DNA from: the human T2T-CHM13v2.0 reference genome, Homo sapiens | NCBI RefSeq assembly: GCF_009914755.1 | Contig: NC_060940.1 | Reading direction: 5' to 3' (one strand) | DNA length: 64,000 nucleotides | Part shown: positions 1 to 64,000 of the stretch, piece by piece | How positions within the stretch are numbered: position 1 is the stretch's first letter | Layout: every line of letters begins with the position of its first letter | The notes under the pieces: model-generated | Told to the model about the DNA's origin: nothing | Seen by the model: the letters and a program-made list of their open reading frames with translations, nothing else | The model's database searches: none | Made by a program: the position numbers and the translations under genes

Positions 1-192
1 TTTTGATTGGAATCAAGCTGCCAGCCAATGGTTAAGGGCAGCCACCCACCACCATCCTTAGAAGGGGGTCTAGAAAGCATAGTTGAAAGCAGGAGGGTGG
101 GCACAGGGCCACTGGCTGTGGTTTTTAGGACAAGAGAACACATGAATACTCTTTGTGCTCAGGAATCACTGAGGGTAGAAAGTGAAGGGCTA

Positions 193-401
193 GGCCGGGT
201 GTGGTGGCTCATGCCTGTAATCCCAGCACTGTGGGAGGCTGAGGTGGGTGGATCACTTGAGGTTTGGAATTTGAGACCAGCTGGCCAATATAGTGAAACC
301 CTGTCTCTATTAAAGATAAACAAATTAGCTGGGTGTGGTGGTGCATGCCTGTAATCCCAGCTACTTGGGAGGCTGAGGCAAGAGAATTGCTTAAACCTGA
401 G
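193..401 (+). mobile_element. Alu (3'-truncated)
   Basis: ggccgggtgtggtggctcatgcctgtaatcccagcac. Confidence 0.85.
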
Positions 402-572
402 AGAAAGCTGTGAAGAAAAGAAAGCCCGACATAAACACCAGCCAAGATGAATACAAAAGGAAGCAGTTACTGAATTATCCCAGAAACTTGGACTGAAATC
501 CCAGGTTTGTGCCCTGCTAGCAAACCACAAAAAGAATCCTGAAGACAGCTCTGACACAATAGTGCAGTTTGA

Positions 573-977
<405 letters not shown>

Positions 978-1271
978 TAAAACAACGGTGCTGCCCTCAT
1001 GTCATATGTTTACGCTTTCAGACACACCCACGTTTAAATCCCATGTCCTGCCTGTACTAGTTGCATGATGCTGGATAAGTCACTTCCCCTTTGTAGTAGC
1101 TTCCTTATTAATAATAGTCTTCCTTATCAATAACAGAACTTTATTAATAATAGTAGCAACCTACCTCATGCAGTCATTGTAAGGATTAAACAAATAGATA
1201 CTTACAAAGTGTGGTGCACAATGCTTAGCACACAGTCACCGTCATGAGAACAGCTGTTCCCCGTCTCTTAC

Positions 1272-1372
1272 CAAATAGCAATTGAAGAAACAGAAGGGCC
1301 GGGTGGTTCTGATACGACGGCAACATTCCCCTCTTCTCCAGGAGGCAGGACATTGCCCTCATCATCCACAAT
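1272..1372 (-). pseudogene. ACSM5P1: ACSM5P1 exon 10 (frameshifted)
   Basis: IVDDEGNVLPPGEEGNVAV, then a frameshift, then IRTTRPFCFFNCYL. 101 nt versus 102 nt for the equivalent ACSM1 exon in this window. Confidence 0.88.
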
Positions 1373-1525
1373 CTGGTAAGGAGATCATCACAGAGGTGCA
1401 TACATGAGTGTCTACACCCTGGGCCCCTCCAGCAGCCCAGCAGCCCAGCAGCCCGTGCCAGCCAGGCCTGTGTGTCTTTCTCCTCTCCACGCCAGGCCTT
1501 GCCAGAAGTTGGGGGAGTCTGCTAC

Positions 1526-1606
1526 CTGCACATTGTAGGGTGGGGACACCTTCCCCATGGATCCAGACTTGATTTTCATGCCTTTTGGATTGGCACAGAT
1601 GACAAC
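1526..1606 (-). pseudogene. ACSM5P1: ACSM5P1 exon 9
   Basis: VVICANPKGMKIKSGSMGKVSPPYNVQ, 81 nt, AG/GT. Confidence 0.9.
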
Positions 1607-1694
1607 CTGGGGAGAACTCAGTACAGATAAAGAAGAGCCTTTCCACTTAGCTTCTTTCCTGGGCCATGCCTTTCTCTCACCCTGCCTGATAACT

Positions 1695-2085
1695 CTTTCT
1701 CTCATCCTCTTTTTTCTCCTCCCTCACTTTCTTCTTTCTTTCCCTTCTCCTCTCTCCATTTCTCTCCATTCTTCCTCCCTTCTTTCTTTTCTTTTTTCTT
1801 CCTTGCTCACTCCTTCCTTTCCTCTTTCTTTCCTTTCTTTCCCCTTTCCTGTTTTCTTCCTTCCCTCCTTCATTTTCTTTCCTCCTTCTTTTTTCATTCC
1901 TTAACCCGTTATTTCATTCTCCATTTTCCTCTCTCCTCCCTTCTTCTTTGTTCCCTATTTCCTTCCTTCCTTTCATCTTTTTCCTCTTCCTTCCTTCTTT
2001 TCCTTTCTCTTTCCTTTATTTCCTCTTTCCCTTCCTTCTTCATTTTCTTCCCTCTTTCTTGCCTGTCTTTCTTCTTTTCTTTCCA
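1695..2085. repeat. Pyrimidine-rich (CT-rich) low-complexity tract
   Basis: About 390 nt of almost only C and T. Confidence 0.9.
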
Positions 2086-2348
2086 TAGTTAGCAAACAAC
2101 TATGGGGCACTCCAGTGGGCACTCAAACATAAAGAACTTAACCCATCTCTAAGCCAAAAGACTCAGTTGATCCCCAGATCTCTTCCTAGATGACTATAGA
2201 GGACGCTGCTTAGAATCTTGGACTCTGAACAGTGGCAGATGTAGACTGTCTTGGTGGAGACAAACAATGCCTTCAGCAGTGAGGGCTGGTTTGCTGGTCA
2301 TGGTATAATTGTAAAAGTACTTTAAATTACCTTTTTTTAATTTATAAG

Positions 2349-2386
<38 letters not shown>

Positions 2387-2797
2387 TTCAATAGCTTTTT
2401 GGGTACGAGCGTTTTATGTAACATGGATGAATTCTATACTGGTGAATCCTGAGATATTAGTGCATCTGTCACCTGAGTAGTGTACATTATACCCAATATG
2501 TAGTTTTTTTACCCTCACGCCCCTCCTCCCACCTTCCTCCTTCTGAGTCTCCAAAGTCTTTTATACCACTCTGTATGTCTTTGCATCCTCATAGCTTAGC
2601 TCCCACTTATAAGTGAGAACATATGGAAATCAAAAGGGAAGGAAAGCTGATGGAATTTTGTTATCGGCTTCTCCCCTGGGGGAAGGGTGGTCCCTGAGAA
2701 GCTTCAGAGAGGTGACAGCTGGAGAGGCAGGAAGCTCTCAAGCGGACCTGGGGGGTGGGGACCTGGGGGGTAGGGACCTGGCCCCTCCAGCACTCAC

Positions 2798-2921
2798 CGT
2801 TTCAGACTGGCCATAGCCTTCGTACAGCTCCACACCGGTCTGGCGTTTCCACTTCTCCCTCACGTCAGGGTTGAGGGCCTCTCCTCCGGTCAGACAGTGC
2901 CTCAGGCTCTGAAACTGGTAC
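2798..2921 (-). pseudogene. ACSM5P1: ACSM5P1 exon 8
   Basis: [41 protein letters not shown] (adenylate-forming YGQSE motif), 124 nt, donor gtgagt. Confidence 0.9.
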
Positions 2922-3285
2922 CTTCCTCAGGCAGGAAAACAAGGCCACCTATGTCAGGATCTTCATACCACCCCGCCCTCTGGTGCCACTGCCCAGATGC
3001 AAACACCACAGGCACTAGAGGTAGATGCCCCTGCTTTTTAATCTTCTCTAAGTGAGTCCACCCACTGGCTTTGCAACCATGCTCCTCATGGACAGATAAT
3101 TTTTAAAAGATCCATCCCATCTGAGTTTGAGATAAAATCAGAAGCTCATATAATAGGTTTTGGCATAATATGGTGAGTTCCAGGTAACTTGGCCAAAATA
3201 ATTTAGTTGGAAAAAAACTGATAATAAATTGGTTAGGACAGTAATCTGATTGAAAAGGATAGATCAATTAGAAATTGAAAAGATA

Positions 3286-3625
<340 letters not shown>

Positions 3626-4732
3626 AAATTGAAAAGATAAAAATTAGACCCCTAAGAATCCCAAAAATTCCTACAGATATTAATTATGTTGCAAAATGCC
3701 CTCTCTGTTCAACAAATCATCCAAACTATTAAAAAAAAATCAGTGATTGTAAGTACATTTTTAATCTTGGAGGAGAGGGGAGATCAAATTGGCTTGATTA
3801 AGTTACTTATTATTACCAAAGAGCATTCAACGACATTGTTCTTAACGAGGTACTTGGAGCTTGCTTTCAGCCAAAATCATCATGTGGAGATGCACACATC
3901 AGATCAATGAATGGGATGATTTTCTTACATTGGAGAAGAATTCACTTTTAGAAACATGTAAGAACTCCCTCTTTTGGACACTTGGTGGGTAGATTCATGT
4001 GATTAGGAAAGAAGAAAGGACGACTCCTCATGACTTGGGGGAGGACAAAAGAGGGAGAACAGATCAGGGTTGGTGGATACTGAAGGATGGTGGGCCTCTC
4101 TCCATATACCCCAGCAACTAGCCCTGTTCTGCTAGAAGATGTTGCTTTGGCTTCACCCAGGATGGAGCCATCATCAGTGCCTTGTCCCTTTCTCTTGGGT
4201 GTCCAATGACATGTGCTCAGAGAACAGTTGGCTGGGGTTACTCTGAGGCTGAGAGTTGGGGCATCTACTGTGGTGCGGGCTTGTTAGTTTCACCACACCT
4301 GAGGGCCCTGGCCACAAACCGCACTCCATAGGTGGCTAACAATTGTCCAATCATTTCTCTTCCCTCACAGAAGTAGCAGACACACTGCTGACAGAATAGC
4401 CCATGGGTGTATGGTGTGAGGAGAAGCCTATCTCAGGTGCTAAAATTTCAGTCTGCCTTAAATCTATTTAGTTCCATCTGGATGCAAATTTTGGGGGGCC
4501 AGAAGCTTGTTCTTGAGGGGCATCTGTGAGATTTACAGGTATGTTGACTTGTCAATGTGTATGTGTATAAATGTGTGTGGGAGAGAGAGACAAAGAGAGA
4601 GGCAGAAAAATATATAGAGGGGGAGACAGAGAAAGAAAGAGAGTTGGAATGAGAGGGTAGTTGTGTGTGTGGATACCCATGCTATATATTCACATACTTA
4701 GGCCCTCAAAGCACGAAATAGATGGGCTGTAC

Positions 4733-4812
4733 CTGGTCAGATCCTCCTGCACAAGCAGCCGAAAGATGGTTGGAACACAGCAGAGGGTGGTTATTGGGAA
4801 TGTGGAGAGAGT
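4733..4812 (-). pseudogene. ACSM5P1: ACSM5P1 exon 7
   Basis: TLSTFPITTLCCVPTIFRLLVQEDLT, 80 nt, tttag|...|gtacag. Confidence 0.88.
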
Positions 4813-4915
4813 CTAAACAAAAACAAAGGGTGAAAGATGTCCTTAGAATCACTGGGGTGGGGCCATGAAGATGGAGCCAAATGCATCTTTATAGTCTCAG
4901 TACCAAAGCAGAGAA

Positions 4916-6312
4916 GCTGAAAACTATGTGTGGAATCCAGCAGCCAACATGGTGTCCAGTGACCCCTACTTCCTGGCATGTTCAACTTTGGAGGATCCCC
5001 TCTCACCTCATACCAAAGTGGGTCTGTGACAGCAGTGGTATACTGCCAAGGTGATGAATACCACTTTCAAGATTTGGTTATACAAAGACTATGGCTTCTG
5101 TTTTGGATGTTCTTTCTCTCTCCCTTTCTTGGATCCCCTGTTCTGGCGGAAGCAAGCCACCATGTTTTGAGTATGCTCAAGCCATCCTACGGACAGGTGC
5201 ACACAGTGAGAAACTGGAGACTAGCAAACACCCAGTGAGAAATTGAAGTCTACTAAAAACCACCAGTGAGGTTTTTGTTTTGTTTTTTGTTTGGTTTTTT
5301 GAGATGGAGTCTCACTCTGTCACCCAGGCTGGAGTGCAGTGGCAAGATCTCAGCTCACTGCAAACTCTGCCTCCCGGGTTCAAGCAATTCTCTGCCTCAG
5401 ACCCCTGAGTAGCTGGGATTACAGGTGCCCACCACCAGGCCCAGCTAATTTTTGTATTTTTAGTAGAAACGGGGTTTCACCATCCTGGCCAGGCTGGTCT
5501 TTAACTCCTGACCTCATGATTCACCCGCCTTGGCCTCCCAAAGTGCTGGGATTACAGGTATGAACCACTGTGCCCGGCCACCAGTGAACTTTTAAGCAAT
5601 TTTCCAGCTTCAGTCAATCCTTAAGATGATTGCAGTCCTAGCAAATATCTTCTTTAAAATTATTGTGGCAAAATACACACAACATAGGATTTGCCCATTG
5701 GAACGGTTTTTAAGTGTATAGTCCAGTGGGATTAAACATTTCCAGAGTGTTGTGCAACCATCGCTACCATCCACCTCCAGAACTATTTTTATCTTCTCAA
5801 ACTTAAACTCTGTACCCATTACACAATAATTTCCCATTAATCTCTCCCCTAACTCCTGGTAAACACCACTGTACTTTCTGTCTCTATAAATTTGACTACT
5901 CTTGGTATCTCATGTAAGCGGAATCATACAGTATTTGTTCTTGTATGACTGGCATGTTTCACTTAGCATAATGTCCTCAAGGGTTATCCACGTTATATCA
6001 TACAACAAGACGTCCTTCCTTTTTAAGGCTAGGTAATATTCCATTGTACATATACACCACATTTTGTTTATTCATTCATCTGTGGATGGACACTTGTGTT
6101 GCTTTCACCTTTTAGTTATTGTTAATGCTGCTATGAACATGAGCATACCTTGCTGACCTCTTGATTGCAACCTCATGAGAGACCCTGCTCCCAAAACCCC
6201 TCATTAAGCTACCTCCAGCTTCCTGACCATCAGAAAGTGTGAGATAAATGCTTGTGTTTTATAGTGCTAAGTTTCAGTATAATTTATTACATAGCAATAG
6301 ATAATGAAAACA
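4916..6312. mobile_element. MaLR (MLT1-type) LTR interrupted by an Alu and an L1M fragment
   Basis: Typical end gagataaatgcttgtgttttatagtgctaagtttc...agcaatagataatgaaaaca. Confidence 0.55.
5271..5578 (-). mobile_element. Alu
   Basis: Full dimer flanked by accagtga repeats. Confidence 0.9.
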
Positions 6313-6439
6313 CTATATCAGAGCTGGGGACAGTGCAAGGAGAAGGTCCATACATTGGCTGATCAAGCACTACATGGATAAAGATGGTGATGAGTTTGAT
6401 CATGATGATAATAATCAATATGGGTTAAGAATCTACTAT

Positions 6440-7173
6440 ATTTGGTCCACCATGCGATACCAGCTTACTCCTGCAAGAATGGCCATAATCAAAATATCAA
6501 AAAATAATAGATGTTGGCATGGATGCAGTGAACAAGCAACACTTCTACATTGCTGGTAGGAATGTAAACTAGTACAACCACTGTGGAAAACAGTGTGGAG
6601 ATTCCTTAAAGAACTAAAAGTAGAACTACCATTTGATCCAGCAATCCCACTACTGAGTATCTACCCAGAAGAAAAGAAGTCATATGAAAAAGACACTTGC
6701 ACATACATGTTTATAGCAGCACAGTTTGCAATTGCAAAAATGTGGAACCAACCCAAATGCCCATAAATCAACAAGTGGACAAAGAAAGTGTGGTATATAA
6801 ATATATATAATGCAATGCAACTCGGCCATAAAAAGGAATGAATTAATGGCATTCGCAGGGACCTGGATGAGATTGTAGACTATTATTCTAAGTAAAGCAA
6901 CTCAGAAATGGAAAACCAAACATTTTATGTTCTCCCTCATAAGTGGGAGCTAAGCTATGAGGATGCAAAGGTGTAAGAATGACACAATGGACTTTGGGGA
7001 CTTGGGGGAAATTGTGGGAAGGGGTGAGGGATAAAAGACCTCAAGTTGGGTGCAGTGTATACTGCTCAGGTGATGAGTGCACCAAAATCTTACAAATCAC
7101 CACTAAAGAACTTACTCATGTAATCAAACACCACCTGTTCCCCAATAACCTATGAAAATAATTTTTTTAAAAA
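6440..7173 (+). mobile_element. L1PB-like 3' fragment, followed by an L1MA-like 3' fragment to about 7755
   Basis: L1 ORF2 end and 3' UTR motifs; TSD aagaatctactat at 6427-6439 and 7174-7186. Confidence 0.8.
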
Positions 7174-8530
7174 AAGAATCTACTATGTTTTGAAGCAACC
7201 TAAGTGTCCATCAACAGATGAATGGATAAAGAAAATGTACATATACACAATGGATCCATAAAAAAAAATGAGGTCTTGTTTTTTGCAATAACATGGGTGG
7301 AACTGGATATCATCATGTTAAGTGAAATAAGCCAGGCACAGAAAGACTAACTTCACATATTCTCACTTATTTGTGAGATTTAAAAGTCAAAACAATTGTA
7401 CTCATGGAAATAGAGATTAGAAGGATGATTACCAGAGGCTGGGAAGGGTAGTCGGGGGCTGGGAGAAAGGTGGGGATGGTTAGTTGGTACCAAAATAATA
7501 GAATGAATGAATAAGACCTGTTATTTTAAAGCACATCAGGGTGACTATAGTCAATAAAAACTTAATTGTACATTTTAAAATAACTGAAAGAGTGTAGATT
7601 GTAACACAAAAGATAAATGCTTTGAGGGGATGGATACCCTATTCTCTATGATGTGATTTTCACGCATTGCATGCCTACATCAAAACACCACATGTACCCC
7701 ATAAATATATACACCTACTATGTATCCACAAAAGTTAAAAATTATTTCAAAAAATAACCTATGATGTGCTGGCCCCTTTGCCTTGTATCATTTCATTCAC
7801 TCAGCAACTCTATAGAGATATGTTATCCCTTTCTTACAGATGAGGCTGAAACTGCAGCTCAGGAGATTAGGCAACTTCCCCAAGGCCACACAGCTAGCGA
7901 ATCAAAGGTGTAGGTTCAGAGTCCAGGTCTGACTCTTTGACTGATGGCACAGCCTGTGCAGTTAGCTACCATGTGATACAGCTTATCTCAGTACAAATAA
8001 TAAGAGCAGAAGGAACCTCTGATGTTTTAAGGAATGACAGTTAGGATGTGGGGGGCAGAAGAAAGGTGACCTGTGTCTTGACTGGGGCCACCAATCTCCT
8101 CCCTCCCCATGAGAAGACCCTGGGAGGCTGAGCAGGAGTCACCAGGACTCTCTAGTTGGGCCAGCTACTCAGGTTAAGCACCATGGACAGTAGCACTTGG
8201 AGTTGAGGCGTAGACTGATTTTGCCTAAGGGTTTGACAAATACCTAGGGTTTTGGCAGGAGCATTGGGAAGAAAGTGGTGGAGACAAGGGCACCCCATGC
8301 AGGAGAAATAGCAACGAAATAGTCTTACATCTAAGAATCTAGCTAGAGCATAGGCAATGATTGAAGGGAACCAAGTGGTCACGAACCAGATTACGGAAGG
8401 CCAGGGAGCCACACCAAAGAAGCCTTAAATTCACTGATTTATATGTTTTCTCCTGCAGCCTGAAATTCTATATCCCACTCATCTCATTTGTACCCAACAC
8501 ATATGGGGTATTACTGGTTTTTCCTCTTAC

Positions 8531-8684
8531 ATTCAGGATAAATTTGGCATCAACTCGGGACAGCTCATGCACAAAAATGCAAGATCCATTAGGCCAGGCA
8601 GAGAAGACAGTCCAGGCTGCCTTCACCCAGCCAGTGTCTGTCGTGTTCCAGAAGACGTCCGATTCGGTCAAGGCCAACCACCAT
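8531..8684 (-). pseudogene. ACSM5P1: ACSM5P1 exon 6
   Basis: WWLALTESDVFWNTTDTGWVKAAWTVFSAWPNGSCIFVHELSRVDAKFILN, 154 nt, AG/GT. Confidence 0.9.
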
Positions 8685-10225
8685 CTGCCAAAAATTAGAG
8701 AATGTCAGTACCCTTGGCAATGACTCTACCTTTAAAAAGGATTGTATTATCTATATCACCACATTTGGAGCCCTGCTCAGTGGGTACTCACTTATACTTG
8801 TGAAACCTGAACAAGAACCTTCAAGTCAACTATTGTCTCAACCAGCATTTATTGAGCATCTTCCATGTACCTATGCCCTAGGCTAAGAATACAGAAGCAA
8901 AAAGAGTTTCCAGAAAGTTCACAGTCCAGTGGATGTGATATATAAGGGAAAAAAATTAACCTCAATACTCTGTGCTAAGGTCACTTTATTTAGCCAACAT
9001 TTATTTAGCATTTAGTCTGGACTTAGCACTAGGGATCTAGAAATGAACGATTAGTCTTACTTTGAGGGCCTTATAGTTTAGGAAGTATAAATATCTAGGA
9101 AGCCCCTGGAGAGCATGTTTTAATAGAGCTAAACACAAAGCCTTGTGCAATTGTAGAGAATAGGCACCTAACCCAGAGCAATGATGGACATGGGTTTCTG
9201 AGAAATGCTGTGGTGGAGGAGGTGACACTTGAGTTAGACATAAACAATATATAGGGATTATATAGGTGAGGTAGAGAAGCAGGAGCATCCCAGGAATGGG
9301 AAACTGTGTCTGCAAACATGGAAGACAGAAAAGCGGTCATGCACTTGAATCCTGGGACACACGCACTACTCATTCTCCCCCTTTCATTGGCTGTTCCCTT
9401 CTCAGTCTCCTCTGCTGAGTCCTCCTGGTCTTCCCCTTCAGTGCAGAAATGCCTCAGGCACTTGGTCCTGAGACCCATTGTCTTTTCAGTTTATATTGCA
9501 CTTTGCTGATCTCATCCCATCTCATGGTATTAAATACCATCTTTACACTGATAAGTTCAGCATGAATCTTTCTCATTAACTTCAGACATGTGTATCCAAA
9601 TGCCCACTCAACATCTCCACTTTTAACAAGGGGATGGAGATGTCTAAGAAGACTCTTGAATTAACAACTCCATAAACAAACTCTGTTTTCCTCCCACCAG
9701 ACAGCTCATCCCACAGTTCTTCCCCAATCATTTAGTGCTTCCAGTTGTTCAGGCCATTCCTCTTAGAGCTCTCCTTGACTCCTCCTTCTCATTCCACACT
9801 GATTCTGTCAGCAAGTCTTATTGGGTCTAGGTTGAAAATACATTCAGAATCTCATCTCTTCCCTCACTACAGCTCCCGGGGCAAGCTACCATGCTTGCCT
9901 CTTAATGCACTGGTCATCTTTTTTACCTGTTTCCCCTACAGTTTCATTGTCAACCCAACATCCTGAGTGAGCCTTTAAAAAACATATTAGATTATGTCAC
10001 TCCTCTGCTCAAAATATCCAACACTTCTCAAAAATAATTAAACATAGAATTACCATATGATCCAGCAATTTCATTTCTGCGTGTATACCCAAAAGAAGTG
10101 AAAGCAGAGACTCTAACAGATACTCACATGCCATTGTTTATAGCAACATTATTGACAATAGCCAAAATGTGGAAGCTACCCAAGTGTCTATCAACAGGTG
10201 AATGGATTATTTAAAATGTGGTCAC

Positions 10226-10573
<348 letters not shown>

Positions 10574-10998
10574 TCAGTCTTAAAAGGGAAGGAAATTTTG
10601 ACACATGCTATGACATGGATGAACCTTGAGGACATTATGCTAAGTGAAAGAAGCCAAATTGCAAAACAGAAGGACAGACTGCATGATGCCAATCACACGA
10701 AATACCTATAGTATCAAATTCACAGTGATTGAAAGTAAAATAGAGGTTACCAGGGGTGAGGGGAGAGGGTAATGGGGTGTTATTGGGTAATGGGGGCATA
10801 GTTCTCATTTGGAAAGATAAAGTAAATTCTGGAAATGGATGGTGATCATGGTTGCACAACAATGTGAATGTATTTAATGACATTAAACTGTACACTTAAA
10901 ATGGTTAAAAGGGTACATTTATGATATATGTATATATATGTTTATGTGTATGTATATATATGTATACATACACATATTTATATGTGTATGTGTATATA

Positions 10999-11038
<40 letters not shown>

Positions 11039-11251
11039 GCACGATTTAACAAGAAACCTCCCGTGGCTTTTCACCTCGCTCAGAGTAAAATCCAGAACCA
11101 TCAAGATCCTTCCTAAGCTGCTCCTATTGGCTTCTCAGTAATTCTGCTGGCTCTCTGACCTCAGTTCCTGACACCTTTCCCCTCACACCACCCCCTCCAG
11201 ACCACTCCCCACTTTCTGTTCTTGGATGCTCTAGACAAGCTGCTCTGGTAC

Positions 11252-11395
11252 CTTCCGCTGGCCACAAAACCCAGTCCGTAGCTGCTCTGGGAGTGCTCGA
11301 CCATCTCGGGGTCCCCGGTGGTTCCGCTGGTGAAGTAGATAGCCAGTGGGTCTTGACACTTTGTCCTCACGCAGTTGTGCTCTGTAGATGCCTCC
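11252..11395 (-). pseudogene. ACSM5P1: ACSM5P1 exon 5 (AMP-binding P-loop)
   Basis: EASTEHNCVRTKCQDPLAIYFTSGTTGDPEMVEHSQSSYGLGFVASGR, 144 nt, AG/GT. Confidence 0.9.
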
Positions 11396-12039
11396 CTGTA
11401 AAACGTAAAAACACTAGGTGGCACTACCACGGTAAAAACAGTTAGTAGCACCAATAATATGTATAACAACAATATGACTACCGTTTCATAAATACCACAT
11501 GCGAGGTGCTGTGCTGAAAGCTCTGGCTTGGGTAATCTGCAACCACCTCAAGGGGCAGGTACTATCATTATAACCCTTTTGCAGACCAGGAGACTGAGGC
11601 TCAAAATGGTTACATAACTCACTCAAAAGAGCCCATGCTTTCTTACCAAGGTATGAGGACTTTCTGGTAGAACACACACACGTCCATGTCTATAATTCTG
11701 CACATTTAGGCACAGCTTCCACCCCCATCCCAATTTCTAATAATTTAGAACTCTTTTCTAAAGGTTTCCCCCAATATGGGGTTTTGAGATCTAGGTAATT
11801 CCCAAAGTTCTGTGATCTGGATGATCAGCTAATCCACGGGCTCTCATCCCTGGCTGCACTGTGAAGTCCCCTGGTAAATTTTTGGAAGAAACTTGTCTGT
11901 ATCCACCCTGAACAAAATAAAATCAGAATCTTTGATGTTTTCTTAAATGCTTCTCAGTAATTCTAGTAACAGCCAAAATTGAGAACCACTGATCTAGGCC
12001 CACCTGACAGCTCTCAAAATCATATGAGCTGATTTTTTT

Positions 12040-12330
<291 letters not shown>

Positions 12331-13215
12331 CTATGGGCTGATTTTTTAAAAAAGATCCCCAGGGCTCTTGCTCAGCTATGTCTGGTTAAGTAGGTCAGAT
12401 ATGAGGCCTTGTCATCTGTATTCAAAACAGCACCCAGGTGAATCTGATGCAGCTGGTCTGTGGGGTGAGCATGCATGACTCAATGGTTCAGGCCCCTGAG
12501 AGGCTCCTTTTGGGTTCTGGCTTCCAATCAGGACAAAGTCTCAAATTCTGAGATGGGTTTCCACCAGGCCCTTGCTCCAAGGCAAATATGCTTTCGGCTC
12601 TGCCCACTCCTGACTTGACTACTTTTTAGCACCTTGGGCAAGTCACTTTAGTTTTCCAAGTCTCAGTTTCCTCATCTGTAAAACTGAGTTAAAGGGCCCA
12701 TCACAATGTCCTTTTCAGGGATTAAATAAGATGATGTTTGATCCATTATGGTGTTCTGAACACCAAACACAATGCTTGTCGTGAAATAGATGTTCATTAA
12801 ATCTTCGCTGCATGAATGAATGAAGGTGAAGGCTTACATAGCACAGTATCTAGCGATACACTAAGTACCCAATACATGGCCACTAGTTTATTATTAACTG
12901 ACCACCTGCTATGTGCTAAATGCACCATATTGGTTATTTCATGTACTCTGAATGGTAGCTCTAATAACTACCACCGCATTATAGAAGCAAATGAAGCACA
13001 GAAAAGCTGCTGACAAATCCAGCACTGACTGAATGAGGGACCTTGAACATTAAGGTAGGGACCAGGATTATGCTCAAGTCAGCCTGGCTGCCAATGGGAG
13101 TGTTCCTCTCTGATTCGCTCTCTATGTGTGGAATCAGCAATGCATTTCATCTCTTGTTGCTTAAAGGGGAAATGACTTCATTTTTCTGCTGTTCTCCTGG
13201 AGAGCCCCAATTCAC

Positions 13216-13423
13216 CGGAGGAGTTCCCTGAAGTTCAACCAGCCTGGCCGACTGCTGTCTGACACCAGCAGCTTGGTCTTGAGGGAGGGGCATTCGGCGC
13301 TGATGGTGTCCACCCTTGGAGCTAGGGAGTCACTGGTGATAATGGACTTGGCCCTGGACGCGTGCAGCCGGTACTTGAGGTCCTTCTGCGTCAGCTGAGT
13401 GACACCTGGAATCATCACAGTCC
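13216..13423 (-). pseudogene. ACSM5P1: ACSM5P1 exon 4
   Basis: GTVMIPGVTQLTQKDLKYRLHASRAKSIITSD...WLNFRELLR, 208 nt, AG/GT flanks. Confidence 0.9.
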
Positions 13424-13922
13424 CTGGCATAAAACAGAAGGGGATGTTGAGTGGATAGTAGGGAAGACTTTGGGTATAGAGGTAAGAGATGAAGGCAGGA
13501 AGGGGCTGGGGAGGGTTGGAATGCATGAGCTGGAAGAGGTAACAATAATAATAATAACAGCCTAAAAACCCTAGCCTTCTGAATAAGTGCGTGATCACTT
13601 ACTCACTCAGCATCACTTAGTAGTCATCTTATGATTAGACAGAAATTTCTTTAAATGCCTGAAACCAATAAATCTCCCAGTCTTTGGGTGGGTGTTGGGG
13701 CACACCTTTAGCACTCAGCCAGGCAATTAACAATCCTGCCTTAGTCTTAATTTCCTGCATGCTCCAACTCTCAGTCTGCCAGAAGTGGGAGCCTAGAGTT
13801 TCCTCAGATCTTTCCTAAGCATGTGCAATGCCCTGGGAAAGCACACAGCCTTACTTAGGTGTGTTGATTTCTAGATTTCCAGGAATACAATAGAATTTTT
13901 TAAAGCTCCCATAGACATTGGA

Positions 13923-14933
13923 TTCTCCAGCTTTTCTTTTTTCACTCTTTGGTGAATCTATTGTTTGTCCCACTGTTATCCATCACCTTAGGCAACAATG
14001 AAGCTAAAACATTTGTCTGTAATTGTTTTGGACAAAAACCCCCAGGGAAAAGGCTTTTCTCATTGGTTGAGCTTCAAGTTGATTCAAATACAGTTTTACA
14101 AGTAGGGTCTTCCAAAGGACCAATGGGCAGCTCAAATAATAACAGTTCTTCATAAGTGAAGCTTTGAAAAAACTCCAACTCCATTCTGGCCCATCTAATG
14201 GTTGCTGTGATGCACCAGAAATGGGGGCTGTTATTTTTCAAGGCTACCACATAGCTGGACAGTCCTTATTCTACCATTTTTTTTCCTGACCTAATCCTGC
14301 TTGCTTGTTTTTATCATTAGGAGAAGTCTTCTAAGGATGCCCCTAGTATTGCAAAAAGAACTTCGATTTTTGTAGGCCATCAGTAATGGAGCATCCTGGC
14401 TTCATCTCTTACATGCAATTCTCATTTAATTCTCACTATTACTCTAAGTAGCATATGGTCTGACTACCATTTTACAGATGAGAAAGTTGAGATCTAAAGA
14501 ACTTAGGGCACTTGTCCAAGGTCACACTTCATGTACATGGATGAACAATGTCTATCTGACTGCAAATCCTGCTTTTAAGTCTCAGTCATCCTCATACCAC
14601 CTTCATAAGTTTCACCACATCTGCTGACAGTTAATTTTATTGTATCTACTAACAACGCCATTTACTTCATACTTTTTCTTTAAACAATCTCTTCTTATAA
14701 TTAACATGAATACAATTCTTTGAATTAAATTTTATGTTTCCAGTTTTGTATTCTCCAGCTTTTCTTTTTTCACTTTTTGGTGAGTCTATTGTTTGTCCCT
14801 ACTGTTATCCATCACCTTAGGCAACAATGAAGTTAAACATTTGTCTGTAATTGTTTTGGACAAAAAGCCCCTAGGGAAAAGGCTTTTCTCATTGGTTAAG
14901 CTTCACATTGGTTGAAATACAGTTTTACAAGTA
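13923..14933 (+). repeat. ~182-bp direct repeat pair (13923-14104 and 14751-14933)
   Basis: ttctccagcttttctttttt...cagttttacaagta occurs twice with scattered mismatches. Confidence 0.9.
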
Positions 14934-15149
14934 TGTCTTCCTCTTATAAATGAAAAGTTAGTATCATGTAACACAAATAAAAGGTAACCATGAAATAGAG
15001 AGACCCAACAGACACAGATATAAGAGAAAATAAAGAAGAAAGCAGATGCACAGAGACACACAAAGAAATCAGGGTTATCTTATTCAATTCTATGTATCTG
15101 TTATGATCTGCAAAAAGCTTTGAGCCTGAGCCCTATTCTTTCCTTATTT

Positions 15150-15480
<331 letters not shown>

Positions 15481-15857
15481 TTCTTTCCTTATTTAGAAGA
15501 GAAGGGCATGACAGTGAGAGAGAGACATCAAAGATAGAGTAGCAGCAAAACAAAACTTCCTCCTTCAGTTGATGAACAACTGGAAGGGAATCGGAAGGGA
15601 CATAACTGTCTCACTGTGTGATTTGGGCTCAAGAACGCAGGACACTTCAGAGAAGGAACAAGCATGTCTAAGGCTCACAACACTGACTCAGAATTTTTTT
15701 CCTAAGTGTCAAATGCCAACAGTTTACATTTTAGAACTAGCAAAATTCCCAGGTCCAAATTTCCTCATCAACATGTCTTGGAGCCTTGAGTCTCATTGTG
15801 GTACATGAGGGCAGCCTCAGATGCCCCAGATGGACTCTAGGACAGAACAGGCTTCAT

Positions 15858-16061
15858 CTCTTCCAGCCGACTCCACACATCCAGCACATCATGGGCAAAG
15901 TTGAAGTATTCAGGCACCGGCTGCCTTCCCAGGCTGATGGCTTCCCAGGTGGCCACGATCTTCTGAGGAACAGGTAGAGGTGCTGGCTGCCCACAAGACC
16001 CACAGAATGCCCTGGAGTTCCTCAGTGCCTGGAGGACTAGGTGTCTCAGCCATGGTCTCAT
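15858..16061 (-). pseudogene. ACSM5P1: ACSM5P1 exon 2 coding part (mitochondrial presequence region)
   Basis: MRPWLRHLVLQALRNSRAFCGS...FAHDVLDVWSRLEE, 204 nt. Acceptor ...ggtgacag| before 16076; donor reads atgaag instead of gt. Confidence 0.9.
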
Positions 16062-17836
16062 GCGGTCGCCTCCTGTCTGTCACCAAAGAGAGGAAAGAGA
16101 GCATTGTCATAAATTCTGGGCTTTGGGGACAACACAGAGGTTAGGAGAAACCTGTGGTCAGTGCTGATGGTGACTGTGGTCCCTACTGACTTGTAGAACA
16201 AACTCTCCACATTTCTGAGCAGAAAGTCTCAGTTCTGCTGTGTGATGGTCATTTCTCTCCTCTGACCCCGAGGTCCGTCCTTTTGACCTCTCACTGACTT
16301 GTGGGTCTCTGGGTCTGAGGTCAGAACTCAGAGCCCACTTCTCCAGGCTCAATACTTCAAAGGCAATCCCTCAAAAAGCCTTTGGCCAATCCTGAACTGA
16401 CCTTGCAAAGCTGAAGACAGCTCTGGGGCAGCACCGTCCAAAAGAAATAGAATGTGAGCCACCTGTGCAATTTACAATGTTCTAGTACCATTGCCAATAG
16501 TTTGCCAATCCTCTCCCTTGGAAAGAGATATGCGACTTGTTCTTCCCATTTGGTCTTTGTCCTGAAAACAACAAAACCCAGAAAGCAGCACCTCTGCAAG
16601 ATTTCCCTGTGTATCCTTGCATTTTTGCAACTACATGGCCAATTGACAGGGAAAAGATCCAATTGATAGAGTGTCTCAAATTGTTCCAACATATAGAACA
16701 TGAATAATAATTATTTTCGAACTCCTGTTCAAAGGAAAACTCACTGACATGAGACAAGTGACTTTTGGCAATTACCATCAACATTTTGTTATAAAAATGC
16801 TCATACATACAACATTGATTTGTTAACATTTTAATGAACATGACAACACATATCTACCCATCTTTCCATTCCTCTACCCATCCCTCAGCCCATCTTATTT
16901 TACATGTATTTCCAACTGAATTGGAGGCATCAACATACTTCCTGCTGAATAGTTTGGCAAGACTAACATTAACTAGAATTCAATATTTCTTTATAAAATT
17001 TTCTTCTAAAGAAGAGTGACATAGAAGAAAATATGCAAATCTTAAGTGTGAGTTTACTAACTTTGAAAAGTACCTACACCAGCATAACCCACCTCCTTTT
17101 CAAGATCTACACTATTATGTCACCACAGAAAGTGAACTCTCCCTCTTCCTAGCCAATCCCTTTCTCATAGTAGGTTAATTTTGCTTAGTCTGGAATTTCA
17201 CATATATAGATGCATGCCATGCCATAGGTACTCTTTTGTGTCTGCCTTATTCTGCTCAACACAATGTTTCTGAAATCATTCCCATTGTTGCACAGATCTC
17301 TAATTCAATCCTTTCCATTTTGGACTCAGCATATTCTGAGTTTAACCTGTTGAATGGCTATCTCTGTTTAATTCGCCATCTTGAAACATTTAAAATTAAG
17401 ATGTTTTCAAGAATATACAGTTAAATCCAAGGAATCAATGTAGGAATGTTATCAGAAGGTGTTGGAAGTTACTCAGGTGAAATCTTTGTCTTAATTCACG
17501 TAAGAGTCTAATGGAATTAATATCAAGAATCTTAGAGAAACCCCATACTATTCATGCCATTTTTATGACCTCTACATTGGTTATGTTTAAGCACTAAAAT
17601 TTGATACTTATTTCTGAATGAAATCATCTCTTTATTGTATTTTTTTTACTTATGCTGATCTTTAAATAGCAAAAATTCATGTACTCTAAGAAAGAAGTAT
17701 GATTCAGAGGGATTCTTTCATCATATGGTACATGACAAATAGATACAATGTCATATTCAATTTAAAACATAAGTAAATATAAGTAAATAAGTAAATAAAA
17801 GTAAATAACTTTAAAGAAAAGGTAATTACCTTATAC

Positions 17837-18063
17837 CTAGCTTGTCTAACCCACAGCTGACAGGCCACATGCAGCCCAGGACAGCTTTGAATGCAACCCA
17901 AAATGAATGTGTAAACTTTCTTAAAACATTATGAGTTTTTTGTGTGTTTCTTATAGCTCATCAGCTATTGATAGTGTTAGTGTATTTTATGTGTGGCCCA
18001 AGTTGAAGAAAATTCTCCATCTTCTAATATAGCCCAAGGAAGCCAAAAGATTGGACATCCCTG
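17837..18063 (-). mobile_element. MER30 (hAT) DNA transposon
   Basis: Terminus reads cagggatgtccaatcttttggcttcc on the minus strand. Confidence 0.7.
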
Positions 18064-18301
18064 CTTTAGACCAAGAAAAAAGACACACCACATTCACAAA
18101 GCCTAAGAAGACTACCAGCCATGCGAGAAACATGGGACTGGTAATTTCCAATCTTTCTTGAAACGGTGGAATCCCCTGGTGATATCTGAGGGTGCACTTA
18201 CTTCTTGGAGGAGGTTGAGGGTTTCTAAGGATAATTCTTTGTGACTGAAATATTGTAAATGTCATTGACCCTTCTCATTATTTCAACTGCTATTATTCCA
18301 G

Positions 18302-18433
18302 GTCATCAATTTTCTGCCTGGCCATCTTCATCCTGGGCCTGACTTTTTTTGAATTCCTTGGATGCTTAACATTGTTGTTGTGTTCCTGGGAATTATTAAA
18401 TTTGCCATTTTCTTCTGGAATACTAGCTTTGGT
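18302..18433 (+). pseudogene. NPIP exon-2-like relic (inverted relative to the other NPIP-like exons)
   Basis: ttccag|VINFLPGHLHPGPDFF*IPWMLNIVVVFLGIIKFAIFFWNTSFG|atgagt versus NPIPA [43 protein letters not shown] (from memory). Confidence 0.75.
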
Positions 18434-19009
18434 ATGAGTATACTGACTTCCTGTAGAGGTATACTTGTAATCATAAATAAGAAGAAATCATTTTAAACAA
18501 TTCATGGTTCTGGACTTCATTATGAATATTGGGTTTTACCAAAAAAATCAGAAAAAAATAATTTATTAGCAGAAGAATTATAAAAATAGCTGCCATTTAC
18601 ATTATGAAAATTAAATAGGTTTGCATTTGTTTAGTAGGATGCCAACAGAGCTTTTGGTCAAAAGTATTTTTTTTTTTTTACCTTTGTTCTCTTTATCCAT
18701 GAGGGCAAAGATCATGTAAAACAATTTTGAGCATATAGTAGTTGCTTAACTAATAGGCATTGGATGAGTTATTAATTTGTGATAATAGTTCTTTCCCCTT
18801 AAATCTGATTGTTTGTTATTATGTTAATTCTGAGTCCAGAAACACAAATTTTTTAAGTGTTGATTTCTTGGATTTTTTAATGTGCTATTGCGCTTATTTT
18901 AAAGGCTAGTAAAACTGATCTTCTAAACAATTGCTATTCTCCTAGTAAATGTTCCTTCAATGGTAATGGAAGCCATGTGCAGACAAGACACCCTGCAGCC
19001 CTTCAATAA

Positions 19010-22000
19010 GAGCTGGCAGGCTGGCTGGATGAGAGGCTGGCCAAGGGGGCAGCTAGGAGGCTGGTCCAGAGGAAGTCTGAGAGGCCGGCACTCAGACCTC
19101 TCAGAGAGACTGGCTGAGAGGCTGTCTGGATTAAGAGCCAGACAAGAGGCTGCCTGAGAGGCTGTATGAGAGGCTGGCTGCCTCAGAGGTTGACTGGTTG
19201 AAAGGCTGGCTTAGAGGCAGGCTGAGAGGATGGCTGGATTAGAGGCTTGCTGAGATGCTGACTGGTAAGTTGGCTGGCTGAGAGGCTGGACAAGGGGGTG
19301 GCTGAAAGGCTTGCCAAGAGGCCGGCTGGCAATCTGGTACAGAGGCTGGCTGAGAGGCTGGTCCAGAGGATGGCGGCATGGGAGGCTGACCAAAAGGCAG
19401 GCCAGGAAGCTGGTTGGGAGGCTGTTTGAGAGACTGGCTGGGGAGGCTTGGAGAAAAGCTGGCTGAGAAGATGGCAGGCTGATAATCTCACTGACCGAGA
19501 GGCTAGCTTAGAGGCTTGCTGAGAGGGTGACTGGCTGAGAGGCTTATTGATAGGTTGGCGGGAAGGCTGGCTGGCTGAGAGGCCAGTCAAGGGGGTCTTG
19601 GAAGCTGGCCAAGAAGCCAGCTGCCTGGATGGCCAAGAGGACACCTGAGAGGCTGGCCGAGAGGCTGACTGGGAGGCTGTTTGAGAAGCTTGCTGCCTGA
19701 GAGGCTGGCTCAGAAGCTGCCTGGTTGAGAGGCTGGCTGAGAGGCTTGCTCAGACGCTGGCTGGCAGGTTGGCTGGCTGAGGGGCCACCCAAGGGTGTGG
19801 CTGGGAGGCTTGCTGAGAGACCAGGTGTCTCTCTGGTTGAGAGGCCAACTGGGAGGCTAGTCAAGAAGCCAGCTGGAAGGCTGGCTGAGAGGCTAGCCGG
19901 GAGGCTCCTTGAGAGGCTAGCAGTCTTGCTGACTGAGAAGCTGGCTGATAGGCTGGTCCAGAGGATGGCTGCATCAGAGGCTTCCAAAGAGGCAGACTGG
20001 GACGATGGCCTAGAGGGCTGTATGGGAGGCTGTGTGACAGGCTGGCTGGCTGAATGGGCTAGCGACTGGCTGAGAGAATGGCTGGCTGAGAATCTGCCTG
20101 GCTGAGAGAGGCTGGCTGCCTGAGAGGCTTGTTCAGAGGATGCCTGGTGGAGAGGCTGGCTTAGAGATTGACTGAGAGGCTGGCCGAGAGGCTGGCTGGG
20201 AGGCTGTTTGAGAGGCTGGGTGAGAAGATGACTGTTTCAAAGGCTGTCTGACTGACTGGCTGAGCTAATTAGAGGCTTACTGAGAGGCTGGATGGCTGAG
20301 AGGCTGGCTAGGAGGTTGTTTGAGACGCTGGGTGAGAAAATGACTGTTTCAAAGGCCATCTGACTGACTGGCTGAGTTAGAGTCTTACTGAGAGGCTGGC
20401 TGGCTGAGAGGCTTGCTGAGAGGCAGGATGGCAGACAGCCTGGCTGAGAGCTGGCTGCCTAAAAGGTCGGCTGAGAGGCTGCCTGAGAAGCTTGCTTGCT
20501 GAGAGGCCAGCTGGCAGGTTGGCTGGCTGAGAGGCTGGCAAAAAGGGCAGCTGTGAGTCTGGCCAAGAGGCTGGCAGTCTGGCTGGCAGTCTGGCTGGCT
20601 GAGAGGTTGACTGGAGGGCTAAATGAAAGACTGGCTGCATGGCCAAATGGCTGGCTGGGAGGCAGGCAGAGTGGCAAGTTGAGTGAATGGCTTGCTGAGA
20701 GCCTGGCTGTGAGGTTGCCAGGCTGAGAGGCTTGCTGAGAGTATGGCTGGCTTAGTACCTGGGAGAAAGTCTGGATGGGAGGGTGGCTGGCTGGGGAACT
20801 GGCCAAGGGGCCACCTGGGAGGCTGGCCAATGAGAGGCCAGCTGGGAGGGTAGCAGAGAGGCTGGATGAAGGGTGGCTGCCTGAGAGGCTTGCTCGCTGA
20901 GAGTCTGGCTGACTAGCTGTATTAAAGGTTGGCTGTGTGGTTTGCTGGGGGCCTGGTAGAGGGGCTGGTTGTGAGGCTGCATGACAGGCCTTCTGGCTGA
21001 TAGGCTGGCAGGCTGGCAGTCTGGCCAAGAGACTTGCTGGGTGGCTTGCCGAGTGGATGGCTAAGAGGCTGGTTGAGAGGCTGGCTGGGGAGGCCAGCAG
21101 AGAGGTGGCTGGTTGGCTGGCTGAGAATCTGCCTGGCTGACAGGCTGGGTTAGAATCTTGTTGAGAGGCTGGCTGGCTGAGAGGCTTGCTGAGAGGTTGG
21201 CTGGTTGGTTGGCTGGCTGAGAGATCGGCCAATGCCGGGCTGGGATGCTGGCCAAAGGACGCCTGGGAGGTTGGCCGACAGTCCAGCTGGGAGGCTTGCT
21301 GAGAGGCTGGTTGGAAAGTTGGCTAAGAGGCTGCCTGGAAGCCTGGGTGAGAGGACAGATGGGGGGCTGGCTCTGAATCTGCATGGCTGAGAGACTGGCT
21401 TAGAAGATTTATGAAAAGCTGGCTTAGAGGCTGTTTGAGAGGCTGGCTGTCTGAGAGGCTGACTCTGAGACCTCCTTGCTGAGAGACTGGCTTAGTGGCT
21501 TGCTGAGGGGCTTGCTAGCTGAGAGGCTTTTTGAGGGCCTGATTAGCAGGCTAGCTGGCTGAGGCAAGTCAAGGGGGTGACTTGGAGGATGGTCGAAGGG
21601 CCATCTAGCTCACTGGTCAAGAGGCTCGCTGGGAGGCTGGTTGAGAGGCTGGCTCCCTTGATGGTTGGGAGGCTGGCTGATAGGCTGGTCCAGAGGATGG
21701 CTGCATGGGAGACTGGAGAAAAGGCAGGCTGGGGGGCTGGATATCAGGCTGTTTAGAGGCTGTTTTAGAGGCTGTCTGGGGAGTCTGGCCAAGTGCAGGC
21801 TGTGTAGCTAGCTGAGAGGGTGGAGGTGAGAATGGCTGACTGAGAATCTGCATGGTTGAGAGGCTGGGTTAGAGGCTTGCTGAGATGCTGGCTGGCTGAG
21901 AGGCTTGTTGGGAGGTTGAGAGGTTGGCTGCCTGAGAGGCTAGCTCAGAGACCACGTTGTTGAGAGGCTGGCTTAGTGGCTTGCTGAGAGGCTGGCTTGC

Positions 22001-24175
22001 TGAGAGACTTGCCAAGAGGCTGGGAAGCAGGCTAGCTGGCTGAGACGCTGGTCAATGGGGCGTCTTGGAGGCTGGCCGAGAGGATGTCTGAGAGGATGGC
22101 TGGCTGTGTTTCTGCCTGGCTGAGAGGCTGGCTTAGAGGTTTGCTGAGAGGTTGGCTGGCTGAGAGGCTTTCCGAGAGCCTGGTGGTATGTTACAGAGGA
22201 TGGCTGCTTGACAGGCTGGCTCATAGGCTGCCTGGTGGAGAGGCTCACTTAAAGGCCAGCTGAGAGGCAGGTTGAGAGGTTTACTTGCTTAGAAGCTGGC
22301 TGGCAGGCTGGCTGGCTGGCTGAGAGTTTGCTTGGTTGGCTATCTTAAAGGCTGGCCAAGTAGCTTGTTGTGAGGCTGGATGGCAGGCTTTCCGGCTGAG
22401 AGGCGGTCTGTCTGACTGAGTGTCTGACTTAGTGTCTGGCTGAGAGGCTGCCTGGTTGAGAGGCTGGCTTAGAGGCTTGCTGTGAGGCTGGCTGGCTGAG
22501 GCTTGCTGTGCGGATGGCTGGCTGAGGCTTGCTGAGATGCCGACTGGCCGGTTGGCTGGCAGAGATGCCAGCCAATGGTGCAGCTGGGAGGCTTGCTGAG
22601 AGGCTGGCTGGCTCGCTGGTATAGAGGCCACTTAGGAAGCCAGTCAAGAGGCCAGCTGGGAGACGGACTCAGAGGCTGGCTGTCCTGCTGGCTGAGAGAG
22701 TGGCTCATAGCCTGGTCCAGAGGATAGCTGCAAGGGAGGCTGGGGAAAAGGCAGGCTGGGAGTCTGGCCTAGAGGCTGTCTGGGAGGCTGTTTAACAGGC
22801 TGGCTGGGGAAACCAGCTGAGAGGCTGGTTGACTGGTTGGCTGAGAAGCAGGCTGAGAAAATGCCAGGCTGAGAATCTGCCTGACTGAGAGGCTGGCTGA
22901 GATGTTTGCTGAGACAATGGCTGGCTAACTGTCTTGCTGAGAGGCTGGCCATGAAGCTGTTTGAGAGGCTGGCTGAGGAGGCTGAGCAAGAAGCCGGCAG
23001 GCAGGCTGACTGAGAGGCTGGCTGTCTGGCTGTTTGAGAGACTGGCTGTCTGGCTGTTTGAGAGACTGGCTGTCTGGCTGTTTGAGAGACTGGTTGAGCG
23101 GAAGTCTGGCTGAGAATCTACCTGGCTGAGAAGCCAGTTTAGAGGCCTGTTGAGAGGACGGCTGACTGAGAGACTTCTAAGAGTCTGTTTGAGAGGGTGG
23201 CTGCTTGAGAGGATGGCTGAGAGGCTGCCTGGCTGAGAGGCTGTCTTAGAGGCTTGCTGAGAGGTTGGCTATCAGGCTGACTGACTGAGAGGCTGGCAAA
23301 GGTGGTGCATATAGGCTGGCCAAGAGGACACCTGGGAGGCTGGGCAAGAGGTTAAATGCATGAGAGCCTGGATGAGAGACTGACTGGGAGGCTGTTTGAC
23401 AAGCTGGCTGCCTAAAAGCCTGGCTCAAAAGCTGCCTGGTTGAGAGGCTGGCTTAGAGGCTTGCTGAGAAGCTGGCTGTATTAAAGGCTTGCCTAGAGCA
23501 TGGTTGTCAGGCTGGCTGGCTGTCAGGCTGAGCAAGGGTTTATCTGGAAGGCTGGTCAAGATGCAGTCTGGGTGGCTGCCTGGCTGAGAGGCTGGTTGCC
23601 TGGGAAGCTGGCTGAGAGGCTGCCTGCCTGCAAGTCTGGCTTAGAGGGTTACTGAGAGGCTGGCTGGATTAGAGGCTTGCCTGGAGGCCAGCTAGTAGGT
23701 GGGCTGGCTGAGAGGCTAGCTGCTTGAAAGGGCAGTTGAGAGGCTGGCTGAGAGGCTGGCTGGGAGGCTGTTTGAGAGGCTGGCTGCCTGAGAGACTGGC
23801 TCAGAGGCTGCCTGGTTGAGAGGCTGGCTTAGAGACTTCCTGAGAGCCTGGCTGGTTGAGAAGCTTGCTAAGAGACTGGCTGGCAGGTTGGCTGGCTGAG
23901 AGATCTGCCAAGGGGGTGGCTTGGAATCTTGCCCAGAGGTGGGCTGGCTCCCTGGTTTAGAGGTTACCTCGAAGGCTCACCAACAGACTGCCTGGGAGGC
24001 TGGCAGAGAGACCCACAGGCTAGCTGTCTTAAAGGCCAGCTGGGAGGCTGGCCGAATGGCTGGGTGAGAGTCTGACCTAGAAGAGGGCTGGGAGGCTGGG
24101 CTGGCTGAGCTGCTGGCTGGCCAAGAGGCTGGATTAGAGGCTGAGTGGCTGGCTGGCTCAGACACCTCAGAGCCC
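19010..24175. repeat. 5.2-kb degenerate tandem repeat built from GGCT and 12-mers such as GGCTGAGAGGCT and GCTTGCTGAGAG
   Basis: Seen directly. G-rich plus strand; minus-strand frames encode S/Q/P/L/A-rich repeats (SQPLSQPASQPLSKPL). Confidence 0.95.
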
Positions 24176-25498
24176 TGGTCCATGGGTTTTCTTAACTATC
24201 AACCGCCTCTGGACAGGTAGGGCTCTAAGAAGCTACAAATGAGCTCTAAATCAGGGGTTCCCAGTACACATCAGAAAAAAGATCACTCATCCTGTAAACA
24301 GAGACTAAAATTTAAAATAGAAACAGCCATGGATTGGAAGAATATCAATAAACCCTGAAAAGAAACAGCACTGCTCCTTTTCTTCAAATCGTGTGGACAT
24401 TTAAAGTTCTGTACATTTATAGCTACTTTAACTTTCATATCTGTCCAGGTACTATCAAAATGTAAGAACAGAAATGGACATAAACTGACTAGAAGTACTG
24501 AGAAAAGGTAAGAGTGTCAGAAATTAACTGAAAAGTTTTAGGGTTACACCTAGAATGTTAGAAGAGTAAGATTACATGGAAATTTAATTTCCTAATGGAG
24601 TTATATTATATAGTCCACAATAAACAATTAAACAAAAAAATGAAGCTCCAAAAAATGTAAATAAATGCTTCTTTTCTTAAACCAGACCTCATGGTGCAAT
24701 ATTGATCTATGAAGACATAGCCAGAAAACGTCTGCTCTCATCAGCACATATAGCTCCCATTCTAAAATGTTATTGGTATTACTTTTCTCAAATGAAGGAA
24801 AAATAAAGCCTAGATGCTGACCGAAGGTGGAAGGGGAGCTGGTCCCTTTGCTTTCTAGGCTCCTCTTCTCAGTTAAAAGTAACCAAGATGTCAGAGTGGG
24901 GCAACGTCCACAGTCAGTGGATGATCCTGAGCTCTGCCATTCTCAGGGGACCATCGAAAAGACATTCAGCTAGGGCATCTGAGAAAAATAGGGTCCTGCC
25001 ACCAAGAGAGACACATGTTCTCTGTAGTAAGTGCTTAGAATTGCTTCCAGGAAATATAATTGTTACCCCACCTGAGCTCTCAACCCCAAAAGGAGAAGCA
25101 GGGTGTGTGGATTGTGCAGCAGAAGTGACTACCTTCACAGTGAGCTCCTACCTCTCCAGAAAGTGCTCTCTAGGCCCAGTTGTCCCTGGGCTGGCTCCTG
25201 ACTCTTGTGTATCTCCATGACTCTCTGCTTTTCCATCATTTCCCATCTGGAAGACAGAGAAAGAATTCACTTGAAGAAGAATTAAAACACCAAGTTCTTT
25301 ACTAGACACTCAAAGCTTCATCTGAAAACAAAAACATCCTTAAAAATGTCTATCACAATTACCTACCTGTGCTGCTTGTAGGCAGCCTTCCTCTCTGCCA
25401 TCTCCCTCTACAAGGCTTTTGCACAGAGCTGTGGGGAGAAAAATACATCCACGTGCTGACCTGGCAGACTATGCCCAAAAGCAAGGGGGAAAAACTGT

Positions 25499-25534
25499 CC
25501 AGTTGTCAAGGGCCTTTCTTATAGAAGGGACAAT
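25499..25534 (-). pseudogene. NPIP exon-7-like (36 nt)
   Basis: ttttcag|IVPSIRKALDNW versus IPPSARKALCNW; donor lost. Confidence 0.8.
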
Positions 25535-25644
25535 CTGAAAAAAACCAACACATGAGAAATTCTATGTTGAGAGAGTCTAACGGCCATGGCATCATCCACA
25601 TCAGCACCGAAGGAGCCTACAACTGTGGGGAGGAAGCTCCTTAC

Positions 25645-25705
25645 CTTGCGTCTGTAGTAGCTTTCTACTCACCCCCAAAGCTCTTGGGTGTCTTGAATTA
25701 TTTTC
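25645..25705 (-). pseudogene. NPIP exon-6-like
   Basis: KIIQDTQELWG*VESYYRRK|gtaagg versus KMFQRAQELRRRAEDYHKCK; acceptor reads tg. Confidence 0.75.
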
Positions 25706-26362
25706 CAATGGTTTAGAATCACTTTCATCAAATAAGCACCATTTCAGTATGATTTTAAATAATCTGCCATGTTTCTGTTATCCTCACAACTGCACCCTTA
25801 CACTATCTATACACAGAAGATGTATTTCACATGGTTTTCAAAGTACAGTATGATCAAAACTGTTGCTATAATGATTCTTCCTCTTTTACTTAATGCCTGC
25901 TGGGTTCTGAGTTCACATTGTCCTTACCCATTCTCATTCATCCTTCATTGGGCATCTTTGATTATAAAGCTCTAGTCTCCTTGTATTAATATCCTTGCCA
26001 TATTTCACAGAGTAGAAACGGCTGGGCACAGTCCATTTGAAAAAATGTGGTTGATCCTACAACACGCTTTTCTAAGAATGACGGCAACGGATACCACCCC
26101 TACAATGGCAGAAATGAACTGAGTTTCTACACAGTCTGACCCCATTGGGGTCAGATGTTTTGCTACTTCACATGTCTTGGTCACTGATAAATCTTAAGGT
26201 ATTTTGTTTTCTCTTGTGTGAATTCTCTCTTTCTCTAAATATGTCTTCTGACCATTTGTTTGTATTTCTGTGTTAACTGGGTCTAAACATTGTACAAAAG
26301 TTAAAAACAAAATACTCCAGTGGAAGTTTCCCATGTGGCTGGTGTTCAGTTTCTGAACTCAC

Positions 26363-26464
26363 TTGTAGGTGTGAATTTTTTCCATAACCCATTTCCCTTT
26401 TTCCTCCACCTCTGACAGCTGCCTCTCTTTTTCTGCTCACTCACATTCTTTCATTCTCAGCTTC
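26363..26464 (-). pseudogene. NPIP exon-5-like
   Basis: ctcag|(R)KLRMKECE*AEKERQLSEVEEKGKWVMEKIHTY|gtgagt versus [34 protein letters not shown]. Confidence 0.85.
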
Positions 26465-26688
26465 CTGAGATGAAAACGGAGAGAAATGCACACACATGAT
26501 CCACTTGCCCATGTGGGATTCTTTCTGCCATTCTGGCATCTGAAGGCCATGATTCAAAGGTCCCCCACTGCCTTCCCATACATGAAACAACTGATATTCA
26601 ACACTGGGGAGGAAGAATTGACACCTCCCATTGACAGACAGAAAGAATTTAAAAAAAAAAACAACACTCTGGCCTGTTAGCAAGTCAC

Positions 26689-26758
26689 CTGTAATTTCCA
26701 GCTCGTCTTTGTGTCTCCATAGTCCTATTCTTAAGTAAATAAGGACCATTAGAAGCTT
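26689..26758 (-). pseudogene. NPIP exon-4-like (short, divergent)
   Basis: catag|(E)ASNGPYLLKNRTMETQRRAGNY|gtgact, 70 nt, phase 1-2; weak match to LRRHVETKVRAK. Confidence 0.55.
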
Positions 26759-27135
26759 CTATGAGATGTGCTATGTGTACTTCTGGGGTCAGTCTTGTGC
26801 TTGACACACTGAAAGCTCATTTTAGTTCACTGTGGAAAATCAGATCTCACCAACTCATCACAACTAACTCCATCAAGATGGAGCAGGGGATCACTCTTCA
26901 TCTGACTCCTCCCATAGGAAGACCTGATTCTCATTTACAGGCTGATGCCAGAACCCAGACAATTAGCCTTTGAGAGATCCTTCCAGGACATGATGTCCTT
27001 AACCCTGCAGTTCACTACAGCATGTTTCCATGACTCAGGACTGGAACTCTTGTCATTGACCTGAAGGCAAGAAACTGTTCTCCTTTCCAGGGCAAACTCA
27101 TTTCCATACTATGGGGACTCCAACAGACAGCATAA

Positions 27136-27235
27136 CTTCCTGGCTCTGCTTGTTGGACCTCCAAGCTCTCTGCTGCAGATCTGTGGATCCATCATTTACA
27201 TTTCATGACTTTGAGACAGACTTGGGAAAAGACAT
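27136..27235 (-). pseudogene. NPIP exon-3-like
   Basis: ttcctag|[32 protein letters not shown], 100 nt, versus [33 protein letters not shown]; donor reads tt. Confidence 0.85.
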
Positions 27236-29309
27236 CTAGGAAATAACTGAAAAATGACATGAGAATACCTCACACCTGAACTGTACACTTCAACATTGTT
27301 AAGACGGCAATGGTCATGTTATAAATGTTTTATTATGAATATTTTACCACAGGTTAAAATGTTTAACAATTTGAAAAGGAAGTAATTATCTTCAGTTCTC
27401 TAAGTTCTAGAATTTGTAACATTTCACCCCCTGCTCCTTCCCGATCCGGAGCAGAGCATCTTATTCTTTCCCTGCTCTACTCAGGATTCACTTTCCCTTA
27501 TGTAACAAAAACATTGCAAATATTTTTTAAAATAATTACAAAACTTTACCTAGAAATCTGTAATTCAAATTAAAATGGAGATTAAAAATACAAACTCACA
27601 ATGGTCAGGAAGCCAAGATCTTTTTTTAAATATTTATAAATTTGCATTACACTATTTGTAATATGTCCAAAAATATGTCCACACTGTATGGAAGAATGGG
27701 AAAAATATAAGAAAAAAAGGCTTACGGTTATAGATGAAAATATTACATAAAGACATGTTTATATATACACAAAACTGAGAGAGGACAGCTGCTGTAATAA
27801 TAATACCTGGGTTATATTTCAACAAAATAAACACAGACTGTTGTTTAGCCCAAGTTTATAAAAACATTAACTTTTGAAAATTAATGTTCACTTTGCTGCT
27901 GAAACAGCTGCACTTCATGTCAGATTTTCAAAGTCCATAAAGATTTGCATAACATAGTCTTCCTGGAATTATAATTCAAACCGAGAGAATTGAAGTTAGT
28001 TAAAAACACAATACCAAGACACCAATAACAAGAGTTCCCCTTCATATTTTAGAGCATTGCACATAAAGAAAGCAATCAGTAGCAACCTTGGAAATCCATA
28101 TGGAAAGCAATAAAAACTTTCTGGGATGTATAGCCACTGCCACAAAAGGCACACATATTATTTTACAAACACTAGATTTATGAGTACTGGGGGAGAAAAT
28201 GAATACGAAATGTAATTCAGACCAACTGACATACCAAGACTCACTTTTGTGCAAACAAAACATCTCTAAAAAGCAGCCTCTGAGCTCTGCAGCACTTTCA
28301 TCTTCAGCCTCACAGTGGAGGTGAGTGCGGCCTGGGCTCCTGGGAAGGACACACTGTTTCTGAGTAGCCTCTGTCTGAAAGGGACCAGGAGCTCTGGGCA
28401 CAATGGTTAAAGATGTGGATCAAATGCACGAGAAGGACAAAGGCCATCTTTTCATTGACCAGGAAAACAACCCCCATCTTGGGCACTCTTGTCACATCTG
28501 ACAACTATCTGGATGCAGCTTATCAGTAGTGGGCTCCTACCTAGATTAGGTCCAAAGGGGCAAGGAAAGCTTAGGTTCTGACAGTCGACGGCCATGAGCA
28601 AGGGTGAAGGTGGAAAATGCAATGAGGAAAACTTATCCAAGTCTTCAAAGGTGAGGTAGGGAAAGAGAGTTTAACTGATCTATGAAAATGCAGCCAGGTA
28701 AGGAGAAAAAAATTCCAACAAAGATTATCAAGACATTTCCTTCTTCATAACCTCAAAAGAAACAACAAATTCTTCTTTGGTTGGAGGTACTCATGCGAGG
28801 TGATTCTGCCTTGATGCAGTGGTTGCTCCCCATCACTAGACTTTTCCAGATCCCTCTCTAAGAATCTGGTGCATGCCGGTCAGAACAAATACTCTCATCT
28901 CTATAAGGTGCCCTCTCCTGAGGGTAGTGGTGAGGCTTATAATGTGAGGGTGGAAACTTTCAAAGTAAAAACCTGTCATTTCTTTATGTTTGGACACTCA
29001 TAGGACTTTAAGACTCTTTCTGCTTTGGGTAAATCAATGATCTACACAAGACACATTTTACAAAACAAAGGTCAGTAGAGTTCTCATTCACATCCTGGTC
29101 ATGTCACTCCTAGTGACTCCCGCATTGCAAACATCCCAGCAGGATGCAACCCTTTCCTCTCCCATCTGATTGGCTTCTCAGGCTACCTTCACACCGATTG
29201 GACATAGACTCCCTGGAGGCAGCTCCCAAGAGGAGAACACATGGATGACTCCAAAGTTTCTAAACAAATCATCAAACCAGATGACACAAAACTCAAATGA
29301 CATTTCACT

Positions 29310-29590
29310 TTTTTGTTTTGTTTTGTTTGAGACAAGGTCTCACTCTGTCACCCAGGCTGGAGTGCAGTGGCACAATCTTGGCTCACTGCAGCCTCCACCT
29401 CCTGGGTCCAAGCGATCTGCCCACCTCAGCCTGGGACTACAGGCATGCCCCACCAGGCTAGACCAACTTTTTTTTTTTTTAATCTTTCATAGAGACGGGG
29501 TTTTGCTATGATGCTTAGGCTGGTCTTGAACTCCTGGACACAAGCGATCTGCCCACCTCGGCCCCCACAGTGTGTGAGGAGTACAGGCTG
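29310..29590 (-). mobile_element. Old Alu (AluJ-like)
   Basis: Diverged Alu motifs. Confidence 0.8.
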
Positions 29591-29659
29591 TGTAGTTTTA
29601 TGCCGCCTGACACTACCCAACAAAAAGGAAGAAACCCCATGGGTCCAGCATCTACTTAC

Positions 29660-29747
29660 ATGGGTGGGTTGATGGCTAGAAAACCCCTGCAGGAGGAGCC
29701 AAAACAGCAGCCACCACGCAGGTATGTCCTGGTCCTCTCAGGGCACC
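29660..29747 (-). pseudogene. NPIP-like signal-peptide exon with ATA at the start position
   Basis: Long pyrimidine tract, cag| acceptor, IPAWWLLFWLLLQGFSSHQPTH|gtaagt versus NPIPB15-type MRLRFWLLIWLLLGFISHQPTP. Confidence 0.8.
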
Positions 29748-30649
29748 CTGAGGTGGCCAGGACAGAGGTGGGAGTGGCTTAGGACTGGGGGAAGGAAGGG
29801 GATAGGGATGGGGGTGGGATTGCAGTTGAGGAGGGAGGGGGAGGGCAGGGAAAAGGAGGGAAGGGAAGGGAGGGCTGTTGGGCACCCAGAGCAGGAGGAA
29901 GACAAGGGGCTCTGGGAAAGGATCTGGTTCAAACTAAGTCCTCAAGCACCGGTGGGAGATTCAGCTACAGGTTAGAGAGAAAGGCGATCAGCTATCAGTG
30001 AAGCAGCAGGACACTTGGGGCAGGGGAGTGGGAGGCTCAGGAGCAGGACTCTGGTTTCCGCCAAACCTTCTCCTGTCTGGAAGCTGCCTTAGCAAATCCT
30101 GAGGCTTTATACTCCCTCTTCACAAATCCCCAGCCCGGTACTTGGTGCCTCACAGTGGACAATCCACAAGAAGCTCGTGTTCTTCCAAGGTCCCCTCCCC
30201 CCACCTGAACCCCCACCCCCAACCCAAGGACAAGTCCTCTCTGGAACCTTCGCAGACCTTCTGATTTCTGGGTGCCAGCCCACTCTGGCCCAGGGTAGGG
30301 TCCTGGGGGGCACACCTCTCTTTCTCTCTTGACTTCTAGATCTGCTAAGCGCCATGCAACACCGCCCTGTCTAAACATACCCACACAGGGTCCCAGGCTC
30401 AACCCTGTGCCCCTGTCCCCACAGTCACCAACCCTGGCCTCTCTGGCATCTCAGGGCCCAGGAACAGCCCTTCTGAAGGCCCTGGAAGGGGCACACACCC
30501 AGCCCTGGGTTTGGAACCTGGAACATATCCCCTTCCAAGAGAGCTCAGGAGGGCCAGGTCATGCCTGGGTCTGTTCTCTCCACTGCCTTAGGAGTGCCCT
30601 GTGGAGTGCCATCGCCGTGTGGTTGTCCTGTGGGCTGGGGTCTGGGACT

Positions 30650-31146
30650 GTGTGCATGTCTGGATGTGTTAATCTGCACGTATGCACCTGTGCGTCTGAG
30701 TATCTGTGAGTATGTCACCGTGTAGCTGTCTCTGGATAGCTCTGTTTTTCTCTATCTTTGTATGCATTTGTGTGTCTTTCTTCCTGAATGAGTGTGTGTT
30801 TGTTGTACAAATATGTGTGTTTGTGACTGTGTAATGTGTCTCTGGGCATGTATGCCCCTGTGAGAGTGTCTGTGTATGCCTGTGTTCTGTATCTGTGTGT
30901 GTTGTTTGGTGTGTGTGTGTATGTGTGTGTTGTGTGTGTGTGAATTCGCCTCTCCTTTGGGCATCCCTGATTGTGTCTCTATTTGTTTATGTTTCTCTTA
31001 ATGTCTGTGTTCTCTGTCTGTTTCCCTGCCTGTAGGTCTGTGACTGTGTGTGTGTGTGTGTGTGTGCATGCACGAGTGTCCATTGTGTGTGGGGTCTGCC
31101 CTGTGGGGCTGTGTCTCATGGCCTTGTGTATCTGTGGTCTCCTGGT

Positions 31147-31188
<42 letters not shown>

Positions 31189-31290
31189 GCCTGTCTGTGG
31201 GCCAAACTGCTGAGTGCCCAGGTGAAGCTGGGGCGGTTCTGTGCCTTTGTGTCTCTGTGCTTGTGGTGTCTATTTATTTACCTGTGAGTT
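30650..31290. repeat. Degenerate (TG)n-rich region with pure TG arrays
   Basis: Seen directly. Other TG/CA arrays lie at 2351-2383, 10925-11038 and 53455-53495. Confidence 0.9.
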
Positions 31291-32200
31291 CCTGGGTTTG
31301 TACACCTAAGAAATTGGCAGTCACAGAGGGCCCTCTGTGGGTGAGAAGGGGACAATATGTGCTCCTCTCATTCCCAGGCTAGGCCCTTTCTGCCCCTGCT
31401 CTTCTGAGCCTCTGTTGGCCCCCTGGTAGTTCCCTCTTAGGCCCCAAGGAGGGATGGAGAAAAGGGTCAGGTTACAGAATTCCAGGCCAAGGATGTGAGG
31501 AGGGCTCCAGATGCCTGGACAGGGTTACATTCAAAGAAGGAAAATTGTCTGTGGTCAAGGAATTCTGGACTACAGGGACCCTAGGCCCTGGGAGGGTGAA
31601 TGAGTGGGGTCCTCTGGCAAGGGCTGGGGGACAGAGTTCCTGGGTCACTTGGAAGATCTGATATGTAGGGTCCTACAGGGGAAAGCTGGAGGCAGGGCTC
31701 CTAGGCCCATGGCAGGGCTGCAGGAGTCCTGGGTCCCTAGAGGTTGGGGCTCTCACTCACACACACCATAGGTTGGGATGCATGTGCACATGGGCATTAT
31801 TGGGGGACACAAAGGCAGAAGCCCATTGGGCGGAAGATCATTGAGTGGAAGACCACTGGGTGGAAGCCCATTGGGTGGGGTGGCAGAGGTGGTCTGGCAG
31901 GCAAATGTAGTCCCCAAACCAAGGCTGACCACCCTGGACATCCGTCCTGCCCTGGCCTTGCTGGGGCCTCATCCAGACCATGGGCAGGTGCCTGGAGCCA
32001 CATGGGGCATCCCTCCTGTACCCCTGTGTCCTGGCTATTGAAGGGTGCTTAGGTAACCCTGAGATGCTGGTGCCAGGAGGGAGAATCTGGTCCCAAGTTA
32101 TCTCAGGTTAGAGATTAGGGAGAATTACAGAGGGAGGGCATTTAACATAGGTTAATTCCCTGAATAAATGCTCAACACAGGGTATTGTTGATATCAGTAT

Positions 32201-32206
32201 TTTATT
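32201..32206 (-). terminator. ACSM1: Likely ACSM1 polyadenylation signal AATAAA
   Basis: tttatt on the plus strand about 230 nt after the stop; an ATTAAA variant lies at 32278-32283. Confidence 0.65.
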
Positions 32207-32435
32207 ACTTGCGTTATGAGTGCTCACCTGGGAAATTCTAAAGATACAGAGGACTTGGAGGAAGCAGAGCAACTGAATTTAATTTAAAAGAAGGAAAACA
32301 TTGGAATCATGGCACTCCTGATACTTTCCCAAATCAACACTCTCAATGCCCCACCCTCGTCCTCACCATAGTGGGGAGACTAAAGTGGCCAGGGATTTGC
32401 CTTAGGTGTGCAGTGCGTTCTGAGTTCACTGCCGA

Positions 32436-32522
32436 TTACATCTGACCAGTCTCCTTTTTCCGAAGTTCCTTCCGTTCAATCTTGCCAGTGATGGTTTTTG
32501 GCAGCTCTGAGACAAACTCCAC
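32436..32522 (-). CDS. ACSM1: ACSM1 last coding exon
   Basis: cag|[28 protein letters not shown]; contains the catalytic-lysine motif LPKTxTGK. Confidence 0.95.
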
Positions 32523-33045
32523 CTGGTTGAGGATAAAGCAAATCCACAGTGATTGAGTCCTGCTGCCATTTCCTAACAATTCTCCACTCTCCTCCTCTGC
32601 CCCTCCACAGTCTCCCATGCAGGCTGACACCATATGGTGGCCTTAATGGAGTCCCCAAGTATTTCAGGTTCTCCCCCTGGCCCCTAGAAGGTGGATGTAC
32701 CCATGGGATTTGCTTTGACCCAGGAGATGTGAGTGGAAGTGAAGCATGTAACCTTGAGGCAAAAGAGTTGGGAGCCATTGAGACTGACCACCCTCTCCTT
32801 CATCTCTTAGAGCAGCTGACAGGTCCCATATGGAGGCTGCTCCTTTATTCTGGTGGCAGAATGAGGAGATGTGGAGGGCAGGGCCAAGGAGAGCCATGGA
32901 GGACATGAGGCATGAGCAGAAAAAGAGCCTTCAGTGTTGTAAACCTCCATTGTTTGGGGCTGTTTGTTACCTCCAGTGATACCTAGCCCGTCCTAGCAGG
33001 GAACGCTTCAGGGCCACCAGATCCCTTCCATCTGCCCTCACTCAC

Positions 33046-33165
33046 CTTCCTTGGGTACTTGTATGGGGCTGTCACTGACTTGACATGCTGCTGCAGTTCC
33101 TTGGTCAGCTGATCCTTGTCATGGGACAGGAACTGTGGGGTCAGGACAATAAAGGCCTTCACCAC
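33046..33165 (-). CDS. ACSM1: ACSM1 exon 13
   Basis: [40 protein letters not shown], 120 nt, cag|...|gtgagt. Confidence 0.95.
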
Positions 33166-33633
33166 CTGCAGAATGAAGTCATGGGCTCACAGTGAGTGCC
33201 AACCTACTCCATAGCTTAAAAAGTCAATGTTTATTGAATGAGTGGTAAAACAAGGTGACACTGAACCCTACAGTGTTTTGGAAAAGGAGAGGACCAGGTG
33301 TAAATCCCTGTGTTTCCAATTCCCACTCCATGCCTTGAAAAGTTATTTGACCTCTCCTTAACCTCAGTTTTCTTTTCTGTGAAATGGGGACAATAAAGCT
33401 TCCATTCTTCATTTGGTTTCTTTAAAGCTTCCATGAGATAATACATATAAAACATCCAGCTAGTTTACTTTTATTATTACTCCCGTCATCAATATTTTCA
33501 TCATCATTTTTACTGTTATTATATATGTAATTCAGTGCCAGAAACCCAATGGGCATTCCATAATTACTGGCAATTTATTATTTTTAGATTAGCAATGTTA
33601 TCCAAGTTTTATTGCACAAGGTCTCACATATAG

Positions 33634-34052
<419 letters not shown>

Positions 34053-34372
34053 TAGCTGGGTGATGTGGAGAGGTTACTTAACCTCCTCCTGCTTCTCTTT
34101 CCTCATCTATAAAAAGCATAAGTGTTCTTAGATTACTACATTGTGTGAGAGTTAAGTGATTTGGCATATATAAGTGCTCATTACATAGTATCTAGCATCC
34201 TTTTATTCAGAGCCACAGAGAGTCCACACTGTCCCCTGGTGCCATACCGTGTAAACGCACATGCACACTATGCCCTTCCACCAAGGCTGCACAGGTAAAG
34301 CCTGGATGTTTCCCCTGCACCTGCTTTCCTAGTGCCCACGCACAGACATGATGATCTCTGTGTTCTCCTCAC

Positions 34373-34472
34373 CTCCCCTCGAATCGGGTCTGGGCTGCCC
34401 ACCACGGCTGACTCCGCCACCGCTGGGTGCTCCACCAAAGCGCTTTCAACCTCTGCAGGCCCGATGCGATAC
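34373..34472 (-). CDS. ACSM1: ACSM1 exon 12
   Basis: [33 protein letters not shown], 100 nt, AG/GT. Confidence 0.95.
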
Positions 34473-35052
34473 CTGGAGGATGAAGGGTTCTGAGGCAGAT
34501 GCCAGGGCTGGGGTGAACCAAGTCCCCAGATCTCCTGCTTTGGAGTCACAGCTTCCTTTGGCACAGAGGGTGGAGGTCATAGGAAGCCAGGGACCCCTGA
34601 CTTGTCTGTGTCATGGGCCCAAAGTGTAAAGACCTGGACATTATAGGCTGAGAAATACAAGACTGCGGTGCTCCCGGCTTCTTGCCTCACTGCCTGTACT
34701 GATGGAGGACGGCTAATGTTTTGTCTCCTCAGAGCTTGGCCCAAGCAGCTTCCCCCAACACGAAATCTCTTGGAAGCCTCAAACTTGGTCTTAAACATTC
34801 ATGCAAATTCTGCATACTATTTCCCATTGTATCAGCAGGATTTTCGGCTTTTATTATATATACTTAAGGCTTACAACATGATGTTTTGATGTACATATAC
34901 ATAGTAACGCGATTAAAACACTCAAGCACACTAGCATATCCATCGTCTCACATAATTGCCTTTTTTTTCTTTTGTGGTAAGAACATAAAATCTACTCTTT
35001 GTGCAAATTTCCAGTACATCATGTTTTAGAAATTTAAAATAAAATCCCATCC

Positions 35053-35340
35053 AGGCTGGGCATGGTGGCTCACACCTGTAATTTTAGCACTGTGGGAGGC
35101 TGAAACAGGGGGATCAATGGAGGTCAGGAGTTCAAGACCAGGCTGGCCAAGATGGTGAAACCCCATCTCTACTAAAAGTATAAAAATTAGCTGGACATGC
35201 TCACTTGAAGCCAGGAAGCAGAGCTTGCAGTGAACCAAGATCAGGCCACTGCACTCCAGCCTGGGTGACAGTGGGAGACTCTGTCTCAGAAAAATAAAAT
35301 AAAATAAAATAAAATAAAAAATAAAATAAAAAAATAAAAA
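35053..35340 (+). mobile_element. Alu, internally deleted
   Basis: Alu motifs with (AAAAT)n tail. Confidence 0.85.
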
Positions 35341-36138
35341 TGCCATCAATTTCTCTAAAATATCCAAGGGAAATTGTTACTGTAGTGTAATGCGCCTTTT
35401 TAAAAATCATGTAGGGGTAGGGACAGGGACTCAGAGCCAGACTACCTCAGTTCAAATCTGGATTGCATCCTGTGCTATCTTTGAATCTTTAGGCAAATTT
35501 CCTTGCCGGTCAGTGACCCACTTTCCTCGTTAGTAAAATAGGGATAATAATCACATCTCCCATCCAGCTTTGAGAGGTGGGTTATATAAAGCATTAAGGA
35601 CAGTGTTTTCACATAGTAAGTACTCCAGGTTAGCTAAATAGTTACAGTAAATAATATATTTATACTAATAAATAATTTTATAATAATAGATTTATTATGC
35701 TCATAGATGTATAACAAATATATTCATAATAATAAAAATAAACAATAGCTAAAGGTTAGCTATTATTATTACTATGTTTGTCCTGTGACATTTGGTGCTG
35801 CATTAGAGGGGCACAAACATGAAATAGGCTCCCTGAACCTATGGAGACCAAGACAGAGTCTCCCTTCTCAATTCCACTCCCCCCACCCCACTGTAAATTG
35901 CACAGTGTCTTATTATGGCTCCTCTTCCAGACCCTCTTGAATTTCATTTTGCTTGATTCTTCTGCGTGCAGAGAAGGTTCGGGAGGTATACTGAAGCCTG
36001 GAATCAGGGCACCATAGACACGGCTCTATTCAGATTTAGGCTGAAATTTCACCAATGCGTGAAAAAATGTCTAGGTAAGCAAAATTCCGTGAGGCATGTG
36101 ACGGCAACAACAGCCAGCCCAGCATCAGCCACACCTAC

Positions 36139-36266
36139 CCAGAGGCATTAATGATGTCATCACTCCTCCCCAGGAAACAAATGTAGCCCTCTTCATCCAT
36201 CTTACCTCTGTCCCCAGTGTTGTAGAAGTCCCCACATTCCACTTTAGCTGTCTTCTCTGGGTCACC
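36139..36266 (-). CDS. ACSM1: ACSM1 exon 11
   Basis: [43 protein letters not shown] (TGD and GRxDD motifs), 128 nt. Confidence 0.95.
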
Positions 36267-36498
36267 CTGCAAAAAGAAGAGAGCTCCTTTGTTGAAGGCA
36301 GTGAATTTAGAGGTGATGAGCCACAACCTTGGGTTCCAATCTGGGTTTGAATTCTGCCTCTGTTTCTACTCGGTACCTGGGCAAGTTTTGCCATTTCTGA
36401 GTCTATTTTCATTACATGTAGCGCATGATGCATGCGACTGCTCTATGAGTGGTTGTGATTAAACCAATTTCAATGACAATGTTTAAAAATATCAATTC

Positions 36499-36850
<352 letters not shown>

Positions 36851-38636
36851 TTTTGTGTGACACTACACTAGAATGAAATTTCCATTATGGTGTGAACCTT
36901 GCTTACTGCTATAAGCTCAGCATTCACATAGAGCCTGGACAGATGAGAGGGGTCAATAAACATTTGCTGAGGGAATTTTCTTCCCTAAATACTATCTCAT
37001 TTCATCCTCACAGAAAGCCTATGAGTCTAGTATGTTTTTAAGTTAACTTTTCATTTTAAGACAAATGTGGATGGCATGTAGTTATAAAAAATAATGTGGA
37101 TCGATGCCCTGTACTCTTCACTAGTTTTCCACAGTGGTACCATCTTGCAAAACCATATGATCAGTATCTTAGGCAGAATACTGACCTTGATACAATCCAC
37201 CAGTCTTCAGATGTCCCATTTCACTTGTGTGTCTGTGTATTTAGTTGTATGCAGTTTTATCACATATGTAGGTTTGTGCATTCCCCACCTCATCAGGAAG
37301 ATCTCTGATGGTGCTCTTTTATAACCACACCCACCTCCCTCTCATTTCCTCTTCCTCTCCTCTCACCTTCCCTGACCCCTTGCTAACAACTAATTTGTTC
37401 TCTATTTTTATAATTTTGCTGTTTCAAGAATGTTATATAAATAGAATCATACAGCATATAACTGTTTGGGACTGTTTTTTTTTTTCTCAGCATAATCCCC
37501 CAGAGATTCATCCAAGTTGCATGCACAAACGGTTTGATCCTTTTTGTTGCTGAACAGTATTCCATGTTATGGATGTAGCTGAGTTTTTGTTTAACCATTT
37601 ACCTGTTGAAAGCCATCTGGATTGTTGTCTTCAGGTTTTGACTATTTAGAGTAAAGCTGCTATGTACATTTGCATACATGTTTTTGTGTGAAGTTGGCAC
37701 TTTTTTTGTCGCCCATTTTAAATAAGAAAAAAACCTAAGCTTGAGGGAGGCACATTTGCTTGCTCAGAGTCACTCAGCTGCTCACTGAGAGGGTTGATAT
37801 TTGAATTTAATTCTTGCTTCATGACCGATTCACTTGACCCCTAAGCAATAGCTCTTGTGGAACATGAAATGGTTTTAAGAGCTACCCGAAAAAAACATTT
37901 TAAAAACATCAAATTACATCCCTTTTTGGATTCACTTCTGATTGTTCTGAGTATATCAAGTTGATTCTTAGTTTAGTGCTGATATGCTTTGAACTCTCTG
38001 GAAGTCTCAAGAGGAAGACATGCTTCAGGATCAGAGCTTCCAATGAGAATAGGATTTAGGGAGACTATGAGAAAATTGTTTTTTTTAAGCCTATAGTTAT
38101 GGTTATAAATGCCTTCTGTTTATGGCAAGTAATACTGTTTTCCACTCATGATATTAGATCAATGTGAGTGCCTTTATGGACTGAGTTGAGAGGTACAAGA
38201 TGACATCAACAACATAAATGGAAGATGGAACCATACAGGAGTACAGTTTTTTTTTATACAATTGAAGTTAAGTAGGTATTAATTCAAATTAGATTGTTAC
38301 AACCTTAGGATGTTGTATGTAATATAGTAATCATAAAGAAAATATCTGTAGAATATAAACAAAAGAAAATCAGAAGGGAAAAAATGTGTCACTACAAAAA
38401 GGAAACTAAACGTAAAAGAAGGCAGTTATAAAGGAAATGAGGGCCAGAAAATATTAAGCCACACAGAAGACAAATAGCAAAATGGTAGAAGTCCTTCCTT
38501 ATCAGTAATTACTTTAAATGTAGGTGGAGTAAGCTTTCCAATCCAAAGGAAGGAATTGGCTAAGTGGATAATAAAACACGATCCAAATATACACTATCTA
38601 CAAGAGATTCATTTTAGATTTAAAGACACGAATTCC

Positions 38637-39310
38637 ACTGGGCGTGGTGGCTCACAACTGTAATCCCAGCATTTTTGGAGGCTGAGGCGGGTGGATCATG
38701 AGGTCAGGAGATGGAGACCATCCTGGCCAACATGGTGAAACCCCGTCTCTGCTAAAAATACAAAAATTAGCTGGGTGTGGTGGTGTGTGCCTGTAATCCC
38801 AGCTACTGGGGAGGCTGAGGCAAGAGAATCACTTGAACCAGGAAGTCAGATATTGCAGTGAGCTGAAATCGCACCACTGCACTGCAGCCTGGAAACAGAG
38901 GGAGACTCCAACTCAAAAAAAAAAAAAAAAAGACACAAATATGTTGAAAGTTAAAGGATGGATAAAAATATATTCCCTGTGAATTGTAACCAAAAGAGAG
39001 CTTGGGTTGTGGGTTGTTATACTAATATCCGACAGAAAAAACTTGTTTTTTTTTTTTTTTGAGTCAGAGTTTCGCTCTTGTTGCCCAGGCTGGAGTGCAA
39101 TGGCACGATCTCAGCTCACCACAACCTCCGCCTCCAGTAGCTGGGATTACAGGCGCATACCACCGTGCCCGGCTAATCTTTTTTATTTTTAGTAGAGATG
39201 GGGTTTCTCCATGTTTATCAGGCTGGTCTCAAACTCCTGACCTCAAGTGATCCACCTGCCTCGGCCTCCCAAACTGCTGGGATTACAGGCGTGAGCCACG
39301 ATGCCCGGTC
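38637..39310. mobile_element. Two Alus in opposite, tail-to-tail orientation (38637-38931 plus; 39047-39310 minus)
   Basis: Alu motifs and A/T tails about 115 bp apart. Confidence 0.85.
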
Positions 39311-39977
39311 AAAATAAAGTTTAAGTTAAAAATAATTGCAAAAGATAAAAAATGATATTGTCTATTAATAGAAGGGTCAATTCACCAAGAAGATATAATA
39401 ATCATAAACATATAAGCAATAAACCTCAGAGCCCCAAAATACATGAAGCAAACATTGTCAGAATTTAAGGAAGAACTGTACAGTTCTACAGCAATAGTTG
39501 GAGAATTTAATATACCACTTTCAATAACGAGTAGAAAAACCAGAGAGAAGATCAATAAGAAAATGGAGGACTCGAACACCACCACAAATTAACTGGATCT
39601 AGCAGACATATACAGGAAACTCCATCCAACGGCAGAAGAACACACATTTTTCTCAAGTGCACATGGAACATTCTCAAGGATGGACCATATATTAGGCCAG
39701 AAGAGAAGTATTAATTAACTTTAAAAGACAGAAATTATACAAAGCATCTTATCAAGTCACATGAAAGGAATTAACAGAAGGAAAACTTTTAAAAAATCAC
39801 AAATTTTCCCAATCTTTGCAAAATTAAACAACATACTCTTAACTAACCAATGAATCAAAGAAGAAGTCACGAGGAAATTTAGAAATTATCTTGAGACAAA
39901 TGAAATAAAAAACACAGCATATTAAAACTTATAGATTGCAGCAAACACAGTGCTAAAAAGGTAATTTACACACATAC

Positions 39978-41054
39978 TGTCTTAGCCCATTCAGGCTGCT
40001 GTAACAAAATGCCATAAACTGGGTGGGTTATAAACAATAGATATTATCTCTTAGAGCTCTGGAGACTGGGAATGCAAGATCAAGTCACCAACAAATTTGG
40101 TGTCTGGTGAGGCTTCATAGATGGCTGTCTTCTTGATGGGGCCTCACATGGAGAATGGGACTCTTCTGGAGAACCCTACTGGAGTTGCTTTTTAAAGGGC
40201 ACTAATATCACTAATCATCAAGGAAATGCAAATTAAAACCACAATGAGATATTACCTTACTCCTGCAAAAATTGTCATTGTTAAAAAAATCAGAAAACAA
40301 TAGATTTTGGCATGGTTGTGGGAACACTTTTACACTGCTGGTGGGAATGTAAATTAGTACAGCTGCTATGGAAAACAGTATAGAGATTCCTTCAAGAACT
40401 AAAAGTAGAACTACCATTCGATCCAGCAATCCCACTACTGCGTATCTACCCAAATAAAAAGAAGTCATTATATGAAAAAGACATATGCACATGCGTGTTT
40501 ATAGCACAATTTGCAATTGCAAAGATATGGAACCAACCAAAGTGCCCATCAACCAATGAGTGGATACAGAAAATGTGGTATATATACACCATGGGATGCT
40601 ATTAAGCCATAAAAAGCTGTGAAATCATGTCTTTCGTGGCAACTTGGAAGGAGCTGGAGGCCATTATTCTAAGTGAAGTAACTCAGAAATGGAAAACCAA
40701 ATAGCGTATGTTCTCACTTCTAAGTGGGAGCTAAGCTATGAAGGCACAAAGGCAAAGAATGATATAATGGACTTTGGGGACTAGAGGGCAAAGTTGGCAG
40801 GGGGTAAGGGTTAAAAGACCACACTGTTCAGGTGATGGATGCACTAAAATTTCAGAAATCACCACTAAAGAACTTATCCATGTAGCCAACAACCACCTGT
40901 ACCCCCAAAACTACTAAAATAAAAAAATTAAAAGGGCACTAACACCATTCATGAGGACCCCATGCTCACGATATAATCATCTCCAAATATTGCATTGGGG
41001 GTTAGGATTTCAACATATGAATCTGGGGGACACACAAACATTCAGTCTTTAGCA
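39978..41054. mobile_element. MLT1-type MaLR LTR with a nested L1 3' fragment (40206-40930)
   Basis: tgtcttag...tttagca with 5-bp TSD catac; inner L1 flanked by TSD aaagggcactaa. Confidence 0.75.
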
Positions 41055-44036
41055 CATACGTTAAAAAAGATCTCAAGCCGAAAACCTTACACTTTAGGGA
41101 ACCAGAATAAGAAGAGCAAACTAAACCCAAGCATAGCAGAAGCAGGAAATAAAGATTAGAGTTCATATAAATAAAATGGCAAATAGAAAAACAACAAAGA
41201 AAACTTAATCAAAAGTTATTTCTTTTGAAGAGATGACAAGTCTTCAGCTAGATTGATTAATAAAAAAGTGAAAATTTAAATTACTAACATTTTACAGAAA
41301 TGAAAAGAATTATAAGAGAATACTATGAACAATTGTATGCTAAAAGGTTTGATTACCTAGATAAAATGGAAAAACTACTGGAAACACACAATCTACCAAA
41401 AACAGGAGTCACAAAGAAATAGAACTCTGAATAGATCTGTAACTCATAAGGAGGTAAAATTAGTTATCAACACCTTCCAAAAGAGAAAAGGCCTAGGCCA
41501 GATGGCTTCACTGATGAGTTCTGACAAATATTTAAAGAAGAATTAAGACCAATCCTTTTCCAACTCTTTTTACAAAATTAAAGAAAAGGAAAAATTTTAT
41601 AAGTCAATCTATGAGGCCAGCATTACCCTGACACCAAAGCCAGACAAACACTGCAAGAGAAGAAAACTACAGACCAATAACTCTTATGAATATTGATGCA
41701 AAAATCTCAGCAAAACACTAGCAAACCAAATCCAGAAACACTTTAAAAGAATTATACATCATGACCAAGTGGGATTTATTCCTGTTTCAACATACAAAAG
41801 TCAACAAATATAATAAACCACATTAATAGGATGAAAAGAAAATAACCACAAGGTTTTCTCTCAGTTGAGGCAGAGAAAGCACTTGACAAAACTCAATACC
41901 CTTTCATGGTAAAAACACTAAATAAACTAGGAAACTTCCTCAACATGATGAGGCCACATATAAAAAACCAACAGCTAATATTATTCTCAATGGTGAAAGT
42001 TGGAAAGATTTTCTCCTAAGACCAAAAACACAAGGATGCCTGCTTTCACCACTTCTATTCTACATAGTCCCGGAAGCTCTAGCCAAATCAATCAGGCAAG
42101 AAAGAAAAATAAGAGGCATCTGAATTGGAAAGATGAAGTAAAATTATCTCTGCATGCAGATGGCATGACCATATATAGAAAACCCGAAGAATTTTACACA
42201 CTCAAAAAAAATGTTAAAGCTAATACATAAATTCAGTAAACTTGTAAAAAACAGAATCCATACACACACAAAAACTCAATTGCACTTCTGTGCACTAAAA
42301 ATTAAAAATCCAAAGAGGAAATTAAGAAAGCAATTCTATTTACAATAGCATCAAAAAGAATACAAGACAGTAGTACTCATAATAAATTTAATCAGGGAGG
42401 CAAAAGACTTGTACACTGAAAACTACAAAACGTTACTACAGAAATTAAAGAAGAGATAAGTAAATGAAAAGACATATGATACTCATTTATTGGAGACTTA
42501 ATATTAAGATGACAATACTGCCCAAAGCTATCTACAGATGCAACACAATTCCTGTCAAAATCCCAATGGTTTTTTGTTGTTGTTGCAGAACTAGAAATAC
42601 CTATCCTAAAATGCATATAGAATCTCAAAGGACCCCAAACTGCCAAAACAATCTTTAAAAAGGTGAATAAAGGCCAGGCGCGGTAGCTCACATCCATAAT
42701 CCCAGCACTTTGGGAAGCCTAAGGCAGGTGGATCGCTGGAGGCCAGGAGTTCAAAACAAACCTGGGCAATATGGAGAAACCCTGTCTCTACTAAAAATAC
42801 AAAAATTAGCCAGTCTTGCAATCTGGCCTCAAAAATAAAAGGAAATAAAAATTTTTGAAAAAGGAGAATAAAGTTGGAAAACTCACACTTCCTGACCTCA
42901 AAACTTACTACAAAACTACAGTAATAGAAACAGTGTGGTATTGGCATAAAGACAGACAGATCATTGCAATAGAATAGAGAGTCCTGGAAGAAACTCTCCC
43001 ATATATTGTCAATTGATTTAAGTATAGGTGCCAAAACCATTCCATGGAGAAAGGTCAGTCGTCAACAAATAGTGCTGGGAAACTTCAATGCCCAATTGCA
43101 AAATAATGAAGTTACCTTACAACACATACAAAAGTTAACTCAAAATGGATCAAAAATATTCTGGTGGGTATATAAAATGGTGCAGCCATTGTGAAAGTGG
43201 TTTGGTAATTTATTTCAAAAAGTTCAACATAGAATTACCATGGAACCCAGCAATTCCACATCTAGGTCTATACTCCCAAGAAATGGAAGCAGGAACTTGA
43301 ACAGATACTTAAACAACAGTGGTCATAGAAGCAACATTCTCAATAAGCAAAATGTGGAAATAACCAAAATGTCCATTAAGAGACAACTGAGTACACAAAA
43401 TGTGTTGTATACATACAGTGGAATTTTATTCAGACTTACAGAGGAATGACATTTTGTTACATGCTAAGACATAGATGAACCTTGAAAACGTTATGCTAAG
43501 TGAAATAAGCCAAACGCAAAAGGGCAAATGTTGTATATTTTCACTTATATGAGGAACCTAAAATAGGCAAATTCATAGATTTTAAAAAGCAGATTAGAGA
43601 TTATCATGTGCTGGAGACTGGGGCAGTGAGATGTTGCTTATTAGTAGAATTTCTGTTTGGGATGGTAAACATTTTCTGAAGATGGGTAATCGTGATGGCT
43701 GTACAACATTGTTACTTTATTTGATACTACTGAATTGTACACTCAAAAATGGTGAAAAGAGTAATTTTATGTTACATTTTATATAAATAAAATATAAAGT
43801 AAAAAATAAAGTATCTGTTCAAGTTCCTGCTGCCACTTCTTGGTAGTAAGTAGCCTTAGAAGTAGAATTGCTGGGTCTCATGGTAATTCTGTAATTCTTT
43901 TACATAAATAAGGAGGGAAAAAAACCCAAAGAAGTCCCAATGGAGGAATACTGACATTTCATGGATACGTAGGTGTGGGTATATGTTAGGAGTTCTTTGG
44001 AAAATAAAATATGTCATGCTCAATCAAAAAAAAATT

Positions 44037-44854
<818 letters not shown>

Positions 44855-45654
44855 TAATTTTCTTTTATCCAATCTTTAAGTTGTGTTGCTGAGAATTAAT
44901 GCTAAGTAAGGCCTGTATGTTCCCCTTTGGTCAAAAGTATCACAAAGGAACCATCGCTCCCTTGAAACCACAGTGTGAGGATGGCAGTGACACCAGGACA
45001 GCCGCCAATGAAAGTGTCTTTAGAGAAAGGAGATGAAGTCTGAAATCAATTTCAGGGTCTGGTCATCCTTCCATGGCCAATATTGGGAGCTAAGATTTTC
45101 CTCTTTGTGGCCATTCCTATCCTGGGAGGGCCATTGCTTATTTGATCAGGAGTTTCAGCAGGTTTCCTTGTAATCCATCTCAGTTTTCTATAATCTCTGG
45201 TTTTTACTTTTTTTTAATCCTAAACCTACCATTTATTTGATGTGCAGAAGATGTGCAGGGCTTTTAATCTGCAGCTTTTCTCTCTGTAAAATGGGATAAT
45301 AGAGTTCCCTGGAGGCTCAGCGAGGATAAGTGATTTGTTTACACTCTGTTGTTGGTAAGTGAGATGGTATTATTTGAATCCAGTCAAAGCCTATATTCTT
45401 GACTACAGTAGATCATTGAAACCCAAGTCTGATGGTTCTGAAGCCAGTCTTCATTCTACCCCAACATCCCAAAAGTTCCAGGTGGGTTCAGACAGGAAAG
45501 GATGGGAGAATGCACGGTGAGCTTCGAGTTGAATGAAAACTCATTCATTTCATTGAGTTAGAGCAAATAAAAGAGGACTTGAAGAAGCCTCAGGATGCAG
45601 AGCTCCCTGTTGGGATCCTTGGGGCCAGGATGGGGGCAGATGGGGGGTCATTAC

Positions 45655-45756
45655 CTCATAGCACATGAAGAGGCTCACAGGCCTGACAGGTTTGATTCTG
45701 ATGCCAATGTTTCCTTCTGTGTTAGGTGGCAGGATGCTGCCCTTGTCATCAATGAC
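45655..45756 (-). CDS. ACSM1: ACSM1 exon 10
   Basis: [34 protein letters not shown], 102 nt, AG/GT. Confidence 0.95.
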
Positions 45757-46286
45757 CTGTAGCAAGAGGCCTGTGAATCATACACTGCAGGAGGCCGCAG
45801 CCCTTCTGCCCCACCCAAGCACTGTCTGGTTTATGCATGGGACACCAGTGTGGATGAAATAACAGAGGAAACATCAGAAAATGGAATAAAACTGTCAAAA
45901 GCCTTTAAAATACGCAAATGTGAAACTCAAGCCAAGGGTCTATGTTTCATGAGTTAGTAGATGTCACCAATGTGTCTTCAAGTTGGAAAACAGTGATCAA
46001 AAAAAATGAAAAGCACCACTTGCTAGAGAGGGCTCCCAGTGCAGCCTCTAGGTATTCTTTCCTACCTACTGTGTGTGATGCCCTGGCTGCCAGGGTCAGC
46101 GGTGTTCATGCTCACAATAATGCAGTTTTCAACTGAGGCCTCCATATGAAACTGAAGGGATAAATGAGAAGAGAGGAGGAAGGATGACTGGAGCAGGGAA
46201 GTGCGGCTGGTGTTGTCACCTGGTGTCAAATTGTCCAACCCCCGCTGAGCCCTAACTGCTCCCTGCCAATGCCCTTAGGACCAGAC

Positions 46287-46367
46287 CTGGACGTCGTAGG
46301 GTGGAGTGGCCTTCCCCATGAAACCCGGCTTGATCTTCATTCCCCAGTAGGTGGCACAAATTAGTCC
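46287..46367 (-). CDS. ACSM1: ACSM1 exon 9
   Basis: [27 protein letters not shown], 81 nt, AG/GT. Confidence 0.93.
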
Positions 46368-46800
46368 CTGTTCACAAAAGAAAGAAGATTTGGGTTGATC
46401 AGAGAGGCCAGGCTGATCACAAAGCAGTCAGAATCATACACAGCATCCTCTGCTCAGAGATGTAGTATTCCTCTCAATGGATGCTGCCCAAAGAGCCCTC
46501 GTAGGGAAGCTGGAAGGCCTTAGTCTAGGCTCAAGGTGTTGACCCAACTCTATTCCACAGTCATTTTCTGCAGCCAGTGTGGTCTGGCTCTGTACTAAGT
46601 GGAGTCTACAGAATCCAATGGGGAAACAAAGAAAGAAGAAACAGGGTATTCCCCTGGCTGTGGGCATATAATGTGGGGTGTGGCATGCCCACCATTGAAC
46701 AGGCATGTGTCAGTTTGCTAGGGGAAGACCACTAGTCTATCTAACAAACATTTACTTGGGGCTGTTGAGCAGTGATAGGGATTCTGCCACAACTTCTTGA

Positions 46801-46900
46801 CTGATCCTGATGCCAACTTTTCCCCCTGTGTTGGGTGGCAGAATGTTGCCTTTGTCATCAGTGATCCGTAGGAAGAGGCCTGTGAATCTCACCCTGCAGG
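46801..46900 (-). pseudogene. Partial duplicate of ACSM1 exon 10 with its acceptor region (pseudo-exon)
   Basis: ITDDKGNILPPNTGGKVGIRI; upstream gattcacaggcctctt shared with the true exon; acceptor cag replaced by cgg. Confidence 0.85.
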
Positions 46901-48730
46901 ATGCCCCAGTGTGTGTGGAGGTTGTCTGGATTGCTTGTGCTGTTCTCTCTGTTAGCACTGCCCTATCTTCATCTTTCTTCCTGATGAACTTGATTCCTCC
47001 TTTATTGTTCTCACAAATATATTTATTTCTGTAGCTGCGTGCTTTACATTCAGACCAATGAGGGTTTGACCCTTGACTCCACCACACACTAAATGCATGC
47101 CAATGAATCCCTCTTGATCTCCTCCATCAAAGGGTAATAATGATAACACTTACCTCCCAGAGTGCTTGTAAGCATATGGAAAATTCTGCATAATACAAGG
47201 CACACACCACGTGTTCAATGAATGATGACTACTGGCTATTACTCAAGCTACAAGAGAAGTCAAGGGAAAGATTCTCTTTCTGCAGCATTTCTCCTATACT
47301 TCCATTGCAGCCCACAGGGCATTATAATTATTTTTGTTTGTCTGTTTCCTTCAGTAGATAATGAGCATCCCAAGAATAGAGACTGCCCTATTTATCCCTG
47401 AGCTTCCAAAATCTGGAACAATAGCCACCAAAAATAGCAAGGACCACAGCAGCTGCAAGGTGAGCATATACAACAGGCGGGACACCAGCCAGAGCATTAT
47501 ATACTTCTTTTTATTTACCTTATCACAATCTGTTAAGATTGGCATTATAATTTCCATTTAAAGGTGGGGGAGCTGAGGTGAGAAAGCATACATAATATCC
47601 TTATGGTCTTCAAGCTGTAATTGGCAGAGCTGAGACTTGGACCCAGGTCTGTGCTCCTGGGATAGGAAGATCTTTGCCCACTGCCACATCACTGCTCACA
47701 CTGTAGGCATGTGAAAAACGTTGCACACATGAGTGAACAGATGTGAAAGTGTTTTCAGAAATTAAGCACCACCTAGTGCTGCAAATATTGGAGTCGTGGG
47801 TGGAGTGTGTCTTCCTGGCCCACCCTCCTCCTTGTCCAAATATGACCTGTGAGCCATTCAAACATAGGCCCGAAGTGTCAGCATTTTTCAGGTCTGGAAG
47901 CAGACAAATTAACTGAATTGCTATATATTTTTTACAAAATAATGTCAGCTGAGTATGTGAGTTGGCACTAAAGTAATAATTTTGCACAGGGCCTGGGATA
48001 GCAGTCATCCTTTATGTGCTAGAGGGATAATGGAGACAGAGGGAGAAAGTGGCTCTGTCCAGCATTGGAAATGGATTGCAAATATGTTGGAAGAGATGCT
48101 CACCCACACTGTAATTGATGAGGTCCTTGAACTTCCAGACATGCATAGTACTCCAAATGCCCCACTCACCTGGCAGCTCAGTGATACTCTGGAATGACAC
48201 TGTTTGTGTGTACATGTGTTTGGCATATACAGAAAGTCCCTGCTCCTCACCCACCCTGCTAGTATCCCACAGTCAAACCTGCGAGTTGTCCTCCTAAACC
48301 CCAAGCAATGCACTTTTTGAGCCAGCTTCCTCCTGCCTCTGCAGCCCTAGGGAGGGTTAGTGGAGTTGACAGGACTTCCTGGAGGAGGTGGTCTCCATGT
48401 TGCTGGAGAGAGTCTCCTATCCCACCCACCCTCTGGGGATCCTCTGAGCTGATGATAACAGGGACAGTGTGAAAACGCCCTTAGACCCCTTTTTAAGGTT
48501 TTGTCCAAGAGTTTTAAGCACATTAGTCCCTTGGTAAGATGACGAGTTGTACATTTTCTTTCTGCAGATAGATTTGGGACAAATTAGCCTAGAACTCTAG
48601 AGCCTCTGGTTGGCATCAAACAATGCTGTGCATGCGATGGGGCTGTGTCCCGCACATGTGGCATAATTCAGCACATCTGCTGGGCTCAATCGCTGAGCAC
48701 ATCATGACTATCCAGAAGGGACCTTTCCAC

Positions 48731-49368
48731 TATGAAAGGAAAACAAACCCCAAAATCACTAAGCCAAAGGGAAAACTCAAGTTGGGAACTGCATCAGTCA
48801 AACCTGCCTCTCATTTTATTCCTAAACAAGAGCTAAAAAGATAAAAAACAAAACAAAACTACATGCCTCCGCCACAATTTTCCCACTAAGAAATTCCTTG
48901 TGGGCCCCAAGATCGTTACTGTCAAACAGTTCTGCTAAATTTCACCCTGACATTTATAGCTCATCTTCACACGTATAGGACAAAGAACAGAACTCAAAAA
49001 TCATCTCTCTGCTCACCTGAGACAAATATGTACCTAGTTGCTTTCTCTGACTTACGTTTATCTTATGTAAAAATGCAGATTCACTGATCTAGATGAATGC
49101 ACAAGTGACTCTTCCTCTACCCTTCTCTCACATGTAAACAGCTGATCAAAGACTCACAAGAAGGCAACAATTTGCCTCGTAACTACCCCACCTTTAGAAA
49201 ATTTCTTCCTTTTTCCCCAATATCTGCCTTTTCTCCTTTAAATATTGAAGCCCTCAAAATCATCTTTGGGGAAAGGCACAAACCTGTTTCCCAGATGCGT
49301 GTCATTAACCTTAGCAAAATAATCTTTTAAATTAATTGAGACCTGTCTCAGACACTTTCTGGTTTGCA
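48731..49368 (+). mobile_element. Solo ERV1 LTR, MER4 group
   Basis: Starts tatgaaaggaaaa...ccccaaaatcactaagccaaaggg and ends ggtttgca; 4-bp TSD ccac on both sides. Confidence 0.75.
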
Positions 49369-49376
49369 CCACCTAC

Positions 49377-49500
49377 CGTTTCCGACTGCCCATAGTTCTC
49401 GTAGAGCAGAAGGCCCGTCCGTCTTTTCCACTCCTCCTGATCCTTGGGCAACACGACCTCCCCGCCAGTATAGCAGTGCTCCAGGGCAGGGAACCTGATG
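49377..49500 (-). CDS. ACSM1: ACSM1 exon 8 (upstream exons lie beyond the window)
   Basis: [41 protein letters not shown], 124 nt, aag|...|gtaggt. Confidence 0.95.
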
Positions 49501-51504
49501 CTTAGAGGAAGACAAGGTGCCAGGCATTGGTGAGCCACCCTGGCTCTGTGCATTCAGAGCTCTTAAGTCTGTCACCCAGATCATTCATCCTTCTAGTTCC
49601 TCACTTTCTTATTTACTTTTTGGTCATTTTACAGTTGGCCATGGCCAAGTGGATGTCACTCACTTCCTGCCAGTCCCTGCGAACTATTCTGGCAGACGGT
49701 GGATGGGTGGTGGTGAGGCTATTGTGTTCAATTGGGAATGTTTGGATTAAATTTGGATATCAGTGTAACAAGAGGGAGAACTGTGTGTTTATCAGAACTC
49801 CTCTTGGGGAAGCATTCTGTATAGCTAAGAAGGACATTTTTATAATCATAATGGGGTAAAGGATGAGATCTTAAGGACATGCTAGGGTGATAATAGAACT
49901 ATACATTCTTTTATGGAGCTTACACTACGCTAACTAAAGGGCTTTTGTATTTCTGAATGGGGAATGCATGTTAGGGATTGGAAGTGAATTGCTCAGGACA
50001 TCAGAGCAGATTAAGCTGAGTAGGGAAAGAGAGAGGGAGAAGCATTACAGGGTACAGCCCTGACAGAAGGAATTTCAGAGAAAACAGAAAAGGCTGATGT
50101 GAACAGGAAAAAATAAAATATTTTACCCCAAAATATATTTCTTTGACATATTTTGAAATGGCTGCCATTTGGCTAGCTAATAGAGGTGGCCTTGCAAAGC
50201 CATCTTTTATGGGGGGAAGTGTACATCTATAGAGAATATCTATTAATGCAGCCATGCCCTGCCCTCTTTTTGTAGGGAAAAAGCTGAGTGTTGGGAAGAA
50301 AGCTGAGGCAGGGCTTGCACGTCTGGTGTAATGTCCTCTGGAATGTGTCTAGACTTGCTGGCTCCTTGCTTCTAGCCTTCCTAGGCTCCTAGATTGATTG
50401 TATTCCCATTATCTAAAGTAGCAGAACATGCTCCTTATAAATGCTATACCATCACAGGTGTTCATCATGCACCTGATCTTTTGACCTCCTCATTCTCACC
50501 ACCTGTTTCTTTGTTGGATTACCAATAAATAGCATGGGCTCCCAGGGCTCGGGGCCTTCACAGCCTCCACAGTCTTGATGGCCCCCTGGTCCCACTTTAC
50601 TTCTCAAACTGTCTTTTTCTCAATCCTTTGGCTCTGCCAGACTTCATTGCCCCCACAACCTGGTGTTGGGCCTGATCAGCCCAACATTCCTGGGTGCCCA
50701 ATGTGGGGTGATGAAGACCCTGGTGAAGGAACTCTAGATCATGTGAAAGCAGAGGACACATCATCAAGGGACACCCAAGAACGTGTAAAAGAAGCTCGGT
50801 GGGAAAGTGGAGTGCTCGGAAGAATCAGGGTAACAATGGGACAAAGTGAAAGCAGACATTCTGCTTATTTAAATATCCTAAGACATGTATTACGAAGAGT
50901 GGGAGTGAAAGTTAGTACTCAGAATTTGTTATCACTCTTTAGTGCAGTGAAGCACTTTTGCCCATGGTTTCTGGAACAAGGGACTATGGAGTTGGATGAA
51001 TGGGAGAGAAATTGACAGAGATTTTTAAAAAGTATATAAAGATGGAGCAAAAATTAAAGTCTTGGTTTGGTCAACGTGGGCACTAATAAAAGCAACTCTT
51101 GAGCCATTTTAAACAGATGATGAGGCAGATTTAGATGAGGAAGAGGAGGACAAGTGTAAAAAACTAACCTCAGATTTTGAATGTGAGGAACAGGAAAGGG
51201 AGGAAATTAAAGAAAAGAAAGGGAAACTGAAAAAAGCATGTTTTACTAACCCATCAGCCCCACGTGCTGAATTAAGTGAAGAGCCACATCCTCTCTCTCC
51301 TCTTAATGGGTGAGAAGATGAATTAGCTACAAAACTTACTGCTCCTGTAGTTGCAACTTTAAAACCTGGAGCAATTGGTGGTGGTATACAAAATTCTATT
51401 CAGAAGGCTAGAGCCAAGGGAGACCTTGAAGCATGGCAATTTCCCATAACTATAATCCAGCAGGGAGGACAGAATATAGCTAATTGGACCACATTTCCTT
51501 TTAA

Positions 51505-53453
51505 GATGCTCTCCTCCCCAATTTCTACCCAGCTTATCCCCCGTGCAATACAATCTCCAAGCCTTGACTCCTTGGCCAGGGCCTTAGAACTGATAACCCA
51601 GTACTTTAACAACTGGAACTGGGTCTATGACAACGTAATAGATCAAGATGAAAATGAATTGAGTAAGTTAAAGGGAGGCACATATTCCTATAGTGGCAAA
51701 TGGGGGCAACAAGTAAAAATCCTTCCACTGTGTTTCCAAAATCCACCTACAAAGGAGAAAGAAAGAGATATACAAGTAGTTAAAGAAAAAGCAGTGTGCC
51801 CTATTCCTTTAAAACCAGGGTAAATTTAAAACCTATAATTGATAATTGAAGGTATTCTCCATGACCCTATAACACTCAATACTGCCTTGTTGTCAGTGTA
51901 AACAAGGGCGTAATCTGAAAGCACTTCACTTTGAGAGTTCTGCTCATGGCCCCAGGGTCAACCAACTTGTTGTCAAACCCTGGAGCTAATGGCTTTCCTC
52001 TCTGTTGACCCTTGGCTCAGCCCAGAAGTACAGGAAAAGTGGAAGCTGGTTCCAGGCAAACCAATGTTCCCAACTCTGAAGAGTTGGGGGTTGTTAGAGA
52101 GCCCTTTTCCAGAAAGCCTGACACCCATGTCTTTAGTCTGGCAGCCGCCCTAGTTGCTTTTAACTCGCTGGCAGGTGCCTGGTATTTAGCCCCGAATTCT
52201 AAGGAAAAATAGGAAGGAATAGCAAGTGAAATGGGTCCGATGGTGCTCACCACTTGGCGATAGGTGATAGTCCCTTTGTGGTTGCCAAACTGTGTCTGGA
52301 ATTTATTCCTTCCAGTGGGTTCTTGGTCTCGCTGACTTCAAGAATGAAGCCGTGGACCCTTGCAGTGGGTGTTACAGCTCTTAAAAGTGGTGTGTCCAGA
52401 GTTTGTTCCTCCCAGTGGGTTCATGGTCTCACTGACTTCAGGAATGAAGCTGCAGACCCTCGTGGTGAGTGTTACAGCTCATAAAGGTAGTGCAGACCCA
52501 AAGAGTGAGCAGCTGTAAGATTTATTGTGAAGAGTGAAAGCCCAAAGCTTCCACAGCAGGGAAGGGGACCCAAGCAGGTTGCCACTGCTGGCTCTGGTGG
52601 CCAGCTTTTATTCCCTTATTTGGCCCTGCCCACATGCTGCTGATTGCTCCATTTTACAGAGTGCTGATTGGTGCATTTACAATCCTTTAGCTAGACAGAA
52701 AGTGCTGATTGGTGCATTTTTACAGAGTGCTGACTGGTGCATTTACAATCCTTTATCTAGACACAGAGCGCTGATTGGTGTGTTTTTACAAAGTGCTGAT
52801 TGGTGAATTTACAGTCCTTTATCTAGACACAGAGCACTGATTGGTGCATTTTTACAGAGTGCTGATTGGTGCTTTGACAATCTTTTAGCTAGACACAGAG
52901 TGCTGATTGGTGTTTTTTTACAGAGTGCTGATTGGTGCATTTACAGTCCTTTAGCTAGACCCAGAGCACTAATTGGTGCATTTACAATCCTTTAGCTAGA
53001 CACAAAAGTTCTCCAAGTCCCCACCTGACCCAGAAGCCCAGTTGGCTTCAACTCTCAAGACCACTGACAGCCAGCAGCCTTTCTATCAAAAATCCTAACC
53101 AAGTAACCCACAGATGGCCCAAATGCATTCAATCTGTAGCAGCAACTGCTTCGCTAGCAGAAGAAAGTAGAAAAATAACTTAGAAGAAACCTAATTGTGA
53201 GCACACCTCACCAGTTCAGAGCTACCCTAAGGAAGAGAAAAGCAAAAGCGTAGCTTACTAACTTAAAAATCTTAAAGTATGGGGCCATTCTGTGAGGAAA
53301 AGGTGATTTAACATTAACCACTGAAAATTCCCTTAACCCAGCAGATTTCTTAACAAGGGATTTAAATCTTAATTACATACAGAGGACCGACAAGACCTAG
53401 GAGGAACTCCATTCAAGACAGGACAATAGATGGCTCCTCCCATGTGATTGAGG

Positions 53454-53497
<44 letters not shown>

Positions 53498-55772
53498 ATG
53501 GGTATTCAGTAATTGATAGGGAAACTCTTGTAGAAGCAGAGTTAGAAAAATTGCCTAATAATTGGTCTGCTCAAACATGTGAGCTGTTTGTACTCAGCCA
53601 AGCCTTAAAGTACAAAGCCAGGAAGGAACCATCTATACCAATTCTAAGTTAGTTTAGACTAAACAAGGTCTTATAGACAGCAAAAGATAATGGAAATCCC
53701 AAACTTACAAGGGTTTAAACAAAAGTAAAATTTGCTAAAAGTTAACGGTGTAACATGTATTATCCTAACTTCTAGTCTTGTGGCCTTCCTTATGTCTAGT
53801 CCATAGACATAAAGGAAGTTCCCTTTGGAAAAGTGGTTATCTTCAAAATATAAATAAATAAATTACTCTATCTCAATCCTGACTCAAAACATTGCCTACA
53901 TCCTCTCTGAAATGAATTTGCATAAGAACAGTTGTTTATGGGAGTGCATCTTGATGGGGAAGCTGGGTTGTTATGAAATACTCAGGAACCTAGCCCAGCT
54001 CTAGAACTCACCTCTGAGTGCAAAGGCAATGTTGGGTAAGCTGGTAAAGGACCACTAGAATCCAGCAGCCCATACCCCTTTCTTTGTGGTCAAGAAAGGT
54101 GGGAAAACAGGTGCAGGACTGCTACATTGGTGAGCATAACTAATCTGATAAGCAGAGGTCCATGGGTGGTTATGCACCCTGGAAAGGAAGAAGTATTAGG
54201 ACTATAGAGGATGCTCTAGGACTAATACTCATCAGAAAATGACTAGGGGTGCTGTCATCCCTATGTTCTTTTTTCAGATGGGAAACGTTCCCCCCAAGGC
54301 AAAAACACCCCTAAGATGTATTCTGGAGAATTCAGGCCAGTCAGAGTGTATGTACCTTTTTCCCTCTCAGACTTGAAACAAATTAAAATAGACCTAGCTA
54401 AATTCTCAGATAACCCTGATGGCTACATTGATGTTTTACGAGGGTTGGGACAATTATTTGATCTCACATGGATAGATATAATATTACTGCTAAATCAGAC
54501 ACTAACTCCAAATGAGAGAAGTGCCGCCATTACTGCAGCCTGAGAGTTTGGTGATCTCTGGTATCTCAGTCAGGTCAATGATAGGATGACAACAGAGGAA
54601 AGAGAACAATTCCCCACAGGCCAGCAGGCAGTTCCCAGTGTAGACCCTCATTGGGACGCAGAATCAGAACATGGAGATTGGTGCTGCAGACATTTGCTAA
54701 CTTGCATGCTGGAAGGACTAAGGAAAACTAGGAAGAAGGCTATGAATTATTCAATGATGTCCACTATAATACAAGGAAAGGAAGAAAATCCTACTGCTCT
54801 TCTGGAGAGACAAAGGGAGGCATTGAGGAAGCATACCTCTCTGTCACCTGACTCTACTGAAGGCTAACTAATCTTAAAGGATAAGTTTATCACTCAGTCA
54901 GCTGCAGACATTAGAAAAACTTCAAAAGTCTGCCTTAGGCCTGGAGCAAAACTTAGAAACCCTATTGAACTTGGCAACCTCAGTTTTTTATAATAGAGAT
55001 CAGGAGTAGCAGGTGGAATGGAACAAACAGGATTAAAAATGAAAAAAAAACACCACTTTAGTCACAGCCTTCAGGCAAGTGAACTTTGGAGGCTCTGAAA
55101 AAGGAAAAGGCTGGGCAAATCAAATGCCTAATAGGGCCTGCTTCCAGTGCAGTCTACAAGGACACTTTTAAAAAGATTGTCTGAATAGAAATAAGCCACC
55201 CCCTTGTCCATGCCCCTTATGTCAAGGGAATGACTGGAAGGCCCACTGCCCGAGGGGACGAAGGTCATCTGAGTCAGAAGCCACTAACCAGATGATCCAG
55301 CAGCAGGACTGAGGGTGCCCAGGGCAAATGCCAGCCCATGCCATCACCCTCCCTAGGTATGCTTGACCATTGAGGGCCAGGGGGTTAACTGTCTCCTGGA
55401 CACTGGCACGGCCTTCTCAGTCTTACCCTCCTGTCCCAGACAACTGTCCTCCAGATCTGTCACTATCCAAGGGGTCCAAGAACAGACAGTCACTAGATAC
55501 TTCTCCCAGCCACTAAGTTGTGACTGGGGAACTTTACTCTTTTCACATGTCTTTCTAATTATGCCTGAAAGCCCCACTCCTTTGTTAGGGAGAGACATCC
55601 TAGCAAAAGCAGGGGCCATTATACACTAGAATTAGGAGAAGGAAAAAGGGTAAATATATATACAGACTCTAACTATGCTTACCTAGTCCTCCATGCCCAC
55701 ACAGCAATATGGAGAGAAAGGGAATTCCTAACTTCTGAGGGAACACCTATCAAACATCAGGAAGCCATTAGG
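51505..55772 (+). mobile_element. HERV-W (HERV17)-like internal sequence: leader, deleted gag, protease and RNase H fragment
   Basis: MGNVPPKAKTPLRCILEN at 54278; capsid VYVPFSLSDLKQIKIDLAKFSDNPDGYIDVL; protease CLLDTGTAFSVL; RNase H VNIYTDSNYAYLVLHAH. Confidence 0.8.
51930..53057 (-). mobile_element. LTR12 (52291-53057) plus HERV9 PBS and leader fragment
   Basis: Tandem gtgctgattggtgcatttacaatcctttagctagacacag repeats; LTR termini TGAGAG...GACACA; PBS tttggcaaccac (Arg-like) on the minus strand. Confidence 0.88.
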
Positions 55773-58066
55773 CCCCAAAATTCTCCTTACCTCTGAATAT
55801 ACTTCCTCCAATTCCTGCCTAAAGATAATTTTATGGGGAAGAGCATTTGCTTGTGTCTCTCCAGGTGACAATCAGGTGCCTATGTGGGTGCCCACCAAAC
55901 ATCTGAAGATCTATCATGAGCCACAGCATATAGTGGACCCAAACTGAAGGTTTGAAAAGCCTCAATTTCCTTTCCCTCTGCCTTCTGTTAGAAGGTGCCT
56001 GTTTCTCATTATCAGTGGCCTCCTGGCTACAGACACAAAAGTTTTTGCTTCTGTTTCAGTAGATTTACTAACATGGAGGTGAGGGTATGCTTGTGTTTTT
56101 GCAGGAGATAAATGAACCATGTGGATGCCCTCAAGATGTGCATGACCATGGAATGGGAGACTGGAGGGACACTTGGATTAAAACCTTGGACCGGGTTCGC
56201 CCAGTATGAGCCATGAGCCAGCTGAACCTGAATGCAAAGAAGGAATGAAGACCGACTAGAGTCATGCATGCTTAATGGACCAATGCGTCCTGACTCAGCT
56301 CTTTTCTACCTGAATACAAGAGACCCTAATAGTTAGGCAGGAATATCATCACCTCTATTCAGCATGAAGTTACAGAAGATAGACCTTCATCCTTCTGTAA
56401 CCCCTAGGATTAAGGGTCCTCTTGTAAAAGGGAAAGGGGAGATATGTGGGAAGCATTCAAACCAGAGTGACTCCAGTTTGAATAAGGGCTAAGAAAAATG
56501 AAGCTGGATGACCAACTGGCAATTCAAGCCTTCACAGCCTGCAATTGCCTTCTCAATTAAAAGAGGCCAACTTTTATGCTACTAATTACGATATCTAGTA
56601 ATAATGATAGTAATAATGACATTTCTCTTTTACAAAAAAGAGAAAGGGGGCATGTTGGGAAAAAGCTGAATATTGGGAAGAAAACTGAGGCAGGGCTTGC
56701 ATGTCTGACATAATGTCCTCTGGAATGTGTCTAGACTTTCTGGCTCCTTGCTTCTAGCCTTCCTAGTCTCCTAGATCCATTGTATTCCCATTATCACAAG
56801 TAGCAGAACACGTTCCTTATAAATGCTAAACTATCACAGCTGTTCATCATGCACCTGCCCTTTTGACCTCCTCATTCTCACCACCTGTTCCTTTGTTGGA
56901 TTACCAATAAATAGCATGGGCTCCCAGAGCTCAGGAACTTTGCAGCCTCCACAGTCGCGATGGCCCCCTGCTCCCACTTTACTTCTCAAATTGTCTTTTT
57001 CTCAATCCTTTGACTCTGCCGGACTTCATTACCCCCACCACCTGGTGTTGGGCCTGATAACCCCAACATTTCTATGCCTTTCTCATATCCAGGAGAGACT
57101 GAGAATCTGACAACTTTAAAAGTCTGAAAAGAAACATTTACCATCTATTCTCTCTGAAGGAGTCTTCATGTACCTAACAAGGCCAGCTTTGCTAGCTAAT
57201 ATTCTTCTTTTCTCTCTCTCTTAACCTTTCTTGCCACTCAACCTGATTTACCAACATAACCTGTTTCTGGCCATGCTCTCAGTCTGCATTCTTTACTGTA
57301 GCCTCAGGATGGTAATGTAAACCAAAAATGAAATTTTAAGCAGCCCCAGCCAACAGAATGGACCCCTCCTCTCAGTCAATTGCATTCCAAAGTTATCCTA
57401 AGACAAGAGGTCAGGCCATGATGGAAATGGGTGGTTGGATGTACCTCATTATACCCTCCTTCCTTTGGAATTCAGGCAAAACTAACCAGCATTAACATTA
57501 AAACAGAGACCTTAAGATAATTTATTATCTCTGAAGCCTGCACCTGGAAGCTTCATCTGCATAATAAAAACTTTTATTTCTACAATCCTTTATCCTAACC
57601 CTCTCTTTTATTGATTCCAGGTCTTTAGATAAACTCAACCAACTGCCAATCAGAAAATCCTTCTATGACCTGGAAGCCTCTGCTTTGAGTTGTTCCACCT
57701 TTCTGGACCAAACCAATATACACCTTACGTGTATTAATTGATGTCTTATGTTTCCCTAAAAATATAAAACCAAGCTGTAGACCAATCACCTTGGGCACAT
57801 GTTCTCAAGATCTGCTGAGGCTGTGTCACAGGCATGTCTTTAACCTTGGCAAAATAACCTCTAAATTGATTGAGACTTATCTCAGTATTGGTTTGTAGTA
57901 TGAAAATTTCTGTAAATCCTCGAGAAGTTGGGGTTTCATTCTGAAGGCTCCCATGTATACATGTTAAATAAATTTGCAATCTTTCTCTCCTGTTAATCAA
58001 TCTGGCTCATGTCAGTGATTTTATAGTGAACCTTTAGGGGTCCAAGAGCCTATGGCCCTCACAGAA

Positions 58067-61465
<3,399 letters not shown>

Positions 61466-61466
61466 T

Positions 61467-64000
<2,534 letters not shown>

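What the first reader, a model, noticed from the sequence alone, without database searches (positions are those of the whole stretch)
16700..18950. NPIP exon-2 homolog is inverted and displaced beyond the gene's 3' end
Seen: the hydrophobic VINFLPGHLHPGPDFF*IPWMLNIVVVFLGIIKFAIFFW exon (18302-18433) lies on the plus strand, distal to the terminal repeat. I found no exon-2 homolog in its expected slot between 27235 and 29660 on the minus strand. Inference: either an inversion or transposition broke the gene, or this is a remnant of a second, oppositely oriented copy, perhaps tied to the inverted duplication that created ACSM5P1. Breakpoints would lie near 16.7 kb and 18.95 kb.
Basis: partly seen in the sequence, partly recalled or inferred. 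Interest (0 to 1): 0.72.

Follow-up and report, generated by a model that had tools for sequence, protein, structure and literature searches.

The report
Displaced exon in ancient NPIP relic
A dead, unannotated relative of the NPIP genes sits just downstream of ACSM1, and its membrane-spanning exon has been flipped and moved past the gene's tail; this is an ordinary scar, but the dead gene may mark where the NPIP family began.

Summary
They match Pfam NPIP positions 1-43 at E 4e-15.

The rest of an NPIP-like pseudogene lies on the minus strand, directly 3' of ACSM1:
- exon 1: 29660-29725
- alternative exon 1b: 27597-27692
- exon 3: 27137-27235
- exon 5: 26350-26463
- exon 6 (weak): 25639-25770
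- exon 7: 25360-25537
- a 5.2-kb tandem array: about 18997-24190

Six-frame profile and tblastn scans of the whole window find exon 2 once only, on the plus strand. The expected slot shrinks to 360 bp (27236-27596) and holds no exon 2.

Paralogous predicted genes in gibbon, bonobo and orangutan keep exon 2 in line with the other exons, so the human layout is derived. Exon 2 is as far from those paralogues as the minus-strand exons are. That fits one old gene rearranged rather than a recent insert.

Neither the mechanism nor the link to the ACSM5P1 duplication could be tested, because no other primate DNA was available.

Wider lead: macaque, orangutan, gibbon and bonobo paralogues carry copies of the ACSM1 3' exons fused to NPIP exons. 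This locus may therefore be the parent of NPIP and its duplication unit, LCR16a.

The parts
18302..18433 (+). NPIP exon-2 homologue (transmembrane exon), with an in-frame TGA at 18350-18352
   Evidence: Pfam NPIP E 4.1e-15, profile 1-43; 70% identity to P0001; local profile positions 3-56, iE 1e-18.
18230..18301 (+). 3' end of the intron upstream of exon 2, carried along with the exon
   Evidence: orangutan P0005 read-through FSLFQLLLFQ is identical to the window. MIA3-like P0006 and P0007 read-through aligns from 18230 and 18251.
18434..18460 (+). 5' end of the intron downstream of exon 2; the in-frame donor reads ATGAGT here
   Evidence: bonobo P0027 read-through GVSTLTFPRG aligns to window GMSILTSCRG. 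One search gives the bases.
18997..24190 (-). Tandem array built on a 12-nt unit (CTGGCTGAGAGG on the plus strand), one orientation throughout; probably the gene's 3' terminal repeat
   Evidence: TRF 19145-23903; blastn self-hits from 18997 to about 24160. C-terminal repeats of P0016, P0024 and P0066 give only weak minus-strand hits, E 0.002-0.006. Assigning the array to the gene is an inference.
25153..25251 (-). Distal coding remnant of the relic (profile positions 237-268)
   Evidence: iE 0.0075; 90% identity over 20 aa to siamang P0029 and P0030.
25360..25537 (-). Exon-7 homologue with one stop; used in another frame as the terminal exon of a bonobo ACSM1 isoform
   Evidence: Pfam NPIP E 4.6e-7; iE 7.4e-19. 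P0067 residues 409-465 are 94-98% identical.
25639..25770 (-). Exon-6 homologue (weak)
   Evidence: profile 139-182, iE 0.0032.
26350..26463 (-). Exon-5 homologue (KLRMKECE*AEKERQLSEVEE...), one stop
   Evidence: iE 2.4e-13; 79% identity to P0003 and P0004.
27137..27235 (-). Exon-3 homologue (MSFPKSVSKS*NVNDGSTDLQQRAWRSNKQSQE), one stop
   Evidence: Pfam NPIP E 2.8e-6; iE 5.5e-9.
27236..27596 (-). The slot where exon 2 should lie: 360 bp with no exon-2 homology
   Evidence: Searches find no exon-2 match. One search gives the sequence. The bounds come from exon 3 and from the exon-1b homologue.
27597..27692 (-). Homologue of an alternative upstream exon (1b), which is spliced to exon 2 in an orangutan paralogue
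   Evidence: P0002 residues 6-37, 59% identity, E 2e-10.
29660..29725 (-). Exon-1 homologue of the type that starts MRVQ/MSVW/MPVW in paralogues; ATA where paralogues have ATG; followed by donor GTAAGT
   Evidence: 80% identity to P0016 residues 4-23, 74% to P0032 residues 1-23.
31337..31423 (-). Sequence downstream of ACSM1 that is also present in the macaque paralogue
   Evidence: P0043 residues 116-144, 62% identity, E 3e-7.
32388..33186 (-). ACSM1 exon 13 (33046-33165), intron 13 and exon 14. The paralogous NPIP-like loci carry copies of these pieces, spread across different models
   Evidence: exon translation. P0043 covers exon 13, 16 aa of intron and exon 14; P0066 covers intron 13 at 32585-32709 (64% and 91% identity in two pieces)..

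Best explanation
The piece at 18302-18433 (+) is the true exon 2, the transmembrane exon, of one old and decayed NPIP-like pseudogene that RefSeq does not annotate here. I call this copy 'A-type'. Its other exons run on the minus strand from 29.7 kb down to a 5.2-kb terminal tandem array that ends near 19.0 kb, directly 3' of ACSM1 and on the same strand.

Exon 2 has left its slot, which is now a 360-bp gap at 27236-27596. It took at least 72 bp of upstream and 27 bp of downstream intron with it. It now lies inverted on the far side of the array, next to the end of the ACSM5P1 duplication.

Shown:
- the identity of the exon
- its single-copy status in the window
- its orientation
- the empty slot
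- the colinear layout in paralogues

Inferred: the mechanism. I favour a local three-break 'cut, flip and paste', or equivalently two nested inversions: first exon 2 through the array, then exon 3 through the array.

The change has no likely function, because the gene is dead. Exons 2, 3, 5 and 7 each carry a stop. Exon 4 is missing. The exon-1 start reads ATA. The exon-2 donor appears lost.
For: - Identity: Pfam NPIP E 4.1e-15. The exon is 64-71% identical to exon 2 of gibbon, bonobo and orangutan NPIP-like models.
- Minus-strand gene: Pfam hits in 2 of 124 fragments. The local profile maps exons 3, 5, 6, 7 and the tail on the minus strand only. Exon 1 at 29657-29716 is 80% identical to P0016.
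- Single copy: tblastn with 74 proteins and the profile over six frames of all 64 kb find exon 2 once.
- Ancestral order: P0001 and P0027 join an ACSM1-like exon to exon 2 and then exon 3. P0002 joins the homologue of 27692-27597 (-) to exon 2. So exon 2 belongs between 27596 and 27236 on the minus strand.
- Same age: exon 2 is 64-71% identical to the second lineage (B-type) and 52-64% to non-African-ape LCR16a-type proteins (26-56% to the three African-ape ones). Exons 3, 5 and 7 are 60-73% and 52-82% (short alignments left out). Exon 2 is therefore not a recent import.
- No duplicated sequence: blastn of 16.0-19.2 kb against the window finds only array matches, from 18997 onward. The array has one orientation throughout.
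Against: - No breakpoint is mapped at base level. The left edge of the moved piece is unknown.
- No inverted repeats that could mediate inversions remain. The only pair of 40 nt or more in 12-32 kb is unrelated.
- Exon 4 is simply absent. Exons can therefore be lost from this relic by plain deletion, which weakens the 'each part present once' argument and keeps copy-then-delete models alive.
- The paralogue evidence comes from predicted protein models, not from genomic alignments.
- No orthologous locus from another species could be examined.
Confidence: 0.55

Rival explanations
1. Templated inverted copy. When the ACSM5-ACSM2 block was duplicated in inverted orientation, a replicative template switch copied the exon-2 region backwards into the junction. 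The original exon 2 was later lost by deletion from the slot.
For: - The exon lies between the end of ACSM5P1 (16123) and the array, which is where the duplication junction should be (hub table).
- The relic clearly suffers deletions. Exon 4 is gone, and the exon 1b to exon 3 distance is only 360 bp.
- Cantsilieris et al. 2020 list an ACSM2A/ACSM5 duplicon, chr16:20411068-20501378, as African ape/prosimian and associated with LCR16a (passage seen).
Against: - It needs two events.
- No trace of the original exon 2 or its flanks remains in the slot.
- The duplication boundary was not located.
- Nothing in the window dates the exon move relative to the duplication.
Confidence: 0.25
2. Remnant of a second, oppositely oriented NPIP-like copy placed tail to tail. 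Everything but exon 2 was deleted from it, and the surviving minus-strand copy independently lost its own exon 2.
For: NPIP-like loci do exist in several old lineages. The B-type models P0001, P0027, P0033, P0043 and P0066 are distinct from this locus and from LCR16a. Deletions occur in the relic.
Against: - No other NPIP exon lies on the plus strand anywhere in the 64 kb.
- The array is not palindromic.
- No inverted homology exists between 16-19 kb and 24-32 kb.
- It requires one duplication plus at least three deletions that happen to be complementary.
Confidence: 0.1
3. Not a real feature: a chance hydrophobic open frame, or an assembly error.
For: None found. The exon carries a stop and is short.
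Against: - Pfam E 4.1e-15.
- 26 database hits that share the PGPDF..G.PW motif.
- The flanking intron homology is conserved.
- The hub states that the window is from the T2T-CHM13 assembly.
Confidence: 0.02

Closest known systems
NPIPA/NPIPB genes of the LCR16a core duplicon ('C-type' here: P0016, P0019, P0028, P0044, P0056 and others)
   Same: They share the exon set: exon 1 of the MRVQ/MSVW/MPVW type, the transmembrane exon 2, and exons 3, 5, 6 and 7. They share the Pfam family PF06409 and a proline/serine-rich repeat tail. NPIPB-type proteins begin with an exon derived from the very ACSM1 exon that lies 3.3 kb upstream of the relic's exon 1 (passages of PMC12790995).
   Different: Amino-acid identity is only 52-82% exon by exon to non-African-ape LCR16a-type proteins, and lower to African-ape ones. 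The relic has stops in four exons, no exon 4, and exon 2 inverted and displaced. It is not annotated as an NPIP gene in the hub table. It lies at 16p12.3 beside ACSM1, whereas the papers place the ancestral LCR16a at 16p13.1.
'NPIPA2-like' predicted genes of gibbon, bonobo, macaque and orangutan ('B-type' here: P0001, P0027, P0043, P0066, plus unnamed P0033)
   Same: These are the closest relatives of the displaced exon, at 70-71% identity. Between them they contain copies of ACSM1 exon 13, intron 13, exon 14 and the sequence downstream of ACSM1, followed by NPIP exons in the same order as in this window.
   Different: They are a separate locus. Bonobo has both a true ACSM1 (P0067, whose tail is 94-98% identical to the relic) and B-type P0027. 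Their ACSM1-like exon ends ...TVSCKSPRK rather than ...TAPYKYPRK. They keep exon 2 in line with the other exons. Their genomic position is unknown to me.
Transmembrane exon of MIA3/TANGO1-like proteins (P0006-P0009, P0013, P0015, P0017, P0018, P0020-P0023, P0025, P0026)
   Same: They are 37-52% identical to the exon across the motif LP....PGPDF.G.PW plus the helix. The exon start is the same, and there is homology in about 24 codons of upstream intron. Pfam NPIP scores above its cut-off on three proteins that also carry an SH3_2 domain. Bekpen et al. 2017 already note 16-27% similarity of NPIP to MIA3 (passage seen).
   Different: The window's exon carries the NPIP-specific residues (VIN.LP.H.HPG, GIPW) and is closer to NPIP models at 64-71% identity. 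The names MIA3 and TANGO1 for these hits are my recollection. The tools gave no names for them.

Membership tests
NPIP (Pfam PF06409) | Sequence match to the family profile above the curated cut-off | tested here: met
   Exon 2 scores 56.6 bits against 27.5. Exon 3 scores 27.7 bits and exon 7 scores 30.3 bits.
NPIP (Pfam PF06409) | Exons colinear on one strand (1, 2, 3 ... terminal repeat) | tested here: not met
   Exon 2 is on the plus strand beyond the array. All other exons are on the minus strand.
NPIP (Pfam PF06409) | Open reading frame (functional gene) | tested here: not met
   There are stops in exons 2, 3, 5 and 7. Exon 4 is absent. The exon-1 start reads ATA.
LCR16a core duplicon copy | High DNA identity to other LCR16a copies; counted among the 27 NPIP genes that the 2025 paper annotates in T2T-CHM13 | tested here: inconclusive
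   Only protein-level identity could be measured, and it is at most 82% to any fetched NPIP protein. The hub table has no NPIP entry here.
MIA3/TANGO1 family | SH3 domain, transmembrane region and long coiled coils in one gene | tested here: not met
   Only the transmembrane-exon homology and short coiled-coil-like exons are present. No SH3 match appeared in the 226 stop-free fragments sent to Pfam.

The most novel reading that the evidence does not exclude
This relic is the birthplace of NPIP and of the LCR16a core duplicon. A partial genomic copy of a MIA3/TANGO1-like gene landed just 3' of ACSM1. ACSM1 exon 13 began to splice into it, as a bonobo ACSM1 model still does into exon 7. The unit made of the ACSM1 3' exons plus the NPIP exons was then duplicated away and seeded both the B-type locus and LCR16a.

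On this reading the 'MVKL' first exon of NPIPB was inherited together with the gene. It was not gained by an independent duplication of an ACSM1 exon, which is how the 2025 Cell Genomics paper describes it. The inverted exon 2 would be a later scar in the abandoned parent locus.
Probability: 0.4. Interest if true: 0.7.

Novelty: new member of a known kind. Interest (0 to 1): 0.45.

Why it matters
The flipped exon is a neutral rearrangement in a dead gene and changes nothing functional.

The dead gene matters more. LCR16a/NPIP is the best-studied 'core duplicon' driving segmental duplication on human chromosome 16, and its origin is unsettled. Three things together give a concrete hypothesis that can be tested from genome alignments:
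- An old NPIP-like relic lies directly downstream of ACSM1, on the same strand.
- Catarrhine paralogues carry copies of the ACSM1 3' exons, intron 13 and the sequence downstream of ACSM1, fused to NPIP exons.
- A bonobo ACSM1 model splices into the relic.

The hypothesis is that NPIP arose at the ACSM1 3' flank and took an ACSM1 exon with it. The orientation of exon 2 would then serve as a marker for dating events at the parent locus across primates.

Tried and rejected
- Six-frame Pfam scan of 14-32 kb with stops read as X: errored because too much text had to be printed.
- The same scan without a code: errored on stop codons.
- I then sent stop-free fragments of 20 aa or more: 124 minus-strand fragments from 24.5-32 kb and 102 fragments of both strands from 16.1-19.2 kb. 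The 102 plus-strand fragments of 24-30 kb listed were never sent to Pfam. That stretch was covered by local tblastn and a local profile instead.
- Word-indexed search with exon 2 among longer proteins: no candidate.
- Search for other ACSM1-relic chimeric proteins using the P0067 tail: only P0067 itself.
- Exon 4: no match on either strand. The best scores were iE 0.16 and 6, at 6.3-6.8 kb, which is noise.
- Other LCR16a-type 5' exons (the MFCC... exon and the ...VTLRNPGSSGR... exon): nothing significant. The best was E 0.02-0.04, including a weak match at 30067-30162 (-).
- Inverted repeats that could mediate inversion: none relevant.
- Location of the two dog NPIP copies: not given in the passages or in the two held supplement files of PMC7419210.
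- Search on ACSM2A, ACSM2B and ACSM5P1: 58 papers held at least two of the terms, 12 were listed, and none concerned the duplication's structure (listing only).
- Treating the exon as a MIA3-type exon rather than an NPIP one: rejected, because it is 64-71% identical to NPIP models and 37-52% to MIA3-like ones.
Full report
**The observation.** With that stop read as X, the 44 residues match Pfam NPIP (PF06409) at E 4.1e-15. The score is 56.6 bits against a 27.5-bit cut-off, over profile positions 1-43 of 207. A phmmer search of 1.84 billion representative proteins gave 26 hits at E<=1e-3. The best was P0001, at E 2.3e-10 and 70% identity. A later search named P0001 'NPIPA2-like [Hylobates moloch]'. 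This is a real NPIP exon-2 homologue and not a chance hydrophobic frame.

**The gene it belongs to.** I cut the minus strand of 24.5-32 kb into 124 stop-free fragments of 20 aa or more. Two of them hit Pfam NPIP: 27101-27202 (profile 55-77, E 2.8e-6) and 25411-25518 (profile 161-192, E 4.6e-7). None matched profile 1-43.

I then ran local tblastn with the fetched proteins and a 268-position profile built from 12 of them over all six frames of the whole window. Together they give this map:

| Part | Coordinates | Strand | Note |
|---|---|---|---|
| exon 1 | 29657-29725 | - | 80% identity to P0016 over 29657-29716 |
| exon 3 | 27134-27235 | - | |
| exon 5 | 26350-26463 | - | |
| exon 6 | 25639-25770 | - | weak |
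| exon 7 | 25360-25497 | - | |
| tail piece | 25153-25251 | - | |
| exon 2 | 18299-18463 | + | the only copy |

Exon 4 has no match on either strand. The tandem array has a 12-nt unit, CTGGCTGAGAGG, in one orientation throughout (TRF 19145-23903). By blastn it runs from 18997 to about 24160. It gives only weak minus-strand matches to NPIP C-terminal repeats, E 0.002-0.006. Calling it the gene's terminal repeat is therefore an inference.

In 16.1-19.2 kb, 2 of 102 fragments from both strands hit NPIP, and both are halves of exon 2.

The gene is dead:
- Exons 2, 3, 5 and 7 each carry a stop.
- Exon 4 is gone.
- Exon 1 has ATA where paralogues have the start codon.
- The in-frame exon-2 donor reads ATGAGT. 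A bonobo model reads through this junction as VSTL..., where the window reads MSIL....

**Where exon 2 should be.** Predicted proteins of gibbon (P0001) and bonobo (P0027) join an ACSM1-like exon to exon 2 and then to exon 3. The orangutan model P0002 joins a 32-residue N-terminal piece to exon 2. That N-terminal piece matches window 27692-27597 on the minus strand at 59% identity, E 2e-10. An upstream exon, which I call 1b, is therefore still in place on the minus strand. Exon 3 begins at 27235. The slot for exon 2 is the 360 bp at 27236-27596, and it has no exon-2 homology.

The paralogues keep the colinear order, and so do the MIA3-like proteins to which NPIP is related. The human layout is therefore the derived one.

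**What moved.** Intron sequence travelled with the exon.
- Upstream: the read-through FSLFQLLLFQ of an orangutan model is identical to the window, and MIA3-like models align from 18230.
- Downstream: the bonobo read-through aligns to 18460.

How far the moved piece extends beyond 18230-18460 is unknown. blastn of 16.0-19.2 kb against the whole window finds nothing outside the array. The only inverted repeat of 40 nt or more in 12-32 kb is unrelated.

**One gene or two.**
- Each exon occurs once.
- No other plus-strand NPIP exon exists in the 64 kb.
- The array is not palindromic.
- Exon 2 is 64-71% identical to the B-type models and 52-64% to non-African-ape LCR16a-type proteins. Exons 3, 5 and 7 are 60-73% and 52-82%. 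All parts look equally old.

I therefore favour one gene rearranged by a three-break cut-flip-paste or by two nested inversions, at confidence 0.55.

The loss of exon 4 shows that plain deletions do happen here. An inverted templated copy made at the junction of the ACSM5-ACSM2 duplication, followed by deletion of the original, therefore stays open at 0.25. A decayed second copy is less likely, at 0.1.

The link to ACSM5P1 and the 16.7-kb breakpoint could not be tested. Cantsilieris et al. 2020 give an ACSM2A/ACSM5 duplicon starting at chr16:20411068 (passage seen). How close that lies to the ACSM5 start I know only from memory, so I draw nothing from it.

**The wider picture.** ACSM1 exon 13 (33046-33165, minus strand) translates to [40 protein letters not shown]. 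Two NPIP lineages begin with a copy of this exon:
- LCR16a-type NPIPB proteins: MVKLSIVLTPQF...TCPCEYLRK.
- A second lineage, which I call B-type (P0001 gibbon, P0027 bonobo, P0043 macaque, P0066 orangutan, P0033 unnamed): [12 protein letters not shown]...TVSCKSPRK.

Macaque P0043 carries, in order:
1. the exon-13 copy;
2. 16 residues of intron-13 read-through;
3. an exon-14 copy;
4. a homologue of window 31337-31423, which lies downstream of ACSM1;
5. NPIP exons.

Orangutan P0066 also carries intron-13 sequence, at 64% and 91% identity in two pieces. B-type is a separate locus. Bonobo has P0027 and also a true ACSM1 (P0067). P0067 splices exon 13 directly to the relic's exon 7 at 25537-25368, at 94-98% identity. 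No other protein with that tail was found.

The simplest reading is that a block running from ACSM1 exon 13 through the NPIP exons was duplicated from this locus. This locus would then be the parent.

[quoted passage not shown] The papers place ancestral LCR16a at 16p13.1 and mention two dog copies and a gene at least 70 million years old (PMC7419210, passages seen).

My searches were:
- NPIP + ACSM1: 5 papers held both terms, 3 were listed, and only the pangenome paper was relevant.
- 'morpheus gene family' + 'acyl-CoA synthetase': 2 papers, 1 listed.

Neither turned up a description of the relic. Subscription papers such as the original 2001 and 2006 LCR16a papers are not in the library. I could not see Figure S3 of the 2025 paper or the figure-based supplements, and these may bear on the claim.

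**Relation to MIA3.** Fourteen of the 26 phmmer hits are not NPIP models. They share LP....PGPDF.G.PW plus the helix at 37-52% identity. One further hit (P0010) is unrelated. Pfam NPIP scores above its cut-off on three proteins that also have an SH3_2 domain (P0020-P0022) and on three short models. It gives no hit on P0017, P0025 or the unrelated P0010, so 6 of 9 scanned proteins match. I recognise these as MIA3/TANGO1-like from memory, and the tools gave no names. No paper holds both NPIP and TANGO1. Two papers hold NPIP and MIA3. One of them, the Bekpen et al. 2017 preprint, already notes 16-27% similarity (passage seen). The new detail here is that homology reaches about 70 bp into the upstream intron, which points to a genomic copy rather than a retrocopy.

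**Verdict.** The flipped exon itself is an ordinary, neutral scar in a pseudogene. The pseudogene is an unannotated, old member of the NPIP family, and its position beside ACSM1 gives a testable account of where NPIP came from.

Noticed in passing
window 33046-33165 (-), with 32388-32709 and 31337-31423 (-): ACSM1 exon 13, intron 13, exon 14 and the sequence downstream of ACSM1 all have copies within NPIP-like predicted proteins of macaque (P0043) and orangutan (P0066). Gibbon and bonobo models (P0001, P0027) start with the exon-13 copy. This suggests the ACSM1 3' end and the NPIP exons were duplicated together from this locus.
   Followed up: partly
window 25368-25537 (-): A bonobo protein named ACSM1 (P0067) splices exon 13 (...APYKYPRK) directly to this relic exon in a shifted frame, at 94-98% identity. 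This skips the normal last ACSM1 exon. No second protein with this tail was found.
   Followed up: partly
window 18230-18433 (+): Exon 2 and about 24 codons of the intron upstream of it are homologous to the transmembrane exon of MIA3/TANGO1-like proteins (name recalled). Pfam NPIP also scores on SH3_2-containing proteins. NPIP therefore looks like a partial genomic copy of such a gene.
   Followed up: partly
window 26464-27136 (-): Exon 4 of the NPIP model (GIK...SHYKINGQRKT...) is absent from the relic and from the whole window on both strands.
   Followed up: yes
window 18997-24190: This is a 5.2-kb degenerate tandem array built on a 12-nt unit, with higher-order periods of 24, 28, 40, 104-112 and 188 nt. 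The annotated lncRNA LOC107984831 starts at its left edge (19132, plus strand) and runs antisense across the relic.
   Followed up: no
window 30067-30162 (-): There is a weak match (E 0.04, 40% over 32 aa) to the N-terminus of orangutan model P0005, upstream of relic exon 1. It may be a 5' exon remnant or may be chance.
   Followed up: no
window 30894-30942 and 31145-31186: (TG)n and (GT)n microsatellites lie in the GC-rich stretch between the ACSM1 3' end and relic exon 1.
   Followed up: no

What the first reader, a model, noticed from the sequence alone, without database searches (positions are those of the whole stretch)
19010..24250. 5.2-kb GGCT-based repeat occupies the position of the NPIP terminal coding VNTR
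Seen: just before the array the minus strand reads GAGCCCTACCTG...TTAAGAAAACCCATGGACCAG (EPYL...LRKPMDQ). It then runs into kilobases of S/Q/P/A/L-rich repeat ORFs of up to 257 aa. From memory, NPIP's last exon has WPYL...LKNRMGHQ followed by a Pro/Ser-rich coding VNTR. The array motif CTCAAACAGCCTCCCAG loosely resembles NPIP's CTCAAGACACCTCCCGAG. Inference: a giant decayed or runaway repeat exon of a secreted or membrane mucin-like ancestor. Because 4-nt units shift the frame, all three minus frames give similar peptides.
Basis: partly seen in the sequence, partly recalled or inferred. Interest (0 to 1): 0.75.

Follow-up and report, generated by a model that had tools for sequence, protein, structure and literature searches.

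The report
Old GGCT minisatellite beside NPIP relic
The 5.15-kb GGCT-based repeat is a real but non-coding, four-base-period tandem array at a breakpoint inside a scrambled, very old NPIP-like pseudogene just downstream of ACSM1; it is not the NPIP coding repeat.

Summary
The array is real. It spans window 19012-24160, has a 4-nt base period and is strongly G-rich on the + strand. The minus-strand ORFs are also real, up to 287 aa, but they match what the base composition predicts. There is no codon periodicity. Indels are mostly 4 or 8 nt. The ORFs have no Pfam match and no protein relatives.

The window holds an unannotated, roughly 82%-identical relic of the NPIP/LCR16a duplicon on the minus strand, with three Pfam NPIP exon matches. 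The array lies 3' of its last recognisable exon.

The array is not the NPIP exon-8 VNTR:
- "EPYL...LRKPMDQ" carries two in-frame stops and lies in intron sequence. The chrX paralogue has that same segment and also the true exon 8, about 2 kb apart.
- Old paralogues on chr10 and chr11 carry a 36-nt proline-rich VNTR.
- The array resembles no NPIP VNTR beyond shuffled controls.
- Intron 7 and exon 8 are missing from the whole window.

Both array edges are breakpoints. The right edge is the truncated NPIP-like intron. The left edge is a 318-bp PRDM6 fragment followed by the inverted NPIP-like 5' segment.

The relic is colinear with LCR16a through ACSM1's last two exons, so this may be the family's donor locus.

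The parts
19012..24160 (.). Degenerate GGCT-based tandem array. The core unit is GGCTGGCTGAGA, the base period is 4 nt, and the + strand is G-rich.
   Evidence: TRF; composition; autocorrelation, stop counts and ORF simulations; self-alignment and indel spectrum; CpG observed/expected 0.10 and GC skew 0.38.
18696..19013 (+). 318-bp copy of a PRDM6 intron/exon junction (about 250 nt of intron plus the first 65 nt of an exon). It forms the left border of the array.
   Evidence: 87.3% identical to chr5:123687212-123687528, the only such place found. The chr5 exon is 98-100% identical to primate PRDM6 proteins.
16499..18697 (+). Segment B: the NPIP-like 5' segment. It is inverted and displaced relative to all other copies.
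   Evidence: 76-87% identical to LCR16a copies, chr10, chr11, chr7 and chrX. In those copies it lies between the sequences matching window 27499 and 27509, in the opposite orientation.
18302..18457 (+). NPIP-like exon (Pfam NPIP positions 1-51) with one in-frame TGA.
   Evidence: 61.2 bits, E 2.2e-13. A sub-ORF scores 32.5 bits against a cut-off of 27.5.
24161..25366 (-). Truncated stretch of the relic's last intron, shared with chrX (all of it) and chr10 (24698 onwards) and absent from LCR16a. It contains the 'EPYL...LRKPMDQ' string at 24170-24225.
25366..25515 (-). NPIP-like exon (Pfam positions 161-207) with an in-frame TAG.
   Evidence: 60.7 bits, E 3.2e-13; translation.
27101..27238 (-). 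NPIP-like exon (Pfam positions 43-83) with stops. A deletion at 27059/27060 removes the exon for Pfam positions about 57-134.
   Evidence: 35.2 bits. chr10, chrX and LCR16a have 1.7-3.0 kb more sequence at this point, and that sequence holds the missing exon.
27509..32211 (-). Segment C: the upstream part of the NPIP-like duplicon. Here it is joined directly to segment A at 27499/27509, the site where segment B lies in the other copies.
32223..33546 (-). The 3' end of ACSM1 (last exon and the 120-nt penultimate exon 33046-33165), also carried by LCR16a and the chr10 copies in the same order and orientation.
   Evidence: protein P0121
19132..19264 (+). Annotated exon 1 of lncRNA LOC107984831, inside the array. 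Its splice donor is a GTAAGT within the repeat. Intron 1 covers the rest of the array.
   Evidence: hub annotation; sequence at 19255-19275
15500..16488 (.). End of the ACSM5/ACSM2 inverted segmental duplication, which abuts segment B.
   Evidence: 95% identical to chr16:20342076-20343052 on the opposite strand; the match stops at window 16488.

Best explanation
The array is an old, non-coding minisatellite built from a GGCT tetranucleotide. Its dominant units are 12, 16, 24, 28 and 40 nt. It grew by replication slippage and unequal exchange, and it does not encode protein.

It sits at a compound breakpoint in a scrambled, pseudogenised copy of the NPIP/LCR16a duplicon immediately downstream of ACSM1. 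On its right the NPIP-like last intron is cut off. Intron 7, exon 8 and the exon-8 VNTR are gone. On its left lie a small captured PRDM6 fragment and then the NPIP-like 5' segment, inverted and out of place.

Shown: the array's anatomy, the absence of any coding signal, the breakpoints and the NPIP-like relic.

Inferred:
- The array either arose at the junction or was a fragile, GC-skewed site at which the breaks occurred.
- The rearrangement is tens of millions of years old.
- Its present roles, if any, are incidental. It supplies the first exon and splice donor of a + strand lncRNA, it carries an annotated enhancer, and it may be prone to R-loops when transcribed on the + strand.
For: Non-coding tandem array.
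- Identity is 0.37-0.52 at every lag that is a multiple of 4, and 0.24, 0.16 and 0.24 at lags 3, 6 and 9.
- TRF periods of 16, 28 and 40 nt are as prominent as 12, 24 and 36 nt.
- Among 1824 indels between self-aligned parts, 514 are 4 nt and 118 are 8 nt. There are 234 of 3 nt against 241 of 2 nt.
- Minus-strand frames are open because the unit has no stop in any minus frame: 110 stop triplets on the minus strand against 285 on the plus strand. The longest frame and the number of frames match Markov simulations.
- All 6 array ORFs, and the ORF that begins at LRKPMDQ, have no Pfam match.
- The 287-aa ORF has no relative at E <= 0.001 among 8000 scored candidates.

Breakpoints.
- Homology to chrX ends exactly at 24161.
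- PRDM6 homology ends at 19013.
- Segment B ends at 18697 in every copy and is inverted here.

Not exon 8.
- Intron 7 and the exon-8 start of LCR16a have homologues on chr10, chr11 and chrX at 77-82% identity, but none in the 64-kb window.
- No array of this kind lies at any other NPIP-like locus. Genome-wide matches to a 1.6-kb array query are the array itself plus low-identity (64-80%) GGCT-rich satellites elsewhere.

Age.
- The PRDM6 fragment is 87% identical to its source.
- The relic is at K2P distance 0.18-0.20 from the chr10, LCR16a and chrX lineages.
- The best internal duplications in the array are 79-87% identical.
Against: - No orthologous locus from another species could be examined. 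The array's age, and whether it ever held a long frame, rest on human sequence alone.
- The distance from the last NPIP-like exon to the array (about 1.2 kb) is close to the exon 7 to exon 8 distance in LCR16a (about 1.2-1.3 kb).
- A 12-nt, four-residue tandem unit has a reported precedent in NPIP: PPSP/PPSA tandemisation in 6 of 21 chimpanzee copies (PMC7419210, passage seen).
- One of the five VNTR comparisons (chr10a) was borderline, with 8 of 100 shuffles at or above the observed score.
- Self-alignment identity of 62-68% at almost any offset is near the floor for such a repeat, so the array cannot be dated from it.
Confidence: 0.75

Rival explanations
1. One reading: the array is the decayed or runaway terminal coding VNTR (exon 8) of an NPIP-like gene, possibly after a 12-nt subunit became tandemly repeated.
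For: - NPIP-like exons lie directly upstream on the same strand.
- The spacing to the last exon is similar to that in LCR16a.
- A four-residue tandemisation inside NPIP VNTRs is reported for chimpanzee copies (PMC7419210, passage seen).
- A splice-acceptor-like 'cctgtccag' precedes the array on the minus strand.
Against: - The preceding 'EPYL' segment is homologous to chrX intron sequence that lies about 2 kb upstream of the true exon-8 homologue in that copy.
- It has two in-frame stops.
- Its alignment to NPIP exon 8 is at chance level, with 63 of 500 shuffles as high.
- Array versus chr11, chr10b, chr10a, NPIPB3 and NPIPA VNTRs: 41, 74, 8, 97 and 73 of 100 dinucleotide shuffles score at least as high.
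- The period is 4 nt and indels are 4 or 8 nt.
- Intron 7 and exon 8 are absent from the window.
Confidence: 0.05
2. The array was captured from a GGCT-rich satellite elsewhere, as a third templated insertion in the same complex rearrangement that brought in the PRDM6 fragment.
For: - Parts of the array match large CTTGGCTGG-type satellites at chr2:87.4-91.7 Mb, chr1:143-144 Mb, chr15:19.3 Mb and chr16:35.06 Mb at 65-80% identity.
- A small foreign fragment (PRDM6) sits at the same junction.
Against: - Those matches are short (70-330 nt) and low in identity. They involve a 9-nt unit that lacks the GAGA part, which is what two GGCT-rich low-complexity sequences would give.
- No locus shares the array's longer landmarks.
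Confidence: 0.1
3. The array is the decayed repeat exon of some other lost gene, such as a mucin-like secreted protein, unrelated to NPIP.
For: The predicted peptides are Ser/Pro/Gln/Ala/Leu-rich in all three minus frames, and 19 of the 20 open frames of at least 80 aa are on the minus strand.
Against: - ORF lengths are explained by composition.
- There is no 3-nt periodicity.
- There is no Pfam match and no protein relative.
- Threonine is only 4% of residues.
- No signal-peptide exon or other exon of such a gene was seen next to the array. The neighbours are a PRDM6 fragment and NPIP-like intron.
Confidence: 0.05

Closest known systems
NPIP exon-8 coding VNTR (57/69-nt units in LCR16a; 36-nt Pro-rich units in the older chr10 and chr11 paralogues)
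   Same: Both are tandem arrays lying 3' of NPIP-type exons on the gene's strand. Both are C-rich on the sense strand and give Pro/Ser-rich translations.
   Different: - NPIP VNTR unit lengths are multiples of 3, they follow a conserved exon-8 leader, and they are read in frame.
- This array has a 4-nt period, no leader, no detectable sequence similarity, and stops in all frames.
G-rich, strand-asymmetric non-coding minisatellites (classical human VNTR loci; this comparison is from general knowledge)
   Same: It has short head-to-tail units, strong purine/G strand bias, hierarchical sub-repeats, slippage-type indels of whole sub-units, and a location at a rearrangement-prone site.
   Different: It is unusually long (5.15 kb) and degenerate. 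There is no evidence here of recent homogenisation apart from three identical 24-nt copies at about 23030-23100. Length polymorphism was not tested.
Pericentromeric CTTGGCTGG satellite at chr2:87-92 Mb in T2T-CHM13
   Same: It is built on GGCT, and it gives weak cross-matches of 65-80% identity.
   Different: That satellite has a 9/17/26-nt unit, spans hundreds of kilobases and is more homogeneous (76-79% matches). It lacks the GAGA element.

Membership tests
NPIP exon-8 coding VNTR | It follows the conserved exon-8 acceptor and leader (...PY.PYL...MG[HC]QPPPP). | tested here: not met
   The leader is present in LCR16a, chr10, chr11 and chrX. It has no homologue in the window. The window's 'EPYL' string aligns at chance level and has two in-frame stops.
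NPIP exon-8 coding VNTR | The unit length is a multiple of 3 and is read in frame. | tested here: not met
   The period is 4 nt, with peaks at 12, 16, 24, 28 and 40 nt. Indels are 4 or 8 nt. There are 30-48 stops in each minus frame.
NPIP exon-8 coding VNTR | Sequence similarity to known NPIP-type repeat units. | tested here: not met
   In 5 comparisons, 41, 74, 8, 97 and 73 of 100 dinucleotide shuffles scored at least as high as the observed alignment.
NPIP exon-8 coding VNTR | It lies 3' of NPIP exons 1-7 on the same strand. | tested here: inconclusive
   It lies 3' of the Pfam 43-83 and 161-207 exons. It is separated from them by a truncated intron, and the first exon is inverted on the far side of the array.
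NPIP family (Pfam PF06409): the flanking relic, not the array | A match to the family model above the curated cut-off. | tested here: met
   Three exon matches in the window score 61.2, 60.7 and 35.2 bits against a cut-off of 27.5. One was re-scanned at 32.5 bits.
NPIP family (Pfam PF06409): the flanking relic, not the array | Intact gene order and an open reading frame. | tested here: not met
   There are in-frame TGA and TAG stops, one exon is deleted at 27059/27060, the first exon is inverted and displaced, and exon 8 is absent.
Non-coding minisatellite / VNTR | Head-to-tail tandem units of about 10-100 nt with degenerate copies. | tested here: met
   TRF gives 54 rows with periods of 8-188 nt and 56-95% matches. 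The autocorrelation agrees.
Non-coding minisatellite / VNTR | Length variation between haplotypes. | not testable with these tools
   Only one human assembly is held; no pangenome was available.
Mucin-like PTS repeat exon | One long open frame that is Ser/Thr/Pro-rich, with codon-phased units. | tested here: not met
   The longest frame is 287 aa, as composition predicts. Threonine is 4% of residues. There is no 3-nt periodicity, no Pfam match and no protein relative.

The most novel reading that the evidence does not exclude
The stretch just downstream of ACSM1 at 16p12.3 is the donor (progenitor) locus of the whole NPIP/LCR16a core-duplicon family.
- The duplicon was copied from here together with ACSM1's last two exons. 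This would explain the 'MVKL' ACSM1-derived start exon of NPIPB, and of the chr10 paralogue, as ancestral synteny rather than an independent duplication.
- The original gene was then destroyed by a complex rearrangement. That rearrangement's junctions cluster at the two edges of the GGCT array, which would have acted as a fragile, GC-skewed hub for breakage or template switching.
Probability: 0.45. Interest if true: 0.65.

Novelty: new member of a known kind. Interest (0 to 1): 0.4.

Why it matters
Taken alone, the array is an ordinary, if long and old, non-coding minisatellite. The claim that it is a giant mucin-like or NPIP coding exon can be dropped.

Its surroundings are worth a specialist's look. 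NPIP/LCR16a is the best-known core duplicon of human chromosome 16, and its ultimate origin is not settled. This window holds an unannotated relic about 82% identical to it. The relic is colinear with LCR16a from the NPIP-like exons up through the last two exons of the intact ACSM1 gene.

I found no description of this relic in the passages I read of three papers:
- PMC7419210;
- PMC12790995 and its preprint, which call the ACSM1-derived exon an 'independent duplication';
- bioRxiv 10.1101/2025.07.09.663898.

Full-text searches for NPIP with ACSM1 and for LOC107984831 also turned up nothing. I did not read the supplementary files of these papers, and they may bear on this.

If the donor-locus reading holds, it dates and places the birth of the family. 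It would also give a natural example of a repeat array marking a multi-breakpoint rearrangement.

Tried and rejected
- Right flank as a common transposable element: rejected. Window 24161-24600 matches only chrX in the genome, and the chrX neighbourhood has no array.
- Segments A and B as parts of one LINE or ERV: rejected. Matches are confined to LCR16a copies and a few paralogous loci, and they carry Pfam NPIP exons.
- A GGCT array next to the PRDM6 source on chr5: none found.
- Homology between the array and PRDM6, chrX intron sequence, or the spacers of other copies: none found. Only Alu hits appeared.
- A clean higher-order repeat unit: not found. Self-alignments give 62-68% identity at nearly any offset. 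Only short local duplications reach 76-87%: a 112-nt unit repeated 2.2 times, 21890-22083 against 23742-23939, and 19145-19345 against 23751-23963.
- Canonical G-quadruplex motifs: 0.
- Pfam scan of window:25359-25505:- gave 0 families because it is not the frame of the NPIP match. The matching frame (25366-25515) carries a TAG.
- The search for NPIP-like proteins outside primates found only 2 proteins, from bonobo and orangutan. The ancestral VNTR in non-primates was therefore not seen.
- The extent of LCR16a homology beyond window 33546 could not be judged, because the scored list was filled by Alu hits.
Full report

Yes for the array.
- Tandem Repeats Finder reports 54 overlapping rows between 19145 and 23903. 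The commonest consensus is CTGGCTGAGAGG/GGCTGGCTGAGA, periods run from 8 to 188 nt, and matches are 56-95%.
- The block is sharply bounded. GC is 0.55-0.61 and GC skew +0.33 to +0.45 from 19000 to 24000. On both sides GC is about 0.30-0.38 with skew near zero.
- Over 19010-24160 the + strand is 40.5% G and 18.4% C.
- Base identity at every lag that is a multiple of 4 is 0.37-0.52. It is 0.52 at lag 12, 0.49 at 24, 0.48 at 40, 0.47 at 28 and 0.45 at 16. All other lags give 0.16-0.26.
- The quoted flank is present on the minus strand at 24225->24170.
- Of 20 stop-to-stop frames of at least 80 aa over 18900-24400, 19 are on the minus strand. The longest is 287 aa.
- All three minus frames are about 20% S, 13-15% P, 13-14% L, 11-12% A and 11-12% Q.

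2. IS IT CODING?

Nothing indicates that it is.
- The unit has no stop in any minus frame. Stop triplets number 110 on the minus strand and 285 on the plus strand.
- Markov chains of order 1, 2, 3 and 5 trained on the array give a longest open frame averaging 237-268 aa. Of 300 simulations per order, 41-95 reach 287 aa. They give 19-21 frames of at least 80 aa, against 18 observed.
- There is no 3-nt periodicity: lags 3, 6 and 9 give 0.24, 0.16 and 0.24.
- Periods that break the frame (16, 28, 40 nt) are as strong as 12, 24 and 36 nt.
- Of 1824 indels between self-aligned parts of the array, 514 are 4 nt and 118 are 8 nt. Three-nt indels (234) are no commoner than 2-nt ones (241).
- Six array ORFs, and the ORF that begins at 'LRKPMDQ', match no Pfam family at E <= 0.1.
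- The 287-aa ORF has no relative at E <= 0.001 among the 8000 best word-sharing candidates of 157-503 aa. That database does hold named vertebrate proteins.

3. THE NPIP CONNECTION IS REAL, BUT DIFFERENT FROM WHAT WAS PROPOSED

A search of the window's own genome (T2T-CHM13) with Pfam NPIP (PF06409) gave 150 matches. Three lie in the window, all above the 27.5-bit cut-off:
- 18302-18457 on the + strand: positions 1-51, 61.2 bits, one TGA.
- 25366-25515 on the minus strand: positions 161-207, 60.7 bits, one TAG (translation).
- 27101-27238 on the minus strand: positions 43-83, 35.2 bits, with stops.

blastn against fetched paralogous loci defines three segments:
- Segment A, window 24161-27499.
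- Segment B, window 16499-18697.
- Segment C, window 27509-32211.

These are 71-88% identical to LCR16a/NPIP copies on chr16 and chr18. They are similarly close to older copies at chr10:80.38 Mb, chr10:81.11 Mb, chr11:3.38 Mb and chrX:50.37 Mb. Further fragments lie on chr7 and chr1.

In all those copies the order is A, inverted B, C. That matches the exon order in a predicted bonobo protein of the chr10 type (P0121). In the window:
- A and C are joined directly at 27499/27509.
- B lies inverted on the far side of the array.
- A deletion at 27059/27060 removes the exon for Pfam positions about 57-134.

So an NPIP-like gene on the minus strand has been scrambled here. RefSeq lists no such pseudogene in the hub's table.

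4. WHY THE ARRAY IS NOT THE EXON-8 VNTR

- In an NPIPB-type LCR16a copy, exon 8 starts about 1.2 kb 3' of the Pfam 161-207 exon. It reads ...[36 protein letters not shown]... and then enters the 57-nt VNTR.
- LCR16a homology with the window stops at 25367, the end of that penultimate exon.
- Intron 7 and the start of exon 8 of LCR16a do have homologues on chr10 (both copies), chr11 and chrX at 77-82% identity. They have none anywhere in the 64-kb window. Reciprocal queries from chr10, chr11 and chrX hit only Alu elements.
- Window 24161-25366, which holds 'EPYL...LRKPMDQ', is a stretch of the last intron shared with chrX (all of it) and chr10 (24698 onwards) and absent from LCR16a.
- On chrX the counterpart of the EPYL segment and the true exon-8 homologue both exist, about 2 kb apart. 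The two cannot be the same thing.
- The window string reads EPYLSRGG**LRKPMDQ, with two in-frame stops.
- Its best local alignment to NPIP exon 8 is matched or beaten by 63 of 500 shuffles.
- The older paralogues show what the ancestral terminal repeat looked like. chr11 has a 36-nt Pro-rich unit in 27.8 copies, and chr10 has at least 9 copies. An orangutan protein reads ...PPPLECPLGPQ... (P0122).
- The array was aligned to five NPIP-type VNTRs: chr11, chr10b, chr10a, NPIPB3 and NPIPA. In these, 41, 74, 8, 97 and 73 of 100 dinucleotide shuffles scored at least as high as the real sequence.
- A 1.6-kb array query finds no array at any other NPIP-like locus. It hits only itself and low-identity GGCT-rich satellites elsewhere.

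5. WHAT BORDERS THE ARRAY

- Right edge (24160/24161): homology to chrX stops here, to the base. chrX continues with unrelated, non-repetitive sequence.
- Left edge (19013): window 18696-19013 is 87% identical to a single place, chr5:123687212-123687528. That place is the 3' end of an intron plus the first 65 nt of an exon. The exon's translation is 98-100% identical to primate PRDM6. The chr5 locus has no array.
- Immediately left of the PRDM6 fragment begins the inverted segment B, whose end at 18697 is the same in every copy.
- Segment B's other end (16499) abuts the 95%-identical ACSM5/ACSM2 inverted segmental duplication, which stops at 16488.

Three unrelated junctions therefore lie within 5.5 kb, two of them at the edges of the array.

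6. MOST LIKELY EXPLANATION AND MECHANISM

The array is a non-coding minisatellite derived from a GGCT tetranucleotide. It grew by slippage and unequal exchange, as the 4- and 8-nt indels, nested periods and local duplications of 76-87% identity show.

It occupies a compound breakpoint that destroyed the 3' half of the NPIP-like gene.

I infer, but cannot show, one of two histories:
- The array expanded from a seed at the junction.
- It was already there, and its strong GC skew made it the site of breakage or template switching. The small templated-looking PRDM6 insertion fits a replication-based complex rearrangement.

Rough dating is inference, using 1.2-2.2e-9 substitutions per site per year:
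- 13% divergence of the PRDM6 fragment puts the rearrangement at about 30-60 million years ago.
- K2P of 0.17-0.20 between the window, chr10, LCR16a and chrX lineages, in an unresolved star tree, puts the duplicon burst at about 40-75 million years ago.
- 5% divergence makes the ACSM5/ACSM2 duplication much younger.

Present-day roles look incidental:
- Exon 1 of the + strand lncRNA LOC107984831 (19132-19264) lies in the array and uses a GTAAGT donor inside the repeat.
- RefSeq marks an enhancer at 22725-23224.
- CpG observed/expected is 0.10 and there are no canonical G4 motifs, so it is not a CpG-island promoter.

7. A WIDER POINT NOTICED ON THE WAY

Homology between the window and LCR16a and chr10 copies continues, in the same order and orientation, past segment C. 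It runs through ACSM1's last exon (32185-32522) and its 120-nt penultimate exon (33046-33165):
- Window 32223-33000 is 82% identical to LCR16a copies.
- Window 32999-33546 is 75% identical.

That ACSM1 exon translates to [40 protein letters not shown]. The bonobo chr10-type protein P0121 begins [32 protein letters not shown]... and then runs into the NPIP exons.

ACSM1 is intact here, in its native gene cluster. The simplest reading of the colinearity is that the old duplicon was copied from this locus together with the ACSM1 3' end. On that reading, this relic is what remains of the donor.

PMC7419210 (passages) places the ancestral LCR16a at 16p13.1. It reports NPIP copies in dog, and it lists an ACSM2A/ACSM5 duplicon as LCR16a-associated. 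I saw no description of this relic there. I did not read the supplements of these papers.

8. VERDICT

The NPIP neighbourhood is real. The claims that the array is a coding VNTR, a mucin-like exon, or preceded by an exon-8 leader are not supported.

The array itself is an ordinary kind of element. The scrambled NPIP-like relic next to ACSM1 is the more interesting result and deserves a comparative check in other species.

Noticed in passing
window 24161-33546 and 16499-18697: An unannotated NPIP/LCR16a-like relic at K2P distance 0.18-0.20 from the LCR16a, chr10 and chrX lineages. It is colinear with LCR16a through ACSM1's last two exons, which makes it a candidate donor locus of the NPIP core duplicon. 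The published view in the passages I read is that the ACSM1-derived NPIPB start exon came from an independent duplication.
   Followed up: partly
L016/L017 (chr10:80.377-80.393 Mb) and L018/L019 (chr10:81.105-81.122 Mb): An inverted pair of old NPIP-like copies, 98.7% identical to each other. Their NPIP exons are open (frames of 99, 84 and 70 aa), they carry an ACSM1-derived exon, and they have a 36-nt Pro-rich exon-8 VNTR. A bonobo predicted protein (P0121, 292 aa) corresponds to this type.
   Followed up: partly
L014 7039-8027 (chr11:3.384-3.385 Mb): The chr11 NPIP-like copy keeps exon 8 with 27.8 copies of a 36-nt unit but lacks segment A. An orangutan protein (P0122) has the same PPPLECPLGPQ repeat. 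A separate array of 8.3 copies of a 46-nt unit lies at L014 4000-4380.
   Followed up: no
L003-L008 and L037-L039 (chr2:87.4-91.7 Mb); also chr1:143-144 Mb, chr15:19.3 Mb and chr16:35.06 Mb: Large pericentromeric satellite with the unit CTTGGCTGG (periods 9, 17 and 26 nt; 76-79% matches). It cross-matches the array only weakly. I could not put a family name to it.
   Followed up: partly
window 33020-38600 against chr22:17.719-17.724 Mb: An 82-86% identical partial duplicate of the 3' part of ACSM1 lies on chr22. A weaker ACSM1-like piece lies at chr10:96.05 Mb.
   Followed up: no
window 18696-19013: A 318-bp fragment of PRDM6 (intron end plus 65 nt of an exon; 87% identical to chr5:123.687 Mb) is stranded between the inverted NPIP-like segment and the array.
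   Followed up: yes
window about 23030-23100: Three identical 24-nt copies (gagagactggctgtctggctgttt) inside the RefSeq enhancer interval 22725-23224. This is the only sign of recent slippage in an otherwise degenerate array.
   Followed up: no
window 27059/27060: A clean deletion relative to chr10, chrX and LCR16a (1.7-3.0 kb) removes the NPIP-like exon for Pfam positions about 57-134.
   Followed up: partly

What the first reader, a model, noticed from the sequence alone, without database searches (positions are those of the whole stretch)
33046..33165. ACSM1 penultimate exon is the likely source of the NPIPB N-terminal exon
Seen: [40 protein letters not shown], a 120-nt exon with a phase-0 donor. 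From memory, NPIPB3/4/5 begin [40 protein letters not shown] and continue directly into VINTLADH. Here the donor exon sits only about 3.3 kb upstream, on the same strand, of the NPIP-like signal exon. Inference: co-duplication of this block let an enzyme exon become a first coding exon via a GTG>ATG change. The ACSM1-NPIPB similarity may already be published; the physical adjacency explains it.
Basis: partly seen in the sequence, partly recalled or inferred. Interest (0 to 1): 0.8.

Follow-up and report, generated by a model that had tools for sequence, protein, structure and literature searches.

The report
ACSM1 exon that seeded NPIP's start
The second-to-last exon of the enzyme gene ACSM1 is indeed the parent of the first coding exon of many NPIP genes, which is already in print; what seems new is that a decayed NPIP-like gene lies directly behind ACSM1, so both were probably copied together as one block.

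Summary
Window 33046-33165 (-) is ACSM1 exon 13: 120 nt, AG acceptor, GT donor, phase 0 at both ends, translating exactly as quoted.

All 15 of 15 NPIP-type loci that carry a copy have CAG|GTG changed to CAA|ATG. They keep an open 40-codon frame and the GTGAGT donor.

The copy is closer to ACSM1 than to any other ACSM gene, and only ACSM1 introns align to its flanks.

The core claim is already published. A 2019 paper says the exon was duplicated from an ACSM family member. Cell Genomics 2025 names the twelfth exon of ACSM1.

Window 35.4 to 24.3 kb is collinear with the whole NPIP/LCR16a unit at 66-87% identity. It contains an NPIP-like pseudogene absent from the gene table: a signal-type first exon without its ATG, and three exons matching Pfam NPIP with stop codons, one of them moved and inverted.

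The exon was therefore most likely inherited within one ancient block, not captured separately. Cross-species synteny could not be tested.

The parts
33046..33165 (-). ACSM1 exon 13 of 14 (40 codons, phase 0 at both ends). It is the parent-type copy of the NPIP 'MVKL' first coding exon.
   Evidence: and the hub gene table. Pfam AMP-binding_C E 0.001, 20.4 bits, profile positions 29-62 of 76, below the 24.5-bit cut-off because it is a fragment. 28 genomic matches to the peptide.
32223..35406 (-). ACSM1 3' part (end of intron 11, exons 12, 13 and 14, 3'UTR) that is homologous to the 5' part of NPIP/LCR16a units. Two Alu-like repeats (about 35054-35348 and 33652-33974) are absent from the copies.
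   Evidence: Identity to NPIP loci by block: exon 12 block 66%, exon 13 block 74-75%, exon 14 block 82%. K2P distances 0.38, 0.29 and 0.20.
32999..33000 (-). Point in ACSM1 intron 13 where every copy examined either carries about 1 kb more or ends. This is most simply a deletion in the present ACSM1 locus.
   Evidence: Searches show the break at 32999/33000 in all loci; the extra segment is shared and collinear between the NPIPB-type, chr10:81.10 and chr10:96.05 copies (74-84%). Its first 70-110 bp are also in the chr22 and chr11:3.43 copies.
30272..32300 (-). Stretch 3' of ACSM1 ('mid', with a GT/CA-rich run at about 30.7-31.3 kb). It aligns only to the chr10:80.39/81.10 copies.
   Evidence: 78% over 2121 bp. 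One search shows HTHT/CVCV-type translations there.
29262..30271 (-). Block A: homologue of the NPIP region that holds the MRVR/MRLR signal-peptide-type first coding exon.
   Evidence: 45 matches, NPIP loci at 70-80%. (70-75% to NPIP loci and chr10:96.05, 78% to chr11:3.39).
29660..29725 (-). Signal-type exon relic: 22 codons (IPAWWLLFWLLLQGFSSHQPTH), with ATA where the 5 other copies examined have ATG. GTAAGT donor at 29659-29654.
   Evidence: In the other copies, 5 of 5 have ATG, an open 66- or 75-nt frame and a GTGAGT donor.
27509..29262 (-). Block 'extra': shared with the chr10:81.10 and chr11:3.39 copies but absent from LCR16a units.
   Evidence: 88% over 1057 bp and 86% over 1771 bp..
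24302..27499 (-). Block C: body and 3' end of the NPIP-like unit. LCR16a homology ends at 25367, chr10:81.10 homology at 24698 and chrX:50.37 homology at 24302.
   Evidence: 78-83% identity. K2P 0.15-0.19 to NPIP loci.
27101..27238 (-). NPIP-like exon relic (Pfam NPIP positions 43-83) with two stop codons.
   Evidence: E 1.7e-5, 35.2 bits. One search gives the translation and flanks.
25366..25515 (-). NPIP-like exon relic (Pfam NPIP positions 161-207) with one TAG.
   Evidence: E 3.2e-13. (E 1.5e-17, 64.5 bits, read with X at the stop).
16499..18697 (+). Block B. In other copies it lies between 'extra' and C. Here it is removed from the 10-base interval 27509/27499 and sits inverted about 9 kb away.
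   Evidence: 80-87% identity, opposite orientation to blocks A and C. The chr11:3.39 copy joins window 27509 to 16499. The chr10:81.10 and NPIP copies have the order A/extra-B-C.
18302..18457 (+). NPIP-like 'exon 2' relic (VINFLPGH..., Pfam NPIP positions 1-51), with a ccag acceptor and one TGA.
   Evidence: E 2.2e-13.. (E 1.1e-17, 65 bits, read with X at the stop).

Best explanation
The window holds the parent-type locus of the NPIP/LCR16a unit. ACSM1's last three exons are followed, on the same strand, by a decayed NPIP-like gene.

An ancient duplication copied one block that ran from ACSM1 intron 11 through the NPIP-like gene. In the copy, ACSM1 exon 13 was cut off from its upstream exons.

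Two neighbouring substitutions then removed its acceptor (CAG to CAA) and turned its first codon GTG into ATG, in a good start context (A at -3, G at +4). The exon kept its phase-0 GTGAGT donor, so it can splice in frame to NPIP exon 2, whose acceptor is also phase 0. This gives the 40-residue MVKL N-terminus.

The signal-peptide-type MRVR/MRLR exon came along in the same block.

Shown here: the homology, its extent and order, the two substitutions, the open frames, and the pseudogene state of the copy beside ACSM1.

Inferred: the direction for the NPIP-like part, a single block event, and its age (tens of millions of years).

Taken from print, not tested here: that MVKL is used as a translation start.
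For: Exon and splice sites.

Exon copies: 15 of 15 NPIP-type loci have caa|ATG, 40 open codons and a gtgagt donor (alignment).

Nearest ACSM gene: the copy is closest to ACSM1 at exon level. It sits in the ACSM1 clade with support 92/88, with ACSM2A/B outside. Its flanks align only to ACSM1 introns.

Collinear blocks between the window and NPIP loci: exon 12, exon 13, exon 14, A and C in the same order and orientation, plus B inverted. Homology reaches upstream to window 35406.

The chr10:81.10 copy is contiguous with the window from exon 13 through exon 14, 'mid', 'extra', B and C to 24698, though it lacks block A. ACSM1's 3' end and an NPIP-like gene were therefore neighbours in the source.

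Pfam NPIP (PF06409) matches three places inside the window, all above the 27.5-bit cut-off.

Signal-type exon homologue at 29725-29660.

Only the window holds ACSM1's annotated coding exons. The copies examined end in ACSM1 intron 11, or further upstream in the chr22 copy.

All copies share two segments that the window lacks: about 1 kb at 33000 and 1.2-1.8 kb at 30271/30272. This fits later deletions in the source locus.

Published support for the exon relationship and for MVKL as a start: (passages read).
Against: Divergence from the window is uneven along the unit. K2P is 0.38 for the exon 12 block, 0.29 for exon 13, 0.20 for exon 14, 0.30 for A and 0.15-0.19 for B and C. A single event with a uniform rate would give similar values. 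No CpG island explains this.

The two shared extra segments fit equally well if all copies descend from one intermediate copy rather than directly from this locus.

The window's NPIP-like gene is rearranged (B moved and inverted) and lacks the exon for Pfam positions 57-125. It is therefore not a simple template of today's NPIP.

The literature places the ancestral primate LCR16a at 16p13.1, not here. Cell Genomics 2025 calls the ACSM1 exon an 'independent duplication'.

No other species could be examined, so the polarity of the NPIP-like part is not rooted.

NPIP-like copies at chrX:50.37 Mb, chr1 and chr7 gave no match to the ACSM1 exon or to block A in the genome-wide searches. The family may therefore be older than its stay beside ACSM1.
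Confidence: 0.8

Rival explanations
1. Independent capture, as the 2025 paper words it. A small piece of ACSM1 carrying the exon was duplicated on its own into an already existing LCR16a/NPIP unit. The NPIP-like sequence behind ACSM1 is an unrelated old NPIP copy that happens to lie there.
For: [quoted passage not shown] The ACSM1-derived blocks are more diverged from the window (K2P 0.29-0.38) than the NPIP-like blocks B and C (0.15-0.19), as if they had different histories. By my comparison of the place lists, only 15 of the roughly 27 LCR16a copies seen with the Pfam model carry the exon.
Against: Order and orientation are the same on both sides of the supposed junction in three kinds of copy: LCR16a, chr10:81.10 and chr10:96.05. 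chr10:81.10 aligns to the window without a break from exon 13 across ACSM1's 3' flank into the NPIP-like part, apart from block A, which it lacks. The old non-LCR16a copies at chr10:96.05 and chr11:3.43 already share derived substitutions with the NPIP exon. Chance adjacency of the two sources in the right order and strand is unlikely. LCR16a copies without the exon are truncated at their 5' edge (and the NPIPA-type map).
Confidence: 0.1
2. Reverse or secondary placement. An LCR16a-type unit that already contained the ACSM1-like pieces was inserted beside ACSM1, or converted ACSM1's 3' flank. On this view the window copy is derived, not parental.
For: LCR16a is known to move and to carry flanks with it. 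Every other copy shares two segments that the window lacks. The exon 14 block is unusually similar: 87-90% over its first 300 bp in 13 loci, which could be a conversion tract.
Against: Exons 12-14 in the window are the working end of an old, conserved gene; its paralogues keep the same exon. The homology runs through them without a second copy in the window. An insertion would leave duplicated ACSM1 pieces or a junction, and none was seen in whole-window comparisons. Identity of 66-87% is far below that of recent LCR16a moves.
Confidence: 0.05
3. Chance or convergent similarity between a short enzyme exon and the NPIP N-terminus.
For: Pfam no longer recognises the NPIP 40-residue exon as AMP-binding_C: no family at E up to 10.
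Against: Nucleotide identity is 84-87% over 120 nt, with flanking intron homology at E of 1e-83 to 1e-94 and kilobases of collinear alignment.
Confidence: 0

Closest known systems
NPIP 'MVKL' start exon derived from ACSM1 (Cell Genomics 2025, PMC12790995, passages read; preprint 10.1101/2025.02.04.636496, section 7 read)
   Same: Same exon pair and same direction. It is a 40-residue exon covering half of the AMP-binding C-terminal domain, and it is used by NPIPB paralogues and by NPIPA2/A3. I found it at the two 16p13.1 loci, 14.75 and 15.39 Mb.
   Different: The paper speaks of an 'independent duplication' of the exon. In the passages I read it does not link the signal-peptide exon or the NPIP body to ACSM1's 3' flank. 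Here the exon is one part of about 10 kb of collinear homology that includes an NPIP-like pseudogene behind ACSM1. Its Figure S3 is an image I could not see, and its supplements were not opened.
NAR Genomics and Bioinformatics 2019 (PMC6924539), Figure 3 legend (passage read)
   Same: [quoted passage not shown]
   Different: The passage names no particular ACSM gene and gives no flanking homology or locus map.
LCR16a core duplicon (Genome Biology 2020, PMC7419210, passages read)
   Same: The window's blocks A, B and C are homologous to the roughly 20-kb unit that carries NPIP.
   Different: The paper places the ancestral primate LCR16a at 16p13.1 and lists ACSM2A/ACSM5 only as a flanking duplicon. 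The copy behind ACSM1 is 66-87% identical, which is below the 90% used for segmental duplications (that threshold is recalled). It is rearranged and non-coding.
Chimeric genes born from partial segmental duplication, the general class. The PKD1-NPIP fusions are described; SRGAP2C and NOTCH2NL are named there as functional partial gene duplications.
   Same: A truncated copy of one gene supplies a 5' coding exon to a neighbour in the duplicated block.
   Different: Here the donor exon lost its acceptor and gained its own ATG. It therefore acts as a first coding exon rather than as an internal fusion exon.

Membership tests
[quoted passage not shown] | Annotated coding exon of ACSM1 with canonical splice sites and the correct phase | tested here: met
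   Hub gene table, and (AG acceptor, GT donor, 120 nt).
[quoted passage not shown] | Match to Pfam PF13193 AMP-binding_C | tested here: inconclusive
   E 0.001, 20.4 bits, below the 24.5-bit cut-off. The exon covers only profile positions 29-62 of 76.
[quoted passage not shown] | The same exon is conserved in the other ACSM genes | tested here: met
   open 40-codon homologues, 65-88% identical at protein level, at the places I take to be ACSM2A, ACSM2B, ACSM5, ACSM3 and ACSM4. Those names are assigned from position and recall.
NPIP MVKL exon as a derived copy of ACSM1 exon 13 | Closer to ACSM1 than to any other ACSM paralogue | tested here: met
   86.7% to ACSM1, against 81.7, 79.2, 62.5, 59.2 and 54.2% to the others; tree places it in the ACSM1 clade with support 92/88.
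NPIP MVKL exon as a derived copy of ACSM1 exon 13 | Flanks homologous to ACSM1 introns 12 and 13 | tested here: met
   Against ACSM2A/B only the exon and Alu-like repeats align.
NPIP MVKL exon as a derived copy of ACSM1 exon 13 | Start codon gained, donor and frame kept | tested here: met
   15 of 15 loci.
NPIP MVKL exon as a derived copy of ACSM1 exon 13 | Used as a translation start in transcripts | not testable with these tools
   Only from print: 11 of the 55 most common isoforms begin with MVKL.
NPIP family (Pfam PF06409) member in the window | Profile match above the curated cut-off | tested here: met
   61.2, 60.7 and 35.2 bits against a 27.5-bit cut-off; 65 and 64.5 bits.
NPIP family (Pfam PF06409) member in the window | Intact gene: start codon, open exons, exons in order | tested here: not met
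   ATA in place of ATG. Stop codons in all three exon relics. The exon 2 block is inverted. The exon for profile positions 57-125 is missing. It is a pseudogene.
LCR16a segmental duplication copy | High identity to other copies. Segmental duplications are usually defined at 90% or more over 1 kb or more (threshold recalled). | tested here: not met
   66-87% by block. This is an old paralogue, not a recent LCR16a copy.

The most novel reading that the evidence does not exclude
The stretch directly 3' of ACSM1 at 16p12.3 is the birthplace, or the last surviving remnant of the birthplace, of the LCR16a core duplicon. One ancient block, ACSM1 intron 11 to the end of a signal-peptide-bearing proto-NPIP gene, seeded all NPIP copies. 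Both alternative NPIP starts (MVKL from an enzyme exon, MRVR/MRLR from the proto-gene's own first exon) were then present from the outset and not acquired later. The copies would also preserve ACSM1 intron and flank sequence that ACSM1 itself has since lost.
Probability: 0.6. Interest if true: 0.55.

Novelty: already known. Interest (0 to 1): 0.35.

Why it matters
NPIP is one of the fastest-evolving human and ape gene families, and it rides the duplicon blamed for much of chromosome 16's instability.

The exon's ACSM1 origin is already in print, so that part adds nothing new.

If confirmed, the block-level picture would change how that origin is told. The enzyme exon and the signal-peptide exon would have arrived together with the gene body from a locus beside ACSM1. 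That gives a concrete, testable progenitor for LCR16a that is deeper than the 16p13.1 'ancestral' site. It also adds an NPIP-like pseudogene that the gene table for this window does not list.

Tried and rejected
- A six-frame motif search of the window for VINT, TLADH and similar found no NPIP exon 2. The homologue is too diverged (VINFLPGH) and was found only with the Pfam profile.
- I tested a CpG-island or promoter explanation for the higher divergence of the exon 12, exon 13 and A blocks. CpG observed/expected is 0.08-0.34 in the window and in NPIP copies, so there is no island. Rejected.
- Pfam on the NPIP 40-residue exon gave no family at E up to 10, so profile search alone would miss the relationship.
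Stops follow after 23 and 10 codons.
- I wanted the NPIP-like copies on chr1 and chr7 and more of chrX, to see whether they carry ACSM1 pieces. Only 6 kb of chrX was obtained, so that question stays open.
- Five literature searches found no paper describing an NPIP-like sequence beside ACSM1. Subscription journals and supplements were not searched.

Full report
**1. Observation**

Window 33046-33165 on the minus strand reads ...ttctgcag|GTGGTGAAG...AGGAAG|gtgagt. The hub table lists it as coding exon 13 of 14 of ACSM1. The last coding part is 87 nt including the stop, so this 120-nt exon begins and ends in phase 0.

**2. Relation to NPIP**

No sequence from memory was used. The window's own assembly was searched instead.

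- An 801-base query around the exon gave 41 matches (40 of 53 candidates scored).
- 15 loci (14 on chr16, 1 on chr18) matched the exon plus intron 12 flank at 74-76%.
- 13 of these also matched the first 300 bp of intron 13 at 87-90%, about 2 kb further on.
- The peptide search gave 28 matches. These include the same 15 loci at 77-82% over residues 2-40.

In all 15 of 15 loci the acceptor CAG has become CAA, the first codon GTG has become ATG, 40 codons stay open, and the donor GTGAGT is kept. The other seven differ at one or two residues.

The labels 'NPIPA-type' and 'NPIPB-type' in this report are mine. They follow chromosomal position and the start-sequence names in the 2025 paper.

**3. 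Which ACSM gene is the source**

Over the 120 nt, the NPIPB-type copy is 86.7% identical to ACSM1. It is 81.7% and 79.2% identical to the two ACSM2 genes, and 54-63% identical to the ACSM5, ACSM3 and ACSM4 homologues.

A maximum-likelihood tree of 16 copies puts the NPIP copies with ACSM1. A chr22 copy and the chr10 copies join them (support 92/88), and ACSM2A/B fall outside.

The NPIP flanks align to ACSM1 introns 12 and 13 (556 bp at 75%, 453 bp at 89%). Against ACSM2A/B only the exon (133-134 bp) and Alu-like repeats align.

**4. Already in print**

[quoted passage not shown] It also says MVKL starts 11 of the 55 most common isoforms, including NPIPA2/A3 (preprint section 7 read; journal version PMC12790995, passages read).
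- I take their 'twelfth' to be the hub table's exon 13 counted differently. This is inference.

The core of the finding is thus known.

**5. The adjacency claim**

A 421-base query around window 29.7 kb matched the NPIP loci at 70-80% (45 matches). Local BLAST of the whole window against fetched loci shows collinear blocks on the same strand:

| Block | Window coordinates | Identity to NPIP loci |
|---|---|---|
| exon 12 | 34827-33993 | 66% |
| exon 13 | 33546-32999 | 74-75% |
| exon 14 | 33000-32223 | 82% |
| A | 30271-29262 | 70-72% |
| C | 27499-25367 | 79-82% |

A more sensitive search extends the upstream end to 35406, skipping an Alu-like repeat that the copies lack.

A further block, B (17028-18697, extending to 16499 in the chr11 copy), is 80-87% identical. 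In NPIP it lies between A and C. In the window it is inverted and sits about 9 kb away.

**6. An NPIP-like pseudogene behind ACSM1**

The Pfam NPIP model, run over the genome, matched three places inside the window, all above its 27.5-bit cut-off (150 of 162 candidates scored):

- 18302-18457 (+), profile positions 1-51, one TGA.
- 27101-27238 (-), positions 43-83, two stops.
- 25366-25515 (-), positions 161-207, one TAG.

Two of them, read with X at the stop, score E about 1e-17.

The signal-type exon homologue is at 29725-29660. It has 22 codons and a GTAAGT donor, with ATA where the 5 other copies examined have ATG. Those 5 copies also keep an open frame and a GTGAGT donor. They read MRVR... 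or MRLR..., the start sequences named in the 2025 paper.

The exon for profile positions 57-125 is missing from the window. The hub table lists no NPIP-type gene here, only a plus-strand lncRNA.

**7. Other old copies and what they say about the source**

- chr10:81.10 Mb, and its inverted twin at 80.39 Mb, align to the window from exon 13 through exon 14, the 2-kb 3' flank ('mid'), 'extra', B and C down to 24698. The order is exon 13, exon 14, mid, extra, B, C, all in one orientation. Block A is absent.
- chr11:3.39 Mb joins window 27509 directly to 16499. Block B was therefore removed from the 10-base interval 27509/27499 of the window.
- chr10:96.05 Mb and chr11:3.43 Mb share derived substitutions with the NPIP exon but keep GTG.
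- chr22:17.72 Mb copies window 38511-33020 (exons 11-13) at 82-90%.
- chrX:50.37 Mb holds block C only, as far as I could fetch.

Every copy that carries ACSM1 pieces ends within ACSM1. Only the window has the rest of the gene, so the ACSM1-adjacent arrangement is the source type.

All copies share about 1 kb at window 33000, and 1.2-1.8 kb at window 30271/30272, that the window lacks. The simplest reading is two later deletions here. Descent of all copies from one intermediate copy would give the same pattern.

**8. Mechanism, with what is shown and what is inferred**

- Shown: the homology map, the two substitutions, the preserved donor and phase, the open frames in the copies, and the decay of the copy beside ACSM1.
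- Inferred: one block duplication cut ACSM1 between exons 11 and 12. That left exon 13 without a usable upstream partner. Loss of the acceptor plus the new ATG made it a first coding exon that splices in phase 0 to NPIP exon 2.
- From print only: use of MVKL in transcripts.
- Age: K2P distances of 0.15-0.38 imply tens of millions of years. The published dog NPIP orthologue ('at least 70 million years') fits this. I could not date the event myself.

**9. Results against this reading**

- Divergence is uneven: 0.38 for the exon 12 block, 0.29 for exon 13, 0.20 for exon 14, 0.30 for A, and 0.15-0.19 for B and C. No CpG island accounts for it.
- Three-way branch lengths, which I worked out by hand, put most of the excess on the NPIP branch towards the 5' end. 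Different histories for the two halves cannot be excluded.
- The literature places the primate ancestral LCR16a at 16p13.1.
- NPIP-like copies on chrX, chr1 and chr7 gave no match to the ACSM1 exon or to block A.
- No outgroup genome was available.

**10. Verdict**

The finding is real and correctly interpreted, but its headline is already published. The added value is the block-level map and the NPIP-like pseudogene, absent from the gene table, directly 3' of ACSM1. Together these argue that the enzyme exon was inherited with the gene rather than captured separately.

Five literature searches found no description of this. Figure S3 of the 2025 paper and all supplements were not seen and might bear on it.

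Noticed in passing
window 16499-18697 (+) and 27499-27509: Block B of the NPIP-like unit, which holds the exon 2 relic, has been taken out of a 10-base interval (27509/27499). It now lies inverted about 9 kb away, next to ACSM5P1. Block C between them keeps its orientation. Two nested inversions would do this, but the mechanism is unexplained.
   Followed up: partly
window 32999/33000 and 30271/30272: All other copies carry about 1 kb (at 33000) and 1.2-1.8 kb (at 30271/2) that this locus lacks, and these segments are homologous among the copies. Either ACSM1's intron 13 and 3' flank lost them, or all copies descend from one intermediate copy.
   Followed up: partly
G000:C10:81099001-81122000 (L026, L049, L050) and its inverted twin near C10:80.38-80.40 Mb (L042): An NPIP-like unit with ACSM1 exon 13/14 relics upstream. 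Two of its three best-scoring NPIP exon matches are free of stop codons; the third (profile 69-127) has one TAA. Its exon 2 scores higher against Pfam NPIP (77.5 bits) than the chr16 NPIP genes do (64-69 bits). I do not know whether it is annotated or expressed.
   Followed up: partly
G000:C22:17719001-17729000 (L029): A copy of ACSM1 intron 10 to exon 13 (window 38511-33020) at 82-90%. Its exon 13 frame is open and 95% identical at protein level. It ends about 25 bp past the exon.
   Followed up: no
G000:C23:50371501-50377500 (L059); also C1:221.88 Mb and C7:65.6 Mb: Further old NPIP-like copies outside chr16. The chrX copy is about 80% identical to block C of the window, of chr10 and of LCR16a alike, which suggests an old burst of copying.
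   Followed up: partly
NPIPB-type loci, e.g. G000:C16:21350001-21360000 (L021): The relic of ACSM1's last coding exon in two NPIPB-type copies has the same length as the ACSM1 exon and ends at the same TAA. By my own reading of the printed DNA it has no earlier stop. It may be chance at 28 codons.
   Followed up: no
window about 33652-33974 and 35054-35348: Two Alu-like repeats in ACSM1 introns 12 and 11 are absent from the chr22 and NPIP copies. They therefore entered after those duplications and could help date them.
   Followed up: no
window 30700-31300: A long GT/CA-rich run 3' of ACSM1, seen as HTHT/CVCV-type translations in all frames. It lies inside the 'mid' stretch that only the chr10 copies share.
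   Followed up: no
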